A stretch of 64,000 bases of DNA from Candidatus Woesearchaeota archaeon. GTDB taxonomy: Archaea > Nanobdellota > Nanobdellia > Woesearchaeales > GW2011-AR9. The notes under the pieces are model-generated. The model ran no database searches. It was given only the letters and a program-made list of their open reading frames with translations, and had not been told where the DNA came from. Position numbers and translations under genes: made by a program. Numbering within the stretch: position 1 is the stretch's first letter; each line of letters opens with the position of its first letter. The stretch covers positions 2,571 to 66,570 of the forward strand of contig JAGVYE010000001.1 of NCBI GenBank assembly GCA_018303445.1, given 5' to 3'. Shown here piece after piece: positions 1 through 64,000 of this stretch.

Positions 1-1257
1 AAACTGGTAATTTTTGTCATTTTGTTTGTCTTTATGCTGCACGGCTCTTTTTCCTGGATAATATTTGTTTTTTTTGTGATTCGAGATCTGGTGGCGGGAA
101 TGATTCGAATGAGGGCATCGCGGGATTTTGTCTTTATTAAAGCGGCAAATCTTTATGGCAAGGCCATAACTTCTTTGCAATTTTTCTTAGTATTTTTCTT
201 GTTAACTGAGAATGTGGCAATGTTTGGCCATAAACAAGCATTACTATTTAAGATGATTGTGGCCTCGGTTACTGTTTTCACTTCCATCATCGCTTTTTTG
301 TCTATTTTTCATTATAGTATCTCCTATGCTCACGAAATTAGGAAGAAAAAGGAAGAAGGAACAGAAATACAGGAAGAAAGAATGGTCATTTTTGCCAACA
401 AAAAATCAGGAGGTTATAAGAATGTTTATCGGCGAAGATTATTACGCCGTTTTGCACGGCGGCGAAAAGCGATTCTCTATTATTTTTCTGATGACCCTAA
501 CTTGTTTAAGGGAATAAAGGGAAAAGTGAAAGATTTTGATAATGTTATTATTGCAGGAGGCGATGGCACTTTTGAAAGTGCGCTTAATAATAAAACCTTA
601 CAAGAGAAAAGCTTGGGTTTCTTTCCGTTGGGAGCCGGCAATTCATATTACTCTTATTTTTATAAAGGGAAACGTTTCGAGTATCTGCGTTCCCGTTTTC
701 CTTTCCGTGAACTATCTTTGGACATTCTCGAAGTAGAGTGGGATAAAGGGAAAAAGTTAACTGGTTTTTTGAGCATAGGAATAGATGCTGAGGTCATGAA
801 ACAGGTCATGAAGAGACGAAATCATACTTTTGCTGATTATTGTGCTGGCGGAGTGGCAACAGCGTTTGGACCTTCCATCAACTATAATCTCCAGGGTGTG
901 GTTGATGGCACTAAATATGTTTGGGAAAATTGTTTTAATCTCATCATCGCTAAAGTGCCGTATATCGGCTATGGCCTACGTTCCTTGCTGGGACACCTGG
1001 AGCCAAATGATGGCTTGATCTTAGGAATGGCTAGTGTTAATACCCATTCTTCTATTTTTAATAAAGTGCTTCGTCTTTGGCAAATATTTCTTACTCAACT
1101 GGGGTTAGCGAAATCACCTCTCTTTCCTCTTAAAGGAAAAGTATTTGAGGTGAGAAGCACTCAACCTATAGCTCTCCAAGCAGGAGGGGAGTTTTTGGGA
1201 TATACAAAATGGCTGAGAGTACAAGTAAAAAGAAAACAGAGGGTGTTAATGATTTAA
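1..1257 (+). CDS. Lipid kinase-like protein (diacylglycerol-kinase catalytic domain, GGDGT motif) fused to an N-terminal multi-pass membrane region; 5' end truncated by window edge (frame open back to nt 1)
   Basis: 'VIIAGGDGTFESAL' matches the DAGK_cat/YegS/NAD-kinase family motif. The N-terminal ~100 aa are hydrophobic helices. There is no in-frame stop between nt 1 and 22. Confidence 0.45.
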   Translation, partial: KLVIFVILFVFMLHGSFSWIIFVFFVIRDLVAGMIRMRASRDFVFIKAANLYGKAITSLQFFLVFFLLTENVAMFGHKQALLFKMIVASVTVFTSIIAFLSIFHYSISYAHEIRKKKEEGTEIQEERMVIFANKKSGGYKNVYRRRLLRRFARRRKAILYYFSDDPNLFKGIKGKVKDFDNVIIAGGDGTFESALNNKTLQEKSLGFFPLGAGNSYYSYFYKGKRFEYLRSRFPFRELSLDILEVEWDKGKKLTGFLSIGIDAEVMKQVMKRRNHTFADYCAGGVATAFGPSINYNLQGVVDGTKYVWENCFNLIIAKVPYIGYGLRSLLGHLEPNDGLILGMASVNTHSSIFNKVLRLWQIFLTQLGLAKSPLFPLKGKVFEVRSTQPIALQAGGEFLGYTKWLRVQVKRKQRVLMI

Positions 1258-1398
1258 TGATGTGGTTAAGGATTTCCTATACTAAGAGAATGAAATTTCA
1301 GGCACCATTGTCATAAACAAATTTTCTATCACCGCAAACTTTATATAGTCTCATCCTTTCTACAAAACCCATTATAATCAAAGTGAGGGTGACAACAC

Positions 1399-1662
1399 AT
1401 GGTGGAAAAAGAGAAGGTCTATTCGCGGGAATTATTAGGGAAAACTGTGGTTTCAAAGTCAGGAAAAAAGTTTGGTGAAGTAGGGGACTTAATTTTTGAG
1501 GTTGGTTCAGGTGAACTGATTCATCTTTTGTTAAGGAATCCAACATCTTATACAGATAGAATGGAGCTTGAGAAAACAAAAGAAGGAGACATTCTCATCC
1601 CTTTCTCTGCGGTAATCGCTTCTGGGGATTATATTGTTGTAGCCGAAGAAGATATTGTTTAG
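1399..1662 (+). CDS. PRC-barrel domain protein
   Basis: 87 aa with 'VVSKSGKKFGEVGDLIFEVGSGELIHLLL ... ILIPFSAVIASGDYIVV', typical of an archaeal PRC barrel. Shine-Dalgarno 'gtgagggtga' upstream. Confidence 0.5.
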   Translation: MVEKEKVYSRELLGKTVVSKSGKKFGEVGDLIFEVGSGELIHLLLRNPTSYTDRMELEKTKEGDILIPFSAVIASGDYIVVAEEDIV

Positions 1663-1715
1663 AGTGCATGTAAAAAGGTTTTTAACATTCTCTTCTTTCT
1701 TTTAGCTAGAAAAGT

Positions 1716-2198
1716 TTACATCTCCTCTTCTTTCGCACCGGAAAACTCGTGGTCCATTTTTTTCACATATTCTTTTATTCTAGACGTGACGGTTTTCAGC
1801 AAGAAATTCTCAATTTTTTCTTCAAAGATTTCTGAAATTTCTCCCCATTCTGTAATTCGATAGAGATTCGCATTCGTTTCAATGAGATGAAGGTTTTTGA
1901 GTCTTTTAAGCTGTCTCCTGATATTTGAAGAAGCAATTCCCAACATGGCGTGACCATTCTTTTTCCGGTAATCCATGACCAGATTTTTAATTTCTTCAGA
2001 GTGCAGTTCTTCCCGGCGCTGTTTTGCAAGCAATAATTGATGAAGCACGTCTACAACCACATCTCTCGAATCTCCCGGCTGGAGCAAACCAATGGAAAGA
2101 CAGAATTTTCTCACCAGGTCACGGTCATTCATGGTCGGTTTTTCGTACCTTCTGAGTGTAACCTCTACTAAAGGCGTATCCCTTGAAATTTTTCCCAT
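1716..2198 (-). CDS. Putative helix-turn-helix transcriptional regulator (COG1709-like)
   Basis: 160 aa, basic helical N-terminal half. Weak family assignment only. Confidence 0.3.
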   Translation of the reverse strand: MGKISRDTPLVEVTLRRYEKPTMNDRDLVRKFCLSIGLLQPGDSRDVVVDVLHQLLLAKQRREELHSEEIKNLVMDYRKKNGHAMLGIASSNIRRQLKRLKNLHLIETNANLYRITEWGEISEIFEEKIENFLLKTVTSRIKEYVKKMDHEFSGAKEEEM

Positions 2199-2219
2199 TA
2201 TTTATCAACTCCTTTTTTT

Positions 2220-3989
2220 TTATTGGTGTAAGTACCAAAGAGATATTTTATTTTTTTCTTTTTTATCAACACGAGCGAAAAACATCCGCTCTAACTGAAT
2301 AATGTCTCCTTCATTAAGGCTTTGCATGTTTTTTTCTCCTTTTCCTTGTAAAGTGGTTCCGTCAGGCATAAGAATCTCTCCGTCTATTGTTTCGTTAACG
2401 GGAAGCCAATGGATAATTTTGCCTTTATTCTCTGCGTTTTTGTATTCCTTGTAATCAGCAGAGGCAAAAGAGAATCCGACCTTATCAACTTTAAAATTAC
2501 AACAATCCATGAGGCGATGAATTCTTTTTGCCGCAAGATCTAACGAATCTTCTGTTGAAATGAAAAATTTCCCATTAACATGAAGCAAACGTTTTCCTTG
2601 TTCTGGAAAATCGGGGTGAAGATTAATAAAAACTTCTTTTTTCACTAAGCTTTTTATCATTATTTCTTTGGGCTTATCAATAAAAAAATAACGATATGCT
2701 TTTGGTTCAATAAGTTCTCGGTTAAAAGAGTTGATACTTTTCCAAAATTCTTCCATGGTAACGGTTTTGTCGTTAAGACTTAAGCCCATTTCTAAAGCAA
2801 AGCGATGAAATGCTATAGCTTGGTAACCTCTTCTTCGTAAGGCTGGAAGAAAAGGTAGTCTTATGTCTTCCCAATCCTGATACTGCTTTCGTTCGATAGC
2901 AATCTTTGTTTTTGAGGTACTCAATTCAAATCCGTCAAAGTTAATCCTGCCCCAGTGCTTGTACTCTGGGCTTTTCCATCCCAAATATTCCATGATCATT
3001 TTTTCTTTTATTGCATTATCTGCGTGATCCTTACCATTCAGTACATGTGTTACACCTAATTCATGGTCGTCTATTGCTACCGAATAAACCATTAACGGCC
3101 AGACGCGTTGCTCTTTTCCCATCTTGGGATGAACGTGTTCAACAATTCTCAGGATCCCAAAATCCCGCATCGCTGGATTTTTATCTTTGATATTCGTCTT
3201 TAATCGCAAGATAGCTTCCCCTTCAGCATAATTGTTAAACATTTTTGCATAGCGTAGCAGCTGTTCTTTCTGCGTAAGAGAACGGCAGGAACAAGGCGTT
3301 CCTTTATTTTTCATATCTCGCCATTCATCAGCATTGCATGTGCAAACATATGCTTTTCCTACGGCAACTAACTTTTCTGCATAATCATAATATATTCCTA
3401 AACGGGATGATTGCACTATAACCTGAGCTACACCATTGCCTGTCAACCATTGCGCATCTCGTTCAATAAGTTCATATGCTGGTGGATAAATATTCTCCGG
3501 ATTGGTATCTTCAATTCGTAACAATAATTTACCCCCATACATTTTAGCATATTCATGATTTAACGCTACACCATAGGCATGGCCAATGTGGAGCGGCCCG
3601 CTCGGTGAGGGAGCAATACGAACAACAACTTTTCCTATAGTGGCATTTGGTAGGGGCTTAAGCGGGCCTGGCAGAACTTCTTCTTTTTGTTGCAGAAGTT
3701 CTGGAGCAATGGTGAGAAGTTTCTTCTGTATTTGTTCTACTGTTAAAGCTTCAACTTTCTTGACAACGTTTTCAATTTCTTTGATTAAAAAAGGGACCTC
3801 TTTTTTGAACTCCGGACGTTCTCGTAAAGTTTGTCCAAGAACGACATTTTTATTTACTTTTCCTGAAAAATCGGCGGCATTTTTGAGAGCAAATTTAAGA
3901 ATCGTTTTTTGCATGGCAGAAGTATCTTCTTTTCTAGCGATGCGGTTTTTTGTCGTATTATTCTCTTTCTTCCTTGAAGATTTCATCAA
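2220..3989 (-). CDS. gltX: Glutamyl-tRNA synthetase, archaeal/eukaryotic (GlxRS) type
   Basis: Class I HIGH motif 'PSGPLHIGHAYG', 589 aa, long N-terminal basic extension. Confidence 0.8.
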   Translation of the reverse strand: MMKSSRKKENNTTKNRIARKEDTSAMQKTILKFALKNAADFSGKVNKNVVLGQTLRERPEFKKEVPFLIKEIENVVKKVEALTVEQIQKKLLTIAPELLQQKEEVLPGPLKPLPNATIGKVVVRIAPSPSGPLHIGHAYGVALNHEYAKMYGGKLLLRIEDTNPENIYPPAYELIERDAQWLTGNGVAQVIVQSSRLGIYYDYAEKLVAVGKAYVCTCNADEWRDMKNKGTPCSCRSLTQKEQLLRYAKMFNNYAEGEAILRLKTNIKDKNPAMRDFGILRIVEHVHPKMGKEQRVWPLMVYSVAIDDHELGVTHVLNGKDHADNAIKEKMIMEYLGWKSPEYKHWGRINFDGFELSTSKTKIAIERKQYQDWEDIRLPFLPALRRRGYQAIAFHRFALEMGLSLNDKTVTMEEFWKSINSFNRELIEPKAYRYFFIDKPKEIMIKSLVKKEVFINLHPDFPEQGKRLLHVNGKFFISTEDSLDLAAKRIHRLMDCCNFKVDKVGFSFASADYKEYKNAENKGKIIHWLPVNETIDGEILMPDGTTLQGKGEKNMQSLNEGDIIQLERMFFARVDKKEKNKISLWYLHQ

Positions 3990-4024
3990 GAATTAGAAAT
4001 AAGTAATGATTATTAAATGTTTTT

Positions 4025-4084
4025 GTTTTTGTAGAGCTTGTCGTAGGGAAATAGTTTCGGGATAACACCTGTTTTTGTAGAGCT
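4025..4084. repeat. Perfect 14-nt direct repeat 'gtttttgtagagct' (4025-4038 and 4071-4084) in the gltX upstream region
   Basis: Read directly in the sequence. Two copies 46 bp apart. Confidence 0.6.
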
Positions 4085-4090
4085 AGAATA

Positions 4091-4900
4091 TTAAAACTTT
4101 CCTTTTTCAACCAATTTTTTCATTTTCTTGATGAAATCATCCGCTTCCTGGTATAATTTTTCATACTCGGGGCCTTTTACTTCTTGGATATCACGGTGAG
4201 TAATTTCTTTACTTATTTTGTAGAACTTGCGCATTGTTTCTATGTATTTTTTCTCGAGAAGGTTATGGCGGACATAAATTTTTTCTAATAGATCAGCGAT
4301 ATGGTCAGGGGTAGGCGGAACTTGGTCAGCGCGCATCAGGGCGGCATGGGCAGAGTCAATTACGGCCCAGTAGAGGTCAAGAGTGGCCTGCAGTACGTGC
4401 CATCGGGAATTGGCGAGGGTTTTAGGAGCTCGGCCATAATACCGCCAAATGCTCTCTTCAGAAGGGCGAATACGGCCTTGTTTAAGTAGAAGTTGTAATG
4501 GAGTGAAAAAGCCAGTATCATATAGGGCAATTCCATCCCGCAACATATTTACCAAAATGGGATCTCCTGCTTTAGCATGTTCCCAAAAGGAGCTGTAGGT
4601 CATGGAAGTGATGTGCAGTTTAAGGGAAGTACGGCAGACAAGGTTCTCAATAATAAGACGATATCCTTCAATAACTGCTTCCGTGATAAGCATGCCTACA
4701 TCGTCAATAACAACCAGAATGTCAATGTCACTTTTGTCTGTTGTTTCCCTACGTACAGAACTGCCAAAAGCGACAACGCCTACTAAAAAATCTTGCAGTT
4801 CTTTCTTGAGCTGATCAGTGAACTTTCTGGCGATGGCTAAGTCTTCCGTAGGATACTTGTGAAGGTTTTCATTCTCTTTTCTCTGGATGCGAAACTCCAT
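4091..4900 (-). CDS. Nucleotidyltransferase (Pol-beta superfamily) domain protein with C-terminal helical HEPN-like domain
   Basis: 'VVAFGSSVRRETTDKSDIDILVVIDD' is the minimal-nucleotidyltransferase GS...DxD motif. C-terminal ~150 aa are all-helical. Confidence 0.5.
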   Translation of the reverse strand: MEFRIQRKENENLHKYPTEDLAIARKFTDQLKKELQDFLVGVVAFGSSVRRETTDKSDIDILVVIDDVGMLITEAVIEGYRLIIENLVCRTSLKLHITSMTYSSFWEHAKAGDPILVNMLRDGIALYDTGFFTPLQLLLKQGRIRPSEESIWRYYGRAPKTLANSRWHVLQATLDLYWAVIDSAHAALMRADQVPPTPDHIADLLEKIYVRHNLLEKKYIETMRKFYKISKEITHRDIQEVKGPEYEKLYQEADDFIKKMKKLVEKGKF

Positions 4901-5199
4901 GGATATACCTAGAGTCAGTTAGCGTTATTAAGATTTGTTAACTACTCTGAAGGAGTTTTTCCACGAAACGAGGTTTTAAAGTATTTATTTGACCAATGAC
5001 AAAGAATGAATCACAAAGAAGGTGTGTGACAAGCCCAATAAACTCAAATAGTTTAGTAGTGATAAACAGACAAACAGGATCCTATTCTTCTAATCTCTCG
5101 TTTGTAAAACATCCTCTCAAAAATTATTTTCTTAATAATACAAATCTTTATAAATTAACTTCTGTCTGAAGGGTGTGAAAAAGGGGAAGGTGGTTATAC

Positions 5200-6348
5200 A
5201 TGGAACAGAAGCAACTTGATGAAATTGATGAGTCTTATTTTGGTGAAGAGTTTATTGATGAAGCAGCAGAAGAAGTCATGAAAGAAGGAGAAGGAAGCGA
5301 GAAGAAAGGGAACTCTTCATCAAAATTAAAAGGGTCTTCTCTCAAAAAGATGAAGAAAAGCAGCGTCAAAAGTTCTGTTCCAAAAGAAAAAGAAGCGGAT
5401 GATGATCATTCCAGTGAGGTGAAAATTATTTCTCTAAAAGAGGAAAATGATATAAAAGACAGTCCAACTAAAAAGGAGGAAGCGGTGTTGAAAGCATCTA
5501 AAGAAGCTGCGGAAAAATCCTCTCCTCCCGTTGATCCTTGGGCGAAAGAAGAACAAGAGGGATCCTTCTTTAAAGAAGCCTCGACATGGAAAGCCGTTAC
5601 CGGGATTGTTATAATCCTCCTTATTTTTTCCGTTTTCACGGAAGGCTTTAAGTTTTCGGGAGGAAGTTTTGCTGCTCAAGAACTAATTTTGCCCCTTTCC
5701 GATGCCGAGAAAAAGGCATTAGAGTATGTGAATACCAATTTAGTTCAGGCCCCATTTTTGGCTTCTGTTTCTGCAACGAAGGATGTGGGGAAGTTTTATA
5801 AAATAACTTTTGCCGTTGCTGGTCAAACTGTTGACTCTTACTTAACAAAAGATGGAAAAATGTTCTTTCCTGTCGGATATAATACTTCCAAGTCATTATC
5901 GCAACAAATAGGGGGTGAAGAACTTAATGTAAACCCGGGAGGGGTGAATACAGCAACAGAGGGTTCTCCAATTGTCTCTGGCGAAGAAGTCCAAAAAGAA
6001 GTTGTAGGAGAAGAAACTATTTCTGCTGATAATGAAACGAAAGTTGTTCTTGAAGAAGAAACGGAAGTTCCAGTTGCAAAAGGAGATAGTCGGGAATTTT
6101 CCCTGACGGCAAAACGCTGGTTATTTTCACCTACTAGTTTTACTGTCAATAAAGGCGATAATGTTGTCCTTACCATTAATCCACAAAATCTTGATTTTAC
6201 ATTCGGTATTCCTGAATTAGGCGTTGAGGAAGAAGTAAAAGGGCCTACTACGGTGGAATTTACAGCTTCAAAGGAAGGCACGTTCATGTTTTCCTGCCGT
6301 AGTTGTGAAGCGTGGAGAGGAATGCAGGGAGAGATTATTGTTAAATAG
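5200..6348 (+). CDS. Membrane-anchored protein with acidic/Lys-rich N-terminus, one TM helix and a C-terminal cupredoxin-like (COX2/NosZ-like) domain with degenerate copper-site motif
   Basis: C-terminal 'LTINPQNLDFTFGIPELGVEEEVKGPTTVEFTASKEGTFMFSCRSCEAWRGMQGEIIV' follows the cupredoxin pattern 'HSF.IP.LG ... G.Y...CSELCG..H..M', but the His ligands are absent and the Cys spacing is altered. Confidence 0.45.
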   Translation: MEQKQLDEIDESYFGEEFIDEAAEEVMKEGEGSEKKGNSSSKLKGSSLKKMKKSSVKSSVPKEKEADDDHSSEVKIISLKEENDIKDSPTKKEEAVLKASKEAAEKSSPPVDPWAKEEQEGSFFKEASTWKAVTGIVIILLIFSVFTEGFKFSGGSFAAQELILPLSDAEKKALEYVNTNLVQAPFLASVSATKDVGKFYKITFAVAGQTVDSYLTKDGKMFFPVGYNTSKSLSQQIGGEELNVNPGGVNTATEGSPIVSGEEVQKEVVGEETISADNETKVVLEEETEVPVAKGDSREFSLTAKRWLFSPTSFTVNKGDNVVLTINPQNLDFTFGIPELGVEEEVKGPTTVEFTASKEGTFMFSCRSCEAWRGMQGEIIVK

Positions 6349-6396
6349 GTTCATTTAAAGGAAAAGCTTTTAAGTTCCTCTTCTCTTTTCTTTTTT

Positions 6397-6990
6397 ATGG
6401 GAGAAGCGAATAAGAAACTCTTTAGCAAAATTGTCCTTATTTTTTTTTTGCTGATGATTGTGGTCGGCTTTTCTGTGCCAACTTTTCTTTTTGGGAACAA
6501 TGGTAACACACCCCCGCCAGGTACTGAACCCCGGCTTTGTCAAAGCGATGCGGATTGTTATCTTCTCTGTGATGATAAGCCTGTATCTATACTCTGCACA
6601 CAAAACCTTTGTCATCAGAATACCTGTGATCAGTTTTCCTATTACGAGTTTAAAGAGCAGCCAACAACTTTTTCATTGGAAGTATTGGTTAATACGGAAA
6701 AAATTAACCTTGGGCGACGAGAGCCTCCACGTACACTTTTCATTAAAGTGAATAATGATACTATCCAGATGTTCTCTTCTCAAATGACCCTGAACCAGGT
6801 TCTGGAAAAATTAGTTCTCTCTCTGGATAACCAATGCCTCTCTGTAGGTTCTTTATCATATTGTACAACTGCGGACCATTTTCTCTCTCTCTCCATAAAT
6901 AGCAATGAATCTTTTGCTTTTGACCGATATGTACCGCAAGAGAATGACCGGATTATCCTTTCTTACCTCCCACGAAATCCGATTTCGTAA
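6397..6990 (+). CDS. Secreted/membrane-anchored Cys-rich hypothetical protein
   Basis: N-terminal TM/signal helix followed by a 'CQSDADCYLLCDDKPVSILCTQNLCHQNTC' cysteine cluster. Confidence 0.3.
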   Translation: MGEANKKLFSKIVLIFFLLMIVVGFSVPTFLFGNNGNTPPPGTEPRLCQSDADCYLLCDDKPVSILCTQNLCHQNTCDQFSYYEFKEQPTTFSLEVLVNTEKINLGRREPPRTLFIKVNNDTIQMFSSQMTLNQVLEKLVLSLDNQCLSVGSLSYCTTADHFLSLSINSNESFAFDRYVPQENDRIILSYLPRNPIS

Positions 6991-7009
6991 ATGAAAAAAG
7001 ACTACTAAT

Positions 7010-8254
7010 ATGGTGTTTACAAAATTCCTGGAAAAAATAGCGCTTTTGGCAAGATTAAGCGTAAAGGAGCGAAAGCTCCTTTCTACACCAGATCACGTTT
7101 GGAAAGCAGTACTTACGGTCAATGGGAAAAAGTATCCTGCCTATCGAATTCAGTTTAATAATGCTCGTGGACCATACAAAGGGGGAGTACGGTATCATCC
7201 TGAAGTTACAGAAGAAGAAGTAACGGACCTCGCGTTCTGGATGACCTTAAAAACAGCAGTCGCGGATCTGCCTTTCGGTGGTGGAAAGGGGGGAGTGGAA
7301 GTCGACCCGAAAGAATTGTCTGGAGGAGAATTAGAAGAGCTTAGTCGGGCGTATATCCGTGCTTTTTACAAACATCTTGGACCAGAGGTTGATATTCCTG
7401 CACCTGATGTTTATACAACCCCGCAAATAATGGCGTGGATGAGGGATGAATATGAGAAGCTTACGGGGAAAGCTGCTCCAGCAGTCATCACTGGAAAACC
7501 TTTGGAGAACGGGGGCTCGAAGGTTCGGGATATCGCTACGGCACTGGGAGGGGTTTATATCTTGGAAGAACTGCTGCGCCAGGTTTCAATTAATACTAAA
7601 ACGGTGGCCATTCAGGGTTTTGGCAATGCGGGCTATAATGCGGCAAAATTCTTACATAAACAGGGATATGTAGTAGTCGCGGTTTCTGATTCTAAAGGAG
7701 GGATCTATAAGCAGGAAGGAATAGTTCCGGAGAAAGTCTGGGAAATAAAAGAAAAAGAAGGAAGGTTGGGATGTTATGATGTCGGAACAGGAAGTTCCAT
7801 TAATGAGATTAAGAAAGATGGTTCTTGTAAGATTATCAGCAATGAGGACTTGTTGGAACTTCCTGTTGACATTCTTATCCCCGCGGCGTTAGGCGGCGTT
7901 ATAACAAAAGAAAATGCGGGAAACGTAAAGGCAAAAATAATTTTAGAATTAGCTAACGGTCCTACTACTGCGGAAGCAGATGAGATTCTTCATAAGAAAG
8001 GAATTCTTGTTATTCCAGATATTCTGGCAAATAGCGGAGGGGTGACGGTTTCGTATTTTGAGTGGGTACAGAATCTTCGTCATGAATCATGGGATGAAAA
8101 AACAGTCCAAGAGAAGCTGCAGAAGAAAATAACTGATGCCTTTCGATTGCTCTGGAAAGAGTTTAAGAAAAAAGATCAGAGCCTGAGGACTACAGCTTAT
8201 ATTTTTGCGATACGCAAAATTTTAGAAGCAGAGAAAAATAGAGGAAGGATTTAG
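7010..8254 (+). CDS. gdhA: Glutamate dehydrogenase
   Basis: 'LPFGGGKGGVEVDPKELS' catalytic Lys/Gly motif. NAD(P)-binding 'QGFGNAGYNAAKFL'. 414 aa. Confidence 0.85.
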   Translation: MVFTKFLEKIALLARLSVKERKLLSTPDHVWKAVLTVNGKKYPAYRIQFNNARGPYKGGVRYHPEVTEEEVTDLAFWMTLKTAVADLPFGGGKGGVEVDPKELSGGELEELSRAYIRAFYKHLGPEVDIPAPDVYTTPQIMAWMRDEYEKLTGKAAPAVITGKPLENGGSKVRDIATALGGVYILEELLRQVSINTKTVAIQGFGNAGYNAAKFLHKQGYVVVAVSDSKGGIYKQEGIVPEKVWEIKEKEGRLGCYDVGTGSSINEIKKDGSCKIISNEDLLELPVDILIPAALGGVITKENAGNVKAKIILELANGPTTAEADEILHKKGILVIPDILANSGGVTVSYFEWVQNLRHESWDEKTVQEKLQKKITDAFRLLWKEFKKKDQSLRTTAYIFAIRKILEAEKNRGRI

Positions 8255-8757
8255 ATGCTTCCTCTTCATTCTTATTGTCAGACTGATACAATCGCAAAAC
8301 CACGATTATTAATATTAGCTATAGAATTACCTGAACTTCAAACAGATTTAAGATGGTCATTATTTTCACGCCTCTGCTCAAGGGTGGCTGGTGTAGAAGT
8401 AGCTGGATCAGTAGCTTCACCATATTCTATAAATTCTTTATTGAATTGGGCCGTATTAGGAAGAAGTACAAGTCAAGACCACTTTTTAGGGGGGTGTTCA
8501 AAGAGGATGCGAATTATACGTAGGGATAAGAACTCCAGAAAAAGAATATGATGGCCGAAGAAGTGAAGATGGTAGATTTGATCTATATCAATTAGGTGAA
8601 CGTGGGTTTGCTTTAGCTACACAAAATAACATCCCTGCGATTCTATTAGCTCATTATGACCAACAGACCATTTGCGACTTTGTAAGGAATAATACGAGAT
8701 AAATTTTTATCTCTTTTTGGAGAGAAGTTTACCCATAGTTTTATATAAACAACTTTA

Positions 8758-9810
8758 TTGTTTTTAAGTATGCTCGCGGCATTTACTTTATTGAAAACAG
8801 CGCAAAAAGTGAAAGAGTTTCTCTTTCAAAAGAAAGCTTTACATACAGAGTATCTTCCACAAAAGCAGTTAGACCATATTTATTTTCCCATGGCGAAAAA
8901 AATTCGCGTTCCTTCTGCGCAGATCGTGGACACGAAGTTCTCGTTTGAGAAGAAACTACGGAGTCTTAGAATTGAAGATTTGTTGGAAGGGAAATTGACA
9001 AAGAAAGAATTCACACTCTTGCCACGTTCTCAGGAGATAATAGGTTCGATCATGATTCTGGAAATTCTTCCAGAATTGGAAAAAAAAGAAAAAATTATTG
9101 CTGAAGCCTATCTTACGCTTACGAAGCACATCCAAACAGTCGTTAAGAAGAAAGAAGTTCACTCTGGTGTTTTCAGGACACGGAGAGTACAAATTATCGC
9201 TGGCAAAAGGACGAAAGAAACCATCCATTATGAGAATGGAATAAAACTTAAAGTTCATTTGGAAAAAACATATTTTACGTCTCGTTTAGCAAATGAGCGG
9301 TTACGTATTGCCAAGCTAGTACAGAAAGATGAAGAAGTTCTGGTGATGTTCTCTGGGGTAGCGCCGTATCCTTTAGTTATTGCTAAAAACTCTGAAGCAA
9401 AGAAAGTGTATGGGATAGAGATAAATCCTTTTGCTCATCAGTATGCCTTAGAAAATATTGCTCTTAATAAATTAGAAGATAAAGTTGTGATTTATGAAGG
9501 CGATGTGCGAAATCTTCTCCCTAAACTAAGAAAGAAGTTTGACCGTATCGTGATGCCATTACCTAAAACTGGGGAAGAATTTTTATATTTGGTTTTACCA
9601 AGGTTAAAACATAATGGTTTTATTCATCTCTATGCTTTTTTAGAAGAAGGAAAAATTGAAGCAGAGAGAAAACAAATCCTTGAAAGAGGCAGGGTTCTAG
9701 GGTATAGTTTGGAATGCAGGACAATAGTTACATGCGGTCAATTCTCACCAAGTACGTTTCGTGTCTGTTTCGATTTAAAAATGAGAGAAAAGAGAAAAAA
9801 GAAGATTTAA
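8758..9810 (+). CDS. trm5: tRNA (guanine37-N1)-methyltransferase Trm5 / Taw2-like SAM methyltransferase
   Basis: 'EVLVMFSGVAPYPLVIAKNSEAKKVYGIEINPFAHQYALENIALNKLEDKVVIYEGDVRNLL' is a Met-10+ class I methyltransferase core. Confidence 0.6.
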   Translation: MFLSMLAAFTLLKTAQKVKEFLFQKKALHTEYLPQKQLDHIYFPMAKKIRVPSAQIVDTKFSFEKKLRSLRIEDLLEGKLTKKEFTLLPRSQEIIGSIMILEILPELEKKEKIIAEAYLTLTKHIQTVVKKKEVHSGVFRTRRVQIIAGKRTKETIHYENGIKLKVHLEKTYFTSRLANERLRIAKLVQKDEEVLVMFSGVAPYPLVIAKNSEAKKVYGIEINPFAHQYALENIALNKLEDKVVIYEGDVRNLLPKLRKKFDRIVMPLPKTGEEFLYLVLPRLKHNGFIHLYAFLEEGKIEAERKQILERGRVLGYSLECRTIVTCGQFSPSTFRVCFDLKMREKRKKKI

Positions 9811-10169
9811 TTTTGTTCTTCCTCTTCCAGTGGCTCTTCATCTTCTTCAGAAGATTCTTCATCTTGCGTCTCCGCAGAGTCATCTTCAGCAGGCTCTTCA
9901 TCCCTTTGTTGTCTGCCAGATGAGGATTCTTGAGTTTGAGGAATATCTGTTCGCTCGCTGCCTTTTTGCAGTAGTTGAACATTCTCCGCTTTCAAACCAC
10001 GATCTCCTTCAACCGCTTCAAATGAAACGCGGTCGTTATCCCTTAGGAATACTCCTCGTGGAACGGCTGTAAAGTGGACAAAATAGTCCTGTCCGTTGCT
10101 TCCACTGATGAAACCAAAACCTTTTTTCCTGTTAAAAAATTTTACGGTACCTTCTATTCTATTACTCAT
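9807..10169 (-). CDS. Cold-shock domain (CspA family) protein with ~50-aa acidic C-terminal tail
   Basis: 'GTVKFFNRKKGFGFISGSNGQDYFVHFTAV' contains the RNP1/RNP2-like cold-shock-domain motifs. The C-terminus is 'EEPAEDDSAETQDEESSEEDEEPLEEEEQN'. Confidence 0.7.
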   Translation of the reverse strand: MSNRIEGTVKFFNRKKGFGFISGSNGQDYFVHFTAVPRGVFLRDNDRVSFEAVEGDRGLKAENVQLLQKGSERTDIPQTQESSSGRQQRDEEPAEDDSAETQDEESSEEDEEPLEEEEQN

Positions 10170-10345
10170 TTTCTTCGTTCCTCCAATCTGCTACACGTTT
10201 CTGTAGCTCTTTTTGGTCCTGTTTCTAGGCTATTTTATAAAGATTTGCGTTAAATTTTAAGCAATGTTTATATAAGCAGGATTTTCCTGAGGTTTGAAGA
10301 GTGGAATGTGCAATGAGGTAGTGAACACCCACTGAGTTTACAACG

Positions 10346-10948
10346 ATGATGAACGGTAGTAACTTCCAAGCACACACAAATCATCATATAATGGCTAATA
10401 TTTTCATTATTCATGGATACGGCGGTTATTCTAGAGAAAATTGGTTTTCCTCGCTAAAAGAGGAATTAGAGAAATTAGGGCATCAGGTTATTATTCCTGA
10501 TTTTCCGAATCCTGGAGCGCCTCTATTGAAAAGCTGGCTGGTTTTTTTTGAGAAGTATTCTCCTGAAATAGATGAAAACAGTATCATTATCGGCCATAGT
10601 CTTGGGGGAGCTTTTTTATTATCATTATTAGAAAAACGTAGACTGAAGGCAGCATTTTTCGTTGCGACAGTATCCGGACCAATAAATCACGAAGTCGATG
10701 ACTTCATAAAAACATTTACCCATAAACTATTTAACTGGAAGAAGATAACAGGGAATTGTAATCAATTTTATGTTTTACATTCTGATAAAGATCCTTACAT
10801 TCCGTTACAACAAGCGGAAAGCCTGGCGATTAATCTTAATACTAAAGTTATTATGATTAAAAATGGGGGTCATTTAAACAGTAAAGCTGGCTTTAAAACT
10901 TTCCCTTTATTGCTGGAAAAAGTGGTTAGGGTAGCTTCTATAAGATAA
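10346..10948 (+). CDS. Alpha/beta hydrolase, RBBP9/YdeN-like serine hydrolase
   Basis: 'IFIIHGYGG' and nucleophile elbow 'IIGHSLGG'. About 190 aa. Confidence 0.5.
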   Translation: MMNGSNFQAHTNHHIMANIFIIHGYGGYSRENWFSSLKEELEKLGHQVIIPDFPNPGAPLLKSWLVFFEKYSPEIDENSIIIGHSLGGAFLLSLLEKRRLKAAFFVATVSGPINHEVDDFIKTFTHKLFNWKKITGNCNQFYVLHSDKDPYIPLQQAESLAINLNTKVIMIKNGGHLNSKAGFKTFPLLLEKVVRVASIR

Positions 10949-10949
10949 A

Positions 10950-12161
10950 CTATCCAAAAAATTCATCCTTTACATTATCTTCTTCCTCTAATCTTACTTT
11001 TTCAATGGCTTGCTGGAAATCATTCTGGGTGACATATTCTCGGTCTTCTCTAATAGCAAAGAAACCGGCTTCTGTACAGGCGGCGCGTATTTCCGCTCCG
11101 GTAAAGTTTTCCATAGCTTTGACGACGGCTTTTACGCTAACTTTTTGTAAATTCATTTTTCTAGTGTGGACTTTGAAAATTTCTAAGCGACCATCTTCAT
11201 CAGGAATGCCGATTTCAATGAGGCGATCCAATCTTCCTGGGCGAATAATTGCCGGATCCAGTATATCAAGGCGGTTTGTTGCACCAATGACTTTTACATT
11301 ACCTAAAGGGTCAAAGCCATCAACCTCGGCAAGGAGCTGCATGAAAGTCCTGTTTACTTCTCTTTCTCCTGACGTTCCAGTGTCCATGCGAACCGCGGCA
11401 AGAGCATCAATTTCATCAATAAAAATAATCGCAGGAGCCTTACTCTTTGCTAATATGAAAATGTCTTTTACAAGTTTCGCGCCTTCTCCAATAAATTTCT
11501 GGACTAGTTCCGAGCCAACTACTTCAATAAAAGTGGCATTTGTACTATGGGCAACAGCCTTTGCCAGGAGTGTTTTTCCTGTGCCGGGAGGGCCAAATAA
11601 GAGAATTCCTTTAGGGGGAGTAATCCCCACTTTTTCAAATAATTTTGGTTTTGTAATGGGCAGTTCAATAACTTCTTTGATCTCAGCTACTTCTTTCTTA
11701 AGGCCGCCAATCTCTTTCCAGCTTTCAGGGGGTTTTTCTACAATAACAAATTTTTCCACTTCAAGATTACTGGAGACATTTACTTTCTTAACGATATTCA
11801 ATGTTTTTTGGTCGACGAGGACGCAATCTCCACTTTGCAGATCTTTGACTTCTTTGGCAATATAACAATAAAATTTATTCCCATTAGGCAATTTAATGAC
11901 ACTTTTATCATCATGGAGACTAATTACATCGGCAACAAGTAAAGCTGGTTTTTTTAAATTATTTAGTTCCGTATTGGCATTATTAAATAATTCTCTCAGC
12001 AGGGAACTTTCTTCTTCTAAGCGAGCTAAAGTTTTAGCGATAATTTGGTTTTCCTGCTCTAATTTTTGCACCGTTGTCGCTAGTATTTTACTGTCTTCTA
12101 GGTCATTACTAGTGAGTTCTTCAGAATAAATAATTTTTTTTTCTGTTTCGTCCTTTGACAT
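10950..12161 (-). CDS. pan: Proteasome-activating nucleotidase (AAA+ ATPase)
   Basis: N-terminal coiled coil, Walker A 'GPPGTGKT', Walker B 'IIFIDEID', 403 aa. Confidence 0.85.
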   Translation of the reverse strand: MSKDETEKKIIYSEELTSNDLEDSKILATTVQKLEQENQIIAKTLARLEEESSLLRELFNNANTELNNLKKPALLVADVISLHDDKSVIKLPNGNKFYCYIAKEVKDLQSGDCVLVDQKTLNIVKKVNVSSNLEVEKFVIVEKPPESWKEIGGLKKEVAEIKEVIELPITKPKLFEKVGITPPKGILLFGPPGTGKTLLAKAVAHSTNATFIEVVGSELVQKFIGEGAKLVKDIFILAKSKAPAIIFIDEIDALAAVRMDTGTSGEREVNRTFMQLLAEVDGFDPLGNVKVIGATNRLDILDPAIIRPGRLDRLIEIGIPDEDGRLEIFKVHTRKMNLQKVSVKAVVKAMENFTGAEIRAACTEAGFFAIREDREYVTQNDFQQAIEKVRLEEEDNVKDEFFG

Positions 12162-12283
12162 AATTTATTGAATCTCTTTGCTCTTTTTAAATCTTTATGA
12201 TGGTCCGATTATGGAATGAAAACAAGATGTCTTCTTCACTCCTCTTAGAAAACTATTTATATTCAATCAACACTTAAAATATT

Positions 12284-13471
12284 ATGAACGCAACGCAAAA
12301 GAATAATACTCTGAAAACTTTGGCAAAATTGCTTATCAAAAATAAACAAAGTATTATTGACAGCAACCAACAAGATCTTTCTGCCTGCCGGAATATTGAG
12401 GAATCAATGCTTGATAGATTGAAAGTTGATGAGAATAAAATCTTAGGAATGATTTCTGCTCTTAATTTTGCGATAAAATCTGATGATCCTGAAGGAAAAA
12501 TATTGTATTCTTATGTTCACCGGAATGGTCTAAAAATTGAAAATAAAACTGTTCCATTCGGCAAGATCATGATTATTTATGAATCAAGGCCAGATGTAAC
12601 AATCGAGGCAGCCATAACTGCTTTCAAGGCCGGGAATAAGATTTTATTAAAGGGAGGCAAAGAAGCCAGAAAGACTAATATGCTTTTGGCAAAACTCTGG
12701 CAAGAGGCACTATCTCTAAATGGACTGGATAAGAATTATGTAGTCTACTTAGACCTCACGAGAGAAGAAACGCAAGATTTAATTAAAAGTAATAATCATC
12801 ACCTTAATTTAATTATTCCAAGAGGCGGAGAGGAGCTTATTAACTTCGTTACACGCAATACAAATATCCCCGTGATAGTAAGTGGAAGAGGGAATAATTT
12901 TCTGTATGTGGATAAAGAATCTGACTTTGAGATGGCTATTAAAATTATACTAAATGGAAAACAAAGAGTAAGTGTTTGTAATGCTTTGGATAAAGTCCTT
13001 ATCCATAAAGAGATCCCAAATATCAAATTAAAGATATCAAATCTAGTCAATAAATTAAAAGTGAATAACATTAAAGTGTTGGGAGATAAAGCTATTTGCA
13101 GATTGAACAGGCAAGTACGGGAAATTGAGGACGAAGCAATATTCTATGAAGAATTTTTATCTTCTAAAATGTTATTAACCATAGTAAAAAATAATCCTGA
13201 AGCTATTAATCTTATTAACAAATATTCCGGTGGACATTCGGCAAGTATAATTACCACCAAAATTCAGACGGCACTAAAATTTCAAAATGAAGTTGATTGT
13301 GCGGTTGTCTACCATAACGCTTCGACGAGATTTACGGACGGCGGCCAATTCGGATTTGGAGCTGAAATAGCAATAAGCACGCAAAAACTTCATTTTAGAG
13401 GTCCAATTGGGATTAATCAGTTAGTTACTAACAAATGGTTCGTTTATGGAGATGGCCAAATAAGAGAATAA
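12284..13471 (+). CDS. proA: Gamma-glutamyl phosphate reductase (glutamate-5-semialdehyde dehydrogenase)
   Basis: 395 aa aldehyde-dehydrogenase-like with a 'VCNALD' region. Immediately followed by proB and proC. Confidence 0.7.
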   Translation: MNATQKNNTLKTLAKLLIKNKQSIIDSNQQDLSACRNIEESMLDRLKVDENKILGMISALNFAIKSDDPEGKILYSYVHRNGLKIENKTVPFGKIMIIYESRPDVTIEAAITAFKAGNKILLKGGKEARKTNMLLAKLWQEALSLNGLDKNYVVYLDLTREETQDLIKSNNHHLNLIIPRGGEELINFVTRNTNIPVIVSGRGNNFLYVDKESDFEMAIKIILNGKQRVSVCNALDKVLIHKEIPNIKLKISNLVNKLKVNNIKVLGDKAICRLNRQVREIEDEAIFYEEFLSSKMLLTIVKNNPEAINLINKYSGGHSASIITTKIQTALKFQNEVDCAVVYHNASTRFTDGGQFGFGAEIAISTQKLHFRGPIGINQLVTNKWFVYGDGQIRE

Positions 13472-13495
13472 AATTATACTTTAGGTGAAAAAATT

Positions 13496-14257
13496 ATGAA
13501 AAAGAAATTAATTGTAAAAATAGGCACTTCAACGCTTACGCAAGGTTCAAATAGAATTTCATACGGAAAAATTGAAGATATCGCAAGACAAATAGTCCTG
13601 CTAAAAAAAGATTACAATGTGATTTTAGTTTCTTCTGGCGCTATAGCAACCGCAAAGCAATTTGTGGATATTAATGGATTTCATAAACAGGTAGATTCAA
13701 AACAAGCAATGGCGGCAATTGGACAACCTAAATTAATGAGAATCTATGATGAAATTTTTAGTAGTTTTGGCTTAAAAGTATCTCAATGCTTAATGACCTA
13801 CAGAGATTTTGAAAACGTCGCAGCCAAAGTAAATACTCAGAAAACAATTATAAAATTATTAGAGCATGACTACATTCCTATTATTAATGAAAACGATACA
13901 GTCGCAATTGAAGAAATAGTTTTTGGTGATAATGATAAATTGTCCGCGCTTGTGGCATCAGTTATAAAAGCAGATTTATTAATCCTCGTTTCGGATATTA
14001 ATGGCTTATATGACCAAAATCCTCACCTAAATAAAGAGGCAAAATTCATAAAAGAGGTAACAGATTTAAAACAGGTTGTATCTTTTGCCAAAGAGAAGAA
14101 ATCTGATCTCGGAACTGGGGGGATGACTTCAAAAATTCAGGCCGCGGAAATTTGTAAAGAGAATAATATTGAGATGTGGATTGTTAATGGGGGGAAAAAT
14201 AATTTTTTGATTGATGCCCTTCACAACAAAATACTTTTTACAAAATTTAGGTTTTAA
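13496..14257 (+). CDS. proB: Glutamate 5-kinase (short form, no PUA domain)
   Basis: 'LIVKIGTSTLT' and 'VILVSSGAIA' are amino-acid-kinase family motifs. 253 aa. Confidence 0.75.
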   Translation: MKKKLIVKIGTSTLTQGSNRISYGKIEDIARQIVLLKKDYNVILVSSGAIATAKQFVDINGFHKQVDSKQAMAAIGQPKLMRIYDEIFSSFGLKVSQCLMTYRDFENVAAKVNTQKTIIKLLEHDYIPIINENDTVAIEEIVFGDNDKLSALVASVIKADLLILVSDINGLYDQNPHLNKEAKFIKEVTDLKQVVSFAKEKKSDLGTGGMTSKIQAAEICKENNIEMWIVNGGKNNFLIDALHNKILFTKFRF

Positions 14258-14260
14258 AAT

Positions 14261-15034
14261 ATGAAGCATGGCTTTATAGGATTTGGAAATTTAGGAAAAG
14301 CTATTTACCAAGGCTTAAAAGATAATAAAGGGCATTCTTTTGCTTATGCGTCTAAAAGTAATTTACATACGGGAATTAAATCATTTGGGAATCTATCGCA
14401 ATTAACTTCTTTTGCGGATGTTATTTGGTTATGTATCCAGCCTCAAAATCTTATAGAAGTATTGACGCAGCTTAAGAGCATTAATCTTAAAGATAAAGTG
14501 ATCGTGTCCCCTGTCGCAGGAAAGAGTATTAGCGTTATTGAAAATTATGTAGGTAAAAATGTAACTATAGTAAGAATTATGCCCAATCTCGCAGTCGCCT
14601 ACAAAAAATCAGTAACGGCATATTGTACAAACAATAAACAAGCTAAACTTTTTAAGTCCGTAAAAAAAAATTTGATGACCTTAGGTAAAGTAGTGGAATT
14701 ACCAGAAAGACATTTTGATTTATTTACTGCGATCTTTGGGAGCGGGCCAGCATTTTTATTAACGATACTACAAGCGCTAAAAAATAAAATAAGCGAATTG
14801 GGAATATCAGACCGTGAGGCCAATGATTTACTAATAGAATTAATAATTGGCACTATCACTTATTTCAAAGAAAATTGCACTCAAAAAAGCATTGATAATT
14901 TAATAAAAGACATTACCAGCAAAGGAGGCACAACAGAAGCGGGATTGAACTATCTTAGGAAGAACAATTTAGATCAATTATTTGAAAAAGTGATCCTTGA
15001 GGCCCAAAAAAAATCTAAAGAGATTGATAAGTGA
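14261..15034 (+). CDS. proC: Pyrroline-5-carboxylate reductase
   Basis: 'FIGFGNLGKAI' NADP-binding Rossmann motif. 257 aa. Third gene of the pro operon. Confidence 0.7.
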   Translation: MKHGFIGFGNLGKAIYQGLKDNKGHSFAYASKSNLHTGIKSFGNLSQLTSFADVIWLCIQPQNLIEVLTQLKSINLKDKVIVSPVAGKSISVIENYVGKNVTIVRIMPNLAVAYKKSVTAYCTNNKQAKLFKSVKKNLMTLGKVVELPERHFDLFTAIFGSGPAFLLTILQALKNKISELGISDREANDLLIELIIGTITYFKENCTQKSIDNLIKDITSKGGTTEAGLNYLRKNNLDQLFEKVILEAQKKSKEIDK

Positions 15035-15198
15035 AGAGTTTTAGGCTCGGGCATTCACTTATTTTTATTCTTCTCTGCCTCTCGCGTCCAAAAATAAATT
15101 TATATCCATTAAAGAAAAAGCTCATCAAATAAAAAAAGAAACTTTTAAAAAGGCAAAGTCATTTCTTCATTAAAGAAAAACAGAAAAGAGGTGTAATA

Positions 15199-15282
15199 AT
15201 GGCGAAAAAAGTGCGAAGAGCTAAAAAGTCTGGAAAGCGTAAATCTTCTAAGAAAAGATCATCACGACGACGAAAGCGCTAG
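15199..15282 (+). CDS. Unannotated small ORF: 27-aa highly basic peptide MAKKVRRAKKSGKRKSSKKRSSRRRKR
   Basis: Shine-Dalgarno-like 'aagaGGTGtaataATG' 6 nt upstream. Below the ORF-track length cut-off. Intergenic location. Confidence 0.3.
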   Translation: MAKKVRRAKKSGKRKSSKKRSSRRRKR

Positions 15283-15310
15283 TTTCTATTCCTATTTCTT
15301 TTTTTTATTT

Positions 15311-17287
15311 TTATGAAAAAGTTTTTAGAATCCCGTTGAAAAATAATTTTACTTTATCCATCAGAGAAGTTGCTTTTCCTTCCGCTCTTGCTTCTTGGGT
15401 TGCAGAATGCGATCTTCCATCTTGGTCCTGCCAAGTGGCGGTAATTTTAAATGTGTTTTTTCGACTTAGAGGAAGATCTTGCAAGTCTAACATTAATTTT
15501 TGTTCATTTTCTAATCTATCAATGTTCCATTCGTTAATAAAGCCTGGTCCTTCAAGAACAATAACAATCTTTTGGGGAATAGCAACAGAGGTTCTTTTTA
15601 AATTGATGGCTACAGAAAAGGGATTATTATAATGCAAAACTTCAGGCACTTGGACGTTTATGCTGATGTCGGCATCATCGCTGACAAAAAATTCTACTGA
15701 TGTTCTTTTTTCGACAAGATTATTTTCTGCGCTTACGATGACCTTATCCCATCCCGCTGTCGATGTGGTTTTGGAGATCACTTTTGTTTTTTCTTGGTTT
15801 GATGGAAGGTCAATGGTTCCACATTCACTATCAAGGCAGAACTTAAGGTCATAAAGGTTAGTGGTTCCTGCGTTTTTCGTAGTGCAGGTAACTTCAACAA
15901 CCTGATCTTTTCGCACATTTTGTGGCGCAGAGCATTTTAGAGAAAGAAATTGCGAGTATCCTTTTTCTTCGTTTACGACGGTTAATTTTTTTAAGTCTGA
16001 CTGGGTATAAATAGTTTTTCCTACTCTCGCGTTGAAAGAGCCATTTACAAAAATTTCTTGCTCAGAATAGAGGGAAAAAGGGTAATTATAAGAAAAAGAA
16101 GGCTCAAGCGCCGAAGGAATTTTTACCAACCAGTATGTTTCTCTTGTTTCTCCTGGAGCGAGAAGGAGAGTACGACGATTACGCTCAATAATCTGCACTT
16201 CCTTGGGAACGGCAGCTTGAAGAGTAATAGCAGCGTAAAAATTTTCTTTGTTTTTAATCTTACCTTTGATAATGTCGTGACTTCCTTCTCCGATTTCAGA
16301 AGCGAGGACTTCTTGTTGTAATTCAATAGGCACTGGTTCTATTTCACCCTTACTGAAAACATTAGTTTTAAATTTAAGTTCGCTTGCTTCTAATCTTACA
16401 TTGTTTGACCGCCATTCATATTTGGTGTCAGGTTCTGAAGGATCGAATCCATCCCGCAGTTTAATATGGGTAGCATCTATGTATCCATATTCGCCAAAAG
16501 TAATATCAAAACTTACCCAACCTACAGAAGGAAAGTAAACTTCTGCCCACCCGTGAGGCTGCCATGGATTCTGAAAAAGAGTGGAGGTGGTATAACTTAC
16601 GCCTTTGACAAAACGCGCGGGAATTCCCAAGGAACGGACCATGGAGATAAATAACGCGGTCATTTCGTCACAAACTCCTTGCTTATTCTCAAGCACCCAA
16701 CTCGCCTTCTGCGTCGCATCCGACGTAAGAGTATTGAGGTCATAATTGATGGTGCGTTCCACCCATTCAGCGATATTAAAAACAACTTTGAAGAGATCTC
16801 CTTCATTCCCAGCAAGCTCCTTAGCTTTAGCTTTAATAAGAGGATGGTTTGAATCAATGGTTGTTGTCGGGTTAGCATATTCTTTATAGCCTTCTAAGTC
16901 TTTGTCAGAGAGAGGAAAAGAAATTTTCCTTTGAACTTCCTGTCGGGCACTGCCTGTACTAATAACAACTGTGTACCCAAAGTCTTTTGTTCCAAGTTGG
17001 CCATCTTTCCATTCATAAAGCACACCATCATCTTGCAGTTCTCCTGCATTTTGGATCTTAGAGACTTGCTGGCGTGAATCTTCTTTTGGGAACAACAGCA
17101 GCTTTGTGGAGGCTTCTTTCAGTGATGCTCCATTGCCTTCTGCGATTAAATCTACTTGACCTTTAACTTCGAAATCTATTTCTAATGATTTATATAAATA
17201 CAGGTTTTCTTTCTCAGCAAGGAGAGAAGGAAGAGATGAAAGAAGAAGTAAAAGCAAGATGATCCTTTTGAGAAGGATAGTTTTCAT
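15311..17287 (-). CDS. Large secreted transglutaminase-like cysteine protease superfamily protein
   Basis: N-terminal signal peptide. Cys-His-Asp core: 'QGVCDEMTALFISMVRSLGIPARFV', 'HGWAEVYF', 'WVSFD'. Confidence 0.6.
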   Translation of the reverse strand: MKTILLKRIILLLLLLSSLPSLLAEKENLYLYKSLEIDFEVKGQVDLIAEGNGASLKEASTKLLLFPKEDSRQQVSKIQNAGELQDDGVLYEWKDGQLGTKDFGYTVVISTGSARQEVQRKISFPLSDKDLEGYKEYANPTTTIDSNHPLIKAKAKELAGNEGDLFKVVFNIAEWVERTINYDLNTLTSDATQKASWVLENKQGVCDEMTALFISMVRSLGIPARFVKGVSYTTSTLFQNPWQPHGWAEVYFPSVGWVSFDITFGEYGYIDATHIKLRDGFDPSEPDTKYEWRSNNVRLEASELKFKTNVFSKGEIEPVPIELQQEVLASEIGEGSHDIIKGKIKNKENFYAAITLQAAVPKEVQIIERNRRTLLLAPGETRETYWLVKIPSALEPSFSYNYPFSLYSEQEIFVNGSFNARVGKTIYTQSDLKKLTVVNEEKGYSQFLSLKCSAPQNVRKDQVVEVTCTTKNAGTTNLYDLKFCLDSECGTIDLPSNQEKTKVISKTTSTAGWDKVIVSAENNLVEKRTSVEFFVSDDADISINVQVPEVLHYNNPFSVAINLKRTSVAIPQKIVIVLEGPGFINEWNIDRLENEQKLMLDLQDLPLSRKNTFKITATWQDQDGRSHSATQEARAEGKATSLMDKVKLFFNGILKTFS

Positions 17288-17356
17288 TCTTTCAGGAAGA
17301 ATAAATTAGGATATAAAGGTTACCTTTGAGAAGCTGTATAGGAAAGCAGTTTTTCA

Positions 17357-17905
17357 TTAATTTCTCTTCCTCAAAGCTTGTTCCAACCTTCCGGTTCTGC
17401 TTCTCACAAAATCAAACACGCTTTTTAGTGAAGGAAGAGAATAGCGGAAACAAAGCTCGACAGGGTCGATAAATGGGTTAGGGAGCTTTCTTTTGATGCT
17501 CAGGAGAGAAACGGGGGAGAGTTTTCTTTCATAAATAAAGAAGCCTAAATATTGCCGATGGGTAAAAGCTCCCGGTATAGAATATCCAGCTAAGCGTTCA
17601 AAAGATACTCTTAAAATAATCCCTTTTTCTGTAAAATGCTCATCCTGCCAATCAGTTTGGTTTTTGCAAAGATCATACCAGTCATCTCTTCCAATCATTT
17701 TGTCTAGTGGATCTGCACAAGAAGCGGTGAAGTTTGGATTACGGCTCATTGCAACATAAAGCTGTTCCTGTATCCAGGTGCTAAATGGTTTAGGATCATT
17801 CTGAAGGGGAAAGAAATTTCTTAAACTATCTTTTAAATCTAAAATGACCTTATCTATAGAATCTTCCCAAGGGTCTTGCCGCTGGTATATTTTCATTTTT
17901 TGCAT
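17357..17905 (-). CDS. Hypothetical protein
   Basis: 182-aa ORF with no recognisable motifs. Confidence 0.3.
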   Translation of the reverse strand: MQKMKIYQRQDPWEDSIDKVILDLKDSLRNFFPLQNDPKPFSTWIQEQLYVAMSRNPNFTASCADPLDKMIGRDDWYDLCKNQTDWQDEHFTEKGIILRVSFERLAGYSIPGAFTHRQYLGFFIYERKLSPVSLLSIKRKLPNPFIDPVELCFRYSLPSLKSVFDFVRSRTGRLEQALRKRN

Positions 17906-17998
17906 AAAACTAGCATAAAACTACCCCCTTATCTTTTCTTTCATTCTTTAAGAATTTCTCGGTAAATTTTTATAAATACACAAGATTCATCTCATAAA

Positions 17999-19426
17999 AT
18001 GAAAAGAAGTGGTGATTCCTTAACTAATAGAAGTAAAATTTCTGTTTATAATACTTTAAGCCGTAAGAAAGAGCAGTTTAGACCGCTATTTTCTGATAGT
18101 ATTCGCCTTTATACTTGCGGTCCAACAGTGTATAATTATGCGCATCTTGGAAATCTTCGCAGTTACATTTTTGAGGACATCTTAAAGCGCGTTCTTCTGT
18201 TTAATGGATACAAAGTAAAGCATGTCATGAATATTACTGATGTTGGCCATCTAACCTCCGATGCAGATGAAGGCGAAGATAAAATGTTGAAAGGAGCGCG
18301 TCGGGAAAAAAAAACAGTATGGGAAGTAGCAGAATTTTACACTCGCGCCTTCAAACAAGATATGAAGAAATTACATCTTCTTCCTCCAAATATTCTATGT
18401 AAAGCGACGGATCACATCACAGAACAAATTGAAATGGTCCAAATTCTGGAAAAGAAAGGGTTTACGTATTTTAGAGATGGGAACGTCTATTTTGACACTT
18501 CTAAATTAAAAGACTATGGGAAGTTGGCAAGCTTAAATTTGGCGAAGGAAAGAAGAGCTCGTGTAGAGAGTGATCTCAATAAAAAAAATCCTCACGATTT
18601 CGTGTTATGGTTTACAAAATCAAAGTTTCAGGAGCAGGAAATGAAATGGCCCTCTCCTTGGGGTCTAGAAGGTTATCCTGGCTGGCATATTGAGTGTTCA
18701 GCAATGGCCTCTAAATATCTGGGAGAACAATTTGACATTCATTGTGGTGGCATTGATCATATTCCCGTGCATCATACCAATGAAATAGCCCAATCAGAAG
18801 CTGCTTTTGGCAAAAAACCTTGGGTTAAATATTGGCTGCATAATGAATTCTTGGTTCTGGAAAAAGGAGAAAAGATGGCTAAGTCAGGAGAGAATTTCTG
18901 GACTGTCCAAAAAGTAGAAGAGAATGGCTTTAACCCTTTGGATTACCGTTATTTTTGTTTAGGAACACATTATCGGAAACCTATGTTGTTTAGCCTTGAA
19001 GGACTCGAAGGGGCAAAGAGTGCCAGAGAGAAGTTGTTTGAGAAAGTGCTGAAGATGAAATATTGTCATCATGGCAAAGATAGCAAGGCTCAAAAAGAAT
19101 ACTTGAAAAAGTTCACTTCGCAAGTTAATGATGATCTTAATACACCGCAAGCGTTAGCGACGATGTGGGAAGTTATGAAAGACGAAAAGTTAACGAACCA
19201 TAACCGCTATTTGTTACTTTTAGAATTCGATAAGATTTTTGGTTTAAATCTGGGAGAAATTAAAAAAGATGCCATTCCAGAAGAAATTATGAAGTTAGCG
19301 GAAGAGAGGCAGAAAGCCAGAAGAAAGAAAGATTGGAAGAAAGCCGATTTATTACGCGAAATGATTCAAGAAAAAGGTTATGACATTGGAGATATGCCCG
19401 AAGGATATGAGTTAAGGAAGAGATGA
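17999..19426 (+). CDS. cysS: Cysteinyl-tRNA synthetase
   Basis: 'CGPTVYNYAHLGNLRSY' (HIGH region) and 'KMAKSGEN' (KMSKS). 475 aa. Confidence 0.85.
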   Translation: MKRSGDSLTNRSKISVYNTLSRKKEQFRPLFSDSIRLYTCGPTVYNYAHLGNLRSYIFEDILKRVLLFNGYKVKHVMNITDVGHLTSDADEGEDKMLKGARREKKTVWEVAEFYTRAFKQDMKKLHLLPPNILCKATDHITEQIEMVQILEKKGFTYFRDGNVYFDTSKLKDYGKLASLNLAKERRARVESDLNKKNPHDFVLWFTKSKFQEQEMKWPSPWGLEGYPGWHIECSAMASKYLGEQFDIHCGGIDHIPVHHTNEIAQSEAAFGKKPWVKYWLHNEFLVLEKGEKMAKSGENFWTVQKVEENGFNPLDYRYFCLGTHYRKPMLFSLEGLEGAKSAREKLFEKVLKMKYCHHGKDSKAQKEYLKKFTSQVNDDLNTPQALATMWEVMKDEKLTNHNRYLLLLEFDKIFGLNLGEIKKDAIPEEIMKLAEERQKARRKKDWKKADLLREMIQEKGYDIGDMPEGYELRKR

Positions 19427-19521
19427 TTTTTTTGACTTCACCGTTTTTCATATACTTCTTTTTCATCGAAATCTTTAAAAATTAGGTATCCTATCTAAAA
19501 GAAGTAGGTGATGGATAACCC

Positions 19522-19899
19522 GTGGATGAAAATTTTAGCAATTTAGTTATGGAATGCCGTAATTGTCATTTACAGTTCTACGCTTCTGAATTAAAAGTTG
19601 AAGCTGGTTCAAATTTATTAATCTGCGTGAATTGTTATACTCTGCCGGGAAGCAAAGTTAGGGTAATTAAAGACAGGCCTGTCTACAAAAGACCATCTAT
19701 GGTGCAAGATAAAGCGGTTTTTTCACAACAGTCGCTGGAGAAGAAACCAATTCAGAAAGAAGCTTCTCTTAATCTTCCTGAAGGTTATACTTTATTTGCC
19801 TGTCGCCGATGTAACTATTCATTTACGCGAAAGAATGATTATAACCGAGAATGCCCTTACTGTTCTCGCCAAAATTTGAGTGTTCTTAAGAAGAATTGA
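19522..19899 (+). CDS. Double zinc-ribbon protein
   Basis: Two CxxC...CxxC units: 'CRNCH...CVNCY' and 'CRRCN...CPYC'. Confidence 0.4.
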   Translation: MDENFSNLVMECRNCHLQFYASELKVEAGSNLLICVNCYTLPGSKVRVIKDRPVYKRPSMVQDKAVFSQQSLEKKPIQKEASLNLPEGYTLFACRRCNYSFTRKNDYNRECPYCSRQNLSVLKKN

Positions 19900-19938
19900 A
19901 AGAAATGTTTTTTATAGTCTGCTTACTTCCGCTATTTT

Positions 19939-20337
19939 ATGAATGTTCCTGCCCACCTCAGTTTCGGTATTTTTAGCGGTTTTCTAGTTTATTATCTCAC
20001 TCAAGACTGGGTTGCTGCCTTTCTGATGTTTATGATCCAAATCGGTTTAGTGCTAGACTATCTCTTTAAGAAAACGATACATTTTGAGCCCTTGCATACT
20101 GTTCTTGCGCTTCTCATTATATCTCTCGTTTCCTTTGTTCTTTTTCCAGCGTACTCTTTATTCATTTTTTCCGCGTATTCCTTACATCTCTTTCTTGATA
20201 TTTTTGTCGAAGAAAAAATACCGTTGCTTTATCCCTTGAAGACAAAACTTATGTTTCCTTTGAAATATAGTGAAAAATTTGTTATTACTTTGAGTTTGCT
20301 TGGATCACTTACTTTACTCTTCCTGATTCTTTTCTAA
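19939..20337 (+). CDS. Membrane-bound metal-dependent hydrolase-like protein (DUF457/YdjM-like)
   Basis: 'MNVPAHLSFG' N-terminal His motif and 'YSLHLFLD'. 4 TM helices. Confidence 0.35.
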   Translation: MNVPAHLSFGIFSGFLVYYLTQDWVAAFLMFMIQIGLVLDYLFKKTIHFEPLHTVLALLIISLVSFVLFPAYSLFIFSAYSLHLFLDIFVEEKIPLLYPLKTKLMFPLKYSEKFVITLSLLGSLTLLFLILF

Positions 20338-20639
20338 TGGCTTCCCAAGACCATAAAAACCTGATGCGGACATTGAATAAATTAGTAAAAGAAGAGAAAT
20401 GGCGGAAAATGCCGAAAGCTGCTGGGAAAGTTCTCAGTAAAAGTATGACAAAAAGCGGAAATTACCGCCTCGTTTTAGAGAAAGGAGAAACAAGAAAGAC
20501 CATCTATGTTCTCAAGAAGAATCAGAATCTCTTTGCTGTTGCGGAAGGAATTAAGAAAGGAGACAAAGTTACGGCAGCTTTACGAAGATATTTAGGAAAG
20601 ATGTATTGCACGAAAATAAATATGGTTAGCGACTCTTGA
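20337..20639 (+). CDS. Hypothetical basic protein
   Basis: Translationally coupled (TAATG overlap) to the preceding gene. Confidence 0.3.
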   Translation: MASQDHKNLMRTLNKLVKEEKWRKMPKAAGKVLSKSMTKSGNYRLVLEKGETRKTIYVLKKNQNLFAVAEGIKKGDKVTAALRRYLGKMYCTKINMVSDS

Positions 20640-21543
20640 ACTGATAATCCCCTTCTATTTTCGATTCTGTAGTTCCAAACTTTTTTTTATATCTTTCTAA
20701 ATCATCTTGGCTTAATGGTGTAATATAAAAACCGCGATCTATGATTGGAACTCCCTGCCGTGCTAATATGCTCATAACCTGCAGATCGAGGAATTCTTGC
20801 GGCGAATGCGAATTTCTACGTATACAGGCTCGCTTACGGAAAACATAAAAAGACTTGTTTCCTGAAAGTTCAATGAAAGCAACAAGTTTACTTTCTTCAA
20901 ATGCTCCATAAACTGTAGTTAATGGCTGCTGCATTCTTAAACGAAGGGAAGGCGCATATTTCTGTATAATATCTAACCAACCTAGTTCTTTATATAAGTA
21001 TTTATCTAATTCTTCTTTATCAACTTGGTCTTTATTCCTTTCTCTTTTCCTCATGATTCCTTCTTGTTTTTCTCTGACCCAGGCGGTAACAAGATCTACA
21101 AGTTGAGGAGTATCATCAGTTGTAAGTCGTCGATACCAAAAACCAGTGTGCGCAAAACGTTTCAACCGCCGTTCATATTCTTCGGAAGGCAATAGTTTTT
21201 GATACATTCTCGGTTTTTTTTCCTGACCATCTGTAAAAAGACTCTTTGGTATTAATTTGGAGTCTGAATATCCTACTAATAATACAAAAGAAGCAATATC
21301 ACTCACTTCTTTTATTAAAGGTTCCATGTTTTCTTGGAGTTCTTCCTCAAAGGGAGGTGAAATCATAACGGTGTCCTTAGTATATTCCATAAGAAAAGAA
21401 TTTTTCTTTCCGCGAAGAAGGGCATGGGTTCGTGGTTTAGGTTCTTCGTCATTTAAGTTATTGTCCAGCATATGAAAACTATGTCTCATCATTCTCGTAG
21501 GTAATGGTTCTAGTTCCTCTATTGTAAACTGATTTTTTTTCAT
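20626..21543 (-). CDS. Hypothetical protein
   Basis: 305-aa ORF, long and uninterrupted in AT-rich DNA. Confidence 0.35.
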   Translation of the reverse strand: MKKNQFTIEELEPLPTRMMRHSFHMLDNNLNDEEPKPRTHALLRGKKNSFLMEYTKDTVMISPPFEEELQENMEPLIKEVSDIASFVLLVGYSDSKLIPKSLFTDGQEKKPRMYQKLLPSEEYERRLKRFAHTGFWYRRLTTDDTPQLVDLVTAWVREKQEGIMRKRERNKDQVDKEELDKYLYKELGWLDIIQKYAPSLRLRMQQPLTTVYGAFEESKLVAFIELSGNKSFYVFRKRACIRRNSHSPQEFLDLQVMSILARQGVPIIDRGFYITPLSQDDLERYKKKFGTTESKIEGDYQFKSR

Positions 21544-21820
21544 GAGGCTTGTCCATTCGTGCCAAGAGTTGTTATTTTTTCATAATGAGAAAAAGGTGGA
21601 GAATCTTTTAGGAGTTGGTGAATCTCTCCTCGGAGTTTTGTTTTTCCTTGAGCGGTTCTTAAATACATGGCATCACGCCTGACGATTAACATTACAATAG
21701 TCCAATGGTAATATTTTATAAAAATTTCTACTACGAAGTATTAATAATGTAAAAAATTACCCTGAAAGTTAGCTTTTCACCATTTTCTTCTTCGGCAGTG
21801 CCATTTGTTGTTGATAATGG

Positions 21821-22501
21821 TTATCTTAAGTCCATGACAACATAATATTCTGGTACTTTCTGGACTAATTTTGCAGGACAATGAATAACATCCACGTTCT
21901 GATGCTGGAAAGCTTCGTAGGCCGTTCTTTTCGCTTCGCCATAAAATAGAATAATCGCCACCTGAGCTTTTTTTACTAATAAAGCTGACATGGTCATCCT
22001 TTTTGGTGGTGGTTTGGGGGAATCGTCCATAGTAATAAAGAAAGGCGATGGATCTTTTATAGAATGATGGTTTGAGAATAAGGCTCCAATATGTCCGTCT
22101 TCTCCTGAACTAACTAGAATAAAGTCGTATTTTCCACCATATTTCTGTAATTCTTGTTGATATTTCTCTACTCCTTCTTGTACTTTGAAGGGGTGGAGGT
22201 TCTCCTGGCGAATTTTTCCATTTTTTACTAATTCGTCTAGGAACGTCTCTTTGGCGAGACGGAAGTTGCTTTCTTTATCTTCCAATGGAGCTATCCTTTC
22301 GTCGATCATGAAAATATGAATATTATCCCAGGGAATAACAGCTTTTTTGAGGAGTTTAAAAATGCCAGAAACACTTCTGCCGCCTGGAATGGCAAAAACA
22401 ACCTGTTGCTGAGTTCGGAGAAGTTTAGAAAGAGAAAAAGTAATAATCTCTACTACCTTCTGGTCACTTTGGTCTTTGGTAAGATAGCTGAAGGTAGTCA
22501 C
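21821..22501 (-). CDS. pgl: 6-phosphogluconolactonase
   Basis: 'AIPGGRSVSGIF' and 'IHIFMIDERIAP' are 6PGL/GlcN6P-deaminase family motifs. Confidence 0.7.
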   Translation of the reverse strand: MTTFSYLTKDQSDQKVVEIITFSLSKLLRTQQQVVFAIPGGRSVSGIFKLLKKAVIPWDNIHIFMIDERIAPLEDKESNFRLAKETFLDELVKNGKIRQENLHPFKVQEGVEKYQQELQKYGGKYDFILVSSGEDGHIGALFSNHHSIKDPSPFFITMDDSPKPPPKRMTMSALLVKKAQVAIILFYGEAKRTAYEAFQHQNVDVIHCPAKLVQKVPEYYVVMDLR

Positions 22502-23397
22502 TTTTTTTCCAAGGCATGTCCGCCAAATTCGTTTCGTACGGCCGCAATAACGCTCTTTCCTAACGAAAACTTTCCACTTTTATCTTCTCGAATCATCGTT
22601 GCGACATCGAAAGCCGGAGCGTACCCTTTCACGGCTTCTTTGGTTTTGCGCAGTTCTCCGATGGTTACGCTGCCGATAGTGGTACCAATATTTTTAAAAT
22701 CTTCACGGCGCAAGGCTTTTGTCGTTAATTCTAAAAGCCAACTTCTGATAACAGAGGCCGGTTCCCATAAGGCTGTGGCTTTATCCAACGAAATCGGATG
22801 CTTAAATTTGCTGAGCAGTTCAACACCTTCCGCCAAACCCTGAAGATACACATATTCAATAATATTATGCACACTTTTTACAAAATGGCCGGAGCCAGCA
22901 GGACCAAAGTATCCATACCCTCCTTTTGGGGCGAGAGATTTACAAAAAGGTTCTATGGCCGAGAATTCTTCTTTCGGACCGCCAATCATTAAAGTATATC
23001 CGTTTTGCAATCCCCAAATGCCGCCAGAAACGCCGCAGTCGAAGAAATGTACTCCATACTTTTTACACCAAGAGTCATGTTTTTCGGCATTTTCATAAAA
23101 GTCATTTGCGCCATCAATGATAATGTCTCCTTTCTTAAGAAGAGGAAGAAGTTCTTTGATCATTTCATCCGTCGGCTCTCCTGCGGGCAACATCAGCCAG
23201 ACAATTTTTTTCTTATCGAGCTTTGGCAATAATTCTGGGATGCTATAGGCAGGAAGGGCCCCTTTCTTGGCAATTTCATCGACTTTCTCCGGGCTTCTAT
23301 TATACGCCACAACCATATGCTTGTGAAGAAGCAGCCTTTCCGCCATATGGTATCCCATTCTTCCTAAACCAATTAAACCTAGTTTCATAATCGCCAC
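22498..23397 (-). CDS. gnd: 6-phosphogluconate dehydrogenase (decarboxylating), short ~300-aa form
   Basis: 'MKLGLIGLGRMGYHMAERLL' NAD(P) Rossmann. Overlaps pgl and zwf. Confidence 0.75.
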   Translation of the reverse strand: MAIMKLGLIGLGRMGYHMAERLLLHKHMVVAYNRSPEKVDEIAKKGALPAYSIPELLPKLDKKKIVWLMLPAGEPTDEMIKELLPLLKKGDIIIDGANDFYENAEKHDSWCKKYGVHFFDCGVSGGIWGLQNGYTLMIGGPKEEFSAIEPFCKSLAPKGGYGYFGPAGSGHFVKSVHNIIEYVYLQGLAEGVELLSKFKHPISLDKATALWEPASVIRSWLLELTTKALRREDFKNIGTTIGSVTIGELRKTKEAVKGYAPAFDVATMIREDKSGKFSLGKSVIAAVRNEFGGHALEKK

Positions 23398-24770
23398 CTC
23401 AAATGATGTTTTTTTTCAAAAAGCGAGAGTTCCTGCGGTCCGGCACTTCCGATATTATATTCATAGATCTGATTTTTTTTCCGAAGAATTTGTTTGATGA
23501 CTTTCCATTGATATTCTATTTCATCGCTACGAACAAAAAGGGACTGGTCTCCTTTAATCACATCTTCAAGCAGTATTTCATAAGCCTCCGGGGAGCGAAG
23601 GTCGCGTATGCATTCATGGCAATAATTCATTTTTGCCGGCATGACGGCATTTGCTTTTCCAGGAACCTTGGCAAACAATTCCAGGGAAAAACCCTCATCT
23701 GGCTGCACGCGAATGGTAAGATAATTTGTATCACTCGGGCAGCTCGCTGAAAGAAGACAGTGCACGGACTTAAATTTAATATCAATCTTTACTTCTTTCT
23801 TATCCAGATTTTTTCCCGTGATAAGGTAAAAAGGGACGTTTTTCCATCGTTTATTGTTGATGCTTAATTTAACAGCGGCAAAAGTTTCTGTAGAAGAGTT
23901 TGAGTCCACATCTTTTTCTTTTTGATAGCCGCTATATTGGCCCAATAGCAGGTCTTTAACTTTTATGACCTTCAATACTTTTGCTTTTTCATCACGGATG
24001 AATTTTCCGGTTAATTTCTGTGGAGCTTCCATAGCCGTAAGGGCTAACATTTGCAGCATATGGTTTTGCACAACATCTTTGAGAGCACCATATTTATCAT
24101 AAAAATTACCCCGGCCTTCTAGCCCGATTTTTTCCCGGAAATGAATTTGAACAGACTGGATGTTTGAGGAATCCCATAACGGCTCTAAAACCCGATTAGT
24201 AAAGCGGAGAATGGCAATATTGCCAACTAATTCTTTTCCTAAGTAGTGATCTATCCGGTACACTTGGTTTTCATTAAAGACGCGCGCAATTCCTCGGTTA
24301 ATTTTCCTTGCTGACGGTAGATCGTGTCCAAAAGGTTTCTCATAGACAAGACGCGACCATTTCTTTCCCTGCTCTTTGGCAATACCTGTCTTTGCGAGAT
24401 TAAGAGTGATAGCATTAAAGTGGTCGGGGAGAGTGGCAAGATAAAACAGCCGATGGCCAGGCAATTGATGTTTTGATTCTAAGTTTCGTAAGATTTTTCC
24501 TAGCTTACGGTAATGCTGACAATCATAAAAGTCAAATTGTTGATAGTACGCATTGTTTTCAAGCCTTTGCCAGATATTTTCCTTGACATCTTTAATAAAT
24601 TCCCGCGCTTCCTTCAGAATTTCCTTCATCTCTAATTCTCGTCGCGCTGCACCAACAAGGGCAAATTTCTCAATTTTGTTCTCTTCGATAAGTTTGTAAA
24701 TGGCGGGAATAATTTTTCTCTTTGCTAAATCTCCGGTTACACCTAAGATTATGAACGTTATTTCGGGCAT
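23385..24770 (-). CDS. zwf: Glucose-6-phosphate 1-dehydrogenase
   Basis: Signature 'RIDHYLGKE'. N-terminal 'LGVTGDLAKRK'. 461 aa. Confidence 0.8.
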   Translation of the reverse strand: MPEITFIILGVTGDLAKRKIIPAIYKLIEENKIEKFALVGAARRELEMKEILKEAREFIKDVKENIWQRLENNAYYQQFDFYDCQHYRKLGKILRNLESKHQLPGHRLFYLATLPDHFNAITLNLAKTGIAKEQGKKWSRLVYEKPFGHDLPSARKINRGIARVFNENQVYRIDHYLGKELVGNIAILRFTNRVLEPLWDSSNIQSVQIHFREKIGLEGRGNFYDKYGALKDVVQNHMLQMLALTAMEAPQKLTGKFIRDEKAKVLKVIKVKDLLLGQYSGYQKEKDVDSNSSTETFAAVKLSINNKRWKNVPFYLITGKNLDKKEVKIDIKFKSVHCLLSASCPSDTNYLTIRVQPDEGFSLELFAKVPGKANAVMPAKMNYCHECIRDLRSPEAYEILLEDVIKGDQSLFVRSDEIEYQWKVIKQILRKKNQIYEYNIGSAGPQELSLFEKKHHLRWRL

Positions 24771-24779
24771 TCTTTTCCT

Positions 24780-25709
24780 TTACTCTACAATCGGTTTTAT
24801 TTCGTTACCAAATATGGCACTGATTTCTTTGCAGTACGAAACGATATTTTTCTTAAACCAGGGAGGTTTACTTTTCTGAATTTGGCCCATAATAAAATAG
24901 CTTACAGCCATAATACTCCCATAATCAGCTTTGGCAGGGAGAGGGAGGTCAAAGCGATCTTTTCCCCATAAAGTATTTTTATCACCAAAACTGATAAATA
25001 ATTCATCGGGACGTTTTACAATTGTCGTAGCATGTTTAACGTATTCTGTAGAAAAAATAGAGTAGGCAAGCTCTCGGCCAAACATTTCCACAAATTTTTT
25101 GTCTAACATCTCTCTCATAAGCTCAAATTGTGGTGGAAGGAGGAGATAAAAAGCACCATAATTTTGAAAATTGGGAAAATTAAGTTTGGCAATGGTTTTT
25201 TCTATAAACTGAAGGATATGATAGGGATTTTCTCGTGTTTTTCCCAAAATCATACCCAGATATGTTGATGTGTTATAAGTATATGGTTCTCTATTTTTGG
25301 GGAAAATGAAAACATTTTGAGAAGGCAGCTCTTTTGCGGCCAGAGCCTTTTGGTTGTTGGTAATAAGGTAGACTGGTTTCTTTCTTTTCTTCGCTTCTTT
25401 TGCCATTAATGGGGCATGTTTTCCTCCTGAGGCGGAAAAAATGAGAACAGCATCAATATTTTTAATCTTCAGAAGTTTTTCTTGGTAAGAATTTTCATTG
25501 GCGTAAACGGCATCATGGTCATTGAAGATAATCTGGCCGATAGCGGCGGCGTTGCCGCTGCCAATGACTAAAGGGCGTTTCCATTTGCTGATGGGAAGAG
25601 AGGGAAGCTTCGTTTTTGAGAACAATTCCAGAGCCGCCAGGACGCAGGTGTCTAAATTAGGAATATTTTGCAGTGTAAACGTTTGCATAATTTGGAGATA
25701 TTTTCCCAT
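24780..25709 (-). CDS. SIS-domain sugar-phosphate isomerase-like protein (possible bifunctional phosphoglucose/phosphomannose isomerase)
   Basis: 'LVIGSGNAAAIGQI' and 'AVLIFSASGGKHAPL' resemble the SIS domain. Size and adjacency to zwf-gnd-pgl fit archaeal PGI/PMI. Confidence 0.4.
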   Translation of the reverse strand: MGKYLQIMQTFTLQNIPNLDTCVLAALELFSKTKLPSLPISKWKRPLVIGSGNAAAIGQIIFNDHDAVYANENSYQEKLLKIKNIDAVLIFSASGGKHAPLMAKEAKKRKKPVYLITNNQKALAAKELPSQNVFIFPKNREPYTYNTSTYLGMILGKTRENPYHILQFIEKTIAKLNFPNFQNYGAFYLLLPPQFELMREMLDKKFVEMFGRELAYSIFSTEYVKHATTIVKRPDELFISFGDKNTLWGKDRFDLPLPAKADYGSIMAVSYFIMGQIQKSKPPWFKKNIVSYCKEISAIFGNEIKPIVE

Positions 25710-25844
25710 TTTATTTATGCTTTGTTAATCTGTGCTATCCCCTAAAATTTTCATTTGTTTCTGATACCCCACTGCTTGCGGTAGTTGGGTTGTTTTGCAT
25801 CAATTCGCCATTATCAGATGGGATATCAGATACATTAAAAATAC

Positions 25845-25880
25845 CCCGCCCCTTGGGGCGGTTGGGATTTTTATTTTGTC
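25845..25880. terminator. GC-rich hairpin (6-bp stem ccgccc/gggcgg, 4-nt loop) flanked by T-runs on both strands; candidate terminator downstream of the glutaredoxin-like gene
   Basis: 'ccccgccccttggggcgg' is followed by 'gatttttattttg' on the plus strand and preceded by 'aaaaata', which gives a U-run on the minus strand. Confidence 0.35.
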
Positions 25881-25887
25881 TCTCTCT

Positions 25888-26193
25888 TTATTTCTTTCTT
25901 TTTGTTTCTTTCTCTAATGCTACTTCAATTGAGCCTGGATCGAAACCAATGATAATCTCTCCGTTAATATCTAAGACAGGAACACCCATTTGACGTGATT
26001 TATCAATCATCTCTTTACGGGCCTTTTCATTAGTACTAACATCAAATTCTTGGTATTTAACCTTTTTTTCTTTAAGAAAAATTTTTGTTTTTTTGCACCA
26101 AGGGCAGGTGGGGGTAGTGTAAATTTTAACGATCATAATTTTCACCTCTTTACTAGCTAAATCCTTTTGAGCTTTATAACTGTTATTGTCCAA
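25888..26193 (-). CDS. Glutaredoxin-like protein
   Basis: 'IYTTPTCPWCKKTKIFL' CPWC active site in a thioredoxin fold. 101 aa. Confidence 0.6.
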   Translation of the reverse strand: MDNNSYKAQKDLASKEVKIMIVKIYTTPTCPWCKKTKIFLKEKKVKYQEFDVSTNEKARKEMIDKSRQMGVPVLDINGEIIIGFDPGSIEVALEKETKRKK

Positions 26194-26220
26194 TTCTGAA
26201 AAAGATAATAAAAAGAAAAA

Positions 26221-26640
26221 TCAAGCAAAGAGTTCTTTCCATTTTCGCGGCCAGCCGCGAATGAGCAATAATGCTAAAGGCACAGCCCAGTTAGCCCAGC
26301 GTTCTATAAAATCCCAAATAGGATCTCCAGCAATTGGTCGAGCAAGGGCAGTTAAGAAACCCCAGGCTGTTGCCCAGATGAGCACCAAGCGAAGAGGGTA
26401 AATAAGAGCTAAAATTCCCACTATCAGGTCCATAATCCCTACGAGACTAAGAAGATTCATAGCTGTAGCTCCCGTAATGCCCGTCATTGCCGTTAACATT
26501 TCGATAAATCTTGGTTTTAATTGCAGGGCAAAGACGCCATGGCCTACAAACTCACCAAACAAACCTATTCTTAAAATCCACTCCACTTTACTAGTTTTTC
26601 CAACACTTTTTTCTTCCACAGGAATTACAGTTTTCTTCAT
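26221..26640 (-). CDS. DoxX family membrane protein
   Basis: 4 TM helices in the DoxX-like pattern 'GLFGEFVGHGVFAL'. Confidence 0.5.
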   Translation of the reverse strand: MKKTVIPVEEKSVGKTSKVEWILRIGLFGEFVGHGVFALQLKPRFIEMLTAMTGITGATAMNLLSLVGIMDLIVGILALIYPLRLVLIWATAWGFLTALARPIAGDPIWDFIERWANWAVPLALLLIRGWPRKWKELFA

Positions 26641-26676
26641 TTTTTACAAACCTCCTTTTTGTTACTTAAGCACATC

Positions 26677-27492
26677 TTATCCGAGACGTATTATATTTGT
26701 GGAGAATAAAATCAAAATAACTCCTAATGCAACCATTATTAACCCGGTAATTAACCGCATCCATTTCCTATTTTGCTTTCTCCATTCTTCTAGTCTCTTA
26801 ACCTTTAATCCAAAATAAACGAGTAGTAAAATAACAATTAAAGGGAGGACAAAAATAAAGTTATAAAGAAGGAGATAAAAAACTACCATGGGTTCAAATC
26901 CAATCTTGGACAGCAACGCTGTAATCGCTAAATAAGGCCCCCCTGTGCAGGGAAGTTCTACCGCGGCGACGAAAATTCCCAAACCTATAGCTCCAAAGAC
27001 ACTAATTTTTTTTATCTTTTCTTTAATCTCAAGGCTTCTCTGATAGGGAATACTTAATGAAAACCCTTGGCCATACCACCAAAAATCTTTAATCTCAATA
27101 AAACCGAGAATAATAACTAAAATTCCTACTCCTATGCCTATAGGTTCCGCTAAGTTAAATCGTTGCAGGAAAAGCAATAGACCAATCCCTGCTAATAAAT
27201 ATGTAATGTAAACTGCAAGGATATAAATTATCCCAACAAAAAGCATTTTCTGTTTATTCTTTGATAAAGCCAAGAGGGTTCCAATTAATAAAATTAAAAC
27301 TCCGATAGCGCAAGGATTAATAGAGTCTACTAAAGCTGTTGTGAGAACGATGGGAAGGGTTGGGAAAGAAATGTTTTCCAGAGCAACTGCTCCTGTAAGA
27401 GAGAATTCTCCGGAAGCAAGGAAAAAAACACTACAAAAGATAAAAAATAGCGTCAAGATTAAGAAAGCATTAAATCTCATGCGAAAGCACAT
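26677..27492 (-). CDS. Cytochrome c biogenesis CcdA / DsbD-transmembrane-domain family thiol-disulfide transporter
   Basis: 'VDSINPCAIGVLILLIG' (conserved TM Cys). Second half 'VELPCTGGPYL'. Confidence 0.65.
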   Translation of the reverse strand: MCFRMRFNAFLILTLFFIFCSVFFLASGEFSLTGAVALENISFPTLPIVLTTALVDSINPCAIGVLILLIGTLLALSKNKQKMLFVGIIYILAVYITYLLAGIGLLLFLQRFNLAEPIGIGVGILVIILGFIEIKDFWWYGQGFSLSIPYQRSLEIKEKIKKISVFGAIGLGIFVAAVELPCTGGPYLAITALLSKIGFEPMVVFYLLLYNFIFVLPLIVILLLVYFGLKVKRLEEWRKQNRKWMRLITGLIMVALGVILILFSTNIIRLG

Positions 27493-27896
27493 CCTGCTTT
27501 TTGAGCAATAGTTTCCAAAGGCTGAACTCCCACAATTCTTGTTCCATCTTTAAATTCCCAGGTGGGATATTTCTCGACCTTCTTTTCCAGGCAAAGACTG
27601 GTTTTCGCTTTTATGCCGCGACAGGCAGCGGGCAATTCCTCTTTTGCCACATCACAACGCGGGTCACATTCTATGTATACTTCTTTCTCTTTTAAGATAA
27701 AATTTGATTTTCCAAACATCTTTTCTTGCTTGGCACAATTTGGACACCAGAAAGCGCCATATTCTTTAACTTCTTTTTCGGCTAAACAGTTCGCTAACTT
27801 GTCCGTAACGTCCTTGGGATAAGAAGAGCTGCTACAGCCTATAATAAAGAACAATCCTAGTATTAATAATGTCAATATAATTCTATCTCTTTTCAT
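27477..27896 (-). CDS. Secreted thioredoxin-like protein (CxxC)
   Basis: Signal/TM helix then 'GAFWCPNCAKQEKMF'. Confidence 0.5.
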   Translation of the reverse strand: MKRDRIILTLLILGLFFIIGCSSSSYPKDVTDKLANCLAEKEVKEYGAFWCPNCAKQEKMFGKSNFILKEKEVYIECDPRCDVAKEELPAACRGIKAKTSLCLEKKVEKYPTWEFKDGTRIVGVQPLETIAQKAGCAFA

Positions 27897-28371
27897 GGCA
27901 TATCACTTTTAATTGGTACGATAAAATAAGCATCACGATAATAATCAGGTCTGCCGCCACACAAAGAATGCAGATCGACAGAATAAAAACTAATTCCGTG
28001 TACAGCAAATAAAGTGCAAAGAGCAGGCTCAGGAGCATCAAATAAAACAAAAAAGTTGAAAACGATTTTTTATTAAGAAGAAAAGAGTTAAGTTTTAGTT
28101 CTTTATTTGTTTTGATAGAGAAAAGAGAAACAACCACAATCATAAAAGTCACTATTCCCAGGAATGACACGGGAATCCCGCTTCCTGGCGGGAATTCTGA
28201 GTAAATGCTTTTATTGACAATGTCGCAGCTTAATTCGGGTGCAAAATCACAAAAGCTTTCTGTATCCGCATAATGGAGGAATAATAAATAAGAAAAGATA
28301 ATAATCGCGAGAAGTGAAAAGGAGAACATCCACTTAATTATTTTCAGCTTACAACTCTTTTTTTTGGACAT
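27883..28371 (-). CDS. Vitamin K epoxide reductase (VKOR) family protein, paralog 1
   Basis: Loop Cys pair 'FCDFAPELSCDIV' and TM CxxC 'ICILCVAADL'. Confidence 0.6.
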   Translation of the reverse strand: MSKKKSCKLKIIKWMFSFSLLAIIIFSYLLFLHYADTESFCDFAPELSCDIVNKSIYSEFPPGSGIPVSFLGIVTFMIVVVSLFSIKTNKELKLNSFLLNKKSFSTFLFYLMLLSLLFALYLLYTELVFILSICILCVAADLIIIVMLILSYQLKVICHEKR

Positions 28372-28538
28372 ATCTAATTTTAAGAAGATCTTGTAGTATA
28401 TAATACTTCTGTGAAAATAGATAATAAAATTGACTGTATTTTAATAGCAAACAGTCCATTCAGAAATCCAAAAAAGGTTATAACAAACTTTATTAATTTA
28501 AACAGTTTATCTTTCATTATTGAAAAAGAGGTAATATT

Positions 28539-29915
28539 ATGAGAACATTTGATTTAATTGTTATTGGTTCTGGTGGGGGGGCGAATCTTGTTTCTTTAGC
28601 GTATGAGTTAGGTTATACCGTAGCTTTAATAGAAGAGTGGAAGTTAGGAGGGACTTGTCTGAACCGTGGCTGTATTCCTTCGAAGATGCTGATCCATCCT
28701 GCAAATGTCTCGCGAATAATCCAAGAAGCGGAAAAGTTTTACATTAAAGCCTATCAAAAATCAATTAATTTCCCACAAATTCTTAAGCGGATTAATAAAA
28801 CGACGGACACGGAGTCAAATGATATTAAAGAATGGTATCAGGAAAAGAGAAAAGGATTGGCTTTTTATTCCGGCCATGCTCGTTTTATTTCGAATAGAAT
28901 AATAGAAGTGCAAGGTGAAAAGATAACTGCGGAAAAAATTGTTATTGCCACCGGAGCACGATCTTCCATTCCTCTTATTCCAGGATTAAAAGGAACGCCC
29001 TATCTCACAAGTATGGAAGCATTGCGGTCGCGGCTTTTACCAAAAAAACTTTTCGTTATCGGCGGGGGATACATTGCCTGCGAGCTTGGTCATGCCTATG
29101 GCGCTTTGGGATCGGAAGTTCATTTACTTGTTCGAGACAGGGCTTTATTGACACGGGAAGACGGAGAAATAAGTAAGAATTTTACAGAAGCCTTTTCAAG
29201 GAGATATCAAGTGCATTTTTGGACCGTGACGGAAAAAGTAGAGTACAAAAAGAAAAAGTTTACTCTTTATCTTAAAGATGCTGAAGGTAAAAAATCAAAG
29301 ATAAGTGGCGATGGATTACTGATGGCTACAGGTGTAATGCCGAATAGTGATAAATTAGGGTTAGAGAATACGAACATTTCTGTAAATGAAAAGGGCTTTA
29401 TTAAAGTAAATGAGTATTTAGAAACAGCAGTGCCGGGGGTATATTCTCTAGGTGATGTGGTGGGGAACTATATGTTCAGACATAGTGTGAATTTTGAAAG
29501 TCAGTTTTTATTTCAAGCTTTATTCGGTAAGCAACGAAAACCAATTCAATATCCTCCCATGCCCCATGCGGTGTTTACAAATCCGGAAGTAGGATCTGTA
29601 GGAATGACGGAAGAAGAGTTGCAGAAGAAGAATATCTCTTATGTGGTGGGGAAAAATGAATATCGAAAATCAGCCATGGGAGAAGCACGCTTAAGTTCAA
29701 AGGAAGAATTTGTTAAATTGTTATTTCACAAACAAACAAGAAAATTATTGGGAGCACATATCCTGGGAGAGGAAGCGTCAACGATGATTCATCAGTTAAT
29801 CTATGCGATGACGTTTGGCGCAACAGCTGAGGATTTATTAAAAATGATTTATATTCATCCGGCTTTGCCGGAGGTCATACAAAAGGCAGCGGAGAAGGCA
29901 AGCGATGGATTTTAG
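28539..29915 (+). CDS. Flavoprotein disulfide reductase (dihydrolipoamide dehydrogenase / glutathione-reductase class)
   Basis: 'LIVIGSGGGA' FAD motif and redox-active 'GGTCLNRGCIPSK'. 458 aa. Confidence 0.7.
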   Translation: MRTFDLIVIGSGGGANLVSLAYELGYTVALIEEWKLGGTCLNRGCIPSKMLIHPANVSRIIQEAEKFYIKAYQKSINFPQILKRINKTTDTESNDIKEWYQEKRKGLAFYSGHARFISNRIIEVQGEKITAEKIVIATGARSSIPLIPGLKGTPYLTSMEALRSRLLPKKLFVIGGGYIACELGHAYGALGSEVHLLVRDRALLTREDGEISKNFTEAFSRRYQVHFWTVTEKVEYKKKKFTLYLKDAEGKKSKISGDGLLMATGVMPNSDKLGLENTNISVNEKGFIKVNEYLETAVPGVYSLGDVVGNYMFRHSVNFESQFLFQALFGKQRKPIQYPPMPHAVFTNPEVGSVGMTEEELQKKNISYVVGKNEYRKSAMGEARLSSKEEFVKLLFHKQTRKLLGAHILGEEASTMIHQLIYAMTFGATAEDLLKMIYIHPALPEVIQKAAEKASDGF

Positions 29916-29976
29916 GAGAAAATTTTAATTCTTTTCCATAAATCTTTTAATATCCTTATCTTACTTTCTCTTTTCA

Positions 29977-31287
29977 TCATTTGCCTAACCAGGGAACATA
30001 GTTATTAAATCCATTGTTTGTTAGTCTTTTTCTATCCGTCCCGTCTGGATTAATGGTGAAAAGGTCTCTTGGTTCTTCTAATGTTGCTTGGCCTGTGTAA
30101 ACTATTCTTGAACCATTTAGTAAAAATCTTGGTCCTGAGCTTGTATCGACATTAACTCCATTTGAAATTGTAATACGATCCATTCTGTCTAAGTTTAGAT
30201 CATAAATAAATAAAGCACTGAGATATACGGATTCAGGTGGTACTCCTTCTGGAATATTTTCAGTTGTGGAACCACTTATTACTAATTTAGAACTGTCGGG
30301 AGACCATTCAAAGGCGTGTGGTTGATAAATCTCTCTATTTTTTGGGAGGTTTAATACTTTTCCTGAATCGCGATCATATATTGCCAAACCGAAATTTTCT
30401 GATATTTGGTCATAGATGTTTAATACTATTTTTGTTCCATCTGGAGACCAAGACAAGGCATGTAACATTGATCCTTCTAATCTTACTGTTCTTTTTTTTC
30501 CGCTTAAATCAGTAATAGTTAGAATAACGTTATTTATTCCACTGGCATAAGCAATTGTTTCTCCATCCGGTGACCAAGCAAAACTTTCATTGATCATTTC
30601 ACCACTCGTTATATTTTGTCTGTTTCCTGTTTCTACATTATATAATCTTAAATCTATGGAATCAATTTCTTCTCTTGTTTTTTTAAATGAGAGATATGCT
30701 AAGGTTTTTCCATTTGGTGCGAATTGCGGCAGTCCGCTTAAGCCTGACTCTATAGGGATTATTTCTCTTGTTCTTAAGTCTGTAAGCATTAAGTCTAGTT
30801 GTAAACAACCTTCACTATGTTCAGGAATGCATCCTTCTTTAAAATATTCATTGCCGTAGGCTAATAATCTATTCCCATTTGGCGAGAAATCTATACCTGC
30901 AGTTTCTCCTCTTCTTAAATCAGCAACTTCTCTTCGAAAACTTCCATCACTATTCATGATATTTAGTGCTGTTCTTTGGCTATCTCTCGTTAGATAAGCA
31001 ATCCCACACCCATCATTTGTTAGTCCAACAACTATGTTCATTGCTCCATCATTAACTAAGTCTTTCTCTTCAGAACCATCCGGTTTTATGCTTTTAATTC
31101 TTTGATCTTTTTCAAGAAGGTCAATTGATTGAGATTGAAAGATTATAATATCTCTTAAATCTGGTTTACATGAAAATACGGGAGTTTCTTGCCGTAGATC
31201 TGCTGCTGGAGATGATTCACAAGCCAATTTTAATAGTCCTAGTGAACCGGCAATTATGCTTTCTCTTCTAGTTAGTCTTAATGCCAT
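29977..31287 (-). CDS. Secreted TolB-like WD40/PD40 beta-propeller protein
   Basis: Repeated 'WSPDG' units: 'FAWSPDGETIAY', 'LSWSPDGTKIV', 'FEWSPDSSKLV'. Confidence 0.55.
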   Translation of the reverse strand: MALRLTRRESIIAGSLGLLKLACESSPAADLRQETPVFSCKPDLRDIIIFQSQSIDLLEKDQRIKSIKPDGSEEKDLVNDGAMNIVVGLTNDGCGIAYLTRDSQRTALNIMNSDGSFRREVADLRRGETAGIDFSPNGNRLLAYGNEYFKEGCIPEHSEGCLQLDLMLTDLRTREIIPIESGLSGLPQFAPNGKTLAYLSFKKTREEIDSIDLRLYNVETGNRQNITSGEMINESFAWSPDGETIAYASGINNVILTITDLSGKKRTVRLEGSMLHALSWSPDGTKIVLNIYDQISENFGLAIYDRDSGKVLNLPKNREIYQPHAFEWSPDSSKLVISGSTTENIPEGVPPESVYLSALFIYDLNLDRMDRITISNGVNVDTSSGPRFLLNGSRIVYTGQATLEEPRDLFTINPDGTDRKRLTNNGFNNYVPWLGK

Positions 31288-31392
31288 TTTATTCTATAAC
31301 TAAGCTTTCTTTATAAATATTTCTGAAATTGCCACTATGAAGTAATACCTTTCTTAAACCACAAAATCATGGAGATGAAGAAAAAAAAATAA

Positions 31393-32424
31393 TTACCTAT
31401 ACCTTCTCATCGTTTTCCATTCGATAATAGTTTTCATAATTCCAGGAATAAGACCGGTAAAGACAAAATCTCTATAAATAAAAATTCCATTGTATTTTCC
31501 TAAGCTAATAACCATTGGTTTCGGCTCTGGATTATACATTAGTAATGGTTCTCCTTGCTCTAAATGATAAATGTTTTTGACAACTAATCTCGCTTGTTTC
31601 TCAGCACTCTGGGCTGTTTTTTCTTCTTTAATATTATTTATATCGCCAGCGGCGAAGATATTTTTATGGCCTTGCACTTGGAGATATTCATTGACGCACA
31701 GAAAGTTCTTTGAATTTAATTCTATTGAGCAATATGAAGCCAGATGCTCATAGTTCGGCATGATACCGGTACATAGAAAGGCAATATCGGGATGGAGTTT
31801 TTTCCCTGTTCTAGTTTTATATACGCCGCTTTCATTTTCTATTATCCTTTCATTGAAGATAAGTTGTACCTTTCTTTTTTCCAACCATTGTTTTGCATAC
31901 CTCTGCGCTTTTTGTGGAGTTCGTTCCATTAATTCTGGCTTAGTATGAATAAGAGTAATTTCTTTCTCAGGATAATGAGTACTAATTTCCGCCGCTAATT
32001 CGACACCAACTATTCCTCCGCCAATAATAAGAACGTCTTGAGCATGCCTTAATTTTTGCGCATAAAGGCGAAGTTCCTGCCCTCTGCTTGCTACAACCCT
32101 GTTTGTTTCTTTAATGGGAGTTTCATAGCGTGATCCAGAGGCGATTATTAGATAGTCGTAGGAAAATTCTTGTTGGTTTGTGGACACGGAAGAATCTTTG
32201 ATTTTTATAATGGAGTCACGCACAATATGGGCTTTATGAAGATAGTGCGTATGCAGTACTTGGATTTTTTTCACATGCTGTGGTTCTACCAAGGTGCGAA
32301 GAATGGAAGGAGTAAATTCAAAATAATCTTTAGTGTCAATTAATGTTACATCAAAGTCTCTTTCTAAGTTCCTGGCTGCGACTGCTCCGGCAAACCCGCC
32401 CCCAATTATAACTACTTTTTTCAT
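31393..32424 (-). CDS. Type II NADH dehydrogenase / FAD-dependent pyridine nucleotide-disulfide oxidoreductase (NDH-2 or SQR-like)
   Basis: 'KVVIIGGGFAGAVAA' and a second Rossmann 'VLIIGGGIVGVELA'. Confidence 0.6.
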   Translation of the reverse strand: MKKVVIIGGGFAGAVAARNLERDFDVTLIDTKDYFEFTPSILRTLVEPQHVKKIQVLHTHYLHKAHIVRDSIIKIKDSSVSTNQQEFSYDYLIIASGSRYETPIKETNRVVASRGQELRLYAQKLRHAQDVLIIGGGIVGVELAAEISTHYPEKEITLIHTKPELMERTPQKAQRYAKQWLEKRKVQLIFNERIIENESGVYKTRTGKKLHPDIAFLCTGIMPNYEHLASYCSIELNSKNFLCVNEYLQVQGHKNIFAAGDINNIKEEKTAQSAEKQARLVVKNIYHLEQGEPLLMYNPEPKPMVISLGKYNGIFIYRDFVFTGLIPGIMKTIIEWKTMRRYR

Positions 32425-32483
32425 GATTATTTCATAAAAGGTTCTCTTTTTATGTCTTTTCCCAAAAAGAGGCTTACAGAAAA

Positions 32484-32756
32484 CTATCCTTCTTCTCCAC
32501 GCAGAATTCTGAGTGTTTTATCATAATCCTGTGCCGCATCTCTGTCAATGGTTCGGTAATAGGCATTCAAGCGCTGAAATTCACGTACTGCAATGCCAAA
32601 AGGAGCGTAATTAAGAATTTCATCAAGCTGTCGTTCAATAACTGTGGGGTCAATCTCTTCATTACTGATAAGGTTATCTACGGTTAACTGTATGCGTGGT
32701 ACTTGCCTTTGAGCAATTTTTCTCGCCCTTTCAATTGACCTAAAAATATCCGTCAT
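32484..32756 (-). CDS. Hypothetical protein
   Basis: 90-aa ORF. Confidence 0.3.
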   Translation of the reverse strand: MTDIFRSIERARKIAQRQVPRIQLTVDNLISNEEIDPTVIERQLDEILNYAPFGIAVREFQRLNAYYRTIDRDAAQDYDKTLRILRGEEG

Positions 32757-32918
32757 ACTTTTATCATTATTTTCTTTTTGGAGATAAAAGTATTTGACTA
32801 AAATTTTCTCAAAATGAGAGTTTCAATTATTCTTTTTAATTATTGGTGCAGATACTTTTTTATAGGAAGTTTCTTTTCTTGTTTCATAGAAAATATTCAA
32901 TATCAACATTTTTTGGCT

Positions 32919-33395
32919 ATGAAAGAAAAAAATCAAGCAATGATTTTGAAAGTAATGCTCGTTCTGGGAATACTCGGTCTTATAACGGCGGCATACCAAA
33001 CGGTTGAATATTACTTTCTGAGAAGCAGCTTCTGTGATTTTAGCCCTAATTTTTCCTGTTCCATCGTCACTCAATCCTCTTACGGAGAATTTCCCTTCCT
33101 CTCTGGGATAGCGGTGTCTCTTTATGCTGTTCTTTGGTGGCTGGTTCTTTTAGGCATCATTTCTTTAATGCTCTGGAAGAAAAAGGAATGGTTCTTGTAT
33201 CTTAAGGTCTGGATGATCTTAGGGATCATGAGCGCTCTTTATTTCCTTTTCGTCGAGCTCTATTTACTTCCCCAAGAAATTGGACTGATCGTGATTTGTC
33301 CTTTTTGCACAATACAACATCTGTTGATCGCAACTCTTTTGGTCATGGGATTTTTTTTCACAAGGAAAAATTTATTAATGACAGATTCTTCCTAG
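32919..33395 (+). CDS. Vitamin K epoxide reductase (VKOR) family protein, paralog 2 (start moved to internal Met)
   Basis: 'FCDFSPNFSCSIV' loop Cys pair and 'ICPFCTIQHL' CxxC. The ORF-track start at 32814 adds 35 implausible residues. Confidence 0.55.
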   Translation: MKEKNQAMILKVMLVLGILGLITAAYQTVEYYFLRSSFCDFSPNFSCSIVTQSSYGEFPFLSGIAVSLYAVLWWLVLLGIISLMLWKKKEWFLYLKVWMILGIMSALYFLFVELYLLPQEIGLIVICPFCTIQHLLIATLLVMGFFFTRKNLLMTDSS

Positions 33396-33414
33396 AAATT
33401 GAAGGTGAGTTTTT

Positions 33415-33507
33415 ATGGTTATGAAAGGCAAAAAGAAGTCAGCAAAAAAATCTAAAGCAGGGATGAAGAAAGGAGGCAAGGGAAAGAATACCTGCGAATT
33501 CTGTTAA
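33415..33507 (+). CDS. Unannotated small ORF: 30-aa Lys-rich peptide MVMKGKKKSAKKSKAGMKKGGKGKNTCEFC
   Basis: Shine-Dalgarno-like 'gaaGGTGAgtttttATG'. Intergenic between VKOR-2 and the transketolase genes. Confidence 0.25.
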   Translation: MVMKGKKKSAKKSKAGMKKGGKGKNTCEFC

Positions 33508-33593
33508 AATCTCTTTTCTTTTTCTTCTTCCACGCAACCTTTATTAAAGACGAGGTTTTACTTCTTTTGAAAAGAAGATGAGTTGAAAAGAGG

Positions 33594-34511
33594 ATGAGAA
33601 AACTTACTAAGATTGAGGACCTTAGAATGATGGCGGATATTATCAGAGAAGATAGTATTGTTTCCTTAAGTGCAGCTAAATCCGGCCATTCAGCCGGACC
33701 ATTAGGCATGGCTGATATCTTTACTGCTTTTTACTTTAATATTCTAAAGCACAATCCTGAAAAACCTAACTGGCCGGACAGGGACAGGTTAATTCTGTCT
33801 AATGGGCATATCTGTCCAGTGTTATATGCAACGATGGCTAATGCCGGCTATTTTCCCAAAAAAGAATTATTAACACTCCGCAAATTAGGCACGAGGTTAC
33901 AAGGACATCCACATCGCGTTGCTTTACCTGGACTGGAAACTACTTCTGGTCCGCTGGGGTCGGGATTATCGCAAGCTGCCGGGATGGCTTATGGTTTCAA
34001 ACTCGACAAGAAAAAAAATCTTGTCTGGTGCTTATGCAGCGATGGGGAACAAGATGAGGGCAACCACTGGGAAGCAGTATTATTTGCTGCCAAACATAAA
34101 CTGAACAATTTGGTTGCGGTCACGGACAGAAATTATATCCAAATTGATGGAAATACAGAACAGGTTATGCCTCTCGACCCCTTGGACCAGAAATATCGGG
34201 CTTTCAATTGGAATGTTCAAACAATAAACGGCAATGATATGCAGGAAATCTTAAAAGTATTAACTGCAGCTAGAATGAATAAAAACAAACCGTTGATGGT
34301 TATTGCTAACACTATGCCTGGTAAAGGAGTTTCCTACATGGAAGGGGATTACCGTTGGCATGGTTCCCCTCCTGGTACTATAACCACAGAAAGGACACCA
34401 GCCAAAGAAAAACAAACAGCAATTGCTTTAGAGCAGCTTCATCAAAAAGAAGCTAAGGAACGCGGAAACTGGTATCTTTACCATAAAAAATTACGCCCCC
34501 TGCATTCATGA
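33594..34511 (+). CDS. Transketolase, N-terminal (TPP-binding) subunit
   Basis: 'GHSAGPLGMADI' and 'TSGPLGSGLSQAAGMA'. Split form typical of archaea. Confidence 0.8.
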   Translation: MRKLTKIEDLRMMADIIREDSIVSLSAAKSGHSAGPLGMADIFTAFYFNILKHNPEKPNWPDRDRLILSNGHICPVLYATMANAGYFPKKELLTLRKLGTRLQGHPHRVALPGLETTSGPLGSGLSQAAGMAYGFKLDKKKNLVWCLCSDGEQDEGNHWEAVLFAAKHKLNNLVAVTDRNYIQIDGNTEQVMPLDPLDQKYRAFNWNVQTINGNDMQEILKVLTAARMNKNKPLMVIANTMPGKGVSYMEGDYRWHGSPPGTITTERTPAKEKQTAIALEQLHQKEAKERGNWYLYHKKLRPLHS

Positions 34512-35476
34512 AGAATCTCAATAAACAAATGAATTTGGACTTAACACGGGAGCGAGTTCCTACCAGAAATGGATACGGAGACGCACTGATGGAATTAGGC
34601 AAAAAAAATAAGAAAGTCATGGTTCTCTGCGCTGACTTGAAAGAATCGACGCGAGTTCAGGCTTTTGCTGAAAAATTTCCCCAGCGCTATGTTGAAATGG
34701 GGGTAGCGGAACAAAACCTTGTTACAGTTGCTTCGGGATTAGCTGACGTTGGTAAAATTCCCTTTGCTTCGTCTTATGCGGTCTTCTGCCCAGGAAGGTG
34801 CTGGGAGCAAATTAGAACCACGATTTGTTATAATGATCGCAATGTTAAAATTATCGGCGCCCATGCTGGCATTTCCGTTGGCCCTGATGGAGCTACTCAT
34901 CAAATGTTGGAAGATCTGGCCTTAATGCGGGCTTTGCCGAACATGATTGTAGTAGTACCTTGTGATTATGAGCAGGCCAAAAAAGCCACGGCGGCCATTG
35001 CGAAGTATAAAGGTCCCACCTATATGCGTTTTGCTCGTGAAAAAACAGAGCAGATCACAACAAGTAAAACTTCTTTTAAAATCGGAGTTGCCCAAATCTT
35101 TAAGGATGGTTCTGACGTGGCGCTGGTTGCCGCTGGCCCGTTGATTTATGAATGTCTGCTGGCAGCAGACAAATTAAATGAAAAGGGAATTAAAGCGATG
35201 GTTGTAAATTGTCATACCATTAAGCCTTTAGATGGCAGAACTTTACTTACTGTAGCCAGAAAATGTAAAAAAGTAATAACTGTTGAAGAAGCGCAAATTG
35301 CAGGAGGATTAGGTGGTGCGGTGGCGGAATTTTTATCCGAAGTTTATCCTGTGAAAATGAAACGAATTGGTGTTCGAGATCATTTTGGAGAATCAGGAGA
35401 ACCAGATGAATTATTAAAAAAATTTGGCTGTAGTGCAGAAGCTATTTATAAAGAAAGTCTTAAGTTGTGCACGTAG
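34508..35476 (+). CDS. Transketolase, C-terminal (pyrimidine-binding) subunit
   Basis: ATGA overlap with the N-terminal subunit gene. 'YVEMGVAEQNLVTVASGLA'. Confidence 0.8.
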   Translation: MKNLNKQMNLDLTRERVPTRNGYGDALMELGKKNKKVMVLCADLKESTRVQAFAEKFPQRYVEMGVAEQNLVTVASGLADVGKIPFASSYAVFCPGRCWEQIRTTICYNDRNVKIIGAHAGISVGPDGATHQMLEDLALMRALPNMIVVVPCDYEQAKKATAAIAKYKGPTYMRFAREKTEQITTSKTSFKIGVAQIFKDGSDVALVAAGPLIYECLLAADKLNEKGIKAMVVNCHTIKPLDGRTLLTVARKCKKVITVEEAQIAGGLGGAVAEFLSEVYPVKMKRIGVRDHFGESGEPDELLKKFGCSAEAIYKESLKLCT

Positions 35477-35495
35477 TTTCATTTTGTAAAAACTG

Positions 35496-35849
35496 TTGGT
35501 CATAACCTTTTTATATTCAAATGGTCTTTATTTCTACATCGTCAGACTCAACAAACATGATACTTATGTAAACGCTTTGTCTGAGGTTTTACAGTCACAG
35601 TATGATATTATTCTTACCAATGTTCCTCTTTATTCAAAGAGACATCGTTTAATTGCAGAAATTGACATTTTAGCATTATTAGGAAGAGAATATGATGTTT
35701 ATGAAGTAAAATGCAGTCATCGCATCACTAAAGCAAGAAAACAGTTATCTCGAATTCGAAAATTATTAACCTCAATACGGCATACATACTTCTATTGCGG
35801 GTCTTCCAATGAACTCGTTTTAGTCCGAAACTATGTTAAATCTCGTTAG
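35496..35849 (+). CDS. YraN/UPF0102-like PD-(D/E)xK endonuclease-fold protein (Hjc-related)
   Basis: 'RLIAEIDILALLGREYDVYEVKCSHR' matches the UPF0102 core 'GEIDLIA...vfVEVKtR'. Confidence 0.45.
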   Translation: MVITFLYSNGLYFYIVRLNKHDTYVNALSEVLQSQYDIILTNVPLYSKRHRLIAEIDILALLGREYDVYEVKCSHRITKARKQLSRIRKLLTSIRHTYFYCGSSNELVLVRNYVKSR

Positions 35850-35917
35850 TAAAAACTAGAAAATTTATTATCGAGAAGAAATAAGTTTATATTCTCGAAT
35901 TCGTTCTACTATTTTTT

Positions 35918-37012
35918 ATGGAAAGAGGTTATTCTTTAGCTGATCTTTTGATAAGAAGTACGCTTGGAGAGGATGGTATTCTGCGAGTTGAAAATTTAGA
36001 AGTAACCTCTGAAATGGCGGGGGTTGTTAAAAGACCTGAAAATTATCCTCAAGCTCAATTTCTGGGAACAGGAACTGTTTTTCCAGTAGTTAAAGACCCA
36101 ACACCATTCCAACTGTTTTCTGCATTGATTGATACCAGAGCCGTTTATGTTGATGACGTTTTGGTGGATGAAATTACTTATGCCAAAGAGCATAATAAAA
36201 TTATTTCTGTCACGCCTTCAGGGAGATGTGGTTATGAAACAACTGAGAATGGAGTTGTAATCAGAAAAGAATTTCCTACAGGATCGCCATTAGTAGTAAC
36301 GAGCGATTCTTTTCCTGTATCGCTTTTTGACGTATCAGGATTACGACCAGATACGGCTGAGTTATTGAGGTTAGATTTAGATTTTTATAAACAACTTCCC
36401 ATCTCCTCTGTAGGTTATCGCCGATTTCCCATGCGTGATAACCTCTGCTCTAATTTTTGGAATTATCATCCTGATACCTCCTCTGAGGCGGATGGCACGC
36501 AAGAGCGTTTATTAGTAAAAGCTAAGCGCGAGTTTGCACTCCCCCCGGAGGAACCTTCAGGTTTGTTTATTTGCGGGGAAAAAGGGGTAGGAAAAAGTCA
36601 CATCGCCATGGCTTTAGCTAAACGATGGTGGTATTTACATGGATTAAAGCCAAATTATCATTTTTCTAAAGATTCGGTACAAATAGATGATGTTAAAAAC
36701 CAAATTTCTGAAAGACAAATCTTTGTTCTTGATGATATCAAAACTTTAGAAAAAAACTCTTTTGAAAGGGCTTTCTTAGATATATTGTTAATCTTTGGTC
36801 AGGAAAAGGGAGGAATAAAAATATATTTGACAAGTAATACTAGTTCGGCAGAATTAAAGAGGCAATATCTTCATGATAGAGGAGAAAATAAAAGTAATAA
36901 AGGAGACGCCATGAGGTATGAAGATCGTTTTGAAGAAATTTTTGAATGTATTGATGTTAAAGGAAAAAGTTATAGGCTGAGGAGAAAAAGGGAACTTCTT
37001 CAGAAAGTATAA
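35918..37012 (+). CDS. IstB/DnaC-like AAA+ ATPase with uncharacterised ~210-aa N-terminal domain
   Basis: Walker A 'CGEKGVGKSHIAMALAKRW' (IstB/DnaC signature GxxGxGK[ST]HLAxA). Walker B 'IFVLDDIK'. Sensor-1 'LTSNTS'. Confidence 0.45.
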   Translation: MERGYSLADLLIRSTLGEDGILRVENLEVTSEMAGVVKRPENYPQAQFLGTGTVFPVVKDPTPFQLFSALIDTRAVYVDDVLVDEITYAKEHNKIISVTPSGRCGYETTENGVVIRKEFPTGSPLVVTSDSFPVSLFDVSGLRPDTAELLRLDLDFYKQLPISSVGYRRFPMRDNLCSNFWNYHPDTSSEADGTQERLLVKAKREFALPPEEPSGLFICGEKGVGKSHIAMALAKRWWYLHGLKPNYHFSKDSVQIDDVKNQISERQIFVLDDIKTLEKNSFERAFLDILLIFGQEKGGIKIYLTSNTSSAELKRQYLHDRGENKSNKGDAMRYEDRFEEIFECIDVKGKSYRLRRKRELLQKV

Positions 37013-37094
37013 GATTGTGGAGGGTATTCTTTTATCTTTACTTCTTTTTAAATAGTAACTAACATTTAAATAAAAGAAAGTTGATTACTTCCTC

Positions 37095-38075
37095 ATGTCG
37101 AAAAGCAAAGTTTTTGTGACGCGAAAAATCCCCGATTCCGGAATAAAAATACTGAAAGAGTGTTGCGATGTTCGCATTTATCCAAAGAATAAAGTTATTT
37201 CTCGAAAAGAACTAATCAAAGGAGTAAAGTGGTGTGATGCACTTTTGTGTTTACTTACCGACACCATTGATAAAGAAGTTATAAATGTCAACCATAAACT
37301 AAAAGTAATTTCTAACTATGCTGTGGGCTTTAATAATGTTGATGTAAAATACGCTACTTTGAAAGGTATTCCTGTCTGTAATACGCCTGGCGTTTTGACA
37401 GATGCCGTTGCAGAGCACACTTTTGCTTTAATGCTCGCGGTTACGAAGAGAATCGTGGAGGCTAATACTTTTACGAGAACAGGAAAGTATAAAGGCTGGG
37501 AACCAATGCTTTTTTTAGGAATGGAGTTAAAAGGGAAGACATTAGGAATAATTGGCCTGGGAAGAATCGGCAGCGGCGTGGCAGAGCGGGCAGGAAAAGG
37601 AATGGGGATGAAGATTTTATATTACGATGTACAACGTAACGAGAATTTTGAAAAAGAGTTTAACGCACAATACGCTTCTTTAGAAAAAATTTTGCGAAAT
37701 GCAGATATTGTAACTGTCCATGTTCCTCTTCTGCCGACAACACAGCATTTAATGGGGGAGAAACAATTCAAGATGATGAAAAGGACAGCCTATCTTATTA
37801 ATACTTCCCGTGGAGAGATTGTTGACGAGAGAGCCTTGGTGCGAGCATTGAAGAGGAAACAAATTGCAGGCGCGGCGTTAGACGTCTATGAACATGAACC
37901 AAAACTGGCACAGGGGTTAACAAAGATGAAAAATGTCGTGTTAACACCACATACGGCATCGGCAACGGTGGAAGCGCGATCCGCGATGTCGGAACTTGCG
38001 GCAAGAAATATTTTGGATGTATTGGCGGGAAAAAGGCCGGAGGCGATCGTTAATCCGGAAGTGTGGGGCAGGTAA
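37095..38075 (+). CDS. D-isomer-specific 2-hydroxyacid dehydrogenase (glyoxylate reductase / PGDH family)
   Basis: 'LGIIGLGRIGSGVAERA' NAD-binding and catalytic 'TSRGEIVDE ... DVYEHEP'. Confidence 0.75.
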   Translation: MSKSKVFVTRKIPDSGIKILKECCDVRIYPKNKVISRKELIKGVKWCDALLCLLTDTIDKEVINVNHKLKVISNYAVGFNNVDVKYATLKGIPVCNTPGVLTDAVAEHTFALMLAVTKRIVEANTFTRTGKYKGWEPMLFLGMELKGKTLGIIGLGRIGSGVAERAGKGMGMKILYYDVQRNENFEKEFNAQYASLEKILRNADIVTVHVPLLPTTQHLMGEKQFKMMKRTAYLINTSRGEIVDERALVRALKRKQIAGAALDVYEHEPKLAQGLTKMKNVVLTPHTASATVEARSAMSELAARNILDVLAGKRPEAIVNPEVWGR

Positions 38076-38152
38076 AGATTTTTTCCTTATTCGATCTTTT
38101 GAAGCTAAAATAACGAAACCTTCATAAAAACAGCTAATTCTTACGCTTTATT

Positions 38153-38830
38153 ATGAGTTTGACGCCCGTGTCAAGAAATCTGGAAAGAATTAGTGAAGGA
38201 GGAAATCTTCTCAGGAATCTGGAGTTGCTTGATGATGCCACAACGTGGAAAACGGCTGAGGAAGCCTTTGCCGCCTCGAAACAGGGAGTTTCTATTGAAG
38301 ATATTTGTACTAATAATCTGGGGATTTACAGGCTTGTTGATAATAAACCTGTTTTTAATCTGCTCGGTAGAGAAAGCAATCCTTTCATGGAGGAGAGATT
38401 TAGGAGAAGCTTATATCAAGGTATTTTAAATACCGATTTTTTTTCTCCTTCAGGTGAAATGAAAGAGTATCTTCTGGTAGTCCTAAGATCGGGAGCTTCA
38501 ACTTATATTAATTATTCTGAATTGAGATGCAAAAGCGATTCTATACGTAAACTTTCTTTATATGTTGAAACCAATGCCAAAAATACACTGGAAGAAAAAA
38601 AACTGTTTCACGCGGTTTATGGTTCTAAAATAGGCGCTGGGAAAAGAGTTTATCTTTTAGCGCCGGAAATAGTTATAACTCATTTATCTCCTGATCAGAA
38701 AGAGGATTTAGTTGTGCGTGTTTGTTGTTTTGATGATGAAGAAAATTTCTTGGCGAATAGTAGGAGCATATCCGGTTATCGAAGTTCCATAGTTGGCGTA
38801 CGCCGTGTTGCAGATAACAATTCTTTTTAA
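38153..38830 (+). CDS. Hypothetical protein
   Basis: 225-aa ORF, no recognisable motifs. Confidence 0.3.
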   Translation: MSLTPVSRNLERISEGGNLLRNLELLDDATTWKTAEEAFAASKQGVSIEDICTNNLGIYRLVDNKPVFNLLGRESNPFMEERFRRSLYQGILNTDFFSPSGEMKEYLLVVLRSGASTYINYSELRCKSDSIRKLSLYVETNAKNTLEEKKLFHAVYGSKIGAGKRVYLLAPEIVITHLSPDQKEDLVVRVCCFDDEENFLANSRSISGYRSSIVGVRRVADNNSF

Positions 38831-38869
38831 GAACATTTTAATGCTTAAGAACGTTTTAATATCTATACT

Positions 38870-38908
38870 GAAAGAACGAAATCATCGTAAATTTATACTC
38901 GTTCTTTC
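38870..38908. terminator. Perfect 10-bp inverted repeat gaaagaacga/tcgttctttc with 19-nt loop in a convergent intergenic region
   Basis: Read directly. It lies between the 3' ends of 38153..38830 (+) and 38989..39147 (-). Confidence 0.3.
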
Positions 38909-38988
38909 ATATATCACTCGCATCTTTTTATTACGATTATTATGTACGCTCGCTATATAATAAAAAGAAAGAGAAAAAAAAGAGTGCT

Positions 38989-39147
38989 CTATGCTTTTCC
39001 GAGAATTCTGAACATGGTTGTGCCGCAGCTAGGACATTTGCCTTTCAGGGCTTTGCGTTTAACGCCGCCTTTTCCATTCATGCTTACTTCTTTAGCACTC
39101 GCTATCTGTTTTTTTGCTTTGCACTTAACACAGTATCCTTCTGTCAT
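38989..39147 (-). CDS. Unannotated 52-aa zinc-ribbon protein (MTEGYCVKCKAKKQIASAKEVSMNGKGGVKRKALKGKCPSCGTTMFRILGKA)
   Basis: CxxC...CxxC. Strong Shine-Dalgarno 'GAGGTGtttactATG' on the minus strand. Missed by the ORF track (below 60 aa). Confidence 0.45.
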   Translation of the reverse strand: MTEGYCVKCKAKKQIASAKEVSMNGKGGVKRKALKGKCPSCGTTMFRILGKA

Positions 39148-39325
39148 AGTAAACACCTCATCTTTTCATATCATTAAAAGAACGTAAGTGATCTCACGCC
39201 CCTGGAATGGAAAAAGAAGCGATTTTGCTTTTAAAACTTTCGTAATTTTATATTGTAATAAAGCAGAATCTAGTCGACTTTTTGTTATTGGTGGATGGTG
39301 ATCTTATCTAAGAAAAAGAGTTAAA

Positions 39326-41815
39326 TTAGGAGACAATTCCTACTTTCACGGCAAATTTTTCTGTTTCTAAAGTTGTTTTTCCTTTAAAAACCATTTCTTT
39401 CACTCTGAGAACAGTCTTCAGATCGTCATGAAGGAGCTGAATATTTTTTTGAAATAATTTATCGTTACTCGCCAGAACAAGTGTTGAAAATTCTTCTTTC
39501 AAGGACAATTTCTGTTCAGATTTATATTTACGAACAGTATTTATAATGTCAATGCCGAGGTCACCAGCGTTTTCTGCCACTTCGTTAATCATTTCTTTCT
39601 GGAAGAGCGGCCAGGTTGAGAGGTGAAGACTTTTCTTTTTCTCTCTCTGAGCAAAGTAGAGGTGGTAAATTTCTTCCGTAAGGTGTGGCAGGATCGGTGC
39701 CATAAGTTTTAGAATGATCAGAAGACTTAAGTATAAAGTAGCCTGGGCACTTGTTCTGGCTTCTTTTCCTCTCTGATCAGGATTATAGAGGCGGTCTTTA
39801 CAAATTTCTAGATAATGGTCACAAAAAGTATGCCAGAAGAAGTTCTCTACTTCTGCTTTGGTATGGTAATATTCGTATTTTTCAAAGGTTTCTGTTGACT
39901 CTTTAATGATTTTTTGTAATTTACTGAGAAGCCATTTGTCAAAAGTCTCCGTAACTTTTCCGTTTTTGTAATCTTCAAGATGAGTTAAGGCAAATTTGGA
40001 GGCGTTCCAGAGTTTGGTAGCAAATTTTTGCCCCGTAATCAGATCCTTCTCTTGGAATGGCAGGTCATCGCCTAGCTTAGAGCCGGCGGCCCAGAAGCGT
40101 AAAGCATCAGCAGAATATTTTTTTATCATTTCCATAGGTTCAACAATATTTCCCAAAGATTTGGACATTTTTCTTCCGTGCAAATCTTGCGCATGTCCTG
40201 AAATGACAACATCCTGCCAAGGAATTCGTTGATGATGAGAAAGGCTTTTGACAATAGTGTAGAAAAGCCACGTTCTGATGATATCATGCGCCTGAGGACG
40301 GAGAGCGAAAGGTTGATCTTTGTATTTGAAATCATATTCCCCTTGGTGCATCCAATTGGCGGCGATCTCTGGGGTTAGAGAAGAAGTTGCCCAAGTGTCT
40401 AAGACATCTGTTTCAGGTTCAAGGTCTTTAAAAGTATGGTTTTTAGGAAGATAGCGAGGTTTATCTGTAGTCGGATCAACGGGCAGTTGTTTTTCATCAG
40501 GTAAGATGATTTCACCCGACTTTTTGCTAACCCATACGGGAATAGGAATGCCAAAGGGCCTTTGCCGGGAAATGCACCAATCCCAATTTAAGTTTTGTAC
40601 CCAGTGGTCATAACGAACTTTCATATGAGGGGGATACCAAGCAATTTTCTTTGCCGCTTCAAGAAGTTCTTCTTTCTTATCGAGAATTTTAATATACCAT
40701 TGTTTTGTTTTAAGAAATTCAATAGGCGTTTTACATCGTTCATGGACATTTACAGCATGAAGCACGTCTTGCTGTTTAATGAGGTATCTCGATTCTTTAA
40801 GTTTTGTTAGGATGGATTCACGAGCTTCTGGAATTTTCATTCCTTTGAATTCCCCAGCAAAGGAATTCATTACCCCGTATTTTTCAAAAACTATTCTTAA
40901 TGGAAGAGAAAAGCGGTGCCATTTGTCAACATCTTCTTTATCACCAAAAGTGCAAACCATCATCAGCCCGGTTCCTTTTTCTTTATCTACAGATTCATCA
41001 CTGAGAATAGGAATTTCATAGTCGAAAAGGGGCACTTTAGCGAACTTTCCCTGCAGATGCTTATAGCGCTGGTCTTCTGGATGATGGAATAAGGCAACAC
41101 ATGCGGGAATAAGTTCAGGCCTGGTGGTGGAAATGATTAGTTGTTTATCTCCACTTCGAAAAATGATATCATTAAATTTGGAATTAAAATCCACTGATTC
41201 GAATTCCGCCTGGGCGATGGCCGTTTGACAGGACATACACCAGGAAATGGGAGATTCTAGTGGGTAGATCCGACCTTTTTTATACAAGTCGATAAACGAA
41301 TACTGGGATATGATTTGGCAGTGTTTGTTGATCGTAGAATAGGATCTTTTGAAATCAGCGGACAAGCCTATTTCTTTCCAAGCTTGGATAAATTTTGGTT
41401 TTTCTTGTTCAATAAATTCGCTGCAGATTTTTACGAATTCCTGCCTGGGCATCTTTCGGGAAAGGACGTTTTTACTTTTCTCCACTAATTTTTCTGTAGG
41501 CAAGCCGTTGTCATCCGTGCCAAAAGGAAAGAAAACATTTTTTCCTCTCATTCGCTGGTATCTCACAACAATATCTTGTTGGGTATAGGAAAAAGCGTGT
41601 CCCAGATGCATCTTGCCGGAAACAGTAGGAGGAGGAGTATCAACAGCATAGGTTTCTTTTTTGTTATCAGGGTGGAAAGCATAAATTTCGTGCTCTTCCC
41701 AATACTTCTGCCATTTTGGCTCGGCTTCTTTGGGATCGTAGTTTTTAGGTAATTCCATGAAGAAATAGAGTGAGAAGAGGTGATTTAAAAATGTTTGTTT
41801 ATGGTTTATCAGCAA
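39326..41815 (-). CDS. valS: Valyl-tRNA synthetase
   Basis: Class I 'PPTVSGKMHLGHAFSY' and 'GRKMSKSLGNIV'. An 829-aa size fits archaeal ValRS better than IleRS or LeuRS. Confidence 0.7.
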   Translation of the reverse strand: MLINHKQTFLNHLFSLYFFMELPKNYDPKEAEPKWQKYWEEHEIYAFHPDNKKETYAVDTPPPTVSGKMHLGHAFSYTQQDIVVRYQRMRGKNVFFPFGTDDNGLPTEKLVEKSKNVLSRKMPRQEFVKICSEFIEQEKPKFIQAWKEIGLSADFKRSYSTINKHCQIISQYSFIDLYKKGRIYPLESPISWCMSCQTAIAQAEFESVDFNSKFNDIIFRSGDKQLIISTTRPELIPACVALFHHPEDQRYKHLQGKFAKVPLFDYEIPILSDESVDKEKGTGLMMVCTFGDKEDVDKWHRFSLPLRIVFEKYGVMNSFAGEFKGMKIPEARESILTKLKESRYLIKQQDVLHAVNVHERCKTPIEFLKTKQWYIKILDKKEELLEAAKKIAWYPPHMKVRYDHWVQNLNWDWCISRQRPFGIPIPVWVSKKSGEIILPDEKQLPVDPTTDKPRYLPKNHTFKDLEPETDVLDTWATSSLTPEIAANWMHQGEYDFKYKDQPFALRPQAHDIIRTWLFYTIVKSLSHHQRIPWQDVVISGHAQDLHGRKMSKSLGNIVEPMEMIKKYSADALRFWAAGSKLGDDLPFQEKDLITGQKFATKLWNASKFALTHLEDYKNGKVTETFDKWLLSKLQKIIKESTETFEKYEYYHTKAEVENFFWHTFCDHYLEICKDRLYNPDQRGKEARTSAQATLYLSLLIILKLMAPILPHLTEEIYHLYFAQREKKKSLHLSTWPLFQKEMINEVAENAGDLGIDIINTVRKYKSEQKLSLKEEFSTLVLASNDKLFQKNIQLLHDDLKTVLRVKEMVFKGKTTLETEKFAVKVGIVS

Positions 41816-41896
41816 TTCTGGTGATTTTATTTTGATAAGAAATCGTCAATGGTTTTTTTCCCATATCTTAAGGAATAAATCCCCCTTGCTCTGTTC

Positions 41897-43318
41897 TCAC
41901 TCACTCAATTTAGTTCCTCTACTTAAACTTTCTGCCCATCCAGCAGGAGTGATTTGAATGAACTCAGCATTTTCCTGCATTTCTTTAATCGTATGAGCTC
42001 CACAGTAACTTAGACCACTTTGAACTCCCTTAAGGATACTTCTAATTACACTTTCTACAGGTCCTTGATAATCAACGAGTGTAGAAACACCTTCAACAAA
42101 AACATCCAGTTTATCTTTGTGCTTTTTCCCTTCGGTATTTTCTCTTCGTTCATGGCTGCTTTCATACGAGGCACTACCCATGTATCTCTTGTAGCGCTTC
42201 CCGTCTTTCATGATAATCATTCCCGGCGATTCGTCTGTTCCAGCAAAGAAAGATCCGGAGAAAATGCTGCTGGCGCCGGCTGCCAAGGCTTTAGTGACAT
42301 CACCGGGATATTGCATTCCTCCATCAGCACAAACAGGAATATCATATCTCCTGGCTACGCTTACGACGTCCATAACGGCAGTTAATTGCGGCACTCCTGC
42401 CCCGGAAATAATTCGCGTCGTACATACAGGCGAGGGGCCAATTCCTACTTTCAATCCATCCGCGCCGGCATCGATAAGATCGTGAGCCGCATCAGCAGTG
42501 GCAATATTTCCGATCATGATGTTAACAGAAGGAAAATGTGTTTTGAGTTCTTTGAGACGGAGAATGGCAAAATCAGAATGGGCATGAGCAAGGTCTAATA
42601 CCAGCACATCCACATTAGCATCTACCAAAGCTTGAGCTCTCTCTATAGTATCTTTCACACCGACAGCAGCAGCAACGCGTAACCTTCCTCTCTCATCACG
42701 GCAGGCGTAGGGCCAGTATTCTAGTTTCTTAAGGTCTTGAGTGGTAATTAATCCACGCACTTTTCCGTTTTGCAGAAGAGGAAGTTTTTCAATGCGGTGT
42801 TGGTAGAGAATTCTCTTCGCTTCTTCTCTCTCAATGCCGTATGGAGCGGTAACAAGCTTCTCTTTCGGCGTCATAACTTCTGAAAGATACTTTTCCATGT
42901 TTGTTTCAAAAATGTAATCCCGAGAAGTGAAAATGCCGACGAGCTCTTCCCAATTCATAACCAGAAGGCTCGTTACCCCGCTCTTTTTCATGATCTCTAC
43001 GGCTTTCCCAATGGTAATAGTAGGAGAGACAGAAATGGGATTTTCTATAACGTAACTTGTGGAATGTTTTACTTTCTTTACTTCTTCAACTTGCTCTTCG
43101 ATAGTGCTGAATTGATGAATTACACCTAAGCCGCCTTCCCTGGCCATGGCAATGGCCATTTTATGTTCCGTTACGGTGGCCATGTTGGCGCTTACCAGAG
43201 GACTGTTAAGGATAATATTTTTTGTAAAACGCGTTTGCAGATCAACTTCTGTTCGTGACCTTAAGGGAGTACGCTTTGGGACGAGAAGTACATCTGAATA
43301 AGTCAATCCCACCCTCAT
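41897..43318 (-). CDS. guaB: Inosine-5'-monophosphate dehydrogenase
   Basis: Catalytic loop 'GIGPSPVCTTRIISGAGVPQLTAV'. CBS pair inserted. Confidence 0.85.
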   Translation of the reverse strand: MRVGLTYSDVLLVPKRTPLRSRTEVDLQTRFTKNIILNSPLVSANMATVTEHKMAIAMAREGGLGVIHQFSTIEEQVEEVKKVKHSTSYVIENPISVSPTITIGKAVEIMKKSGVTSLLVMNWEELVGIFTSRDYIFETNMEKYLSEVMTPKEKLVTAPYGIEREEAKRILYQHRIEKLPLLQNGKVRGLITTQDLKKLEYWPYACRDERGRLRVAAAVGVKDTIERAQALVDANVDVLVLDLAHAHSDFAILRLKELKTHFPSVNIMIGNIATADAAHDLIDAGADGLKVGIGPSPVCTTRIISGAGVPQLTAVMDVVSVARRYDIPVCADGGMQYPGDVTKALAAGASSIFSGSFFAGTDESPGMIIMKDGKRYKRYMGSASYESSHERRENTEGKKHKDKLDVFVEGVSTLVDYQGPVESVIRSILKGVQSGLSYCGAHTIKEMQENAEFIQITPAGWAESLSRGTKLSE

Positions 43319-43439
43319 TTTTTATATCGTTAAGAAGGAAGTTTAGGAATTTAAATACATTATGGGGGTGGAGTAGATAAGAGAAGTTTCTTCTTTTTTT
43401 TATCACAACTATTTTAAAAAGACGTTATTTATATTCCTT

Positions 43440-44639
43440 ATGTCTCTTTTTACCACCAAATACGCGCCAAAGAATCTTTCTCAAGTATTTGGGCAGCAAT
43501 TAGCCGTGTCTCAATTAAAAGACTTTGTGGTGAACTATAAACAAAAGGAGCAGAAAGCGGTTCTTCTTCTCGGGCCCATTGGAACTGGAAAGACAAGTTC
43601 CGTTTATGCCCTGGCCAAAGAATTAGGATACGAAGTTCTGGAAATTAATTCCTCTGATTTTCGCAATGAGCATAATATTTCTTCTTTTTTAGGAGCGGCC
43701 TTGGGACAACAATCATTGTTCTTTACACCGAAAATCGTTCTTGTTGATGAAGTCGATAATCTGTCTGGCGTACAGGATAGGGGATGTATTCCCGCCTTGC
43801 TGAAAGCCGTTGAGAAGTCATCCTTTCCTGTCGTTCTGACGGCAAATGATGTTGAGGATAGTAAATTCAAAGCTTTGAAAAAAAGTTGTTTTGGTATTGA
43901 TTATCACTCTTTACAATACAAGACTATTGCCCATGGCTTACAGTGGGTATGCGAGCAGGAAGGAATTTCCTTTGATGAAAAAACTCTTCATTCTCTATCT
44001 CGACAAGCGAGCGGGGATATGAGGGCGGCATTACTTGATTTGCATACCTGCGCTACTTTTGGAAAAATCTCGCTTGACGAGGTAACAAAGCTCTCAGAGC
44101 GAAAACGCACTGAGACGGTCATCAAGGCGTTGCTGATGATTTTTAAATCTACTTCTGTTAATAATGCCCTTTCTGTTCTTGATGATATTGATATGGACTT
44201 AAGTGAGGTAATGTTGTGGATTGATCACAATTTACCAAAAGAATATACTACTTCGATAGTACTGGCACGGGCTTATGAACATTTAGCACGCGCGGATGTA
44301 TTTCAAGGAAGGATTAAGCGCGGGCAGCATTGGCGGTTTTTAGTGTACATCAATAATTTGCTTACGGCGGGGATTTCATCTGCAAAAGAGGAAAAAAATC
44401 CCGGCTTCCAACAATATCAACCCACGCTCCGCTTTTTACGAATGTGGCAGGCGAAGATGAAGCATGGAAAGAGAGAAGAAATTGCCGTTAAATTTGGTTT
44501 GAAAACACATACGTCAAAGAAAGTAGCAAGAGGGCAAATTCCTTACCTGCGACAAATCTTTAAGAGTAAAAAAAGCGAAGAGATAGCTCGGGAGTTGGAG
44601 TTAAGTGAAGAAGAAGTAGAGTATTTGCGAAAGGAATAA
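43440..44639 (+). CDS. rfcL: Replication factor C large subunit
   Basis: 'KYAPKNLSQVFGQQ' RFC box II-like, 'LLGPIGTGKTS', 'EINSSDFR', Walker B 'VLVDEVDNL'. 399 aa. Confidence 0.65.
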   Translation: MSLFTTKYAPKNLSQVFGQQLAVSQLKDFVVNYKQKEQKAVLLLGPIGTGKTSSVYALAKELGYEVLEINSSDFRNEHNISSFLGAALGQQSLFFTPKIVLVDEVDNLSGVQDRGCIPALLKAVEKSSFPVVLTANDVEDSKFKALKKSCFGIDYHSLQYKTIAHGLQWVCEQEGISFDEKTLHSLSRQASGDMRAALLDLHTCATFGKISLDEVTKLSERKRTETVIKALLMIFKSTSVNNALSVLDDIDMDLSEVMLWIDHNLPKEYTTSIVLARAYEHLARADVFQGRIKRGQHWRFLVYINNLLTAGISSAKEEKNPGFQQYQPTLRFLRMWQAKMKHGKREEIAVKFGLKTHTSKKVARGQIPYLRQIFKSKKSEEIARELELSEEEVEYLRKE

Positions 44640-44671
44640 TCCCAATAATTTTGTTTTTTTCTCTACTTCTT

Positions 44672-44893
44672 TTATATTTTCTTCTCCAAATCATTTTTCT
44701 TGGCAAATGAATCATGACCTGAACCTAGGAAAGGGACTTTTACCCAGATTTTCTTCTGGCAGTTGTGGCAATGAACGTTCTTATAATGCTGCTGTTCTGT
44801 TTCGCTCCAAGAAGAGTAGACGTTTTGGGAATTAATTTCTTTATGGCAATAGCCGCAAGCGGATTCTTGAAGGGATTCGAGTAAAGAGGTCAT
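44672..44893 (-). CDS. Small zinc-finger protein
   Basis: 'CGYCH ... CHNCQ' pair. Confidence 0.3.
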   Translation of the reverse strand: MTSLLESLQESACGYCHKEINSQNVYSSWSETEQQHYKNVHCHNCQKKIWVKVPFLGSGHDSFAKKNDLEKKI

Positions 44894-44993
44894 CTAACTG
44901 TCTTTGAAAGCTTTTTATTTAAAAATTAGCCCAGATAATTTTAAAAATTCTATTCACTTAACATAGCATTACGGGTTATCGGAGGCTTTTTTA

Positions 44994-45623
44994 ATGATCG
45001 AACTCTTGCCTTTGTATATCGCTTTGTCACTTCCAGTTGAAGTTCCGCTTCCAGTTTCACGGTCTGCAACCACAACAGCCACGGCTTCTCAATTTTCTAT
45101 AGGGATGCTACTAATAGACATGCAAGATGATTTTCTTGAAGACATTGATGCACGAGAAAAAGAACGTGAAATACCGAATATGTTAAGGGTGTTAGAGTAC
45201 GCTGGCGATCATAAAATTCCTCTTATTGTTTTAGAGTATAAAGGTCATGAACCGACCATCAAGGAACTTCGACAGAAAATCGATTCTTTGCCAACCACAG
45301 TTATATATATAACTAAATTAGATGACAGTGGGTTTTATAATACAGGTCTCGAAGCGAGATTAAAAAATTTACGGATTAACAATCTAGTTCTTATGGGAAT
45401 TAATGCTACGGGGTGTGTTATGAGGACCGCGGAAAGTGCATTAAATCATGGTTTTCGGATTTTCACTTCTCTGGATCTTATCGCTCAACCTTCTTCTTGG
45501 GTAGATGATCAAGACGAAGGTAAAGAAGGGTCCGTATGGTATAAAAAGCATGGTACTCTAGCGAAGGACCATCACGATTTGCTGCGAATAATTTCTGAAA
45601 AGTATGTCCAAAAATCTCCTTAA
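44994..45623 (+). CDS. Isochorismatase-family cysteine hydrolase
   Basis: 'LLIDMQDDF' and 'LMGINATGCVMRTA' (catalytic Cys). Confidence 0.5.
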   Translation: MIELLPLYIALSLPVEVPLPVSRSATTTATASQFSIGMLLIDMQDDFLEDIDAREKEREIPNMLRVLEYAGDHKIPLIVLEYKGHEPTIKELRQKIDSLPTTVIYITKLDDSGFYNTGLEARLKNLRINNLVLMGINATGCVMRTAESALNHGFRIFTSLDLIAQPSSWVDDQDEGKEGSVWYKKHGTLAKDHHDLLRIISEKYVQKSP

Positions 45624-45670
45624 AAATAACCATAATAAACTTAATAAAGCCGCTCTTTCTTTATCAGGGA

Positions 45671-47239
45671 ATGACCTTTACGGAGGAATTGGCGACGTTT
45701 TGCAAGAAGAAAGGATTTATGTACCCTTCCAGTGAAATTTATGGGGGACTAGCGGGGTTTTATGATTATGGCCATCTGGGAACCAGGTTGAAACATAATT
45801 TTGAAAATATCTGGAGAAAATATTTTTTATCTCTGAATGATAATTTTCATGAGATTGAAACGGCTAATATTATGCCTAGAGATGTGTTTAAGGCTTCCGG
45901 ACATTTGGAAAAATTTGCAGATCCAGTTGTTAATTGTTCAGCTTGCGGTTTTAAGGAGCGAGCGGATCATTTTGTAGAACGGTTTCTCAAAAAAAGAGTA
46001 GAAGGATTAACATCAGAAGAATTAACTAAAGAAATTAATAAAAATAAATTATTCTGTCCGACATGTAAATCTGAATTAGAACCTGTTAGGTCGTTTAATA
46101 TGATGTTTCCAGTACAATTAGGGGTAGCTCATAAAATTTATCCTAAATCAGTTCCAGCTTTACTAACAAAGTCTGAAGAGGAACAAAAAAATATAGCCTA
46201 CTTAAGGCCAGAAACGGCACAATCGCCTTATGTCAATTTTAAACTTCAATATGAATTGTTACGTAAACGAATGCCTCTGGGGTTAGCTCTCATAGGCAGA
46301 GCTTACAGGAACGAAATTTCACCGCGAAATGTCACGCTGCGTTTGCGTGAATTTATTCAGGCTGAATTGCAGATTTTCTTTAATGAGGCAAAAATTAATG
46401 ATCATCCTTTATTCGAGATGGTTAAAGAGTATAAACTTCGAACTGTTCTTATAGAAGATCGAGAGCGTACAAAAACAGTGGAGAGGACAGCACAAAGTCT
46501 TGTGCAAAAGGGCCTGCCAAAATATTATGTTTACCACTTAGTGAAAATACAGCAGTTTTACCTTGAAATATTAAAAATACCTTCAGAAAAGTTTCGTTTT
46601 TACCAATTAAATGAGCTGGAGCGAGCTTTTTATAATAAATACCATTTTGATTTTGAGGTCGAACTACAAGAGCACAGCTTTACAGAAGTGGGAGGGCTAC
46701 ATTATCGGACGGATCATGACTTGGAAGGGCATCAACGCGTTTCTCAAGAGTCAATGGAAGTCCTGGACGAGGAAACAGGAAAGAAATTTGTCCCTCATGT
46801 GTTAGAGTTGAGTTTTGGCGTCGATCGTAATGTGTATGCGCTCCTGGATGTAAATTATGAAAATAATAAAGAACGAGGGAATATTATTTTACATTTGCCT
46901 TCTGGTCTTACACCTTTTTTTTGTGGAATCTTTCCTCTGGTGAAAAACAAACCAGAGATCGCCGCCAAAGCGGAGGAAATTTATAATGACCTTAAACAGC
47001 AATTCTCTTGTCTTTACGATGAAGCAGGAAGTGTCGGGCGGCGCTATGCGCGAGCTGATGAGATTGGTGTTGAGTATGAAATTACGATCGATTTTGCATC
47101 TTTGGAAGATAATAGTGTAACAATACGGGATAGAGAGACCACAAAACAAGTTCGGGTGAAAATTACTCAATTAAGCGGCCTTTTACAGAAGCTTTTTGCG
47201 GGGAAAGGATTTGAAGATCTCGGCGAGAAAATCATATAA
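45671..47239 (+). CDS. glyS: Glycyl-tRNA synthetase (archaeal/eukaryotic alpha2 type)
   Basis: 'YPSSEIYGGLAGFYDYGHLG' class II motif. 522 aa. Confidence 0.85.
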   Translation: MTFTEELATFCKKKGFMYPSSEIYGGLAGFYDYGHLGTRLKHNFENIWRKYFLSLNDNFHEIETANIMPRDVFKASGHLEKFADPVVNCSACGFKERADHFVERFLKKRVEGLTSEELTKEINKNKLFCPTCKSELEPVRSFNMMFPVQLGVAHKIYPKSVPALLTKSEEEQKNIAYLRPETAQSPYVNFKLQYELLRKRMPLGLALIGRAYRNEISPRNVTLRLREFIQAELQIFFNEAKINDHPLFEMVKEYKLRTVLIEDRERTKTVERTAQSLVQKGLPKYYVYHLVKIQQFYLEILKIPSEKFRFYQLNELERAFYNKYHFDFEVELQEHSFTEVGGLHYRTDHDLEGHQRVSQESMEVLDEETGKKFVPHVLELSFGVDRNVYALLDVNYENNKERGNIILHLPSGLTPFFCGIFPLVKNKPEIAAKAEEIYNDLKQQFSCLYDEAGSVGRRYARADEIGVEYEITIDFASLEDNSVTIRDRETTKQVRVKITQLSGLLQKLFAGKGFEDLGEKII

Positions 47240-47270
47240 ATTTAAATATCGCCGCTTCTTCCCGTTACTT

Positions 47271-47813
47271 ATGTGGCACGAAAGAAAAGGCAAGGTTGAT
47301 GTAGGGTTGTTTTTATTTATAGGCTGCCTGGCAGGAGGACTGGCCTTGTTTTTTCTGGCAAAGAATGATTCTTTGCTTTTTCTGAGTATGGCTCTTCTTT
47401 CCCTTAGTTTTATTTTAGGTCTCATTGGAAGTTATAACTTTTTTTTTTCACCTCGCCACAAATTACGGAAAATTATCCAGCAAATGGAGCGGAACAGGAC
47501 CGTTTCCAGCATAGATACATTAAAATCAGAATATAATGAGGCTTATATGCTCTATATGAAAGTGTCGGAAGCATCGAAGCAGAACTTTTATGGACGAGTT
47601 ATGAAAGCGCGCGAGCAAGTAGAAGAGTTGCTGAAAGCGCGGAAAAAAGTCGAATTTCTCTTGGAAAAGGCAACGATGGGCTCGATGGAGGAATGGAAAA
47701 AGAATTTTAATGAGTTAACAAAAGTATGGGAGCAATTGCCACAAAAAGAGAAAGAAATGTTGCTGCCAAAGTTCATGCTTGTGAAGGAACAGGTTGAGAG
47801 TGGTAGAGGATAG
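47271..47813 (+). CDS. Hypothetical membrane-anchored coiled-coil protein (start moved to Met downstream of glyS stop)
   Basis: Two TM helices then a helical Lys/Glu-rich region. Confidence 0.3.
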   Translation: MWHERKGKVDVGLFLFIGCLAGGLALFFLAKNDSLLFLSMALLSLSFILGLIGSYNFFFSPRHKLRKIIQQMERNRTVSSIDTLKSEYNEAYMLYMKVSEASKQNFYGRVMKAREQVEELLKARKKVEFLLEKATMGSMEEWKKNFNELTKVWEQLPQKEKEMLLPKFMLVKEQVESGRG

Positions 47814-47868
47814 AAAATTATAAAAATGACTTCTTCTTTGATGTTAAAAATGTCTGGGGAGATTCCAA

Positions 47869-48279
47869 ATGGAAGTTAAAGATGTGCAGGCTAATAAAGG
47901 AAATGTGGATGTAGTCTTGGAAATTGTAAGTAAAGATACGCCAAGATCCTTTTCAAAATTTGGAAAGGAAGGGAAAGTATGCACCGTTCGAGGAAAGGAT
48001 GAAACGGGAGAAATCACAATCACGTTATGGAATGAAGATATTGAGAAAGTGGATATCGGAGACAAAGTGCATCTTTCCAATGGCTGGTGTTCTGAATATA
48101 AAGGAGAAAAACAACTCTCGGCAGGAAAATTCGGGAAAATTGAGGTCATAGGCAAGGCGCCTAAATCTTTATTTAGCAACGATCCGGAATTAGCGGCAGG
48201 GCAAAGGCCAAAATTAGTGGAAGATGATGAAGAACCGGAAGGGAAGTATGAGCCGGTTGATGATGAGTATGTGGAATAA
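47869..48279 (+). CDS. OB-fold single-stranded DNA-binding (RPA/SSB-like) protein with acidic C-terminal tail
   Basis: 'GEITITLWNE' OB-fold pattern. Tail 'EDDEEPEGKYEPVDDEYVE'. Confidence 0.5.
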   Translation: MEVKDVQANKGNVDVVLEIVSKDTPRSFSKFGKEGKVCTVRGKDETGEITITLWNEDIEKVDIGDKVHLSNGWCSEYKGEKQLSAGKFGKIEVIGKAPKSLFSNDPELAAGQRPKLVEDDEEPEGKYEPVDDEYVE

Positions 48280-48323
48280 ATTTTCTGAAATCTTTATATA
48301 CCTCCTTCTTATTCCTTTTTTCA

Positions 48324-48665
48324 ATGCCTCTCCTTCCTTCCCTTAAGCAAAAAAAAAGGTATGTGGTCTTTGAGATTCAAGCAGAGGAAAGTTTCTCTTT
48401 GCAGGAAGCTGAAGCTGCGGTTAAAGAAGGATTATTACGCTTTCTTGGAGAATTTGGCGTAGCGAAAGCTGGCCCGATGTTTATCAGAGAGAAATATCAG
48501 CCCAATAAGTTTATACTTAAGATTAATAATAAGTATGTCGCAGAGGTAATTTCTGCCATCATTCTTATCAAAAGTATTAAAAATAAGGCCGTGATTCTGC
48601 GTTCTATCATTACTTCCGGAACGCTTAAAAAGGCAAACGGGTATGTAGAAAAGCGAGGTGTGTGA
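48324..48665 (+). CDS. RNase P protein component Pop5 (Rnp2)
   Basis: 'KQKKRYVVFEI' and 'LGEFGVAKAGPMFI' match the archaeal Pop5 pattern. Position immediately upstream of psmA is the conserved one. Confidence 0.75.
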   Translation: MPLLPSLKQKKRYVVFEIQAEESFSLQEAEAAVKEGLLRFLGEFGVAKAGPMFIREKYQPNKFILKINNKYVAEVISAIILIKSIKNKAVILRSIITSGTLKKANGYVEKRGV

Positions 48666-48668
48666 ATT

Positions 48669-49397
48669 ATGAATGAAAAACAGATGATAGACAAGATGGG
48701 GTATGATCGTTCTATTACGATGTTTTCTCCCGATGGGAGGTTATTACAAGTTGAATATGCTAAAAAAACGGTTCGCCAAGGTTCTACGGCGATGGGAATC
48801 GTCTGTAAAGATGGAGTGGTTTTCGTTTCCGACAAGCGTATTACTTCTTCATTAATGGTTCCAGAAGCCATTGAAAAAATGTTCCGAATTGATGATCATA
48901 TCGGGGCCACGGCGGCGGGAATTATTTCTGATGCTCGTGTCTTGGTTGATAGGGTACAACTGCGAGCCCAGCAGCATGCTGTAACTTATGATTCTAAAAT
49001 AGATATTCTTTCCGTCGTGAAAGAAATCTGCGATTTGAAGCAGGTCTGTACTCAATCCGCTGGCTTACGGCCGTTTGGTGTTTCCATGCTTGTAGGCGGT
49101 GTTGAAGAAGATGGCAGCATTAAATTGTTCTTAACTGAACCGTATGGGTTATATTTCCAGTATAAAGCGGCAGTGATTGGCGAAGGTGAAGTAGAAATTG
49201 ATGCCATTCTGCAGAAAAGATATCGTGCTAATATGAGCGTGGAGGAAGGGATAAAATTAGGTGTCAGCTCCATGAAAGCCTTTCTTAAGACAGATTTCAA
49301 CCCAGAGAGAGTAGATGTGGCGTATATTAAAGCTGATGAACTACGATTTATGAAGTTAAGTGATGATGAGATTAAGAAAGCGGCGAAACAGGTTTAA
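48669..49397 (+). CDS. psmA: Proteasome alpha subunit
   Basis: 'YDRSITMFSPDGRLLQVEYA' alpha-subunit N-terminal signature. Confidence 0.9.
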   Translation: MNEKQMIDKMGYDRSITMFSPDGRLLQVEYAKKTVRQGSTAMGIVCKDGVVFVSDKRITSSLMVPEAIEKMFRIDDHIGATAAGIISDARVLVDRVQLRAQQHAVTYDSKIDILSVVKEICDLKQVCTQSAGLRPFGVSMLVGGVEEDGSIKLFLTEPYGLYFQYKAAVIGEGEVEIDAILQKRYRANMSVEEGIKLGVSSMKAFLKTDFNPERVDVAYIKADELRFMKLSDDEIKKAAKQV

Positions 49398-49451
49398 TGG
49401 TTTATTTTTCTTACTATTCTTTTATTAAACTCGTTTTAGTTGTCTTAAACC

Positions 49452-50144
49452 ATGCCTCAAAAACCAACCATTGCCCGTCTTAAACGTTATGGAAAAACTT
49501 TTGAATTAAGTGTTGATCCAGATAAAGCTTTAGCTTACAAGAAAGGAAGTATTTCTGATGTGGATGAGGTTCTCCACTCTGATTCAATCTTTACTGACGC
49601 AAAAAAAGGGGAACGTCCTTCTGAGGCAGAATTAAAAAAAGTTTTTGCTACGACAGATCAACGGAAAATTGCCGATCTCATTATTCGAGAAGGGGAAATT
49701 CAACACACGGCAGAGCATCGCGCTCAGGAAAAAGAACAACGGAAAAGAAAACTCATTACGATGATTCATACGCAGGCAGTTGATCCGAAAACAGGTTACC
49801 CTCACCCTCCCGAGAGAATCGAAGCCGCTTTAGAGCAAGGAAAGATACATCTCGATGATCATCGACCAGTTGAGCAGCAATTTGATGAGATTATTAAGAA
49901 ATTACGGCCGATAATTCCTATTCATATTGAACAGAAACAACTTGTGGTTATAATTCCAGCAGAATTTGCCGGGAAAATGTATTCGGTCATTCATTCTTCT
50001 GGGAGAGTTCTTAAAGAAGACTGGCTGTCAAATGGAAACTGGAGTGTTAAACTGGAATTGCCGGCAGGGCTGGTTTCTGAGTTTATCGATAAAATGAATT
50101 CGCTGACGCATGGAGAAGTCATAGTAGAAATGGAGAAAAAATAG
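49452..50144 (+). CDS. sdo1: Ribosome maturation protein SDO1/SBDS
   Basis: 'IARLKRYGKTFELSVDPDKALAYKKG' FYSH domain. 230 aa. Confidence 0.8.
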   Translation: MPQKPTIARLKRYGKTFELSVDPDKALAYKKGSISDVDEVLHSDSIFTDAKKGERPSEAELKKVFATTDQRKIADLIIREGEIQHTAEHRAQEKEQRKRKLITMIHTQAVDPKTGYPHPPERIEAALEQGKIHLDDHRPVEQQFDEIIKKLRPIIPIHIEQKQLVVIIPAEFAGKMYSVIHSSGRVLKEDWLSNGNWSVKLELPAGLVSEFIDKMNSLTHGEVIVEMEKK

Positions 50145-50172
50145 GGTAAGAGTTACTTTTAGCTGAAGCTTG

Positions 50173-51120
50173 CAAAACCAGGCTTGTCCAGAAAGGAATA
50201 AAAGTGTATACTGAATGTCATTGGTTATGACACAAACAACAATTCAGTATACACTAAAACATGAATTTCTTTCTGAAATTCTTAAACTTTATCATGGAAT
50301 GGATCTACCTTTATATGATAACCATTTTGGACCAAGGATTTACTCAGAGTTTCAAAAGCTTTCATTGGTCGTCTTGTTCAGACGATCCAAGAAAGTTCTG
50401 CGTGATTTTATCGCAGAACTGTTTGAGTCAAAGTGACTTTCTTGGCTTGATTTTAAGCAAATTCCCAGCAAAAGCGTGCTTCATGATTGGTGTACAAAGT
50501 ACACCGTTGAGTTCATTCGTAAACTCAACAGAACTCTTTTGCAAAATAAGAAGCCAAAACTCATGGCAGTTGATGCAACAGGAGTAGATGCATATCAACG
50601 AAGCAAACATTATGAAAAGCGAGCAAAGATAGAAGCGAAATTCAACAAGTTAAGTCTTTTTATTGACGTAGAAAACCATTTGATTTACGATCATGTCTTG
50701 CAGATGAAGCCACGACATGACGTCAAAGCAGCAGAAAGTATCTTTAAAAGAACATCTCTACGAGAGGTGAAGATACTCGGTGATAAAGGTTATGATAGTG
50801 AGCCATTACATGAAATAGTACAAAGTAAACAAAACATCTTGTTTACTCCCGTGAGAAAAAGCTCGCGGAGTAAACCTAAAGGTAAGAATAGAAGAAGATG
50901 CACGAAGGGAGATGGGCAATATAATCTGAGACCAAATGTTGAAAGCTGTATTCACAGCTTAAAGAAACGAAGGATACCTATTTTGCGAAGCAGATTACAC
51001 TTTATGAAAAAGAGAGAAATGGCGGTCCATATATTGATTCATAATATGGAGAAATTAAGTAAAGCTGTCCGGTTTTACATCAGAATGATGCTCAGCATCA
51101 TTCTGGACAAGCCTGTTTCC
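50173..51120 (+). mobile_element. Insertion sequence (~0.95 kb) with 15-bp perfect terminal inverted repeats CAGGCTTGTCCAGAA (50179-50193 / 51101-51115) and an internal left-end hairpin (gtgtatactgaat...attcagtatacac)
   Basis: The inverted repeats were read directly. The DDE transposase ORF lies between them. Confidence 0.55.
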
Positions 51121-51174
51121 AAAGCAATCATTAAAAGAAAAGATGGGAAGTACCTTCTAATTGAAAAGGGCTGA
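50215..51174 (+). pseudogene. IS4/IS5-like DDE transposase interrupted by an in-frame TGA (50434-50436); both ORF-track pieces (50215..50436, 50476..51174) are in one frame
   Basis: The translation is continuous across the stop ('...AELFESK*LSWLDFKQIPSKSVLHDWCTKY...'). DDE-like 'MAVDATGVD' and 'ILGDKGYDS'. Confidence 0.55.
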
Positions 51175-51484
51175 ACATAGTAAGAGTTTTCTTAAGTTAT
51201 GGGATTTTACTGGGGGGAAACAGGAACCCGGCGAAACTCCCACACAAGCGGTTATACGAGAAACAAGAGAAGAAACTTCATACGACATTGAGCCTGGTCT
51301 CGAGATTAAAAAAGCTGAGTATCATGATGCAAAAAAGATCTCCTTTTCCATTTTTTTGTTTCTAAAATAATCTCAGGGAAATTAAAACTGAGTAAAGATC
51401 ATTCCGATTTCAAGTCGGTTACCCAGAAACAGATGCAAAAACTTACTTTACATCCCTTCGTTTCATTATTCTTTGCTCAGTGCT
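51116..51484 (+). pseudogene. Nudix hydrolase gene remnant abutting the IS right end; N-terminus in IS-overlapping frame, frameshifted
   Basis: 'KAIIKRKDGKYLLIEK' in one frame, then Nudix box 'GGKQEPGETPTQAVIRETREETS' in another. C-terminal part sits in a third frame. Confidence 0.45.
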
Positions 51485-51524
51485 CCAAAGTGAATAAAAA
51501 CTAAAACAAAAAAATAAAGCCCAT

Positions 51525-52514
51525 TTAGGAGTAAATCAATCCTGCCACATTTTTTTCTTTAATTATACCTTCGGCATACAAAGTTTCAGCAACTTCTTCT
51601 AACTCTTCCCTCGTAATTTCCGAAGATGTTGCATATGAGGGGATCTTTATACCTTTAAGCAGAGATCGTTCATACCCTGTATGCTTTGCCAAAATCTCAA
51701 TCGTTTCACTAGGATTCTCTCTCATGTATTCAATTGATTTATCAGTCGCTTTGATAATCTTGCGAGCCGTTTTAGGGTCTTTTTGAAAAAGCTCTGAAGA
51801 GAGTGCACTTCCAGCAAATGTCGTTAAGAGATTTTTAACGGGTTCTTCATAGATTATCTTTGCCATTTTTTTGTTGACGCCAAAACTACATATGGGTTCA
51901 ACGGCAAAGAGAGCGTCAACTTTCCCTGTTTCCAGCGAAGATAATTGCAACTTTGGATCTATGCCTTGGACTTGAACTTCATCCATGCCTATTCCTATCG
52001 TTTTCAGAGTTGCTTTAATCCATAATGGGGCAAATGTTCCTGGAAGAGTTGCAATATTTTTTCCTTTAAGATCTTTAATATTGTCCATAGTAGAGTCACT
52101 CTTAACTAGAACACAACTAATCCGTGAATCGCGTGTAACTCTCTGAGTGGTAAATACTTTAAGTGAGCCTGGCGATTTTTCTTCAAGACTTAGTATTGCT
52201 TCTAAGTTTGCTCCTCCTATAGCCGCATCTATTTTTCCTGTCGCCACTGCTGTTACCATCTGATTAGTGGAATCAAACGGGACTATTTGCACTTCTAACT
52301 TTTCTTCCGTAAAAAAACCTTTTTCTAAGCCAATAAAAAGCGGCAAATAGGCTAAATGCTTCTTATACCCTATTTCTACTTTCTCCAGGCTCTCCAAACT
52401 TTCAATTTTTTTTTCCACCCTTGAAACTTGTGTTGTGCAACTCGTTAATAAAATAACAAGGCACACCACGCCTAACCATCTCAACATATTTTCTTTCATT
52501 TTTCTTCCCTCCAA
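51525..52514 (-). CDS. ABC transporter substrate-binding lipoprotein (NitT/TauT/SsuA family)
   Basis: Lipobox 'LTSCTT'. NMT1-like fold. Operon with permease and ATPase. Confidence 0.65.
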   Translation of the reverse strand: MEGRKMKENMLRWLGVVCLVILLTSCTTQVSRVEKKIESLESLEKVEIGYKKHLAYLPLFIGLEKGFFTEEKLEVQIVPFDSTNQMVTAVATGKIDAAIGGANLEAILSLEEKSPGSLKVFTTQRVTRDSRISCVLVKSDSTMDNIKDLKGKNIATLPGTFAPLWIKATLKTIGIGMDEVQVQGIDPKLQLSSLETGKVDALFAVEPICSFGVNKKMAKIIYEEPVKNLLTTFAGSALSSELFQKDPKTARKIIKATDKSIEYMRENPSETIEILAKHTGYERSLLKGIKIPSYATSSEITREELEEVAETLYAEGIIKEKNVAGLIYS

Positions 52515-53284
52515 TGGAATATTTTTTTCTCGATACTGTTGAATAGAAAAGTTATTCCCGAACCAGTGATTCCTAAGAGTATGATCACTGCGTACATTGT
52601 ATCTGTTTCAAATTGAAGTTGGCTGTTTACTAACATCTGGCCAAGGCCATAATTCGTACCGAGGAGCATTTCTGTTACAATCACTACGATGAGTGTAACG
52701 GAGATAGCAATTCTCAATCCAGTGAAAATATAAGGGCATGCTTCTGGCAGCAGCACTTTGAAAAGCAGGGTCGATTTCTTTAATTTGTACAAATGATAAA
52801 AGTGTTTTCGCATCTTACTCGAGTTTATCAAACCATACTTTGTATTAATCAGAATAATCACGCCACTTGCGGTTATCGCGACGGCAATTCTAGAAAAGTC
52901 AGAAACGCCTAAAAAAAGGATAAATAACGGAAATAATACTATCCCTGGAATTGATCGAAAAAAATCAATGCTTTTCTCTGTAAATCTATCCAAAGTCGTA
53001 TAAAAACCGAAGATTAAACCAAAGCTTACTCCTAAAAGTGTAGCAAGGATAAAAGACACGAGTACGCGGAGAGTGGTGGCTAAGAAATTATAAAAGAATT
53101 CTTCCTCAGCAAAAAAAAGCAAGAATTTAACAAAAACTGCGTGAGGCGAAGGCAGAATTAAACTATGCACTACCTGGAATAAGTACAGGAGTTCCCAAAG
53201 CACTAAAAATCCCAAAAACACGAAATAATTTTCCAAAAAACGTTTAATGTAAACATTCATTGAGAACCTCCTTTCGCAGTTCAC
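52496..53284 (-). CDS. ABC transporter permease (NitT/TauT family)
   Basis: 6 TM helices, EAA-like loop region. Confidence 0.65.
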   Translation of the reverse strand: MNCERRFSMNVYIKRFLENYFVFLGFLVLWELLYLFQVVHSLILPSPHAVFVKFLLFFAEEEFFYNFLATTLRVLVSFILATLLGVSFGLIFGFYTTLDRFTEKSIDFFRSIPGIVLFPLFILFLGVSDFSRIAVAITASGVIILINTKYGLINSSKMRKHFYHLYKLKKSTLLFKVLLPEACPYIFTGLRIAISVTLIVVIVTEMLLGTNYGLGQMLVNSQLQFETDTMYAVIILLGITGSGITFLFNSIEKKIFHWREEK

Positions 53285-53963
53285 TAAAATGAACAGAATT
53301 TAGAATTCCCAGTTCTCTCTCGTTACCAAAAGGTACCAAAATCTCTTTCTTGATTTGTGTTGGTTTTTCAGAAAGAACGATAATCCTATCGGCGAGAAAA
53401 AGTGCTTCATCAATATTATGAGAAACAAAAAGAACAGTTGGAGTATATTTCTCAAATAAGTCACGGACTTTCTTATAGAGGTTTTTTGCGATGGAAAAAT
53501 CTAATGATTTAAATGGCTCATCTAGTAAAATGAGCGAACTATGGTGAAGAAGCGCCCTTGTTAAAAGGACAAGTTGAGCCATTCCCCCAGATAACTCGTA
53601 AGGGTAGTTATTTCTAAATTCTTTTAACTTTGTAAATTCTAATAATTCCTCCAATAATCGTTCGTCTATCTCTTTTATAGATGAAGGAAACACTATATTT
53701 TGTTTATTTGTAAGCCACGGCAAGAGCATAATGGACGGATTTTGGCTCACAAAATCTATCTTTGCCGTTGAAGTAAAAATGAACCCTTGATAAGGGGTAA
53801 GCCCAATAATTGCCTGAAGCAGCGACGATTTACCACAACCATTAGGTCCAAGAAGGCACACAACCTCTTCTTTTTTGAGGTTTAAATTAATGCTCCTGAC
53901 AACTTCTAATTGCCCATACCTAATGTTTAATTTATCAATTTGTAAAGCTGCATGTTCTTTCAT
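53244..53963 (-). CDS. ABC transporter ATP-binding protein
   Basis: Walker A 'LLGPNGCGKSSLL', signature 'LSGGMAQ', Walker B 'ILLDEPF'. Confidence 0.8.
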   Translation of the reverse strand: MKEHAALQIDKLNIRYGQLEVVRSINLNLKKEEVVCLLGPNGCGKSSLLQAIIGLTPYQGFIFTSTAKIDFVSQNPSIMLLPWLTNKQNIVFPSSIKEIDERLLEELLEFTKLKEFRNNYPYELSGGMAQLVLLTRALLHHSSLILLDEPFKSLDFSIAKNLYKKVRDLFEKYTPTVLFVSHNIDEALFLADRIIVLSEKPTQIKKEILVPFGNERELGILNSVHFSELRKEVLNECLH

Positions 53964-54061
53964 TTTACCACTTAGTAGTTAGAGAAATAACAAGTATATT
54001 AATTATTGTAATAATATAAGATTACGACAGATTTAAATTAGAGAACCATTTTCTGTTTTCT

Positions 54062-54802
54062 GTGGACACCGCTATTTTCCAAGAAATTGGTTTAACCAAG
54101 AACGAAACAAAAGTGTATCTTACATTGTTAGAACTTGGCAGCACCTCGGCAGGACCTCTTATTAAAAATGTCGGCATGCATCGCGCTGCAGTTTACAACT
54201 TACTTGACTTGCTCATCAGCAAAGGACTAGTTTCGTATGTTATGCAGGCGAATCGCAAATATTTTCAGGCTCAAGATCCAGAATGTTTGGTCGAATATAT
54301 CGAAATGAAAAGACGTGAACTAGAAACCAAAGAAAATGAACTTAAGCGTCTCCTTCCGGAATTGCAAAAAAAAAGAAAATTAATTACTGAAGAGCAGGAA
54401 GGAACAATCTACAAAGGGAAAAAAGGCTTAAAGTCAATACTAGAAGATATTTTAAAAACAAAAAGTCCATTCCTCGTTTTTGGTGCCACTGGCCAATTTA
54501 AAGAGTTGTTTGGGGCTTATTTTATCCATTTTCATAATCGGCGTGCCAAAGCTAACATTTCCTTAAAAATCATATACAACGAACACCTTAGAGTTCAACA
54601 ACGTGAAAGAGAATTATCGAAAGCTGAAATTCATTATCTTCCTAAAGAGTACATAACACCCTCTACAACATACATCTGGAGTAATAGTGTAGCTGTTATT
54701 CAATGGAGTTCAGAACCTATGGCTTTTGTTATAAAAAGCAAATCCATTGCTGACTCTTATAAATCTTTTTTTAATGTTTTGTGGAAATCAGCTTCTCCTT
54801 AA
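54062..54802 (+). CDS. TrmB-family transcriptional regulator (GTG start)
   Basis: 'IGLTKNETKVYLTLLELGSTSAGPLIKNVGMHRAAVYNLLDLLISKGLV' winged-HTH of TrmB. Divergent from the ABC operon. Confidence 0.65.
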   Translation: MDTAIFQEIGLTKNETKVYLTLLELGSTSAGPLIKNVGMHRAAVYNLLDLLISKGLVSYVMQANRKYFQAQDPECLVEYIEMKRRELETKENELKRLLPELQKKRKLITEEQEGTIYKGKKGLKSILEDILKTKSPFLVFGATGQFKELFGAYFIHFHNRRAKANISLKIIYNEHLRVQQRERELSKAEIHYLPKEYITPSTTYIWSNSVAVIQWSSEPMAFVIKSKSIADSYKSFFNVLWKSASP

Positions 54803-54878
54803 CTTTCATCCCCACTTAGTTGCACGCAAACTACTTAAATAACTGGCAATCTAGGAAAAATAAACTCGGGGGAGAACT

Positions 54879-56588
54879 ATGGTAAACGAGATTCTTGATG
54901 AAGTTGCACATAAAACAGAAGAGCATGAGTTCTATAATCCTCTGCCAGAGGGCTATCAAAAAGGACGAACGAAGTATATTATTGTCTATGGAACAGTGAT
55001 GTCGGGATTAGGCAAAGGGATTTTTGCCGGTTCGTTAGCGAAACTTTTGCAGTTGAAAGGTCTTAACACTACTTTAATGAAATTTGATGGATATCTTAAC
55101 GCAGATGCCGGGACATTAAATCCATTTCGGCATGGAGAGGTTTTTGTTCTCGATGATGGCACGGAAGGGGATATGGATTTAGGCACCTATGAGAGATTTC
55201 TCGAGAAAGATATTACTCAAAATAATTACCTTACGGGAGGAAAGTTATTCACAACGATTCTCGACAGAGAAAGAAAAGGGACTTATTTAGGGAGGGACGT
55301 CCAGTTTATTCCTCATGTTACGGGGGAAATAAAACGTTTTGTCCGTCATTTGGCCGTATCTTCTGGTGCGGATGTTGTTTTTGTTGAAGTAGGTGGTACA
55401 GTAGGGGATATTGAGAATAATTATTTCATTGAAGCGATGCGGGAATTGCAGTATGAAGAAGGGAGAGAGAATGTTTGTAATGTGGCCTTAACCTATGTCC
55501 TAGAACCGGGATTTTTAGGAGAGCAGAAAAGCAAGGCAGCTCAGTTAGGCTTACGAACGTTAATGGCCATTGGCGTGCAACCAGACATCATTGCCTGTCG
55601 TTGTGATCATGAAGTGACGCGGAAAGTGAGGGAGAAAATAAGTGTTTCTTCAAATGTTCCATTCGAAAGGGTAGTAAGCGTGCATGATTGTGAGAGTGTG
55701 TACTTTATTCCTCAACTCTTACAGGAAGCGCGGTTGGATGAACAGACTATCAATTTGTTAGGATTACACATGAGAGTGAAAGAGGATCTAGAATCACGAG
55801 GAAAATGGGAATCATTTGTAGAAAAAATGAAAAAAATGCAAAAAGAAGTCGTCGTGGCGATGACGGGAAAATATACTCAGCTGAGAGATTCTTATGCTTC
55901 TATTTTGAAAGCCTTGGAACATGCCGGAACAAATCTTGGCGTTAAAGTTCAAATAAAATGGATCGACACCACTGAACTTAATGAAAAGATGGTAGAGAGT
56001 GAATTACGCCTGGTCGATGGTATTATTGTTCCTGGAGCGTTTGGTTCACGGGGTGCGGAAGGAAAAATTGCTTGTGTAAAATATGCACGGGTGAATAAAC
56101 TTCCTTATCTTGGCCTGTGCTACGGTTTTCAAATGGCACTCATCGAGTATGCACGAAATGTTTGTGGTTTGCGAGAAGCAAATAGCACCGAGATTGAAGC
56201 AAAAACGCCTCATCCGGTTATTGATATTCTCCCAGAACAAAAAAGCATCCATTCTTTAGGTGGTAATATGCGTTTAGGTGGACAGGATATTGAAATAAGG
56301 GAAGGAACATTTGCATATTCACTCTATGGATCTCGTCTGGCACGGGAACGTTTTCGACACCGCTGGGAGTGCAATCCTCAGTACATTAAAATGTTTGAGG
56401 AGAAAGGAATTATATTTTCAGGAAAAGCACCAGGAAGGGAAATCATGCAGATTTTTGAACTGCCACGGAATTTGCATCCTTATTTTATGGCCACGCAGGC
56501 ACATCCTGAATTCCGCTCCAGGCCGTTACAGCCAAATCCGATGTATCTGGGATTCTTGAATGCAGTTATAAATAAGAAATTTCCTTGA
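54879..56588 (+). CDS. pyrG: CTP synthase
   Basis: 'KYIIVYGTVMSGLGKG' synthase N-terminus. GATase 'LGLCYGFQ'. 569 aa. Confidence 0.9.
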   Translation: MVNEILDEVAHKTEEHEFYNPLPEGYQKGRTKYIIVYGTVMSGLGKGIFAGSLAKLLQLKGLNTTLMKFDGYLNADAGTLNPFRHGEVFVLDDGTEGDMDLGTYERFLEKDITQNNYLTGGKLFTTILDRERKGTYLGRDVQFIPHVTGEIKRFVRHLAVSSGADVVFVEVGGTVGDIENNYFIEAMRELQYEEGRENVCNVALTYVLEPGFLGEQKSKAAQLGLRTLMAIGVQPDIIACRCDHEVTRKVREKISVSSNVPFERVVSVHDCESVYFIPQLLQEARLDEQTINLLGLHMRVKEDLESRGKWESFVEKMKKMQKEVVVAMTGKYTQLRDSYASILKALEHAGTNLGVKVQIKWIDTTELNEKMVESELRLVDGIIVPGAFGSRGAEGKIACVKYARVNKLPYLGLCYGFQMALIEYARNVCGLREANSTEIEAKTPHPVIDILPEQKSIHSLGGNMRLGGQDIEIREGTFAYSLYGSRLARERFRHRWECNPQYIKMFEEKGIIFSGKAPGREIMQIFELPRNLHPYFMATQAHPEFRSRPLQPNPMYLGFLNAVINKKFP

Positions 56589-56644
56589 GTTACTCTTTTC
56601 TGAATACCTCTTGTTTCAGTGGCTTAATAGAAAATCTTGAAAAA

Positions 56645-56753
56645 GTTGCCTACTCGCCACCCTAGATAGGGCATCCCCCAGCTCGTCAATCGTCAGCATG
56701 ATCTCACGGAAAGGTGTGGCCATGCTCATGTTGACGATTACGGCAACTTTTTC
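56645..56753 (+). ncRNA. GC-rich (~55% GC) ~100-nt structured element closed by gttgcc/ggcaac stem and followed by T5; candidate sRNA or complex terminator between pyrG and secF
   Basis: Nested inverted repeats (aatcgtc/gacgatt, gcatg/catgc, gttgcc/ggcaac). GC content stands out against the ~35% GC background. Confidence 0.3.
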
Positions 56754-56802
56754 TATAGAGTCTGTTTCAGCATAATCTTTATATAGCGACCTCCAATTTT
56801 GT

Positions 56803-57687
56803 TTGTCTATGAAACTGCGAGAAATCTATGAGCAGCATTATAAGAAACTGTTAATAATCCCTTTTTCTTTGCTCCTCTTTGCTTTTATTCAAATCAGTGT
56901 TCAATATGCAGCAACAGGTGATTTTGTCAATCGTGGAATTAGCCTTAAAGGTGGTTCGACGATTACTTTTGAGTATCACCCTTCCTTTAATGCAGCAGAT
57001 ATTGAGAAGGCGCTACAAGAAAAATTTCCGAAAGCTCAACTCACCCTGAGAACTCTTACGTCAGCGGGACGAACAATTGGTTTCGCTCTCGATGCTGATG
57101 CCCAAGAAGGAGAAGAAATTAATGCTTTATTGACGGTCTTAAAGCAATTAACAAAACTGGACAAAGAAAAATTTAGCGTTGAGGTGACGGGCTCTTCGTT
57201 AAGTGAGAGTTTCTTTCAGCAAACCATAACCGCTCTTCTGATCGCTTTTCTTTTAATGGGGATTGTTGTTTTATTATATTTCAGGACAATTGCCCCAACT
57301 ATGGCGGTGATTATGGCGGCGTTTTCAGACATTGTGGTAACGTTGGCAATCTTTAATCTTACAGGAATTAAATTAAGCACGGCCGGAATTGCGGCTTTTT
57401 TGATGCTCATTGGTTATTCTGTTGATACGGACATCCTTCTTAGTACCAGAATGTTACGGCGGACTGATGTTCCGATGATGCAGCGCATTTACAGTTCTAT
57501 TAAGACTGGTCTGACGATGACCGGAACAAGTTTAGCAGCGATCTTAATTGCGATGATCATGGTGCCTAATGAGGTGGTGAGGCAAATTATGATAATTTTG
57601 TTTATTGGCCTGCTTGTGGATATAGTTATGACCTACATTCAGAATGTAGGGATATTGCGGATGTATCTTGAGGGGAAGGCAAAATGA
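56803..57687 (+). CDS. secF: Protein-export membrane protein SecF (archaeal)
   Basis: 294 aa, 6 TM helices, 'LIGYSVDTDILL'. Overlaps secD by ATGA. Confidence 0.7.
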   Translation: MSMKLREIYEQHYKKLLIIPFSLLLFAFIQISVQYAATGDFVNRGISLKGGSTITFEYHPSFNAADIEKALQEKFPKAQLTLRTLTSAGRTIGFALDADAQEGEEINALLTVLKQLTKLDKEKFSVEVTGSSLSESFFQQTITALLIAFLLMGIVVLLYFRTIAPTMAVIMAAFSDIVVTLAIFNLTGIKLSTAGIAAFLMLIGYSVDTDILLSTRMLRRTDVPMMQRIYSSIKTGLTMTGTSLAAILIAMIMVPNEVVRQIMIILFIGLLVDIVMTYIQNVGILRMYLEGKAK

Positions 57688-59252
57688 TCTTTAAGAAAAT
57701 TTTTACTAATTGGAGAGTATTATTACTACTTCTTTTTTTGTTATTTTCAGTTATTACCATTAAACCACAGTTTTTCCAGGACGATAGTGTTTCTATAAAA
57801 TCTGTCGCCACAAATTCATCAGCAAATAAGGGGGGAATTGAAAATCCTTCTGCGCATATAAGTCCACTGGCAAGGGAACGAATTGTGGCGATTAATGGCG
57901 ATCCCGTAAAATCAGTAGAGGAGTTTTATTCACTAACTGAGAAAATACCGGGGAATATAAGTGTGAGGGTAGAAACAAACAAGCAAGTATATACTCTACT
58001 CAGCCGGGAAAATGAGCCTGAATTTGGCTTACGTGTTGTAGAAACGCCACGCTCAAATTTACGCAAAGGACTGGATTTAGAAGGAGGAACACGAGTTGTT
58101 CTTAAACCAGCGGAAAAAATTTCTCAAGACGATTTAGATATCACGGTTTCCAACTTAAAAGAGCGCTTAAATGTCTTTGGTCTTAGCGACGTCATAGTGC
58201 GTGGTGCTTCAGACCTTTCTGGCGATGATTTTATCATTGTAGAAATAGCTGGGTTTACAGAAGAAGAAGTTCAAAAACTCTTAGCGAGGCAAGGTAAGTT
58301 TGAAACTGAAATTGGCAACCAAACGGTGTTTATCGGGGGAAAGAAAGACATCACCCATGTTTGTAGAACTCCGGATTGTTCCGGGATCGACCCTACAGTT
58401 GGTTGTCAACAAACAGGGGATGGTTATTTCTGCCAGTTCTTTTTTGCCATAACTCTCAGCCCGGAAGCAGCGGAAAGGCAGGCAAAAATTACTGCTCCAT
58501 TAAAAATTGTCACAGAACAGGGCAAGTCTTATCTTAGCGATGACCTAGTTCTGTATTTGGATGATAAGGAAGTGGATCGTTTGCGGATTGGGGCAGAGTT
58601 GAAAGGCAGGGCGACAACACAAATTCAAATTACAGGCTCTGGTTCAGGAAGAACGCAGGCAGAAGGGATCTCTAATACTTTAGATGAAATGAGGCGTTTA
58701 CAAACGATCCTTATTACAGGGAGCCTTCCAGTTAAGTTAGAGACGGTAAAAGCAGATACCATTTCTCCTTCCTTAGGACAAGAGTTCTTGGATAATATTT
58801 TATTGGTAGGTTTGTTAGCAATTTTAGCGGTCATTATCGTGGTCGTTGTGCGCTATAGAAATTTTAAAGTTATACTTCCAATGGTGTTAGCCATACTTTC
58901 TGAACTGACGATGATTTTAGGCTTTGCTGCCTTGGTGGGGTGGAATTTAGATTTAGCCGGAATTGCGGGAATTATTATTGCCGTAGGAACAGGAGTAGAT
59001 CACTTTATCATTATCACAGATGAGACCTTACGTGGGGAGGTAACATATAATTGGAAGCAAAGGATAAAGAATGCGATGTTTATTGTCATGGGAGCGTATT
59101 TCACTGTCCTTTCAGGAATGCTGCCGTTGTTATGGGCAGGGGCAGGGTTGTTAAAAGGCTTTGCGTTAACGACGATAGCGGGCCTTTCGTTTGGAGTTCT
59201 TATTGCTCGTCCCGCCTATGCGGCCGTAGTAGAAATTTTGTTGAAAGAATAA
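57684..59252 (+). CDS. secD: Protein-export membrane protein SecD (archaeal)
   Basis: 522 aa, large periplasmic domain plus C-terminal 6 TM helices. 'AGIIIAVGTGVDHFIII'. Confidence 0.7.
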   Translation: MIFKKIFTNWRVLLLLLFLLFSVITIKPQFFQDDSVSIKSVATNSSANKGGIENPSAHISPLARERIVAINGDPVKSVEEFYSLTEKIPGNISVRVETNKQVYTLLSRENEPEFGLRVVETPRSNLRKGLDLEGGTRVVLKPAEKISQDDLDITVSNLKERLNVFGLSDVIVRGASDLSGDDFIIVEIAGFTEEEVQKLLARQGKFETEIGNQTVFIGGKKDITHVCRTPDCSGIDPTVGCQQTGDGYFCQFFFAITLSPEAAERQAKITAPLKIVTEQGKSYLSDDLVLYLDDKEVDRLRIGAELKGRATTQIQITGSGSGRTQAEGISNTLDEMRRLQTILITGSLPVKLETVKADTISPSLGQEFLDNILLVGLLAILAVIIVVVVRYRNFKVILPMVLAILSELTMILGFAALVGWNLDLAGIAGIIIAVGTGVDHFIIITDETLRGEVTYNWKQRIKNAMFIVMGAYFTVLSGMLPLLWAGAGLLKGFALTTIAGLSFGVLIARPAYAAVVEILLKE

Positions 59253-59254
59253 AA

Positions 59255-60043
59255 ATGATTTTTGTTAAACCTATTTCATTTCAAAACAATAAAAGACAAA
59301 CATTACGTGGTTTTATTCACGAACCTCGGAAATATACTACGGCAGTTATTGTCCTTCATGGTTTTCCGGGACATTGTGAAGGTTCTGTTCCCTCACGTCT
59401 TGCACTGACATTAGCTATCAAAGGATATCTTACACTACACTTTAATTTTTCTGGTTCTGACACTTCTGAAGGAAAATTTGGAGATAAATTAATTAGTCAG
59501 GAAGTTAAAGAGATTAAATCGGCGATTGATTTTTTGGAACGAACTTATCACTTTAAGCGTTTAGTTATCATTGGTCATTCAACTGGGGCTATCGATGCGG
59601 CATTGTATGCTCACACAGATGAAAGAATTAGTAAGCTCGTGTTGTTAGGCGCAGTCTCAAAATTGAATGAAGCGGTACGGTACGATTTTACGGATAAACA
59701 AGTACGTGACTTTTGGATGAATGGTTATGTTGTCTATAAAAATAAAGATCCGGTGGGGAAGAAGTGGTGGGCTGATGGTAAAAAGTTGAGGAAAACATTT
59801 TATGATGAATTCTTTACGTTAAACATTCCTGCGGCGATTAAAAAATATAAGAAACCATTGTTAATTGTTCATGGAGAAAAAGATGAAGCTATTCCTGTTG
59901 GAAAGGATCCTCATGAACTCTTCCAGATGGCAAATAAACCAAAGAAATTGGCGATTATTAATGGAGCTGATCATAAGTTTACTAATGAAAAGTATTTTAA
60001 GGAATTGGTGAAAGTGATTGTGGAGTTTTGCGAGAAAAAATGA
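59255..60043 (+). CDS. Alpha/beta hydrolase (start set to ATG just after secD stop)
   Basis: 'VIVLHGFPGH' and nucleophile elbow 'IIGHSTGA'. The ORF-track start at 59051 lies inside secD. Confidence 0.55.
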   Translation: MIFVKPISFQNNKRQTLRGFIHEPRKYTTAVIVLHGFPGHCEGSVPSRLALTLAIKGYLTLHFNFSGSDTSEGKFGDKLISQEVKEIKSAIDFLERTYHFKRLVIIGHSTGAIDAALYAHTDERISKLVLLGAVSKLNEAVRYDFTDKQVRDFWMNGYVVYKNKDPVGKKWWADGKKLRKTFYDEFFTLNIPAAIKKYKKPLLIVHGEKDEAIPVGKDPHELFQMANKPKKLAIINGADHKFTNEKYFKELVKVIVEFCEKK

Positions 60044-61470
60044 CTTGGGAAAAACTTATCACGAGGCGATTAGCAGTACAAGTTGCACAAGCTTGGAATT
60101 TTGCTGGTCAGGCTATGCAGAAAGTTTATGGTGTTTCGATTTTTAGTACATTAGTTTTTAAAGATGACAAAAAGACGGAGTATTATGTTGATGAAAAAGA
60201 ACATAAACAGTATGTAGCTGGTTTATACAAACTTCTTCAAAATAAAAAATTCTTGATAAATTTTCACCGCGATGCTCAAAAAAAACTTGAGGAAATATTA
60301 AATGAAGTTCAACAAACACTGTCTTCGAATCTCTCTAATTTTTCCTATGAAGAATTACTTTCCGTTTACCAACATTTTATCCTTCCAAAAGTCGAGCAAT
60401 TTTACATTCGTATGTGGACTGTCTTTAATATTGCTGAACCTTTGACAACAGTTGTTTTACAAAGACTACAAGAGATAGTGAAAGACAGGAAAAAAGCCGA
60501 ACAGTATTTACTTATTTTATCAGCAGCACAAGAAGCAAACGATATTCTTCAAGAACGAATAGAGCTCCTGAAACTCTCGGTTCTTTTTTCAAAACAAGGA
60601 AGGATTAATATGAAAGAAGTTGAAAAGCACACTGGGAAGTATCAACACATTCCTCTTTTTGATTTTGATCACGAGCCTTATCATAAAGAGCATTTTCTGC
60701 AGGAGTTAAAAGAAATAAACAATCCAGAGAAAGAACTCAATGTGATCCAAGTAAAGCTCCATCACAACAAAGAAGAAAGAGAAAATTTACTCAAAAAATT
60801 AAAGTTAGATAATGACACATTACTTCTTATTACTTTCCTAAAGGAGAATGTCTTTCTTCGAGATTATAGAGATATGATCCGGCAGAAGCTTAATCTTCAG
60901 CTTCGCCGTTTCTATATGGAAGGAGGAAGAAGATTAGGTTTGACAATAAATCAAGTGGCTCTTCTTACAAATGAGGAAATTATTACCTCTTTAGAGAATC
61001 ACAAACAATTTTCTCAAAAGATTGCCAAAGAACGTGAAAATAATTTTCTTCTTATTCAACGTGGTTCTTCTGCTGAAATTTATTCAGGGAAAAAAGCTGT
61101 GGAGAAGGCACGAGGCGAGTTACATTCTGAACAAAAGTCCGATGTTTCTGATATTCAAGGAATTGTCGGTTCACCCGGTAAAGTACAAGGTGTTGTTGTT
61201 ATTGTTTATACAAATAAAGACCTCTTTAAAGTAAAGAAAGGAAATGTTCTTGTTGCTACGATGACGAGACAAGATTTTGTTCCTGTGATGCGAAAAGCTG
61301 CGGCTATTATTACTGATGAGGGAGGTGTAACTTGCCATGCCGCCATAATTTCTCGCGAGTTAGGCATCCCTTGTATAGTCGGTGCTAAATGGGCAACTTT
61401 GCAGCTTAAAGATGGGGACTATGTAGAAGTTGACGCTGAGAAAGGAGTTGTAAAATTACTGAAACGTTAG
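60028..61470 (+). CDS. PEP-utilising-enzyme mobile-domain protein with uncharacterised helical N-terminal ~370 aa
   Basis: C-terminal 'VLVATMTRQDFVPVMRKAAAIITDEGGVTCHAAIISRELGIPCIVG' is the PEP-utilizer phosphohistidine swivel domain. Confidence 0.5.
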   Translation: MREKMTWEKLITRRLAVQVAQAWNFAGQAMQKVYGVSIFSTLVFKDDKKTEYYVDEKEHKQYVAGLYKLLQNKKFLINFHRDAQKKLEEILNEVQQTLSSNLSNFSYEELLSVYQHFILPKVEQFYIRMWTVFNIAEPLTTVVLQRLQEIVKDRKKAEQYLLILSAAQEANDILQERIELLKLSVLFSKQGRINMKEVEKHTGKYQHIPLFDFDHEPYHKEHFLQELKEINNPEKELNVIQVKLHHNKEERENLLKKLKLDNDTLLLITFLKENVFLRDYRDMIRQKLNLQLRRFYMEGGRRLGLTINQVALLTNEEIITSLENHKQFSQKIAKERENNFLLIQRGSSAEIYSGKKAVEKARGELHSEQKSDVSDIQGIVGSPGKVQGVVVIVYTNKDLFKVKKGNVLVATMTRQDFVPVMRKAAAIITDEGGVTCHAAIISRELGIPCIVGAKWATLQLKDGDYVEVDAEKGVVKLLKR

Positions 61471-61485
61471 GTATCTTTCTTAGAA

Positions 61486-62139
61486 TTAAACTACATACTT
61501 AATCGCCACATACCCTAAAATCACGAAAATAAAAAGGAATAAGCTCAGCAAGTTAAAGTATTTTTCAATGAATTCTTTGACTCGCTCACCGAAAAAATAG
61601 GTTAGTGTTCCAATAATGAAAAATCTTCCGGAACGTCCTATAACTGAAGCCATAATAAGAACACCTAAACCAACTTGCCAAAAGCCGGAAGCAATGGTAA
61701 ACACTTTGTAGGGGATCGGTGTAAAAGCAGCGGCAAGAATAGCAAGAAAGGCATTCTGTTTAAACAATTCGCTGACGCTTAGAAATTGTTGTTCATAACC
61801 TAAATTTGCGATAATGAATTTACCAATGCTTTCAAAGAGAAAAAAACCAATAAAATAGCCTGTAATCCCGCCAAGTACAGAGAAAAGGGACGCCAGAAAA
61901 GCGTAATGAAATGATTTTTTTGGTTTGGAAATCGAAAGAGCTATTTGTAAAACGTCAGGTGGAACGGGAAAAAAAGAAGATTCAACAAAGGCGAGAATGC
62001 ATAAAGCCATAGTACTATATTTTGATTCTGCCCACGAGAGAACCCAAGAATAGAGTTTTTTAAGAATGGTAAAAGGAGACCACTGCTGAGAAGGAGATGG
62101 TTGGTTTTCATCTTTCCTTTCCGGACTGTTTCCTTCCAT
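61486..62139 (-). CDS. DedA/SNARE-associated family membrane protein
   Basis: 'FFPVPPDV' and 'GRSGRFFIIG' DedA motifs. 5-6 TM helices. Confidence 0.6.
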   Translation of the reverse strand: MEGNSPERKDENQPSPSQQWSPFTILKKLYSWVLSWAESKYSTMALCILAFVESSFFPVPPDVLQIALSISKPKKSFHYAFLASLFSVLGGITGYFIGFFLFESIGKFIIANLGYEQQFLSVSELFKQNAFLAILAAAFTPIPYKVFTIASGFWQVGLGVLIMASVIGRSGRFFIIGTLTYFFGERVKEFIEKYFNLLSLFLFIFVILGYVAIKYVV

Positions 62140-62203
62140 TACTTAGAATTTCTCTTTAATATTAATAAACGTTATGCTCAATTGAGGATTTGTCTAAAAA
62201 CTA

Positions 62204-62221
62204 GAAGAGGGCGGGACTTTA
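62204..62221. repeat. GC-rich inverted-repeat arm GAAGAGGGCGGGACTTTA (partner TAAAGTCCCGCTCTTC at 63266-63281)
   Basis: Read directly. The arms are ~1.05 kb apart and bracket one AT-rich gene. Confidence 0.5.
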
Positions 62222-63199
62222 CTTAACGAAAGAATAATTTATTTTCATTAAGTTATCTCTTGGACTTTTTCGAATTGGTCGGATATACGAAACTTCAGCA
62301 ATTGGATCAATCATCATTATTGTAAATTCTCTTGATTCAGGATTAAAATCATATACAAAGAGATTATCTTCTTTCATATCCCCGATGTTCCAAATTGCTG
62401 TTTTTGCATTTTTTCTAAAATCAGTATATGCTCCAACTAATGCTCATAACATTTCATCATCTGAATCAAAATGTTGTCTTGCATCTCTAACAATTTGGCT
62501 ATGTGGAATTGTGTCATAATTTATTTGAGGATTATTCAATAAATCAGCAGTATTTTCAAAAATTTGTTCAACTGTCGGTTTATCAATTCTTTGCATAAAT
62601 TGGTACTCTTGTGGCTGTTCACCTGAAGCCCCTTCTCTAATTGAAAATCCATAAAAGTTTGGAGTAGCAAAACCATTAGCTCTTAAAGCATTCAATAACC
62701 TAAGTGTCGTTTTCAAATCAACATGTTGGACAATCTTTTTACCTCCGCCAATTATCCCCATCTCTGTTCCAGAAATTAAATCATCATAAGCGTTTGAAAA
62801 TACATCTGATAATTCTTTACCGAGAAACTTTGCAGCATTTGTTACTTTCATTGCAATGCCATCTGCCATAGATAAAGAATAAGAATCACTAAAATTGCCT
62901 GAACCCAGTTTTTCATATCTATCTGGATTTGTTCTCCCATATACAATCTCTTCTAAAACTCCTCTGTCAGATGAAGATAATCTCTTCCTACCTTCTTGAG
63001 TGATAAAGTGATAAAAACCCTCTCTAGAATCATGAACTAAAACACTTCCATCTTCATAGAAGTATGAACCTTTTCCACCTTTGTTTCTTTGTCTAACTAA
63101 GGGAGAACCAACCATATTTTCCACACCTTTTTTTTCACGTAATTGAACTAATGTTGGTGCTTCAGGCAAATTTTTAAGTAATTTAGCTATATCTATCAT
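62219..63199 (-). pseudogene. AT-rich gene of unknown function with in-frame TGA (62444-62446); 251-aa ORF continues for 74 more sense codons after the stop; weak protein-kinase-like motifs
   Basis: '...DSDDEML*ALVGAYTDFRKNAK...YSFVK*' reads in a single frame. 'LGSGNFSDSY...IAMKV' and 'QHVDLK' resemble a kinase Gly loop, VAIK and HRD motifs. Confidence 0.3.
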
Positions 63200-63265
63200 G
63201 AATACCTATAACAACTACTAGTATTTAAATCTTTCGTTTATTAGTCTCTTATAAGTAGTAACTAT

Positions 63266-63283
63266 CATAAAGTCCCGCTCTTC
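63266..63283. repeat. Second arm of GC-rich inverted repeat (TAAAGTCCCGCTCTTCAA)
   Basis: Reverse complement matches 62204-62221 with a 1-2 nt indel. Confidence 0.5.
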
Positions 63284-63447
63284 AATTCTGTTAATAGAAA
63301 GCTCTACGAGCCAGATTACGACAAATCCTCAACTTTGATTTTTTGCCTACGGCATCGTTGCACTAAAAATCAAGTCCTAACGGACGAGCATAACAGGGCC
63401 CGATGTTATGTTAATAATATTTTTGTTAAGGATGGAAGAAAGTAATA

Positions 63448-64000
63448 CTATTTGATGTTATGAAGCAAGCTGAGATGTTCCGCAACAATACGAAACTGTT
63501 TTGCTACTCTGGATCGAGGGTAAAGATAATTTACAGGCGCTTGTTTATGCAGCGATTTTCGTATTTTCCAATCATTTTTTACGTTGGCAATAATCTGCTG
63601 TCCTAAAATAGATTCCATTTCCGACACTTTCATCTCACTCCATCCATGATTGGTGAGGTTTAAGATTACCCCGGCGACGATTTTATGGTGCCTATGGGTT
63701 AATTGTGCGGTCTTAAGAGCTTCGATAGCAGAACTCAGTGTGGGGGTAACAACAATAATAACTTCATCGCATAATTTAACAAGCTGTTCTACATCATACC
63801 CTAAACCACTGGGAGCATCAACAAGCACAAAATCAGCGGTTTCATCTACATGTTCAAAGATTTCTGTTAAATGCTGAATGTTTGTTTTTTGAAATTCGTG
63901 TAAAGAAGTAGAGGCAGGGATGAACGAAAGGCCACTTTCATGGGTATACATAATATCCTTCAGTTCTTTTTCATTTCGAAGAAAATTATTAAGCGTCGCT
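63448..64000 (-). CDS. MinD/ParA-family P-loop ATPase, 5' end beyond window (frame open to nt 64000)
   Basis: 'DFVLVDAPSGLGYD ... VIIVVTPTLSSAIEALKT' is the MinD/ParA central region. There is no stop upstream of the annotated Met within the window. Confidence 0.6.
   Translation of the reverse strand, partial: ATLNNFLRNEKELKDIMYTHESGLSFIPASTSLHEFQKTNIQHLTEIFEHVDETADFVLVDAPSGLGYDVEQLVKLCDEVIIVVTPTLSSAIEALKTAQLTHRHHKIVAGVILNLTNHGWSEMKVSEMESILGQQIIANVKNDWKIRKSLHKQAPVNYLYPRSRVAKQFRIVAEHLSLLHNIK

Follow-up and report, generated by a model that had tools for sequence, protein, structure and literature searches.

Does an archaeon of the Woesearchaeota possess the classical oxidative pentose phosphate pathway (PPP) of bacteria and eukaryotes and, if so, what is the origin of the genes and the role of the SIS-domain gene that leads them? 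The preliminary description of a 64,000-nucleotide stretch of Candidatus Woesearchaeota DNA (the window) reported, in an archaeon, an operon of overlapping zwf, gnd and pgl genes together with a SIS-domain gene, the enzymes being of the bacterial/eukaryotic type as opposed to the non-homologous haloarchaeal glucose-6-phosphate dehydrogenase (G6PDH), with a RIDHYLGKE signature in the G6PDH, a short-form 6-phosphogluconate dehydrogenase (6PGDH) and a split transketolase about 8 kb away. All these features were recovered in the present analysis, the two transketolase halves lying at a distance of 7.9 kb (Table 1). We consider it likely that an archaeon of the Woesearchaeota (DPANN) transcribes the region as a single unit and thereby runs the classical oxidative PPP, the SIS-like protein included.

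Table 1 Features of the operon and its surroundings (positions counted from the first nucleotide of the window).
Feature	Position	Strand	Description
TYW2/Trm5	8758-9810		archaeal-type flank gene
PAN-like AAA ATPase	10950-12161		archaeal-type flank gene
pgl	21821..22501	-	6-phosphogluconolactonase, 226 aa
gnd	22498..23388	-	short-form decarboxylating 6-phosphogluconate dehydrogenase, 296 aa, predicted NADP-dependent
zwf	23385..24770	-	classical glucose-6-phosphate 1-dehydrogenase, 461 aa
SIS-like gene	24780..25709	-	309 aa, first in operon, uncharacterised double-SIS family, candidate PGI
A/T-rich spacer	25710..25845	-	upstream of SIS-like ATG, read from the sequence
G+C hairpin and T-run	25846..25861	-	between glutaredoxin-like and SIS-like genes
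Glutaredoxin-like (YruB family)	25888..26193	-	directly upstream of operon; TIGR02196 93.4, cutoff 88.55
Thiol/disulfide redox island	26221..33395	.	between operon and transketolase; the next four rows belong to it
Island genes			membrane protein, 139 aa; SfLAP/DsbD-like, 271 aa; thioredoxin-like, 139 aa; VKOR, 162 aa
Class-I flavoprotein disulfide reductase	28539-29915		458 aa
Island genes			beta-propeller, 436 aa; VKOR, 193 aa
FAD oxidoreductase	31393-32424		343 aa
Split transketolase	33594..35476	+	N half 33594-34511, C half 34508-35476
RFC-like	43440-44639		archaeal-type flank gene
Proteasome alpha	48669-49397		archaeal-type flank gene
SBDS	49452-50144		archaeal-type flank gene
TrmB	54062-54802		archaeal-type flank gene

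Open reading frames read from the window form a co-directional minus-strand series at 25709..21821, in the order SIS-like, zwf, gnd and pgl. The zwf and gnd genes overlap by 4 nt (ATGA), as do gnd and pgl (GTGA), suggestive of translational coupling of these three genes; the SIS-like gene and zwf are 9 nt apart, without overlap. The start of gnd is most likely the ATG at 23388, which yields 296 aa and matches the ENA gene calls, rather than the GTG at 23397. The hairpin upstream of the SIS-like gene (CCGCCCCAAGGGGCGG, followed by GGTATTTTTA) is probably the end of the upstream transcription unit; since terminator-like sites in this region are not more frequent than in shuffled sequences, it counts as positional evidence only. 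The spacer between the hairpin and the SIS-like gene is presumably where the archaeal promoter of the four genes lies.

By profile scores, domains and motifs, Zwf, Gnd and Pgl are assigned to the classical enzyme families. In the profile search, Zwf scored 505.9 bits against TIGR00871 (cutoff 400.6), and it holds both Pfam domains, G6PD_N (PF00479, 185 bits) and G6PD_C (PF02781, 313 bits), as well as the motifs GVTGDLA (10-16, dinucleotide fold, GxxGDLA type), GAARR (40-44), EKPFG (144-148), RIDHYLGKE (172-180, the peptide that binds the substrate) and VQNH (234-237, with the catalytic His of the D-x-x-QNH type). Aligned to the solved G6PD 9emm, RIDHYLGKE and VQNH are identical in both proteins. 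Equivalog score, domain content, signature and catalytic motifs all indicate a classical Zwf. The protein is 100% identical to an NCBI entry named 'glucose-6-phosphate dehydrogenase [Candidatus Woesearchaeota archaeon]', and the operon proteins in general have identical NCBI entries derived from a Candidatus Woesearchaeota MAG. The conserved Arg pair in GAARR suggests that it uses NADP+. Membership in the haloarchaeal SDR-type family (Azf) is ruled out, G6PD_N and G6PD_C being the only domains present.

Score, length (~300 aa) and domain content likewise place Gnd among short-form 6PGDHs, the type that the haloarchaeal oxidative PPP also employs. It scored 303.4 bits against NF007161, the NADP-dependent subfamily (cutoff 271), and comprises NAD_binding_2 (PF03446, 136.6 bits) and a truncated 6PGD C-domain (PF00393, 32 bits); the nearest solved protein is the 6-phosphogluconate dehydrogenase 6vpb (332 aa). 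The catalytic Lys/Asn/Glu motif (GxGHxVKxVHNxIEY type; GSGHFVKSVHNIIEY, 165-179) and the substrate-binding loop GVSGG (119-123) align with 6vpb and 10gw, and YNRS (29-32; N-R-S at 30-32) stands where these two carry DR. Assignment to the NAD+-dependent TIGR00872 (gnd_rel) was rejected, since the score of 260.7 bits falls short of the cutoff (297.2) and N-R-S replaces D-R where that family calls for an acidic residue, at the end of the second beta strand; we infer that Gnd prefers NADP. Pgl lies marginally above the TIGR01198 cutoff (129.4 vs. 124.45 bits), scores 149.5 bits against Glucosamine_iso (PF01182) and contains PGGRS, IDER and GEDGHIGALF; its best solved relatives are all 6-phosphogluconolactonases, with 1vl1/1pbt at the top. 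As a glucosamine-6-phosphate deaminase it was rejected (NagB models at most 37.6 bits, cutoffs at least 236).

The SIS-like protein scored 21.5 bits against Pfam SIS (PF01380), under the gathering score of 25, and no match was obtained in the NCBIfam profile search, in the sequence search of the PDB or with hhalign against GlmS. The confident predicted structure and its fold matches give it a double-SIS fold, with two SIS copies and phosphate-binding loops, as expected of the SIS superfamily; the nearest folds include isomerases, deaminases, aminotransferases and a glucokinase regulatory protein, at only 8-15% identity. Invariant across the family are GSGNA (50-54), SASGGKH (92-98), EPYTYNTSTY (141-150), K205-x2-E208, E222-x3-H226 and a C-terminal PIVE. 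Motif comparison with the GlmS/AgaS/NagB-II double-SIS family, with which identity is only 8-15% and which profile searches do not detect, pairs the loops ACGTS and SQSGET with GSGNA and SASGGK, finds invariant counterparts of the GlmS pattern K485-x2-E488...KH504 and of both phosphate loops, and extends to a conserved C-terminal '(T/I)VE' tail. The SIS-like family differs in its own unique invariant motif, PKNREPYTYNTSTY, in having no conserved counterpart of the GlmS Schiff-base lysine K603, and in its context, the PPP as opposed to amino-sugar metabolism. In 1996 Leriche and colleagues reportedly detected PGI-like activity in the isomerase domain of GlmS on its own. The bifunctional PGI/PMI of Aeropyrum, Pyrobaculum and Thermoplasma (TIGR02128; 1tzb) resembles the SIS-like protein in length (~300 aa) and double-SIS architecture, and its hexose-6-phosphate aldose-ketose isomerisation is the role proposed here. 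Sequence models place the SIS-like protein neither in this family (TIGR02128; Pfam bact-PGI_C) nor among classical PGIs (PF00342).

We surveyed the neighbourhood of the SIS-like family in 80 metagenome loci, in 64 of which a PPP gene lies within three genes (29 of 35 when only loci flanked on either side by 3 kb or more are counted). Directly beside it lie genes for transaldolase (34), zwf (21), rpiB (7), ROK kinase (5) and gnd (5), and rpe, tkt and GH13 genes are also recurrent; the gene order, tal > SIS-like > zwf > gnd, matches the reaction order. Fusions of transaldolase with PGI are known from bacteria. A classical PGI was detected in none of the SIS-like loci examined. In L006, a locus of Babeliales whose Zwf falls in the same super-clade, a classical PGI overlaps the start of zwf, in the slot held elsewhere by the SIS-like gene, and in L085, a close relative, zwf and pgl occur without the SIS-like gene or gnd alongside. 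The SIS-like gene is common to DPANN and CPR bacteria, and the distribution of PGI in the latter is patchy (PMC7304191).

Judging from gene order, the PGI slot of L006 and the conserved Glu/His/Lys set, the SIS-like protein may well be a PGI, although the mixed functions and low identity of its nearest folds, the lack of an hhalign match to GlmS and the arrangement in L085 count against this. It is unlikely that it is another catalytic phosphosugar enzyme at the edge of the PPP, such as a NagB-II-type glucosamine-6-phosphate deaminase or an isomerase of sedoheptulose-7-phosphate, ribulose-5-phosphate/arabinose-5-phosphate or tagatose/fructose-6-phosphate, given that amino-sugar, heptose and KDO genes are absent from its recurrent neighbours, that RpiB and Rpe co-occur in the clusters, so that their steps, including ribulose-5-phosphate conversion, are already covered, and that neither the missing K603 counterpart nor the classical PGI of L006 fits such a role. 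A non-enzymatic function, as a sugar-phosphate-binding regulator or Zwf assembly partner conceivably analogous to OpcA of cyanobacteria or the glucokinase regulatory protein, which has a SIS fold, would agree with the frequent use of SIS domains as ligand sensors, with RpiR/MurR among the fold matches and with the tight adjacency to zwf in many loci. However, an active isomerase site would require just the invariant K-x2-E...H and pair of phosphate-binding loops seen here, the commonest neighbour is transaldolase and not zwf, and the SIS-like protein keeps 52-55% identity where the accompanying Zwf falls to 30-36%, which argues against co-evolution with one partner and makes a regulator quite improbable.

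The host of the operon is archaeal, as archaeal-type genes flank it on both sides. The closest labelled non-archaeal relatives of Zwf are bacteria (54-59% identity), as might be expected if a bacterial fragment had been misjoined to the archaeal contig or the operon had been gained very recently; against this, four independent assemblies yielded the same order of genes between archaeal flanks, so that the contig is not chimeric, the synteny of the surroundings persists in L085, whose Zwf is 67% identical, GC and GC3 z-scores (-0.1 to +1.8) are native, and the vicinity is free of mobile-element genes, the one transposase being 25 kb off. Misjoining or very recent gain is thus effectively refuted. 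Each half of the transketolase, which is the partner from the non-oxidative PPP, matches half of NF004559, with Transketolase_N in the N half and Transket_pyr plus Transketolase_C in the C half; the transketolase-zwf synteny is kept in L085, where redox-island genes also flank zwf and a glutaredoxin gene adjoins it. A glutaredoxin gene is likewise near the cassette in L004, L097 and L099, and the 343-aa oxidoreductase has homologues directly beside zwf-gnd in L092 and L094 and close by in L097 and L099. A search confined to the 64-kb window found no HPS/PHI, transaldolase or Rpi gene.

Among the best 120 Zwf matches in 5.8 billion proteins (53-70% identity), the only labels are Woesearchaeota/Nanoarchaeota, Dependentiae (TM6) and unclassified bacterium; Bacillales come next, at ~40-43%. 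In the neighbor-joining tree, DPANN and Dependentiae form a super-clade (100% bootstrap vs. Bacillales), within which sequences with either label fall in sister clades (bootstrap 65 and 50). With modest support, few taxon labels and an outgroup of Bacillales only, the trees do not fix the direction of transfer between DPANN and Dependentiae. The best 120 Gnd matches (69-81% identity) carry only Woesearchaeota or Nanoarchaeota/Nanoarchaeia labels; in a 50%-identity library, one full-length representative, at 75% identity, reached 500 bits; the runner-up scored 266 bits at 45%, and the small remainder over 50% consists of fragments or partial matches. Outside DPANN, nearly all of the closest Gnd relatives lack a taxon label, the one labelled outgroup being a Thermodesulfobacteriota bacterium, and Gnd beside Dependentiae zwf is only 35-39% identical to that of this operon. 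By these comparisons, the Zwf clade includes Dependentiae, and the Gnd clade is tight and archaeal wherever labelled.

Nothing points to a Zwf clade spanning the archaea, and inter-domain transfer is accordingly the economical reading; of the outcome named in the preliminary description as refuting its proposal, one part, a broad clade with vertical inheritance, does hold at the DPANN level. The horizontal acquisition previously proposed holds in part: the affinities of Zwf agree with it, and transfer of the operon as a single unit does not stand, given the distance between Gnd and its Dependentiae counterparts and the sharing of the SIS-like gene with CPR. The proposal that the pathway is unusual for the lineage is contradicted, as Zwf and, above all, Gnd are conserved and common across Woesearchaeota/Nanoarchaeota, zwf/devB/gnd are present in a published Woesearchaeota metabolic map (PMC11606122), and native composition with conserved synteny indicates an old and common trait. 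The cassette thus appears to be an old, widespread mosaic in Woesearchaeota/Nanoarchaeota, its component genes differing in history. Ancestral archaeal genes inherited vertically, with Dependentiae (and, for the SIS-like gene, CPR) as recipients, would fit the separate DPANN clades of Zwf and Gnd, the native composition, the unfixed direction in the Zwf tree and the midpoint-rooted SIS-like tree, in which the sequences labelled CPR group as a single clade (bootstrap 83) embedded among those labelled DPANN. We nonetheless consider this improbable: the archaeal labels among the listed Zwf and Gnd matches are all DPANN, except for L004, a contig binned as Methanosarcinales with a DPANN/CPR-type cassette, and the next Zwf relatives and the one labelled Gnd outgroup are bacterial. 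Classical Zwf, moreover, occurs almost universally in Bacteria and Eukarya, and most cultured archaea are not known to possess it.

The cassette shares with the classical oxidative PPP its Zwf, Pgl and Gnd families, with intact catalytic signatures and scores over curated cutoffs, and the clustering, here with transketolase; comparable are the pgi-zwf-gnd clusters of Dependentiae and zwf/devB/gnd annotated in Woesearchaeota MAGs, and the proteins are already so named in NCBI. It differs in its archaeal host, its location inside a thiol-redox gene island, its ~300-aa Gnd with an NADP-type NRS motif, and its first gene, an uncharacterised double-SIS protein instead of a known PGI. The haloarchaeal oxidative PPP, summarised in a passage of PMC12525153 citing Pickl and Schönheit 2015, combines the SDR-type G6PDH Azf with a short 6PGDH; it shares with the present system an archaeal oxidative route from glucose-6-phosphate to ribulose-5-phosphate, whereas the present system has a canonical Zwf, unrelated to Azf, as its first dehydrogenase and includes a Pgl gene.

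Set beside the observed operon structure, taxonomic affinities and genomic linkage of the cassette genes, a pathway can be proposed whereby the SIS-like protein would turn fructose-6-phosphate, which transketolase would supply in this archaeon and transaldolase in relatives, into glucose-6-phosphate; Zwf would convert it to 6-phosphogluconolactone, yielding NADPH, Pgl would hydrolyse the lactone, and the short NADP-type Gnd would decarboxylate 6-phosphogluconate to ribulose-5-phosphate with a second NADPH. The pentoses would feed nucleotide synthesis. Redox-island genes are likely consumers of the NADPH, which the neighbouring flavoprotein disulfide reductases and the thiol system of glutaredoxin, VKOR and DsbD-like proteins would probably spend, suggestive of a link between the PPP and thiol redox. 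In this archaeon, the SIS-like protein probably supplies the glucose-6-phosphate isomerase otherwise missing from the pathway.

The four co-directional ORFs of the operon comprise the gene for a 309-aa double-SIS protein (hereafter SIS-like), followed by zwf, gnd and pgl, the last three identified unambiguously by curated models, with NagB models falling far under their cutoffs on Pgl. A zwf-gnd-pgl operon with a SIS-domain gene in an archaeon, the RIDHYLGKE signature in Zwf (residues 172–180) and a nearby split transketolase, all noted in the preliminary description, were each recovered. In alignments to solved structures, the signatures hold: Zwf also contains GVTGDLA, EKPFG and the catalytic VQNH, Gnd contains GSGHFVKSVHNIIEY and GVSGG, and Pgl contains PGGRS, IDER and GEDGHIGALF. 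When the start of gnd is placed at the ATG at 23388, as in public gene calls (product of 296 aa), the zwf/gnd overlap is ATGA and the gnd/pgl overlap is GTGA, and zwf, gnd and pgl look translationally coupled; the SIS-like gene ends 9 nt from zwf. Because a G+C hairpin with a T-run (3' of a glutaredoxin-like gene) and an A/T-rich spacer of ~135 nt precede the SIS-like ATG, and another T-run follows pgl, the four genes look like one unit. A scan for terminators and sigma-70 promoters, the latter inapplicable to an archaeon, performed no better than on shuffled sequences. A 305-aa protein was rejected as a fifth member, being separated from pgl by 277 nt and the T-run; it is missing from the related locus L085 and from all 80 SIS-like loci analyzed here, has no Pfam or NCBIfam match, and lies 3' of pgl in all assemblies of this organism.

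Features of the operon and its surroundings (window positions)
Feature	Position	Strand	Evidence or remark
SIS-like ORF	24780-25709	-	ORF listing
zwf ORF	23385-24770	-	TIGR00871, 505.9 bits (cutoff 400.6)
gnd ORF, short 6-phosphogluconate dehydrogenase	22498-23397	-	NF007161, 303.4 bits (cutoff 271)
pgl ORF, 6-phosphogluconolactonase	21821-22501	-	TIGR01198, 129.4 bits (cutoff 124.45; marginal)
G+C hairpin and T-run	25861-25846		upstream of SIS-like gene
305-aa protein	20626-21543		rejected as operon member
YruB-type glutaredoxin-like protein	within 25888-33395		redox island
VKOR homologue	27883-28371		redox island
VKOR homologue	32814-33395		redox island
SfLAP/DsbD-like membrane protein	within 25888-33395		redox island
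Thioredoxin-like protein	within 25888-33395		redox island
Class-I flavoprotein disulfide reductase, 458 aa	within 25888-33395		redox island; under every NCBIfam equivalog cutoff
FAD oxidoreductase, 343 aa	within 25888-33395		redox island
Split transketolase	33594-35476		
Glutamate dehydrogenase	7010-8254		
Proline biosynthesis trio	12284-15034		complete-looking
DDE_Tnp_1 transposase gene	50476-51174		~25 kb from operon

Archaeal genes of information processing and proteostasis flank the operon on both sides (PAN-type AAA ATPase, TYW2/Trm5, RFC, proteasome alpha, SBDS and TrmB). Zwf has a 100% identical counterpart at NCBI under 'Candidatus Woesearchaeota archaeon', and the match of the SIS-like protein is 'hypothetical protein J4421_00150' from that taxon. 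The gene order and flanks recurred in separate assemblies of three ENA samples and one SRA run, and profiling of GC and GC3 revealed no foreign signature, the operon being normal for the window (z from −0.1 to +1.8). Given these observations, contamination, chimerism and recent acquisition are excluded for practical purposes. The window had no match in scans with Rfam and for tRNAs, which left no rRNA for taxonomy. The transposase gene is the sole mobile-element gene seen in the window. The proline trio consists of an aldehyde dehydrogenase-family protein (likely gamma-glutamyl phosphate reductase), an amino-acid kinase and pyrroline-5-carboxylate reductase; together with the glutamate dehydrogenase, it exceeds the biosynthetic capacity usually attributed to DPANN.

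When Zwf was compared with 5.8 billion proteins, the best 120 matches showed 53–70% identity, and the named ones among them belonged to Woesearchaeota/Nanoarchaeota, Dependentiae (TM6) and an unclassified 'bacterium' MAG; among GTDB representative genomes, Dependentiae/Babeliales were best (48–58%), followed by Bacillales (~40–43%). In an NJ tree (134 sequences, 461 columns, 100 bootstraps), a DPANN plus Dependentiae super-clade was separated from Bacillales with 100% support, and within it two sister clades gathered, respectively, all Dependentiae-labelled top matches (bootstrap 50) and all DPANN-labelled ones (bootstrap 65); a second archaeal-labelled pair of loci (L004/L068) and a Babeliales/unclassified-bacterium pair (L006/L021) branched deeper. 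This topology fits at least one crossing of the domain boundary by bacterial-type Zwf between Dependentiae-like bacteria and DPANN, in either direction, with the NJ method, sparse labels and single outgroup limiting what the tree says on the direction and number of transfers.

For Gnd, the best 120 matches were 69–81% identical, and all their taxon labels were Woesearchaeota or Nanoarchaeota/Nanoarchaeia. When the library searched was clustered at 50% identity, a single full-length representative reached 500 bits (75%), the next in rank 266 bits (45%), the few other matches above 50% identity being fragments or partial matches; the nearest non-DPANN relatives had a single taxon label, obtained via cluster members (Thermodesulfobacteriota bacterium). 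From the differing affinities of Gnd and Zwf, we infer that the operon is a mosaic, not a single transferred block. Thus, of the horizontal acquisition proposed in the preliminary description, a bacterial connection is reasonable for Zwf, but not transfer as one block, the Gnd adjoining Dependentiae zwf being only 35–39% identical to that of the window. In L085, where Zwf is 67% identical to that of the window, synteny is conserved (tktC-tktN-VKOR-FAD oxidoreductase-disulfide reductase-Grx-zwf-pgl), and zwf-pgl has neither gnd nor the SIS-like gene beside it. Nor is the pentose-phosphate pathway (PPP) unusual for the lineage, as had been suggested: it is stable, widespread and already annotated in Woesearchaeota, where it is annotation-level knowledge, given that the metabolic map of a 2024 MAG study includes zwf, devB and gnd (PMC11606122). 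We found no paper on the origin of the oxidative PPP of Woesearchaeota, and neither a DPANN–Dependentiae Zwf link nor a dedicated analysis of DPANN Zwf in the literature.

In L068 (Woesearchaeota isolate J104, 8001–11148), a Zwf only 41% identical to that of the window is directly followed by an unsplit 598-aa transketolase ORF; given this distant Zwf, more than one lineage of the enzyme seems to occur in DPANN. L004 (CAZQLW010000009.1, 'uncultured Methanosarcinales archaeon') encodes grx, tal, SIS-like (48%), zwf (52%), a HAD-like hydrolase, gnd (40%), rpiB and rpe, a DPANN/CPR-type cassette, so that either the contig is mis-binned or a euryarchaeote acquired the cassette in a separate transfer. 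In Dependentiae/Babeliales loci, zwf and a short gnd are followed, in the pgl slot, by a PF04199 'putative cyclase' hydrolase (L006, 8479–9108; L005, 7568–8281; probably also L001, 10291–10911, and L003, 4057–4761), which may be a non-orthologous 6-phosphogluconolactonase.

The SIS-like protein itself scores 21.5 bits against Pfam SIS, under the cutoff of 25, and has no NCBIfam match; searches of PDB sequences with the single sequence (phmmer) and a 50-sequence profile produced no match, only noise (invertase, E 0.04; phosphoheptose isomerase, E 0.12), and identity to its closest fold matches is 8–15%. The label 'PGI/PMI-like' given to this gene is wrong at the family level. A PGI/PMI-type domain is absent from all 50 family members searched. 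More than 2,100 homologues were detected at E ≤ 0.001, nearly all named 'hypothetical protein', the best 120 at 52–69% identity (the query's own entry aside), in Woesearchaeota, Pacearchaeota and Nanoarchaeota as well as CPR bacteria (Daviesbacteria, Yonathbacteria, Roizmanbacteria, Vogelbacteria and Saccharimonadales); we found no paper on this family. In a midpoint-rooted NJ tree, CPR-labelled members group together (bootstrap 83) within the DPANN-labelled ones, which hints at a DPANN-to-CPR transfer.

To place the family in its genomic context, we analyzed 80 metagenomic loci with a SIS-like member, calling neighbours within ±6 kb by homology searches, ORF clustering and Pfam checks of cluster representatives. 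The most frequent were gnd (43/80), zwf (40), transaldolase (39) and flavoprotein (di)sulfide oxidoreductases (30), followed by GH13 (18), DsbD-like (16), glutaredoxin-like (13) and ROK glucokinase-like (11) proteins, RpiB (9), Rpe and transketolase (8 each) and pgl (7). The immediate neighbour was transaldolase in 34 loci, zwf in 21, RpiB in 7, and ROK and gnd in 5 each. At least one PPP gene lay no more than three genes away in 64 of the 80 loci; when the count was restricted to the 35 with at least 3 kb on both sides, 29 had such a gene. Two orders recur, tal > SIS-like > zwf > gnd, with Zwf 50–65% identical to that of the window, and zwf > gnd > (tal) > SIS-like > ROK > GH13, with Zwf at 30–36% and SIS-like at 52–55%; thus, the linkage of SIS-like to the PPP outlasts changes in gene order and Zwf lineage. 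The CPR-type loci (L086–L165, e.g. L124, L132 and L143) combine SIS-like proteins 52–55% identical between DPANN and CPR with adjoining Zwf at 30–36%, and carry additional genes for a ROK kinase, a GH13 alpha-glucosidase/amylase, a VTT-domain membrane protein, an NADPH-dependent FMN reductase and a dual-specificity phosphatase.

In these clusters, every enzyme of the cycle except phosphoglucose isomerase (PGI) has a recognisable family, and the SIS-like loci yielded no classical PGI. The arrangement tal > X > zwf parallels the succession F6P > G6P > lactone in the pathway, and in the Babeliales locus L006, from the same Zwf super-clade, the SIS-like slot is taken by a classical PGI (PF00342) whose gene overlaps the zwf start; in L021, one lies two genes upstream. 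Since hhalign assigned a probability of 0.45% to the match of the family profile with E. coli GlmS, catalytic motifs were compared by eye, by motif and not by superposition; by this correspondence, the invariant residues appear to mirror the GlmS isomerase site: GSGNA (50–54) corresponds to ACGTS303, SASGGK (92–97) to SQSGET (347–352), K205-F-V-E208 ... E-Y-V-K-H226 to K485-L-K-E488 ... E-L-K-H504, and the C-terminal PIVE to TVE. By contrast, the Schiff-base lysine of the GlmS aminotransferase, K603, has no conserved counterpart, which fits a plain isomerase.

On balance, we lean towards the SIS-like protein being a PGI of a new family. Another phosphosugar isomerase or a deaminase is unlikely, and a non-catalytic sugar-phosphate sensor is quite improbable. 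The wider proposal, that SIS-like founds an unrecognised, structurally GlmS-like PGI family, shared and probably exchanged between DPANN and CPR, which closes the oxidative PPP cycle and accounts for part of the 'missing PGI' in reconstructions of these ultra-small organisms, we hold to be evenly balanced.

With SIS-like as PGI, F6P recycled by the nearby split transketolase would be converted to G6P and, via the operon, to Ru5P, yielding two NADPH; NADP use is predicted from the GAARR arginines in Zwf and from N-R-S in Gnd, which takes the place of D-R in the solved short-form enzymes 6vpb and 10gw. When the window was searched by tblastn with representatives of transaldolase, RpiB, Rpe, ROK and GH13, nothing was found, so the remaining PPP genes must lie elsewhere in the genome. 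Between the operon and the transketolase lies a dense thiol/disulfide redox island of 7.5 kb. VKOR normally requires quinone, a surprising need in a DPANN archaeon, which is believed to have no respiratory chains. Because thiol-redox partners recur beside zwf-gnd in relatives and CPR loci, NADPH supply for thiol-redox maintenance, alongside pentose supply, appears a reasonable purpose. That the cassette is so often linked to flavoprotein disulfide reductase, glutaredoxin-like and VKOR/DsbD-like proteins suggests a specific use of NADPH in organisms lacking respiratory chains.

The zwf, gnd and pgl genes add little by themselves, being named by NCBI and covered by published Woesearchaeota metabolic maps; they show bacterial-type NADPH generation as a stable, widespread trait of one DPANN lineage, not an oddity. 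What is new is the fourth gene: its double-SIS family is recognisable by structure but an orphan in sequence, is tied to the PPP in both DPANN and CPR, comprises >2,000 'hypothetical proteins' >50% identical across both radiations, and is placed between transaldolase and zwf. In CPR, PGI is patchy, with three known forms, and in CPR/DPANN reconstructions upper-glycolysis steps including PGI are repeatedly described as patchy or missing, from which host dependence for hexose phosphates was inferred (PMC7304191). If SIS-like is a PGI, this reaction would have been solved independently once more, and if it is the missing isomerase, some of the auxotrophies inferred for CPR and DPANN would be annotation gaps.

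Follow-up and report, generated by a model that had tools for sequence, protein, structure and literature searches.

The closest described relatives of the genes studied here are the cyanobacterial VKOR-Trx fusion, as in Synechococcus (DsbAB; 3kp9, 4nv2), and plant LTO1, in which a four-Cys VKOR is combined with a Trx-like domain. In actinobacteria, a stand-alone VKOR re-oxidises a membrane-anchored Trx-fold oxidant of the DsbA/MdbA type, and the two genes lie side by side. Bacillus (BdbC/BdbD with CcdA-ResA/StoA) and E. coli (DsbB-DsbA with DsbD-DsbC) combine, in one compartment, an oxidative arm linked to quinone with a reductive arm supplied from the cytoplasm, and each arm of E. coli has a Trx-fold protein of its own. 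In Salmonella, Proteus and Caulobacter, the DsbD-superfamily transporter ScsB adjoins the DsbA-like CPxC protein ScsC. Adjacent VKOR and MdbA-like genes are reported in CPR bacteria (PMC6744442), and crenarchaeal VKORs, for example that of Aeropyrum pernix, are archaeal homologues able to support disulfide formation (cited in PMC13486548). Here we compare these systems with a locus in a 64,000-nucleotide stretch of DNA from a Candidatus Woesearchaeota archaeon, which we call the window. The genes that matter for the comparison are the following.

27883..28371, minus strand: VKOR1, 162 aa, PF07884 match
27477..27896, minus strand: predicted Trx-like lipoprotein, 139 aa, homologous to Synechococcus VKOR-Trx
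26677..27492, minus strand: CcdA-like membrane protein, 271 aa, DsbD clan, database names "GAP family" and SfLAP
26221..26640, minus strand: DoxX-clan protein, 139 aa, four TM helices
25888..26193 (ORF) or 25888..26136 (from the likely true start), minus strand: glutaredoxin-like protein, PF00462 and TIGR02196
28539..29915, plus strand: class I FAD/NAD(P)H disulfide reductase, Pyr_redox_2 plus dimerisation domain
31393..32424, minus strand: FSP1/AIFM2-like NAD(P)H:quinone oxidoreductase, 343 aa, from structure-database matches
32919..33395, plus strand: VKOR2, about 158 aa, PF07884

The initial annotation had described five co-oriented minus-strand genes, several of them overlapping, between positions 25888 and 28371, and we recovered all five ORFs at the positions it gave. 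The VKOR1 and Trx-like ORFs overlap by 14 nt and the Trx-like and CcdA-like ORFs by 16 nt, and gaps of 36 nt and 27-84 nt lead to the DoxX-like and glutaredoxin genes, respectively. In profile searches with PF07884 (cut-off 27.5 bits), VKOR1 scored 64.9 bits and VKOR2 52.1-52.5 bits. VKOR1 has four TM segments, with Cys41 and Cys49 in a loop and Cys134-x-x-Cys137 in TM4; these four cysteines are invariant in 14 aligned VKOR sequences, VKOR2 included, and a VNKS-Y motif is conserved in the loop of the aligned proteins. Counts of K+R are 5 at the N-terminus of VKOR1, 5 in the TM2-3 loop and 1 in the Cys loop, which carries six D+E, and by the positive-inside rule the Cys loop is predicted to face outside. 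VKOR1 also weakly matches the Synechococcus VKOR structure 4nv2. VKOR1 is a putative quinone-dependent disulfide generator that would re-oxidise a Trx-fold partner. VKOR2, a stand-alone second VKOR, begins at Met36 of a 193-aa ORF starting at 32814 and keeps the loop Cys pair and a CPFC motif.

No Pfam model captures the Trx-like protein, for which Pfam gives only a sub-threshold Thioredoxin_2 match (19.3 versus 27 bits). Its residues 45-135 match, with E=4.8e-8, the Trx domain seen in 3kp8/3kp9, the VKOR-Trx fusion of Synechococcus, and the two share a W-C-P-x-C motif, an E-C-x-P motif and, at the cis-Pro loop position, Y-P-T-W, which is YDTW or YATF in some homologues. The active site is Cys51-Pro-Asn-Cys54, and C21, C37, C51, C54, C77, C102 and C136 are invariant in the aligned homologues. 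The N-terminus is a hydrophobic signal segment followed by the invariant Cys21 in a lipobox-like (G/A)C context, and the protein is predicted to be exported and membrane-anchored on the outside. Its other Cys pairs, 37/136, 77/102 and 81/92, are likely to be structural disulfides; two to three extra pairs are conserved in the family. Two DPANN loci encode the VKOR and the Trx-like protein as a fusion, one of 306 aa that is collinear with both window proteins (L102) and a second in P0321. In a bacterial sister clade, DsbB (36.8 bits against PF02600, cut-off 22.1) is encoded downstream of the Trx-like gene in place of VKOR; we counted 33 such loci labelled B, plus one labelled BX, and none of these relatives pairs the family with any CcdA. 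The active site CP[HNK]C is common to the DPANN and bacterial clades. Because the protein matches the Synechococcus Trx domain, is fused to VKOR in DPANN and is paired with DsbB in bacterial relatives, these comparisons indicate a DsbA-type oxidant and partner of VKOR.

The third gene of the string is harder to name. The CcdA-like protein has an N-terminal signal/anchor and a six-TM core, predicted N-out/C-out, whose alternating loop charges fit this topology. Cys61 (N59-P60-C61, in predicted TM1) and Cys182 (L180-P181-C182-T-G-G-P, in predicted TM4) are invariant in 38 CcdA-like sequences. In profile searches, the window protein matches PF11139 SfLAP (37.4 bits, cut-off 35) and has no DsbD_TM or DsbD_2 match at E<=0.01; among its 38 close relatives, all match PF11139, 21 match PF02683 DsbD_TM (best 6.2e-10) and three match PF13386. 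PF11139 belongs to the same Pfam clan as DsbD_TM and DsbD_2. Alignment of the two halves with hhalign pairs NPC with LPC, although not significantly (E=0.071), and in Foldseek the sole high-probability match (0.91) is CcdA 5vkv, within a set of weak CcdA fold matches. That weakness, together with SfLAP and "GAP family" being the best Pfam and NCBI names, a weak ArsG match and one LysE match, speaks for a SfLAP/GAP- or LysE-type exporter of lipids or small molecules that is merely co-transcribed with the VKOR pair. We find this quite improbable, as the invariant cysteines in PC motifs of TM1 and TM4 are the hallmark of DsbD/CcdA and do not fit the named SfLAP function (glycolipid addressing in mycobacteria), more than half of the relatives match DsbD_TM, and a gene for a CxxC protein near-obligately adjoins the CcdA-like gene. 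We regard the protein as a putative transmembrane thiol-disulfide electron transporter, with a reductive or isomerase input as its inferred role beside the VKOR pair.

The order VKOR, Trx-like lipoprotein, CcdA-like protein proved to be widespread. The tightly packed trio was present in 27/27 assessable DPANN loci from Woese-, Pace- and Nanoarchaeota. Among 27 trio-type loci of at least 6 kb, VKOR is a gene of its own in 25 and part of a VKOR-Trx fusion in one, the remaining locus being cut off upstream. When loci were anchored on the CcdA-like gene, a Trx-like gene lay upstream in 10/10 and a canonical VKOR in 9/10. Junctions of 20 nt or less join VKOR to Trx in 30 of 32 cases and Trx to CcdA in 33 of 36, and the same order and near-zero spacing recur in dozens of independent contigs, an arrangement far beyond chance. 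The module had been called uncommon as a single locus in archaea; since it occurs in every assessable DPANN locus, the trio is not rare there but the standard arrangement. The conserved unit is this trio and not five genes: the DoxX-like gene is movable, and adjacency of the glutaredoxin gene is almost unique to the window. Other parts of the initial annotation fared better. Its extracytoplasmic thiol-disulfide module agrees with the predicted outward VKOR loop and the CxxC protein, predicted to lie outside the membrane and not in the cytoplasm; on realignment both VKORs retain the loop Cys pair and the TM4 CxxC; the family calls of VKOR, secreted CxxC protein and glutaredoxin-like protein are solid; and the VKOR-Trx fusion logic it looked for in relatives exists in the two DPANN fusions. 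The names "CcdA/DsbD" and "DoxX" denote divergent members of their clans, with both window proteins falling below or near the family cut-offs.

In bacteria, CcdA with a membrane-anchored Trx-like protein is the classical pairing, and the homologues go by the name "cytochrome c biogenesis protein CcdA" in some sources. A role in System II-type cytochrome c maturation, with CcdA and a ResA-like thioredoxin keeping the apocytochrome CxxCH reduced, is nevertheless very hard to credit. The neighbourhoods annotated with Pfam (L001, L003, L005, L097, L098 and L100-L102) contain neither ResB/CcsA-type genes nor any for cytochrome c; the Trx-like protein is a homologue of the DsbA-type domain that accompanies VKOR, and has VKOR or DsbB as its partner; and most DPANN are reported to be without electron-transport chains (PMC8407392).

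We also looked at the likely clients. In 319 kb of trio-bearing loci, exported proteins contain 1.91% Cys versus 1.08%, and even Cys counts outnumber odd ones by 15:4 versus 75:84 (Fisher p=0.0135), a test that uses crude hydropathy-based export calls, has n=21 and includes orthologous pairs. These pooled data lend modest support to disulfide formation in the exported proteins of such loci, and to that extent to the many disulfide-bonded secreted proteins expected in the initial annotation; the window alone, with four exported proteins, holds too few to bear on the matter.

The two remaining genes of the string are linked to the trio to different degrees. The DoxX-clan protein has no Cys, carries conserved GHG, RP and DF(I/V)ERWANWAxPLAL motifs, and resembles a solved family member, a small four-TM helical bundle. 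At default thresholds the window protein has no Pfam match (PF13781 DoxX_3, 16.4 bits against a cut-off of 25, E=0.013), and among 27 relatives at E<=1, DoxX_3 is matched by 25 (best 3.6e-6), MauE by 11 and DoxX by three. A DoxX-clan gene lies near the trio in 13/27 loci versus 1/16 (p=0.006), an enrichment confounded by taxonomy, and the protein appears to be a frequent, movable accessory of the trio. The glutaredoxin, whose likely true start is the ATG at 26136, scores 72.7 bits against PF00462 and 93.4 against TIGR02196 (YruB; cut-off 88.55). It has a CPWC motif and no signal, TM segment or hydrophobic N-terminus, and is predicted to be a cytoplasmic YruB/NrdH-type protein. In none of the 10 loci anchored on the CcdA-like gene does its gene adjoin the trio; a copy lies within about 2-4 kb of it in L098/L099, L028 and L055. 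The glutaredoxin may serve as an electron donor in the cytoplasm, its link to the module being weak. Downstream of its gene we noticed a terminator-like site, a GC hairpin followed by a T-run (25861-25846).

Some DoxX-like genes lie in copper-related surroundings. In L101 such a gene directly precedes those for a CopZ-like HMA protein and a P-type ATPase, and adjoins a cupredoxin and a VKOR; in L100 one shares a cluster with a Cu-type ATPase, a repressor of the CsoR type and a fusion of HMA, DsbD and cupredoxin; and in L018 a Cu-type ATPase homologue (E=7e-119 to the L101 CopA) lies 3.5 kb from Trx-like, CcdA-like and DoxX-like genes. Cupredoxin genes also stand beside some Trx-like/DsbB loci. 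The trio could then belong to a defence against copper or metal stress, analogous to bacterial ScsABCD or to DsbC-DsbD copper tolerance, in which non-native disulfides formed through copper catalysis would be repaired, or Cu handled at the cell surface, by the CcdA-like and Trx-like proteins, with the DoxX-like protein as part of the copper response. We judge this improbable: just 3-4 of more than 40 loci have copper genes, the trio-side P-type ATPases of L007, L011 and L023 are P2-type cation pumps and not copper pumps, the nearest cupredoxin-domain gene of the window (5200-6348) is 20 kb off, and VKOR is, to our knowledge, not part of any Scs system.

A further set of redox genes surrounds the trio module in the window, forming a 14-kb cluster with the FSP1/AIFM2-like reductase, VKOR2, a DLD-like flavoprotein and the NADPH-generating oxidative pentose-phosphate genes G6PD/6PGD/6PGL. 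The FSP1-like protein matches AIFM2/FSP1 structures over its full length (7xpi, E=2.8e-43; 8yo8, E=1.8e-41), whereas the next family scores about 1e-16, and is of the NDH-2 type with no CxxC; this gene context suggests that a membrane quinone is in use. The DLD-like flavoprotein, the disulfide reductase at 28539..29915 divergent from VKOR1, is dihydrolipoyl dehydrogenase- or mycothione reductase-like, with a GGTCLNRGC motif, 180.9 bits against Pyr_redox_2 and, as best NCBIfam, NF004944 with 545 bits (below the cut-off of 619), and is a possible NAD(P)H input. Menaquinones have been detected in a host-dependent DPANN symbiont (PMC11035636).

Such a neighbourhood also fits a thiol-to-quinone relay akin to the vitamin K cycle, running from NAD(P)H through a cytoplasmic redoxin, the CcdA-like protein, the Trx-like protein and VKOR to quinone, with protein oxidation secondary, and this has in our judgement a small chance of being right. 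The trio would then be a transmembrane quinone reductase that keeps scavenged quinones reduced as membrane antioxidants or dumps fermentative excess reducing power. In favour of it, the operon strictly unites an "oxidase" and a "reductase" around a single Trx-fold protein, VKOR and DoxX genes are paired without a Trx gene in L100 and L024, and the DoxX-clan enrichment points the same way. The DoxX family includes the quinone-reducing DoxD subunit. The reported absence of respiratory chains in most DPANN (PMC8407392) is likewise in keeping with a relay. Against it, the bacterial relatives use the Trx-like family with DsbB and without CcdA, the Trx-like protein itself would need structural disulfides, the exported proteins show the even-Cys bias, and no FSP1-like, DLD-like or pentose-phosphate gene lies near the trio in any other fetched locus; the taxonomic confounding of the DoxX enrichment also counts here, and an energetic benefit is not evident. 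That the trio and the DoxX-clan protein are primarily a NAD(P)H-thiol-quinone relay reducing host-scavenged quinones, and not devoted to protein folding, we hold to be distinctly unlikely. If it were true, its purpose would be antioxidant protection of the membrane, as in the vitamin K cycle of FSP1 and VKORC1L1, or the shedding of reducing power from fermentation, and the window trio would be wired to the FSP1-like quinone reductase, VKOR2 and the NADPH-producing pentose-phosphate genes.

We consider it probable that the trio is a DPANN-wide operon for extracytoplasmic thiol-disulfide chemistry, which would make and correct disulfides in exported proteins. The Trx-like lipoprotein, with its CPNC site on the outer membrane face, would act on exported proteins as DsbA does, oxidising their Cys pairs, and VKOR1 would re-oxidise it in the manner of DsbB, passing electrons from Cys41/Cys49 to Cys134/Cys137 and on to a membrane quinone, probably scavenged from the host. 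The reported lack of electron-transport chains in most DPANN (PMC8407392) weighs against this quinone-linked explanation, since re-oxidation of the quinol would still have to be accounted for. Also against the explanation are the failure of the window's CcdA-like protein to reach the DsbD_TM model, the non-significant alignment of its two halves and a glutaredoxin adjacency almost confined to the window. Through Cys61 and Cys182, the CcdA-like protein would pass reducing power from a redoxin in the cytoplasm across to the outer side; in the window, the adjacent YruB-type glutaredoxin could be the donor, driven ultimately by NAD(P)H. Most likely, the CcdA-like protein keeps part of the Trx-like pool, or mis-oxidised clients, reduced, so that a single Trx-fold protein could, like PDI, serve in both the formation and the reshuffling of disulfides, with the DoxX-clan protein as a frequent accessory. 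Which way electrons run through the CcdA-like protein, and with which partner, is inferred, as are the kind of quinone and where it comes from, the glutaredoxin as donor and the role of DoxX. The locus may hold the complete oxidative and isomerisation toolkit with which it was first credited, with a single Trx-fold protein available to both arms. Futile cycling of that protein, served by an oxidase and a reductase, would be expected unless the two are kinetically separated.

Compared with the cyanobacterial fusion, the window has separate genes overlapping by 14 nt (fusions being found in L102 and P0321), and its Trx-like protein carries a signal and lipobox of its own where the fusion has TM5, as well as extra Cys pairs. 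In DPANN, moreover, the Trx-like gene is always followed by a CcdA-like gene, and we know of no such gene linked to the cyanobacterial or plant enzymes. Some crenarchaeal VKORs face the cytoplasm, whereas those of the window are predicted to face outward; nor are we aware of a crenarchaeal VKOR described with a CcdA-like partner. The Trx subfamily of the trio is of the VKOR-fusion type, whereas actinobacterial and CPR pairs use the DsbA/MdbA type with a helical insert; the host of the trio is archaeal, and the third gene, CcdA-like, is obligatory. The Scs systems resemble the trio in their adjacent transporter and CPxC protein, and in the copper neighbours of L100 and L101, but they lack VKOR or DsbB, ScsB has additional periplasmic domains, and the copper linkage is confined to few DPANN loci. 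DPANN archaea are tiny, mostly host-dependent cells, believed to be without respiratory chains and to obtain lipids from the host. An operon conserved around a quinone-dependent enzyme implies that they keep and use a membrane quinone, and an investment in disulfide-bonded surface proteins, the mediators of host attachment. The trio is small (three proteins of 139-271 aa). It could reveal the way in which disulfide formation and repair are kept in balance in a minimal cell, and the electron sink that VKOR uses without an electron-transport chain. In Bacillus and E. coli, the oxidative and reductive arms are encoded apart and use different, kinetically insulated Trx-fold proteins, whereas in the trio both membrane components flank a single Trx-fold gene. 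This is unlike the insulated two-pathway design of the model bacteria and resembles the situation in the ER, where one PDI-type protein is both oxidised and reduced.

All five ORFs that the initial annotation had placed on the minus strand between 28371 and 25888 (VKOR1, the CxxC lipoprotein Trx-like, the CcdA-like protein, the DoxX-like protein and the glutaredoxin-like Grx) were found at exactly those coordinates. The window is AT-rich (GC ~37%), its exact database matches carry the locus tags J4421_00160 and J4421_00165 of a Candidatus Woesearchaeota MAG, and related contigs encode the archaeal markers TFIIE, histone, L15e and eIF2. The VKOR1 and Trx-like ORFs overlap by 14 nt and the Trx-like and CcdA-like ORFs by 16 nt, while a 36-nt spacer containing a GGAGG motif lies 5′ of the DoxX-like gene. 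The DoxX-like stop codon is followed by a T-rich tract, with the Grx start (likely the ATG at 26136) 84 nt further on, and a GC-rich hairpin with a T-run is located at 25861-25846, at the 3′ end of the Grx gene. The intergenic region between Grx and the SIS-like gene (25710-25887) contains a pair of similar GC-rich elements, CCCAACCGCCCCAAGGGGCGGGGTA and CCCAACTACCGCAAGCAGTGGGGTA; the first folds as a perfect hairpin, and a T-run comes after it. Neither tRNA genes nor Rfam-recognised RNAs were detected in tRNA and Rfam scans of the window, and a sigma-70 promoter scan returned 25 sites against 19.4±4.2 expected, a count that is uninformative for an archaeon.

VKOR1, which matches PF07884 at 64.9 bits, is unambiguously a VKOR. 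Its loop cysteines C41/C49 and its TM4 motif C134-I-L-C137 are invariant among 14 homologues, and the positive-inside rule places the cysteine loop outside. The 139-aa Trx-like protein has Thioredoxin_2 as its best Pfam match, below the cut-off at 19.3 bits, but it aligns with the thioredoxin-like part of a VKOR-Trx fusion of solved structure from Synechococcus (3kp8/3kp9; E=4.8e-8), with which it shares the motifs GA(F/Y)WCPxC, ECxP and YPTW. Its signal segment terminates at an invariant lipobox-like Cys21, and of its further cysteines C37/C136 and C77/C102 are invariant and C81/C92 lie within an insert. We read these three pairs as putative structural disulfides, which would be evidence for an oxidising, extracytoplasmic location. 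Fusions of the two proteins also occur in DPANN archaea. That of the woesearchaeotal contig L102 (306 aa, CSSC active site) is collinear with VKOR1 plus Trx-like and has an extra TM5 in the position taken by the signal peptide in the split form; there the gene order is permuted, with the CcdA-like gene before the fusion. P0321 is a second such fusion. In a sister clade, DsbB, the second known type of quinone-linked disulfide generator, takes the place of VKOR, and a CP[HNK]C active site is kept. Trx-like domains are also found in four or five tandem copies in P0288 (725 aa), P0289 (951 aa), P0332 and P0380, which are multi-Trx surface proteins. A fatty-acid desaturase gene lies 2.7 kb from the L102 fusion, an arrangement that recalls the VKOR-desaturase modules known from giant viruses (PMC13486548); these L102 features fall within 2637-4249 and 6256-7251, both on the minus strand.

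Even-numbered cysteine counts have reportedly been used by Dutton and colleagues as a criterion in genomic surveys of disulfide formation. Across ~319 kb of loci bearing the VKOR, Trx-like and CcdA-like genes (hereafter the trio), cysteine content was 1.91% in predicted exported proteins against a comparison value of 1.08%. In the same loci even and odd counts stood at 15:4 for exported and 75:84 for cytoplasmic proteins (Fisher p=0.0135), a crude test in which export was called by hydropathy, n was 21 and some orthologous pairs fell within the sample; the window alone, with four exported proteins, was uninformative as to a disulfide-rich secretome. Given the homology to the fusion domain, the DPANN fusions, the exchange of VKOR for DsbB and the even cysteine counts of exported proteins, VKOR1 and Trx-like very probably constitute an oxidative pair of the DsbB/DsbA type. 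Two orthologous small exported proteins (L012 3083-3595 and L014 7467-7970, both minus strand), which measure ~170 aa, contain 16 cysteines and match no Pfam family, are encoded 1-2 kb from the trio and are candidate substrates. The secreted ORF flagged in the initial annotation (6397-6990, plus strand) likewise lacks a Pfam match and carries eight cysteines in the mature part; it is preceded by a gene for a 382-aa protein (5200-6348, plus strand) whose C-terminal domain is a cupredoxin (PF13473, 30.2 bits). Near the trio in L001 (5588-7528), and ~10 kb away from it in the window (15311-17287, minus strand), there is a gene for a large exported protein of 646-658 aa with a transglutaminase core and five cysteines.

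Gene order was followed in three independent censuses, anchored on VKOR, on the CcdA-like protein and on Trx-like. With VKOR as the anchor, every long contig presented VKOR followed by an ORF of 121-140 aa and another of 265-280 aa. The CcdA-anchored scan of species-representative genomes, run with a single protein query (the alignment query, which reaches further, was used for the metagenome scan), yielded ten loci from Woesearchaeota, Pacearchaeota, 'Nanobdellati' and one bacterium; Trx-like lay immediately upstream in all ten and a canonical VKOR preceded it in nine. Anchoring on Trx-like in metagenomes gave 80 loci in two clades, the first with VKOR upstream and the CcdA-like gene downstream, the second with a DsbB homologue (PF02600, 36.8 bits) directly after Trx-like, on contigs carrying bacterial genes such as those for SecA and sigma-70. 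Single-sequence phmmer had left many of these 80 Trx-like genes apparently solitary, an impression overturned by profile HMMs and neighbour clustering, according to which DsbB follows most of them. Among the 27 trio-type loci that span 6 kb or more, VKOR is a separate gene in 25, fused to Trx in one and cut off upstream in one; more than 90% of trio junctions measure 20 nt or less. Grx, which passes the YruB-family cut-off and lacks an export signal, adjoins none of the ten CcdA-anchored loci and is loosely nearby only in L098/L099, L028 and L055. A DoxX-clan gene, variable in both position and strand, occurs within 6.5 kb in 13 of the 27 trio loci. From this gene order, the lack of adjacency of Grx and the frequency of DoxX, we conclude that the conserved unit is the trio with a frequent DoxX accessory and not a five-gene string. 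The initial annotation, which had proposed a five-gene toolkit for oxidative folding and isomerisation, uncommon in archaea, is partly supported. It was right on thiol-disulfide chemistry and on the extracytoplasmic compartment, both borne out by the VKOR cysteines, the signal and homology of Trx-like and the positive-inside topology, but wrong on the size of the unit and on its rarity, as the trio is common across DPANN and a search with just the CcdA-like protein brought up more than 4,000 matches, the top ones at 60-78% identity. One bacterial copy of the trio, on contig JAGGUZ010000011 (L013 5049-5576, with DnaN and Mfd), encodes a VKOR-like protein that keeps the loop cysteine pair, has S-A-P-Y in place of the TM4 CxxC and bears CEFC at its C-terminus; this VKOR may have degenerated or been rewired.

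The 271-aa CcdA-like protein is automatically annotated as 'GAP family' or SfLAP; all 38 of its relatives match SfLAP and 21 of them also match DsbD_TM. Each of its two cysteines belongs to an invariant motif, N-P-C in predicted TM1 and L-P-C-T-G-G-P in predicted TM4, a pattern that we take to be the CcdA/DsbD signature. When the CcdA-like alignment was searched as a profile against the PDB, it gave only noise and did not recover CcdA, and a test for internal repeats in the protein was not significant. CcdA-type proteins normally bring cytoplasmic electrons outward. Considering the near-obligate position of its gene after that of Trx-like, the latter is most likely the partner of the CcdA-like protein, and it is quite possible, though we propose it tentatively, that the CcdA-like protein feeds electrons to the same Trx-like protein that VKOR1 serves. 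This role is the uncertain step, and its most economical reading would be a PDI-like scheme: VKOR would oxidise a single Trx-fold protein, CcdA would supply electrons for its partial reduction, and that one protein could both form and reshuffle disulfides. As a whole, a disulfide operon working through VKOR, Trx-like and CcdA-like proteins appears moderately probable. In L010 (711-1627) the VKOR and CcdA-like genes are separated by two Trx-like paralogues in tandem, with CSNC and CPHC motifs, and in L024 (4579-8345) the VKOR and CcdA-like genes are both duplicated. In these loci the oxidative and reductive roles may be divided between paralogues.

In the window the module is embedded in a ~14-kb cluster (21.8-35.5 kb) of NADPH and redox functions:

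Members of the redox cluster around the module
21821-25709, minus strand: 6PGL, NADP-type 6PGD, G6PD and a SIS-like gene; the oxidative pentose-phosphate set is complete
31393-32424, minus strand: FSP1/AIFM2-like flavoprotein, 343 aa, lacking CxxC; full-length homology at E=2.8e-43, next family at ~1e-16
32484-32756, minus strand: 90-aa ORF between VKOR2 and the FSP1-like gene
32814-33395 (likely start 32919), plus strand: VKOR2, solitary, with all four cysteines and a CPFC active site
33594-35476, plus strand: split transketolase, which like the pentose-phosphate set flanks the redox genes
Within the cluster: class I flavoprotein disulfide reductase, transcribed divergently from the five minus-strand genes
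Within the cluster: PD40 propeller protein

No Trx-fold gene is adjacent to VKOR2, which is adjoined by the FSP1-like gene, itself close to the NADPH-producing pentose-phosphate genes. Eukaryotic FSP1/AIFM2 is an NAD(P)H:quinone/vitamin K reductase. The ORF at 31393-32424 was ruled out as a thioredoxin reductase and electron source for CcdA, being FSP1/NDH-2-like and devoid of CxxC. None of these genes was found again close to the trio in the other loci fetched, so they are suggestive only; the FSP1-like enzymes of DPANN archaea may merit separate study. The predicted FSP1/NDH-2-type enzyme does imply that the organism handles a membrane quinone. Since most DPANN lack electron-transport chains according to published surveys (PMC8407392) and menaquinones have been detected by lipidomics in a host-dependent DPANN symbiont (PMC11035636), a scavenged quinone is a plausible acceptor for VKOR. 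Unless they are kinetically insulated, however, the three proteins would offer electrons a downhill path that leads from NAD(P)H to quinone, and such a relay is therefore the main rival to the disulfide operon.

Around the disulfide operon, which remains our preferred reading, DoxX-clan genes are more frequent than around DsbB-type loci (13/27 versus 1/16; Fisher p=0.006, a comparison confounded by taxonomy). They are either of a 127-139-aa type or of a second type of ~157-174 aa matching PF07681. A second DoxX paralogue of ~155-174 aa lies beside VKOR genes in L100 (479-1409), L024 (4579-5419), L009 (4264-4731) and L001 (10477-11001), sometimes as a VKOR and DoxX pair with no Trx gene; the second-type copies of L100 and L009 match PF07681. 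The search anchored on the DoxX-like protein returned three loci, each with a VKOR no more than 5 kb away; two of the three are copper clusters. In L101 (4157-7913), genes for a cupredoxin, two small ORFs, a DoxX-like protein, a CopZ-like HMA protein and a P-type ATPase are followed by VKOR on the opposite strand, and L100 (6778-8166) encodes a 462-aa fusion of HMA, DsbD_TM/DsbD_2 and cupredoxin in a cluster with a CsoR-type repressor and a Cu-ATPase. These clusters connect DoxX-like proteins and VKOR with the handling of copper in some DPANN genomes. In L018, too, a homologue of Cu-type ATPases is encoded at a distance of 3.5 kb from the module. Together these loci speak for an Scs-like copper-stress role of the module, which we consider a minor alternative. 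Against it, the ATPases that adjoin the trio in L007 (6796-9357), L011 (8224-10935) and L023 (1467-4091) are P2-type cation pumps (Cation_ATPase_N plus Cation_ATPase_C), which rules them out as copper pumps.

All the component families of the disulfide operon are already known, and among archaea VKORs have been studied in Crenarchaeota. Neither the tightly packed DPANN operon of VKOR, Trx-like and CcdA-like genes nor its association with DoxX-clan genes was found described in the literature searched, whose coverage is incomplete and does not prove novelty, and the searchable literature yielded no mention of DoxX and VKOR together. The pairing of VKOR with a Trx-fold partner, for its part, is established in cyanobacteria, actinobacteria, plants and CPR bacteria (PMC6744442; PMC13486548).

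What the first reader, a model, noticed from the sequence alone, without database searches (positions are those of the whole stretch)
35496..37012. Two-gene module: YraN/Hjc-like PD-(D/E)xK nuclease followed by an IstB/DnaC-type AAA+ ATPase with a novel N-terminal domain
The 117-aa protein carries the UPF0102/YraN nuclease core ('AEIDILAL...YEVK'). Sixty-eight bp downstream a 364-aa protein combines an uncharacterised ~210-aa N-terminal domain with an IstB/DnaC-clade AAA+ core (Walker A 'GEKGVGKSHIAMALA', Walker B 'VLDDI', sensor 'TSNTS'). IstB-type ATPases normally partner an IstA transposase or act as helicase loaders, and neither context is present. A small nuclease paired with a helper AAA+ ATPase is a recurrent layout of defence islands and of mobile-element replication modules. 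This pairing and this domain fusion do not correspond to any system I can name.
Basis: partly seen in the sequence, partly recalled or inferred. Interest (0 to 1): 0.6.

Follow-up and report, generated by a model that had tools for sequence, protein, structure and literature searches.

The report
Two unrelated neighbours, not a module
Both genes are real, a small DNA-cutting enzyme and a DnaC-like ATPase, but in more than 150 comparable loci from other genomes they are never neighbours, so this is a chance adjacency on an ordinary DPANN archaeal chromosome rather than a new two-gene system.

Summary
ORFs at 35496-35849 (117 aa) and 35918-37012 (364 aa) exist, 68 nt apart, with every quoted motif.

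- None of 83 homologous nuclease loci (up to 8 kb of flank each side where the contig allowed) encodes a relative of the ATPase.
- None of 75 loci fetched through ATPase relatives encodes the nuclease.
- In one Woesearchaeota genome (L093) the nuclease is followed directly by the 2-hydroxyacid dehydrogenase gene. That is the window's order minus the ATPase gene.

The 364-aa protein is an intact but divergent member of a sparse family of solo chromosomal DnaC/DnaI-type AAA+ ATPases. Most members sit in bacterial contexts, a few in DPANN archaea. The best solved relative is Aquifex DnaC. No IstA, inverted repeats, integrase, tRNA or defence genes are nearby, and the flanks are housekeeping genes.

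Only residues ~1-104 (at most 134) are orphan sequence, not ~210. They show good coding statistics.

Interest is low to moderate: a DnaC-like ATPase in an archaeon, with an orphan N-terminal extension.

The parts
35496..35849 (+). Gene for a 117-aa minimal PD-(D/E)xK nuclease. It belongs to a ~100-aa family found across Woesearchaeota/Nanoarchaeota. Catalytic candidates are E55 (35658-35660), D57 (35664-35666), E70 (35703-35705) and K72 (35709-35711). C73, S74, R76, K79 and Q83 are also invariant.
35850..35917 (+). 68-nt spacer. It holds a TATA-like TTTATAT at 35886-35892, ending 25 nt before the ATG. That position would fit a separate archaeal promoter and a near-leaderless mRNA for the ATPase gene; this is inference only.
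   Evidence: Sequence read. The bacterial-type promoter and terminator scan was not above shuffles.
35918..36229 (+). Codons 1-104 of the 364-aa protein: the orphan N-terminal extension with no detectable homologue anywhere.
   Evidence: No hit in 1.84 billion representative proteins apart from the protein's own C-terminal fragment. Pfam returned nothing at E<=10. tblastn against all fetched loci gave E>0.6. In-frame coding score is 0.46 against an off-frame mean of -0.66.
36230..36547 (+). Codons ~105-210: the N-terminal region shared with the DnaC-like family. It includes LDLDFY (152-157) and the DnaC-type pre-AAA+ motif DNLCSNFWNYHP...Q (174-195).
   Evidence: Alignment A2. BLASTP to P0047 covers residues 135-353, E 4e-28. 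phmmer to Aquifex DnaC 3ECC starts at residue 179.
36548..37012 (+). AAA+ core of the DnaC/DnaI/IstB clade. Walker A G220-S227 lies at 36575-36598, Walker B I268-D273 at 36719-36736 and sensor I T305-N307 at 36830-36838. The conserved RYxDR (R333, D336, R337) lies at 36914-36928. R353 of GKSYR, at 36974-36976, is read as sensor II by analogy with DnaC/IstB.
   Evidence: Pfam, NCBIfam and PHROG matches. Family profile against PDB. 35 of 42 family-conserved positions are kept, including all ATPase motifs.

Best explanation
These are two independent chromosomal genes of a DPANN (Woesearchaeota-like) archaeon that are adjacent only in this lineage.

Gene 1 encodes a ~100-aa PD-(D/E)xK endonuclease that is conserved across Woesearchaeota/Nanoarchaeota. 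By inference it is a small structure-specific DNA nuclease working in recombination or repair, in the manner of Hjc or YraN, and probably a homodimer.

Gene 2 encodes a divergent, lineage-specific member of a sparse family of solo DnaC/DnaI-type (initiator-clade) AAA+ ATPases. Most of the 37 family loci fetched lie in bacterial gene contexts. The gene was most likely acquired horizontally and landed between the nuclease gene and the 2-hydroxyacid dehydrogenase gene. All ATPase motifs are intact. By analogy with DnaC/DnaI it would act as an ATP-driven switch that oligomerises on DNA and delivers or remodels a partner protein. The orphan ~100-130-aa N-terminal extension would serve as the partner-binding adaptor.

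What is shown: the fold and family assignments, the absence of co-occurrence, and the gene order in L093. What is inferred: the biochemical activities, the partner, the direction of transfer, and separate transcription.
For: No co-occurrence:
- An HMM of the ATPase family finds 0 hits in 83 nuclease loci, each with up to 8 kb of flank per side where the contig allowed. tblastn with the 364-aa protein also finds none.
- The nuclease HMM finds 0 hits in 38 + 37 loci fetched through ATPase relatives.
- Neighbours of the nuclease vary. The largest neighbour cluster covers 11 of 83 loci.

Gene order:
- In L093 the nuclease (7977-8285) is followed directly by 2-Hacid_dh (8388-9413) on the same strand. 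This is the window's order minus the ATPase gene.

Nuclease:
- E55, D57, E70 and K72 are invariant.
- At least 159 species genomes carry the family.
- It lies between radA and radB in L007 and L012. By my reading of the representative sequences, which were not run against Pfam, a long Hef-like helicase-nuclease lies within 4 genes in 6 loci and a RadA-like recombinase in 4.

ATPase:
- The family profile matches Aquifex DnaC 3ECC at 4e-19, DnaI at 4e-14, IstB of IS5376 at 9e-12 and E. coli DnaC at 3e-10.
- The query alone matches 3ECC at 6e-6 and PHROG 'DnaC-like helicase loader' at 7.6e-11.
- 35 of 42 family-conserved positions are kept.
- Relatives are solo genes among housekeeping genes in a Woesearchaeota chromosome, a marine archaeon and bacteria.
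- Codon usage resembles the host's.
- dnaC/dnaI-type genes have been domesticated repeatedly in bacteria (PMC5109545 abstract).
Against: - The two genes share a strand and are only 68 nt apart, so co-transcription cannot be excluded without expression data.
- All seven copies of the locus (the window plus L001-L006) are 100% identical. Selection on either gene or on the pairing could therefore not be measured.
- Archaea are not known to use DnaB-type helicases (my background knowledge), so the DnaC analogy has no obvious partner here.
- The link between the nuclease and recombination genes rests on a few, possibly related, genomes.
- The direction of transfer is inferred from where relatives were found, not from a tree.
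Confidence: 0.75

Rival explanations
1. The pair is a lineage-specific functional module, for defence or mobile-element replication. The AAA+ ATPase would regulate or target the adjacent PD-(D/E)xK nuclease.
For: The genes share a strand and are 68 nt apart. Nuclease + ATPase is a common layout in defence systems (background knowledge). PADLOC gives marginal hits: CARF_PDDEXK at E 0.006 and PtuA at E 0.0012.
Against: There is no co-occurrence in 83 nuclease loci or in 75 ATPase-family loci. The nuclease family is widespread on its own in at least 159 species genomes. The PADLOC hits cover only the generic fold or the P-loop. The flanks are transketolase, 2-Hacid_dh, ValRS, IMPDH and RFC. A TATA-like box sits in the spacer. 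Codon usage is host-like.
Confidence: 0.07
2. The 364-aa gene is the surviving IstB helper of a decayed IS21-family insertion sequence.
For: Pfam IstB_IS21 matches residues 216-359 at E 4e-4. NCBIfam IS21_help_AAA matches at E 6.6e-6. The C-terminal GKSYR resembles the IstB motif GESYR (my recollection). 30 of 31 family members touch PF01695.
Against: All scores are below the curated cut-offs: 20.3 against 24.1 bits, and 26 against 200 bits. No IstA gene or remnant lies nearby. No terminal inverted repeats or flanking direct repeats stand out from short, likely chance matches. DnaC and DnaI score better than IstB. Relatives are solo genes in housekeeping contexts. No second copy exists in the window.
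Confidence: 0.05
3. The 364-aa gene is a remnant of an integrated virus or plasmid replication module, that is, a phage-type helicase loader.
For: The best profile hits are PHROG 'DnaC-like helicase loader' families at 7.6e-11 and 6.6e-9. The PMC5109545 abstract reports repeated domestication of dnaC/dnaI in bacteria; that the source was phage is my recollection of that paper. The gene is absent from the nuclease-to-2-Hacid_dh junction in L093. An orphan N-terminal domain is typical of fast-evolving mobile genes (background knowledge).
Against: The window holds no tRNA, and none of the roughly 16 ORFs annotated matched an integrase, capsid or replicase family; most of its ORFs were not scanned. 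GC content and codon usage are host-like. Matches in IMG/VR are only generic, 21-31% identity over the AAA+ core apart from one 42-residue stretch at 50%.
Confidence: 0.1
4. The 364-aa protein is a divergent archaeal Orc1/Cdc6 initiator.
For: It is an AAA+ protein of the initiator/loader clade in an archaeon. It gives weak DnaA and Hda hits.
Against: No Cdc6/Orc1 family match and no C-terminal winged-helix domain appear in Pfam or NCBIfam at E<=1. The protein ends 11 residues after R353 of GKSYR. The best solved relatives are DnaC, DnaI and IstB.
Confidence: 0.01

Closest known systems
Bacterial/phage DnaC-DnaI helicase loaders (Aquifex aeolicus DnaC 3ECC, Geobacillus DnaI 2W58, E. coli DnaC 6QEL)
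   Same: The AAA+ core has Walker A GxxGxGKS, Walker B hhhhDD, sensor I TSN, the conserved RYxDR and a C-terminal GxSxR. It also carries the pre-AAA+ motif N-x-C-S-x-x-x-N-Y-x-P...Q, also seen in Aquifex DnaC as ANLDTYHPKNVSQ. The overall layout matches: a variable N-terminal part followed by the AAA+ core, with no C-terminal DNA-binding domain.
   Different: Identity to these loaders is low (Aquifex DnaC is matched only at E 6e-6) and falls far below NCBIfam equivalog cut-offs (30 against 228 bits). The stretch between Walker A and B is about 10-11 residues shorter than in Aquifex DnaC (gaps), so the initiator-specific insert is reduced. The N-terminal 104-134 aa resemble no helicase-binding domain. 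The host is an archaeon, where no DnaB-type partner is expected (background knowledge).
IstB helper ATPase of IS21-family elements (IS5376 IstB, 5BQ5/8Q3W)
   Same: It is in the same AAA+ clade, has a similar C-terminal GxSYR motif and a similar core size.
   Different: There is no IstA partner and no element ends. Scores are below family cut-offs, and DnaC/DnaI score higher.
Hjc/Hje Holliday-junction resolvases, YraN/UPF0102 and NERD (small PD-(D/E)xK nucleases)

Membership tests
PD-(D/E)xK nuclease superfamily (117-aa protein) | Restriction-endonuclease-like alpha/beta core carrying the acidic-acidic-Lys catalytic motif (D ... (D/E)xK). | tested here: met
UPF0102 / YraN (PF02021) | Sequence match to the family model at or above its curated threshold. 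| tested here: not met
Archaeal Hjc (PF01870) | Sequence match to Hjc; a homodimer that cleaves four-way junctions. | tested here: not met
NERD (PF08378) | Sequence match at or above the gathering score. | tested here: inconclusive
   The window protein scores 16.0 bits against a 22.1 cut-off. 18 of 42 relatives match at E<=0.1, best 7.9e-6.
DnaC/DnaI/IstB clade of AAA+ ATPases (364-aa protein) | AAA+ core with Walker A, Walker B, sensor I, arginine finger and sensor II, with closest similarity to DnaC/DnaI/IstB. | tested here: met
   All motifs are present. The family profile matches 3ECC at 4e-19, DnaI at 4e-14 and IstB at 9e-12. The query alone matches 3ECC at 6e-6. PHROG DnaC-like loader matches at 7.6e-11.
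Bona fide DnaC/DnaI helicase loader | Equivalog-level sequence match. | tested here: not met
   NCBIfam DnaI PRK08939 scores 30.3 bits against a 228 cut-off.
Bona fide DnaC/DnaI helicase loader | N-terminal helicase-binding domain. | tested here: not met
   The N-terminal 150-161 aa match nothing. PDB sequence matches to the query begin only at residue 179.
Bona fide DnaC/DnaI helicase loader | A DnaB-type helicase partner in the genome. | not testable with these tools
   Only 64 kb of the genome is available, so presence of a DnaB-type helicase could not be checked.
IS21-family IstB | Match above the family threshold. | tested here: not met
   PF01695 scores 20.3 against 24.1 bits. NF038214 scores 26 against 200 bits.
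IS21-family IstB | Adjacent upstream istA transposase gene. | tested here: not met
   The upstream genes are the nuclease and a split transketolase. No ORF nearby resembles a transposase.
IS21-family IstB | Terminal inverted repeats bounding the element. | tested here: not met
   No bounding inverted repeats were found beyond short, imperfect matches.
Orc1/Cdc6 | AAA+ core plus a C-terminal winged-helix domain, with a Cdc6/Orc family match. | tested here: not met
   No such Pfam or NCBIfam hit appears at E<=1. The protein ends right after sensor II.
Known anti-phage defence systems (PADLOC-DB 2.0) | Significant matches of the components to models of one system, and a conserved gene pair. | tested here: not met
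   Only marginal hits were found, to unrelated systems: CARF_PDDEXK at E 0.006, PtuA at E 0.0012 over the P-loop, and DrmD at E 0.014. The pair is not conserved.

The most novel reading that the evidence does not exclude
A bacterial or phage-type DnaC-like loader ATPase has been captured by a DPANN archaeon and fitted with a new ~100-130-aa N-terminal adaptor. It would now load or regulate an archaeal partner, for example MCM or another helicase, or possibly the adjacent conserved nuclease. That would be a DnaC-type loader operating in an Orc/MCM-type replication or repair system.
Probability: 0.1. Interest if true: 0.55.

Novelty: new member of a known kind. Interest (0 to 1): 0.22.

Why it matters
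As proposed, a new nuclease-ATPase system, it does not hold up, so it should not be pursued as a defence or mobile-element module.

Two modest points remain.
1. Woesearchaeota/Nanoarchaeota share an uncharacterised ~100-aa PD-(D/E)xK nuclease family that sometimes lies beside radA/radB. It is a candidate for a structure-specific recombination nuclease in these reduced genomes.
2. DnaC-like AAA+ ATPases occur as solo chromosomal genes in a few DPANN archaea, which lack the bacterial helicase these loaders normally serve. This copy has an orphan N-terminal extension.

Either point could be tested biochemically. Neither is very surprising on present evidence.

Tried and rejected
- The k-mer-indexed homologue search with the 364-aa protein found nothing. 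A repeat with the family alignment returned only 7 proteins because candidates were capped.
- AF2 on the 364-aa protein without an alignment failed (pLDDT 32). Nothing structural is claimed for its N-terminal part. The second structure job went to the nuclease.
- The 311-aa gene next to 2-Hacid_dh in L008 was checked as a possible diverged ATPase. It is an unrelated protein that looks secreted.
- A profile search of the PDB with the nuclease family found no significant sequence relative.
- dN/dS across strains was impossible because all copies are identical.
- The viral-contig scan gave only generic DnaC/IstB-like hits.
It worked with the tighter alignment A3.
- The afdb50 fold library was unavailable.
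- Repeat, tRNA and Rfam scans found no element boundaries or RNA genes.
- The sigma-70 promoter and terminator scan was not above shuffles and does not suit archaea in any case.
- Literature searches found no paper on DnaC-like proteins in DPANN. None of the ten papers listed for DPANN + Hjc addresses the question by title or abstract.

Full report
OBSERVATION

Both ORFs exist as described: 35496-35849 (+, 117 aa, TTG start) and 35918-37012 (+, 364 aa, ATG), separated by 68 nt. The quoted motifs are all present. A codon-usage log-odds model was trained on 36 long ORFs of the window. It gives in-frame scores of 0.18 for the nuclease and 0.46, 0.27 and 0.26 for codons 1-100, 101-210 and 211-364 of the ATPase gene. 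Genes score 0.30 +/- 0.08 and off-frame sequence scores -0.66 +/- 0.26. The whole 364-codon ORF, including its orphan N-terminal part, therefore looks like genuine native coding sequence. The same two genes are found 100% identical on contigs from six other samples.

CONTEXT

The window is an ordinary stretch of a DPANN archaeal chromosome.
- Upstream lie a PD40 beta-propeller protein, a pyridine-nucleotide oxidoreductase, a VKOR homologue and a split transketolase.
- Downstream lie a 2-hydroxyacid dehydrogenase, a 225-aa orphan, a DUF5679 zinc ribbon, ValRS, an IMPDH-like gene (my reading of the translation; it was not scanned), an RFC-type clamp-loader subunit, an isochorismatase-family protein, a class-II tRNA synthetase, CTP synthase and SecDF.
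- No tRNA or Rfam family is present, and none of the ORFs annotated matched an integrase or transposase.
- GC content is unremarkable across the pair.
- Repeats around the pair are short and imperfect, and nothing bounds an element.

THE 117-AA PROTEIN

It has 41 homologues at E<=1e-13 besides its own cluster. Most are 95-120 aa, and those that carry a source name come from Woesearchaeota, Nanoarchaeota or Nanoarchaeia. A scan of one genome per species found relatives in 159 stretches. The best was 62% identical.

The alignment shows E55, D57, E70, V71, K72, C73, S74, R76, K79, A80 and Q83 as invariant. This is an ExD...ExK PD-(D/E)xK signature followed by a conserved basic helix.

Sequence models give only weak matches. 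For the window protein, NERD scores E 0.018. Across the family, NERD hits 18 of 42 members, UPF0102 hits 7 and Hjc hits 5. A profile search of the PDB finds nothing.

The protein cannot be filed in YraN, Hjc or NERD by their own thresholds.

THE 364-AA PROTEIN

Pfam, NCBIfam and PHROGs all match only residues ~180-360, and all to the DnaC/DnaI/IstB/DnaA group:
- PHROG 'DnaC-like helicase loader' at 7.6e-11
- NCBIfam DnaI at 2.4e-7
- NCBIfam Hda at 3.5e-7
- NCBIfam IS21 helper at 6.6e-6
- Pfam IstB_IS21 at 4e-4

The NCBIfam and IstB_IS21 scores are below their curated cut-offs (PHROGs has none); the only Pfam family above its cut-off is nSTAND3 (27.4 against 27.2 bits), over the P-loop segment 216-274.

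A full HMMER scan of 1.84 billion representative proteins found only its own C-terminal fragment plus 72 weak relatives at 28-39% identity. All of these align to residues ~115/135-356.

The single-domain relatives are mostly 240-290 aa and form a distinct family (alignment A2). Its conserved motifs are LDxxF..NPxLPLENxC..LxNYxPxNxSQ, GxxGVGK[ST]H, DDLNSxYG, GGRxFVTSN and RYxDR..MFK.L.V.G.S.R..AW. The family profile matches the following solved structures:
- Aquifex DnaC 3ECC at 4e-19
- DnaI at 4e-14
- IstB of IS5376 at 9e-12
- E. coli DnaC at 3e-10
- DnaA at about 1e-7

The query alone matches 3ECC at 6e-6 from residue 179 onward. It keeps 35 of 42 positions that are conserved in at least 80% of the family, including every ATPase motif. 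It is divergent but intact.

The segment between Walker A and Walker B is about 10-11 residues shorter than in Aquifex DnaC (gaps).

Residues ~105-210 align with the family's own N-terminal region. Only residues 1-104, at most 1-134, are unique. This part has no match in Pfam at E<=10 and none in any fetched locus. AF2 without an alignment failed, so nothing is claimed about its fold.

IS THE PAIR A MODULE?

This was tested in both directions.
- Forward: 83 loci containing a nuclease homologue, with up to 8 kb on each side, were searched with an HMM of the ATPase family and with tblastn of the 364-aa protein. There were no hits.
- Reverse: 38 loci fetched through ATPase relatives (a Woesearchaeota chromosome, a bacterial contig, marine archaeal contigs and 32 viral contigs) and 37 family loci (34 from a metagenome scan, three of the earlier ones re-searched) contain no nuclease homologue.

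The nuclease's neighbours vary. The largest neighbour cluster covers 11 of 83 loci. By my reading of the representative sequences (not Pfam-checked), ScpA-like genes occur in 8 loci, a DEAD-box helicase in 8, a Hef-like helicase-nuclease in 6 and RadA in 4. In L007 and L012 the nuclease lies between radA and radB.

The ATPase family's neighbours also vary and are mostly bacterial housekeeping genes. None of the neighbours annotated by Pfam, and none of the ten recurrent neighbour clusters I read, is IstA, a helicase or a nuclease.

In Woesearchaeota locus L093 the nuclease gene is followed directly, on the same strand, by the 2-hydroxyacid dehydrogenase gene. That is the window's arrangement without the ATPase gene. 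The simplest reading is that the ATPase gene was inserted between two genes that were already neighbours. Loss in L093 is the alternative.

The spacer holds a TATA-like TTTATAT ending 25 nt before the ATG. This would suit a separate, near-leaderless archaeal transcript, but it is inference only.

PADLOC returns only marginal fold-level or P-loop hits to unrelated systems.

MOST LIKELY FUNCTION

For the nuclease, the shown facts are the fold, the catalytic residues and the wide, conserved distribution in Woesearchaeota/Nanoarchaeota genomes. The inference is a small, probably dimeric, structure-specific DNA endonuclease used in recombination or repair.

For the ATPase, the shown facts are membership of the DnaC/DnaI/IstB clade, intact motifs, solo chromosomal status, lineage restriction and an orphan N-terminal extension. 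The inference is an ATP-dependent DNA-bound switch or loader whose N-terminal extension binds an unknown partner, acquired horizontally. dnaC/dnaI-type genes have been domesticated repeatedly in bacteria (PMC5109545 abstract), which gives a precedent.

RIVALS

- A lineage-specific nuclease-ATPase system: about 0.07.
- A decayed IS21 element: about 0.05.
- A remnant virus or plasmid replication module: about 0.10.
- Orc1/Cdc6: about 0.01.

The evidence for and against each is given in the rival entries.

VERDICT

The domain calls are largely right, but the two-gene-module interpretation is not supported. What remains is a new, divergent member of the DnaC-like AAA+ clade in a DPANN archaeon, sitting next to a member of an uncharacterised but widespread small PD-(D/E)xK family. 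Interest is low to moderate.

Noticed in passing
P0044 (1241 aa, named Thermoproteota archaeon MFC1754627.1), P0045 (1100 aa), P0046, P0048-P0050; Several relatives are giant proteins with 2-5 tandem DnaC/IstB-like AAA+ modules in one polypeptide. Some also carry DnaJ and TPR domains. Covalently linked loader-type AAA+ repeats are unusual.
   Followed up: partly
Family members P0056, P0060, P0076 (C-terminal UVR motif) and P0053, P0066, P0069, P0077 (N-termini that look like signal peptides); Some solo DnaC-like family members end in a UvrB/UvrC-type UVR motif (Pfam E 3e-9). Others start with hydrophobic leaders that resemble signal peptides, which is odd for an ATPase that acts on DNA.
   Followed up: no
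L007 3992-6032 and L012 2369-5956: In two Nanoarchaeia/Woesearchaeota genomes the small nuclease gene lies between radA and a radB-like gene. A Hef-like helicase-nuclease gene (DEAD, Helicase_C, ERCC4 and HHH domains) also lies at the 5' end of L007. This hints at a recombination role for the nuclease family.
   Followed up: partly
window 35712-35714 (C73) and 35796-35798 (C101) of the 117-aa protein: Two cysteines are invariant or nearly so across the nuclease family (EVKCS and FYCG). They could form a disulfide or a metal site. Their positions in the model were not examined.
   Followed up: no
window 38153-38830 (+, 225 aa) and 32484-32756 (-, 90 aa): These two ORFs have no significant family match. 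The 225-aa ORF found nothing in Pfam, NCBIfam, PHROGs or PADLOC, and the 90-aa ORF found nothing in Pfam. Both are called as genes on all contigs of this population.
   Followed up: partly
window 32814-33395 (+) with 31393-32424 (-) and 28539-29915 (+): A VKOR (vitamin K epoxide reductase family) membrane protein lies close to two pyridine-nucleotide disulfide oxidoreductases. This looks like a possible disulfide-bond or quinone redox cluster in a DPANN archaeon.
   Followed up: no
L004 864-1828 and 3912-4981 (scaffold ANAN16-1_SAMN03842440 scaffold_9834): In this sample's scaffold the oxidoreductase and the transketolase C-terminal genes are each split into two ORFs, while the nuclease and ATPase genes are identical to the window. 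The cause could be assembly frameshifts or real pseudogenisation.
   Followed up: no
window 35748-35758 and 35893-35903: An exact 11-nt repeat TCTCGAATTCG, containing the palindrome CGAATTCG, occurs once inside the 3' part of the nuclease gene and once in the spacer just after the TATA-like box. It may be chance.
   Followed up: no
window 38989-39156 (-): A 55-aa DUF5679 zinc-ribbon protein (Pfam E 1.6e-11) lies between the 225-aa orphan and ValRS.
   Followed up: no
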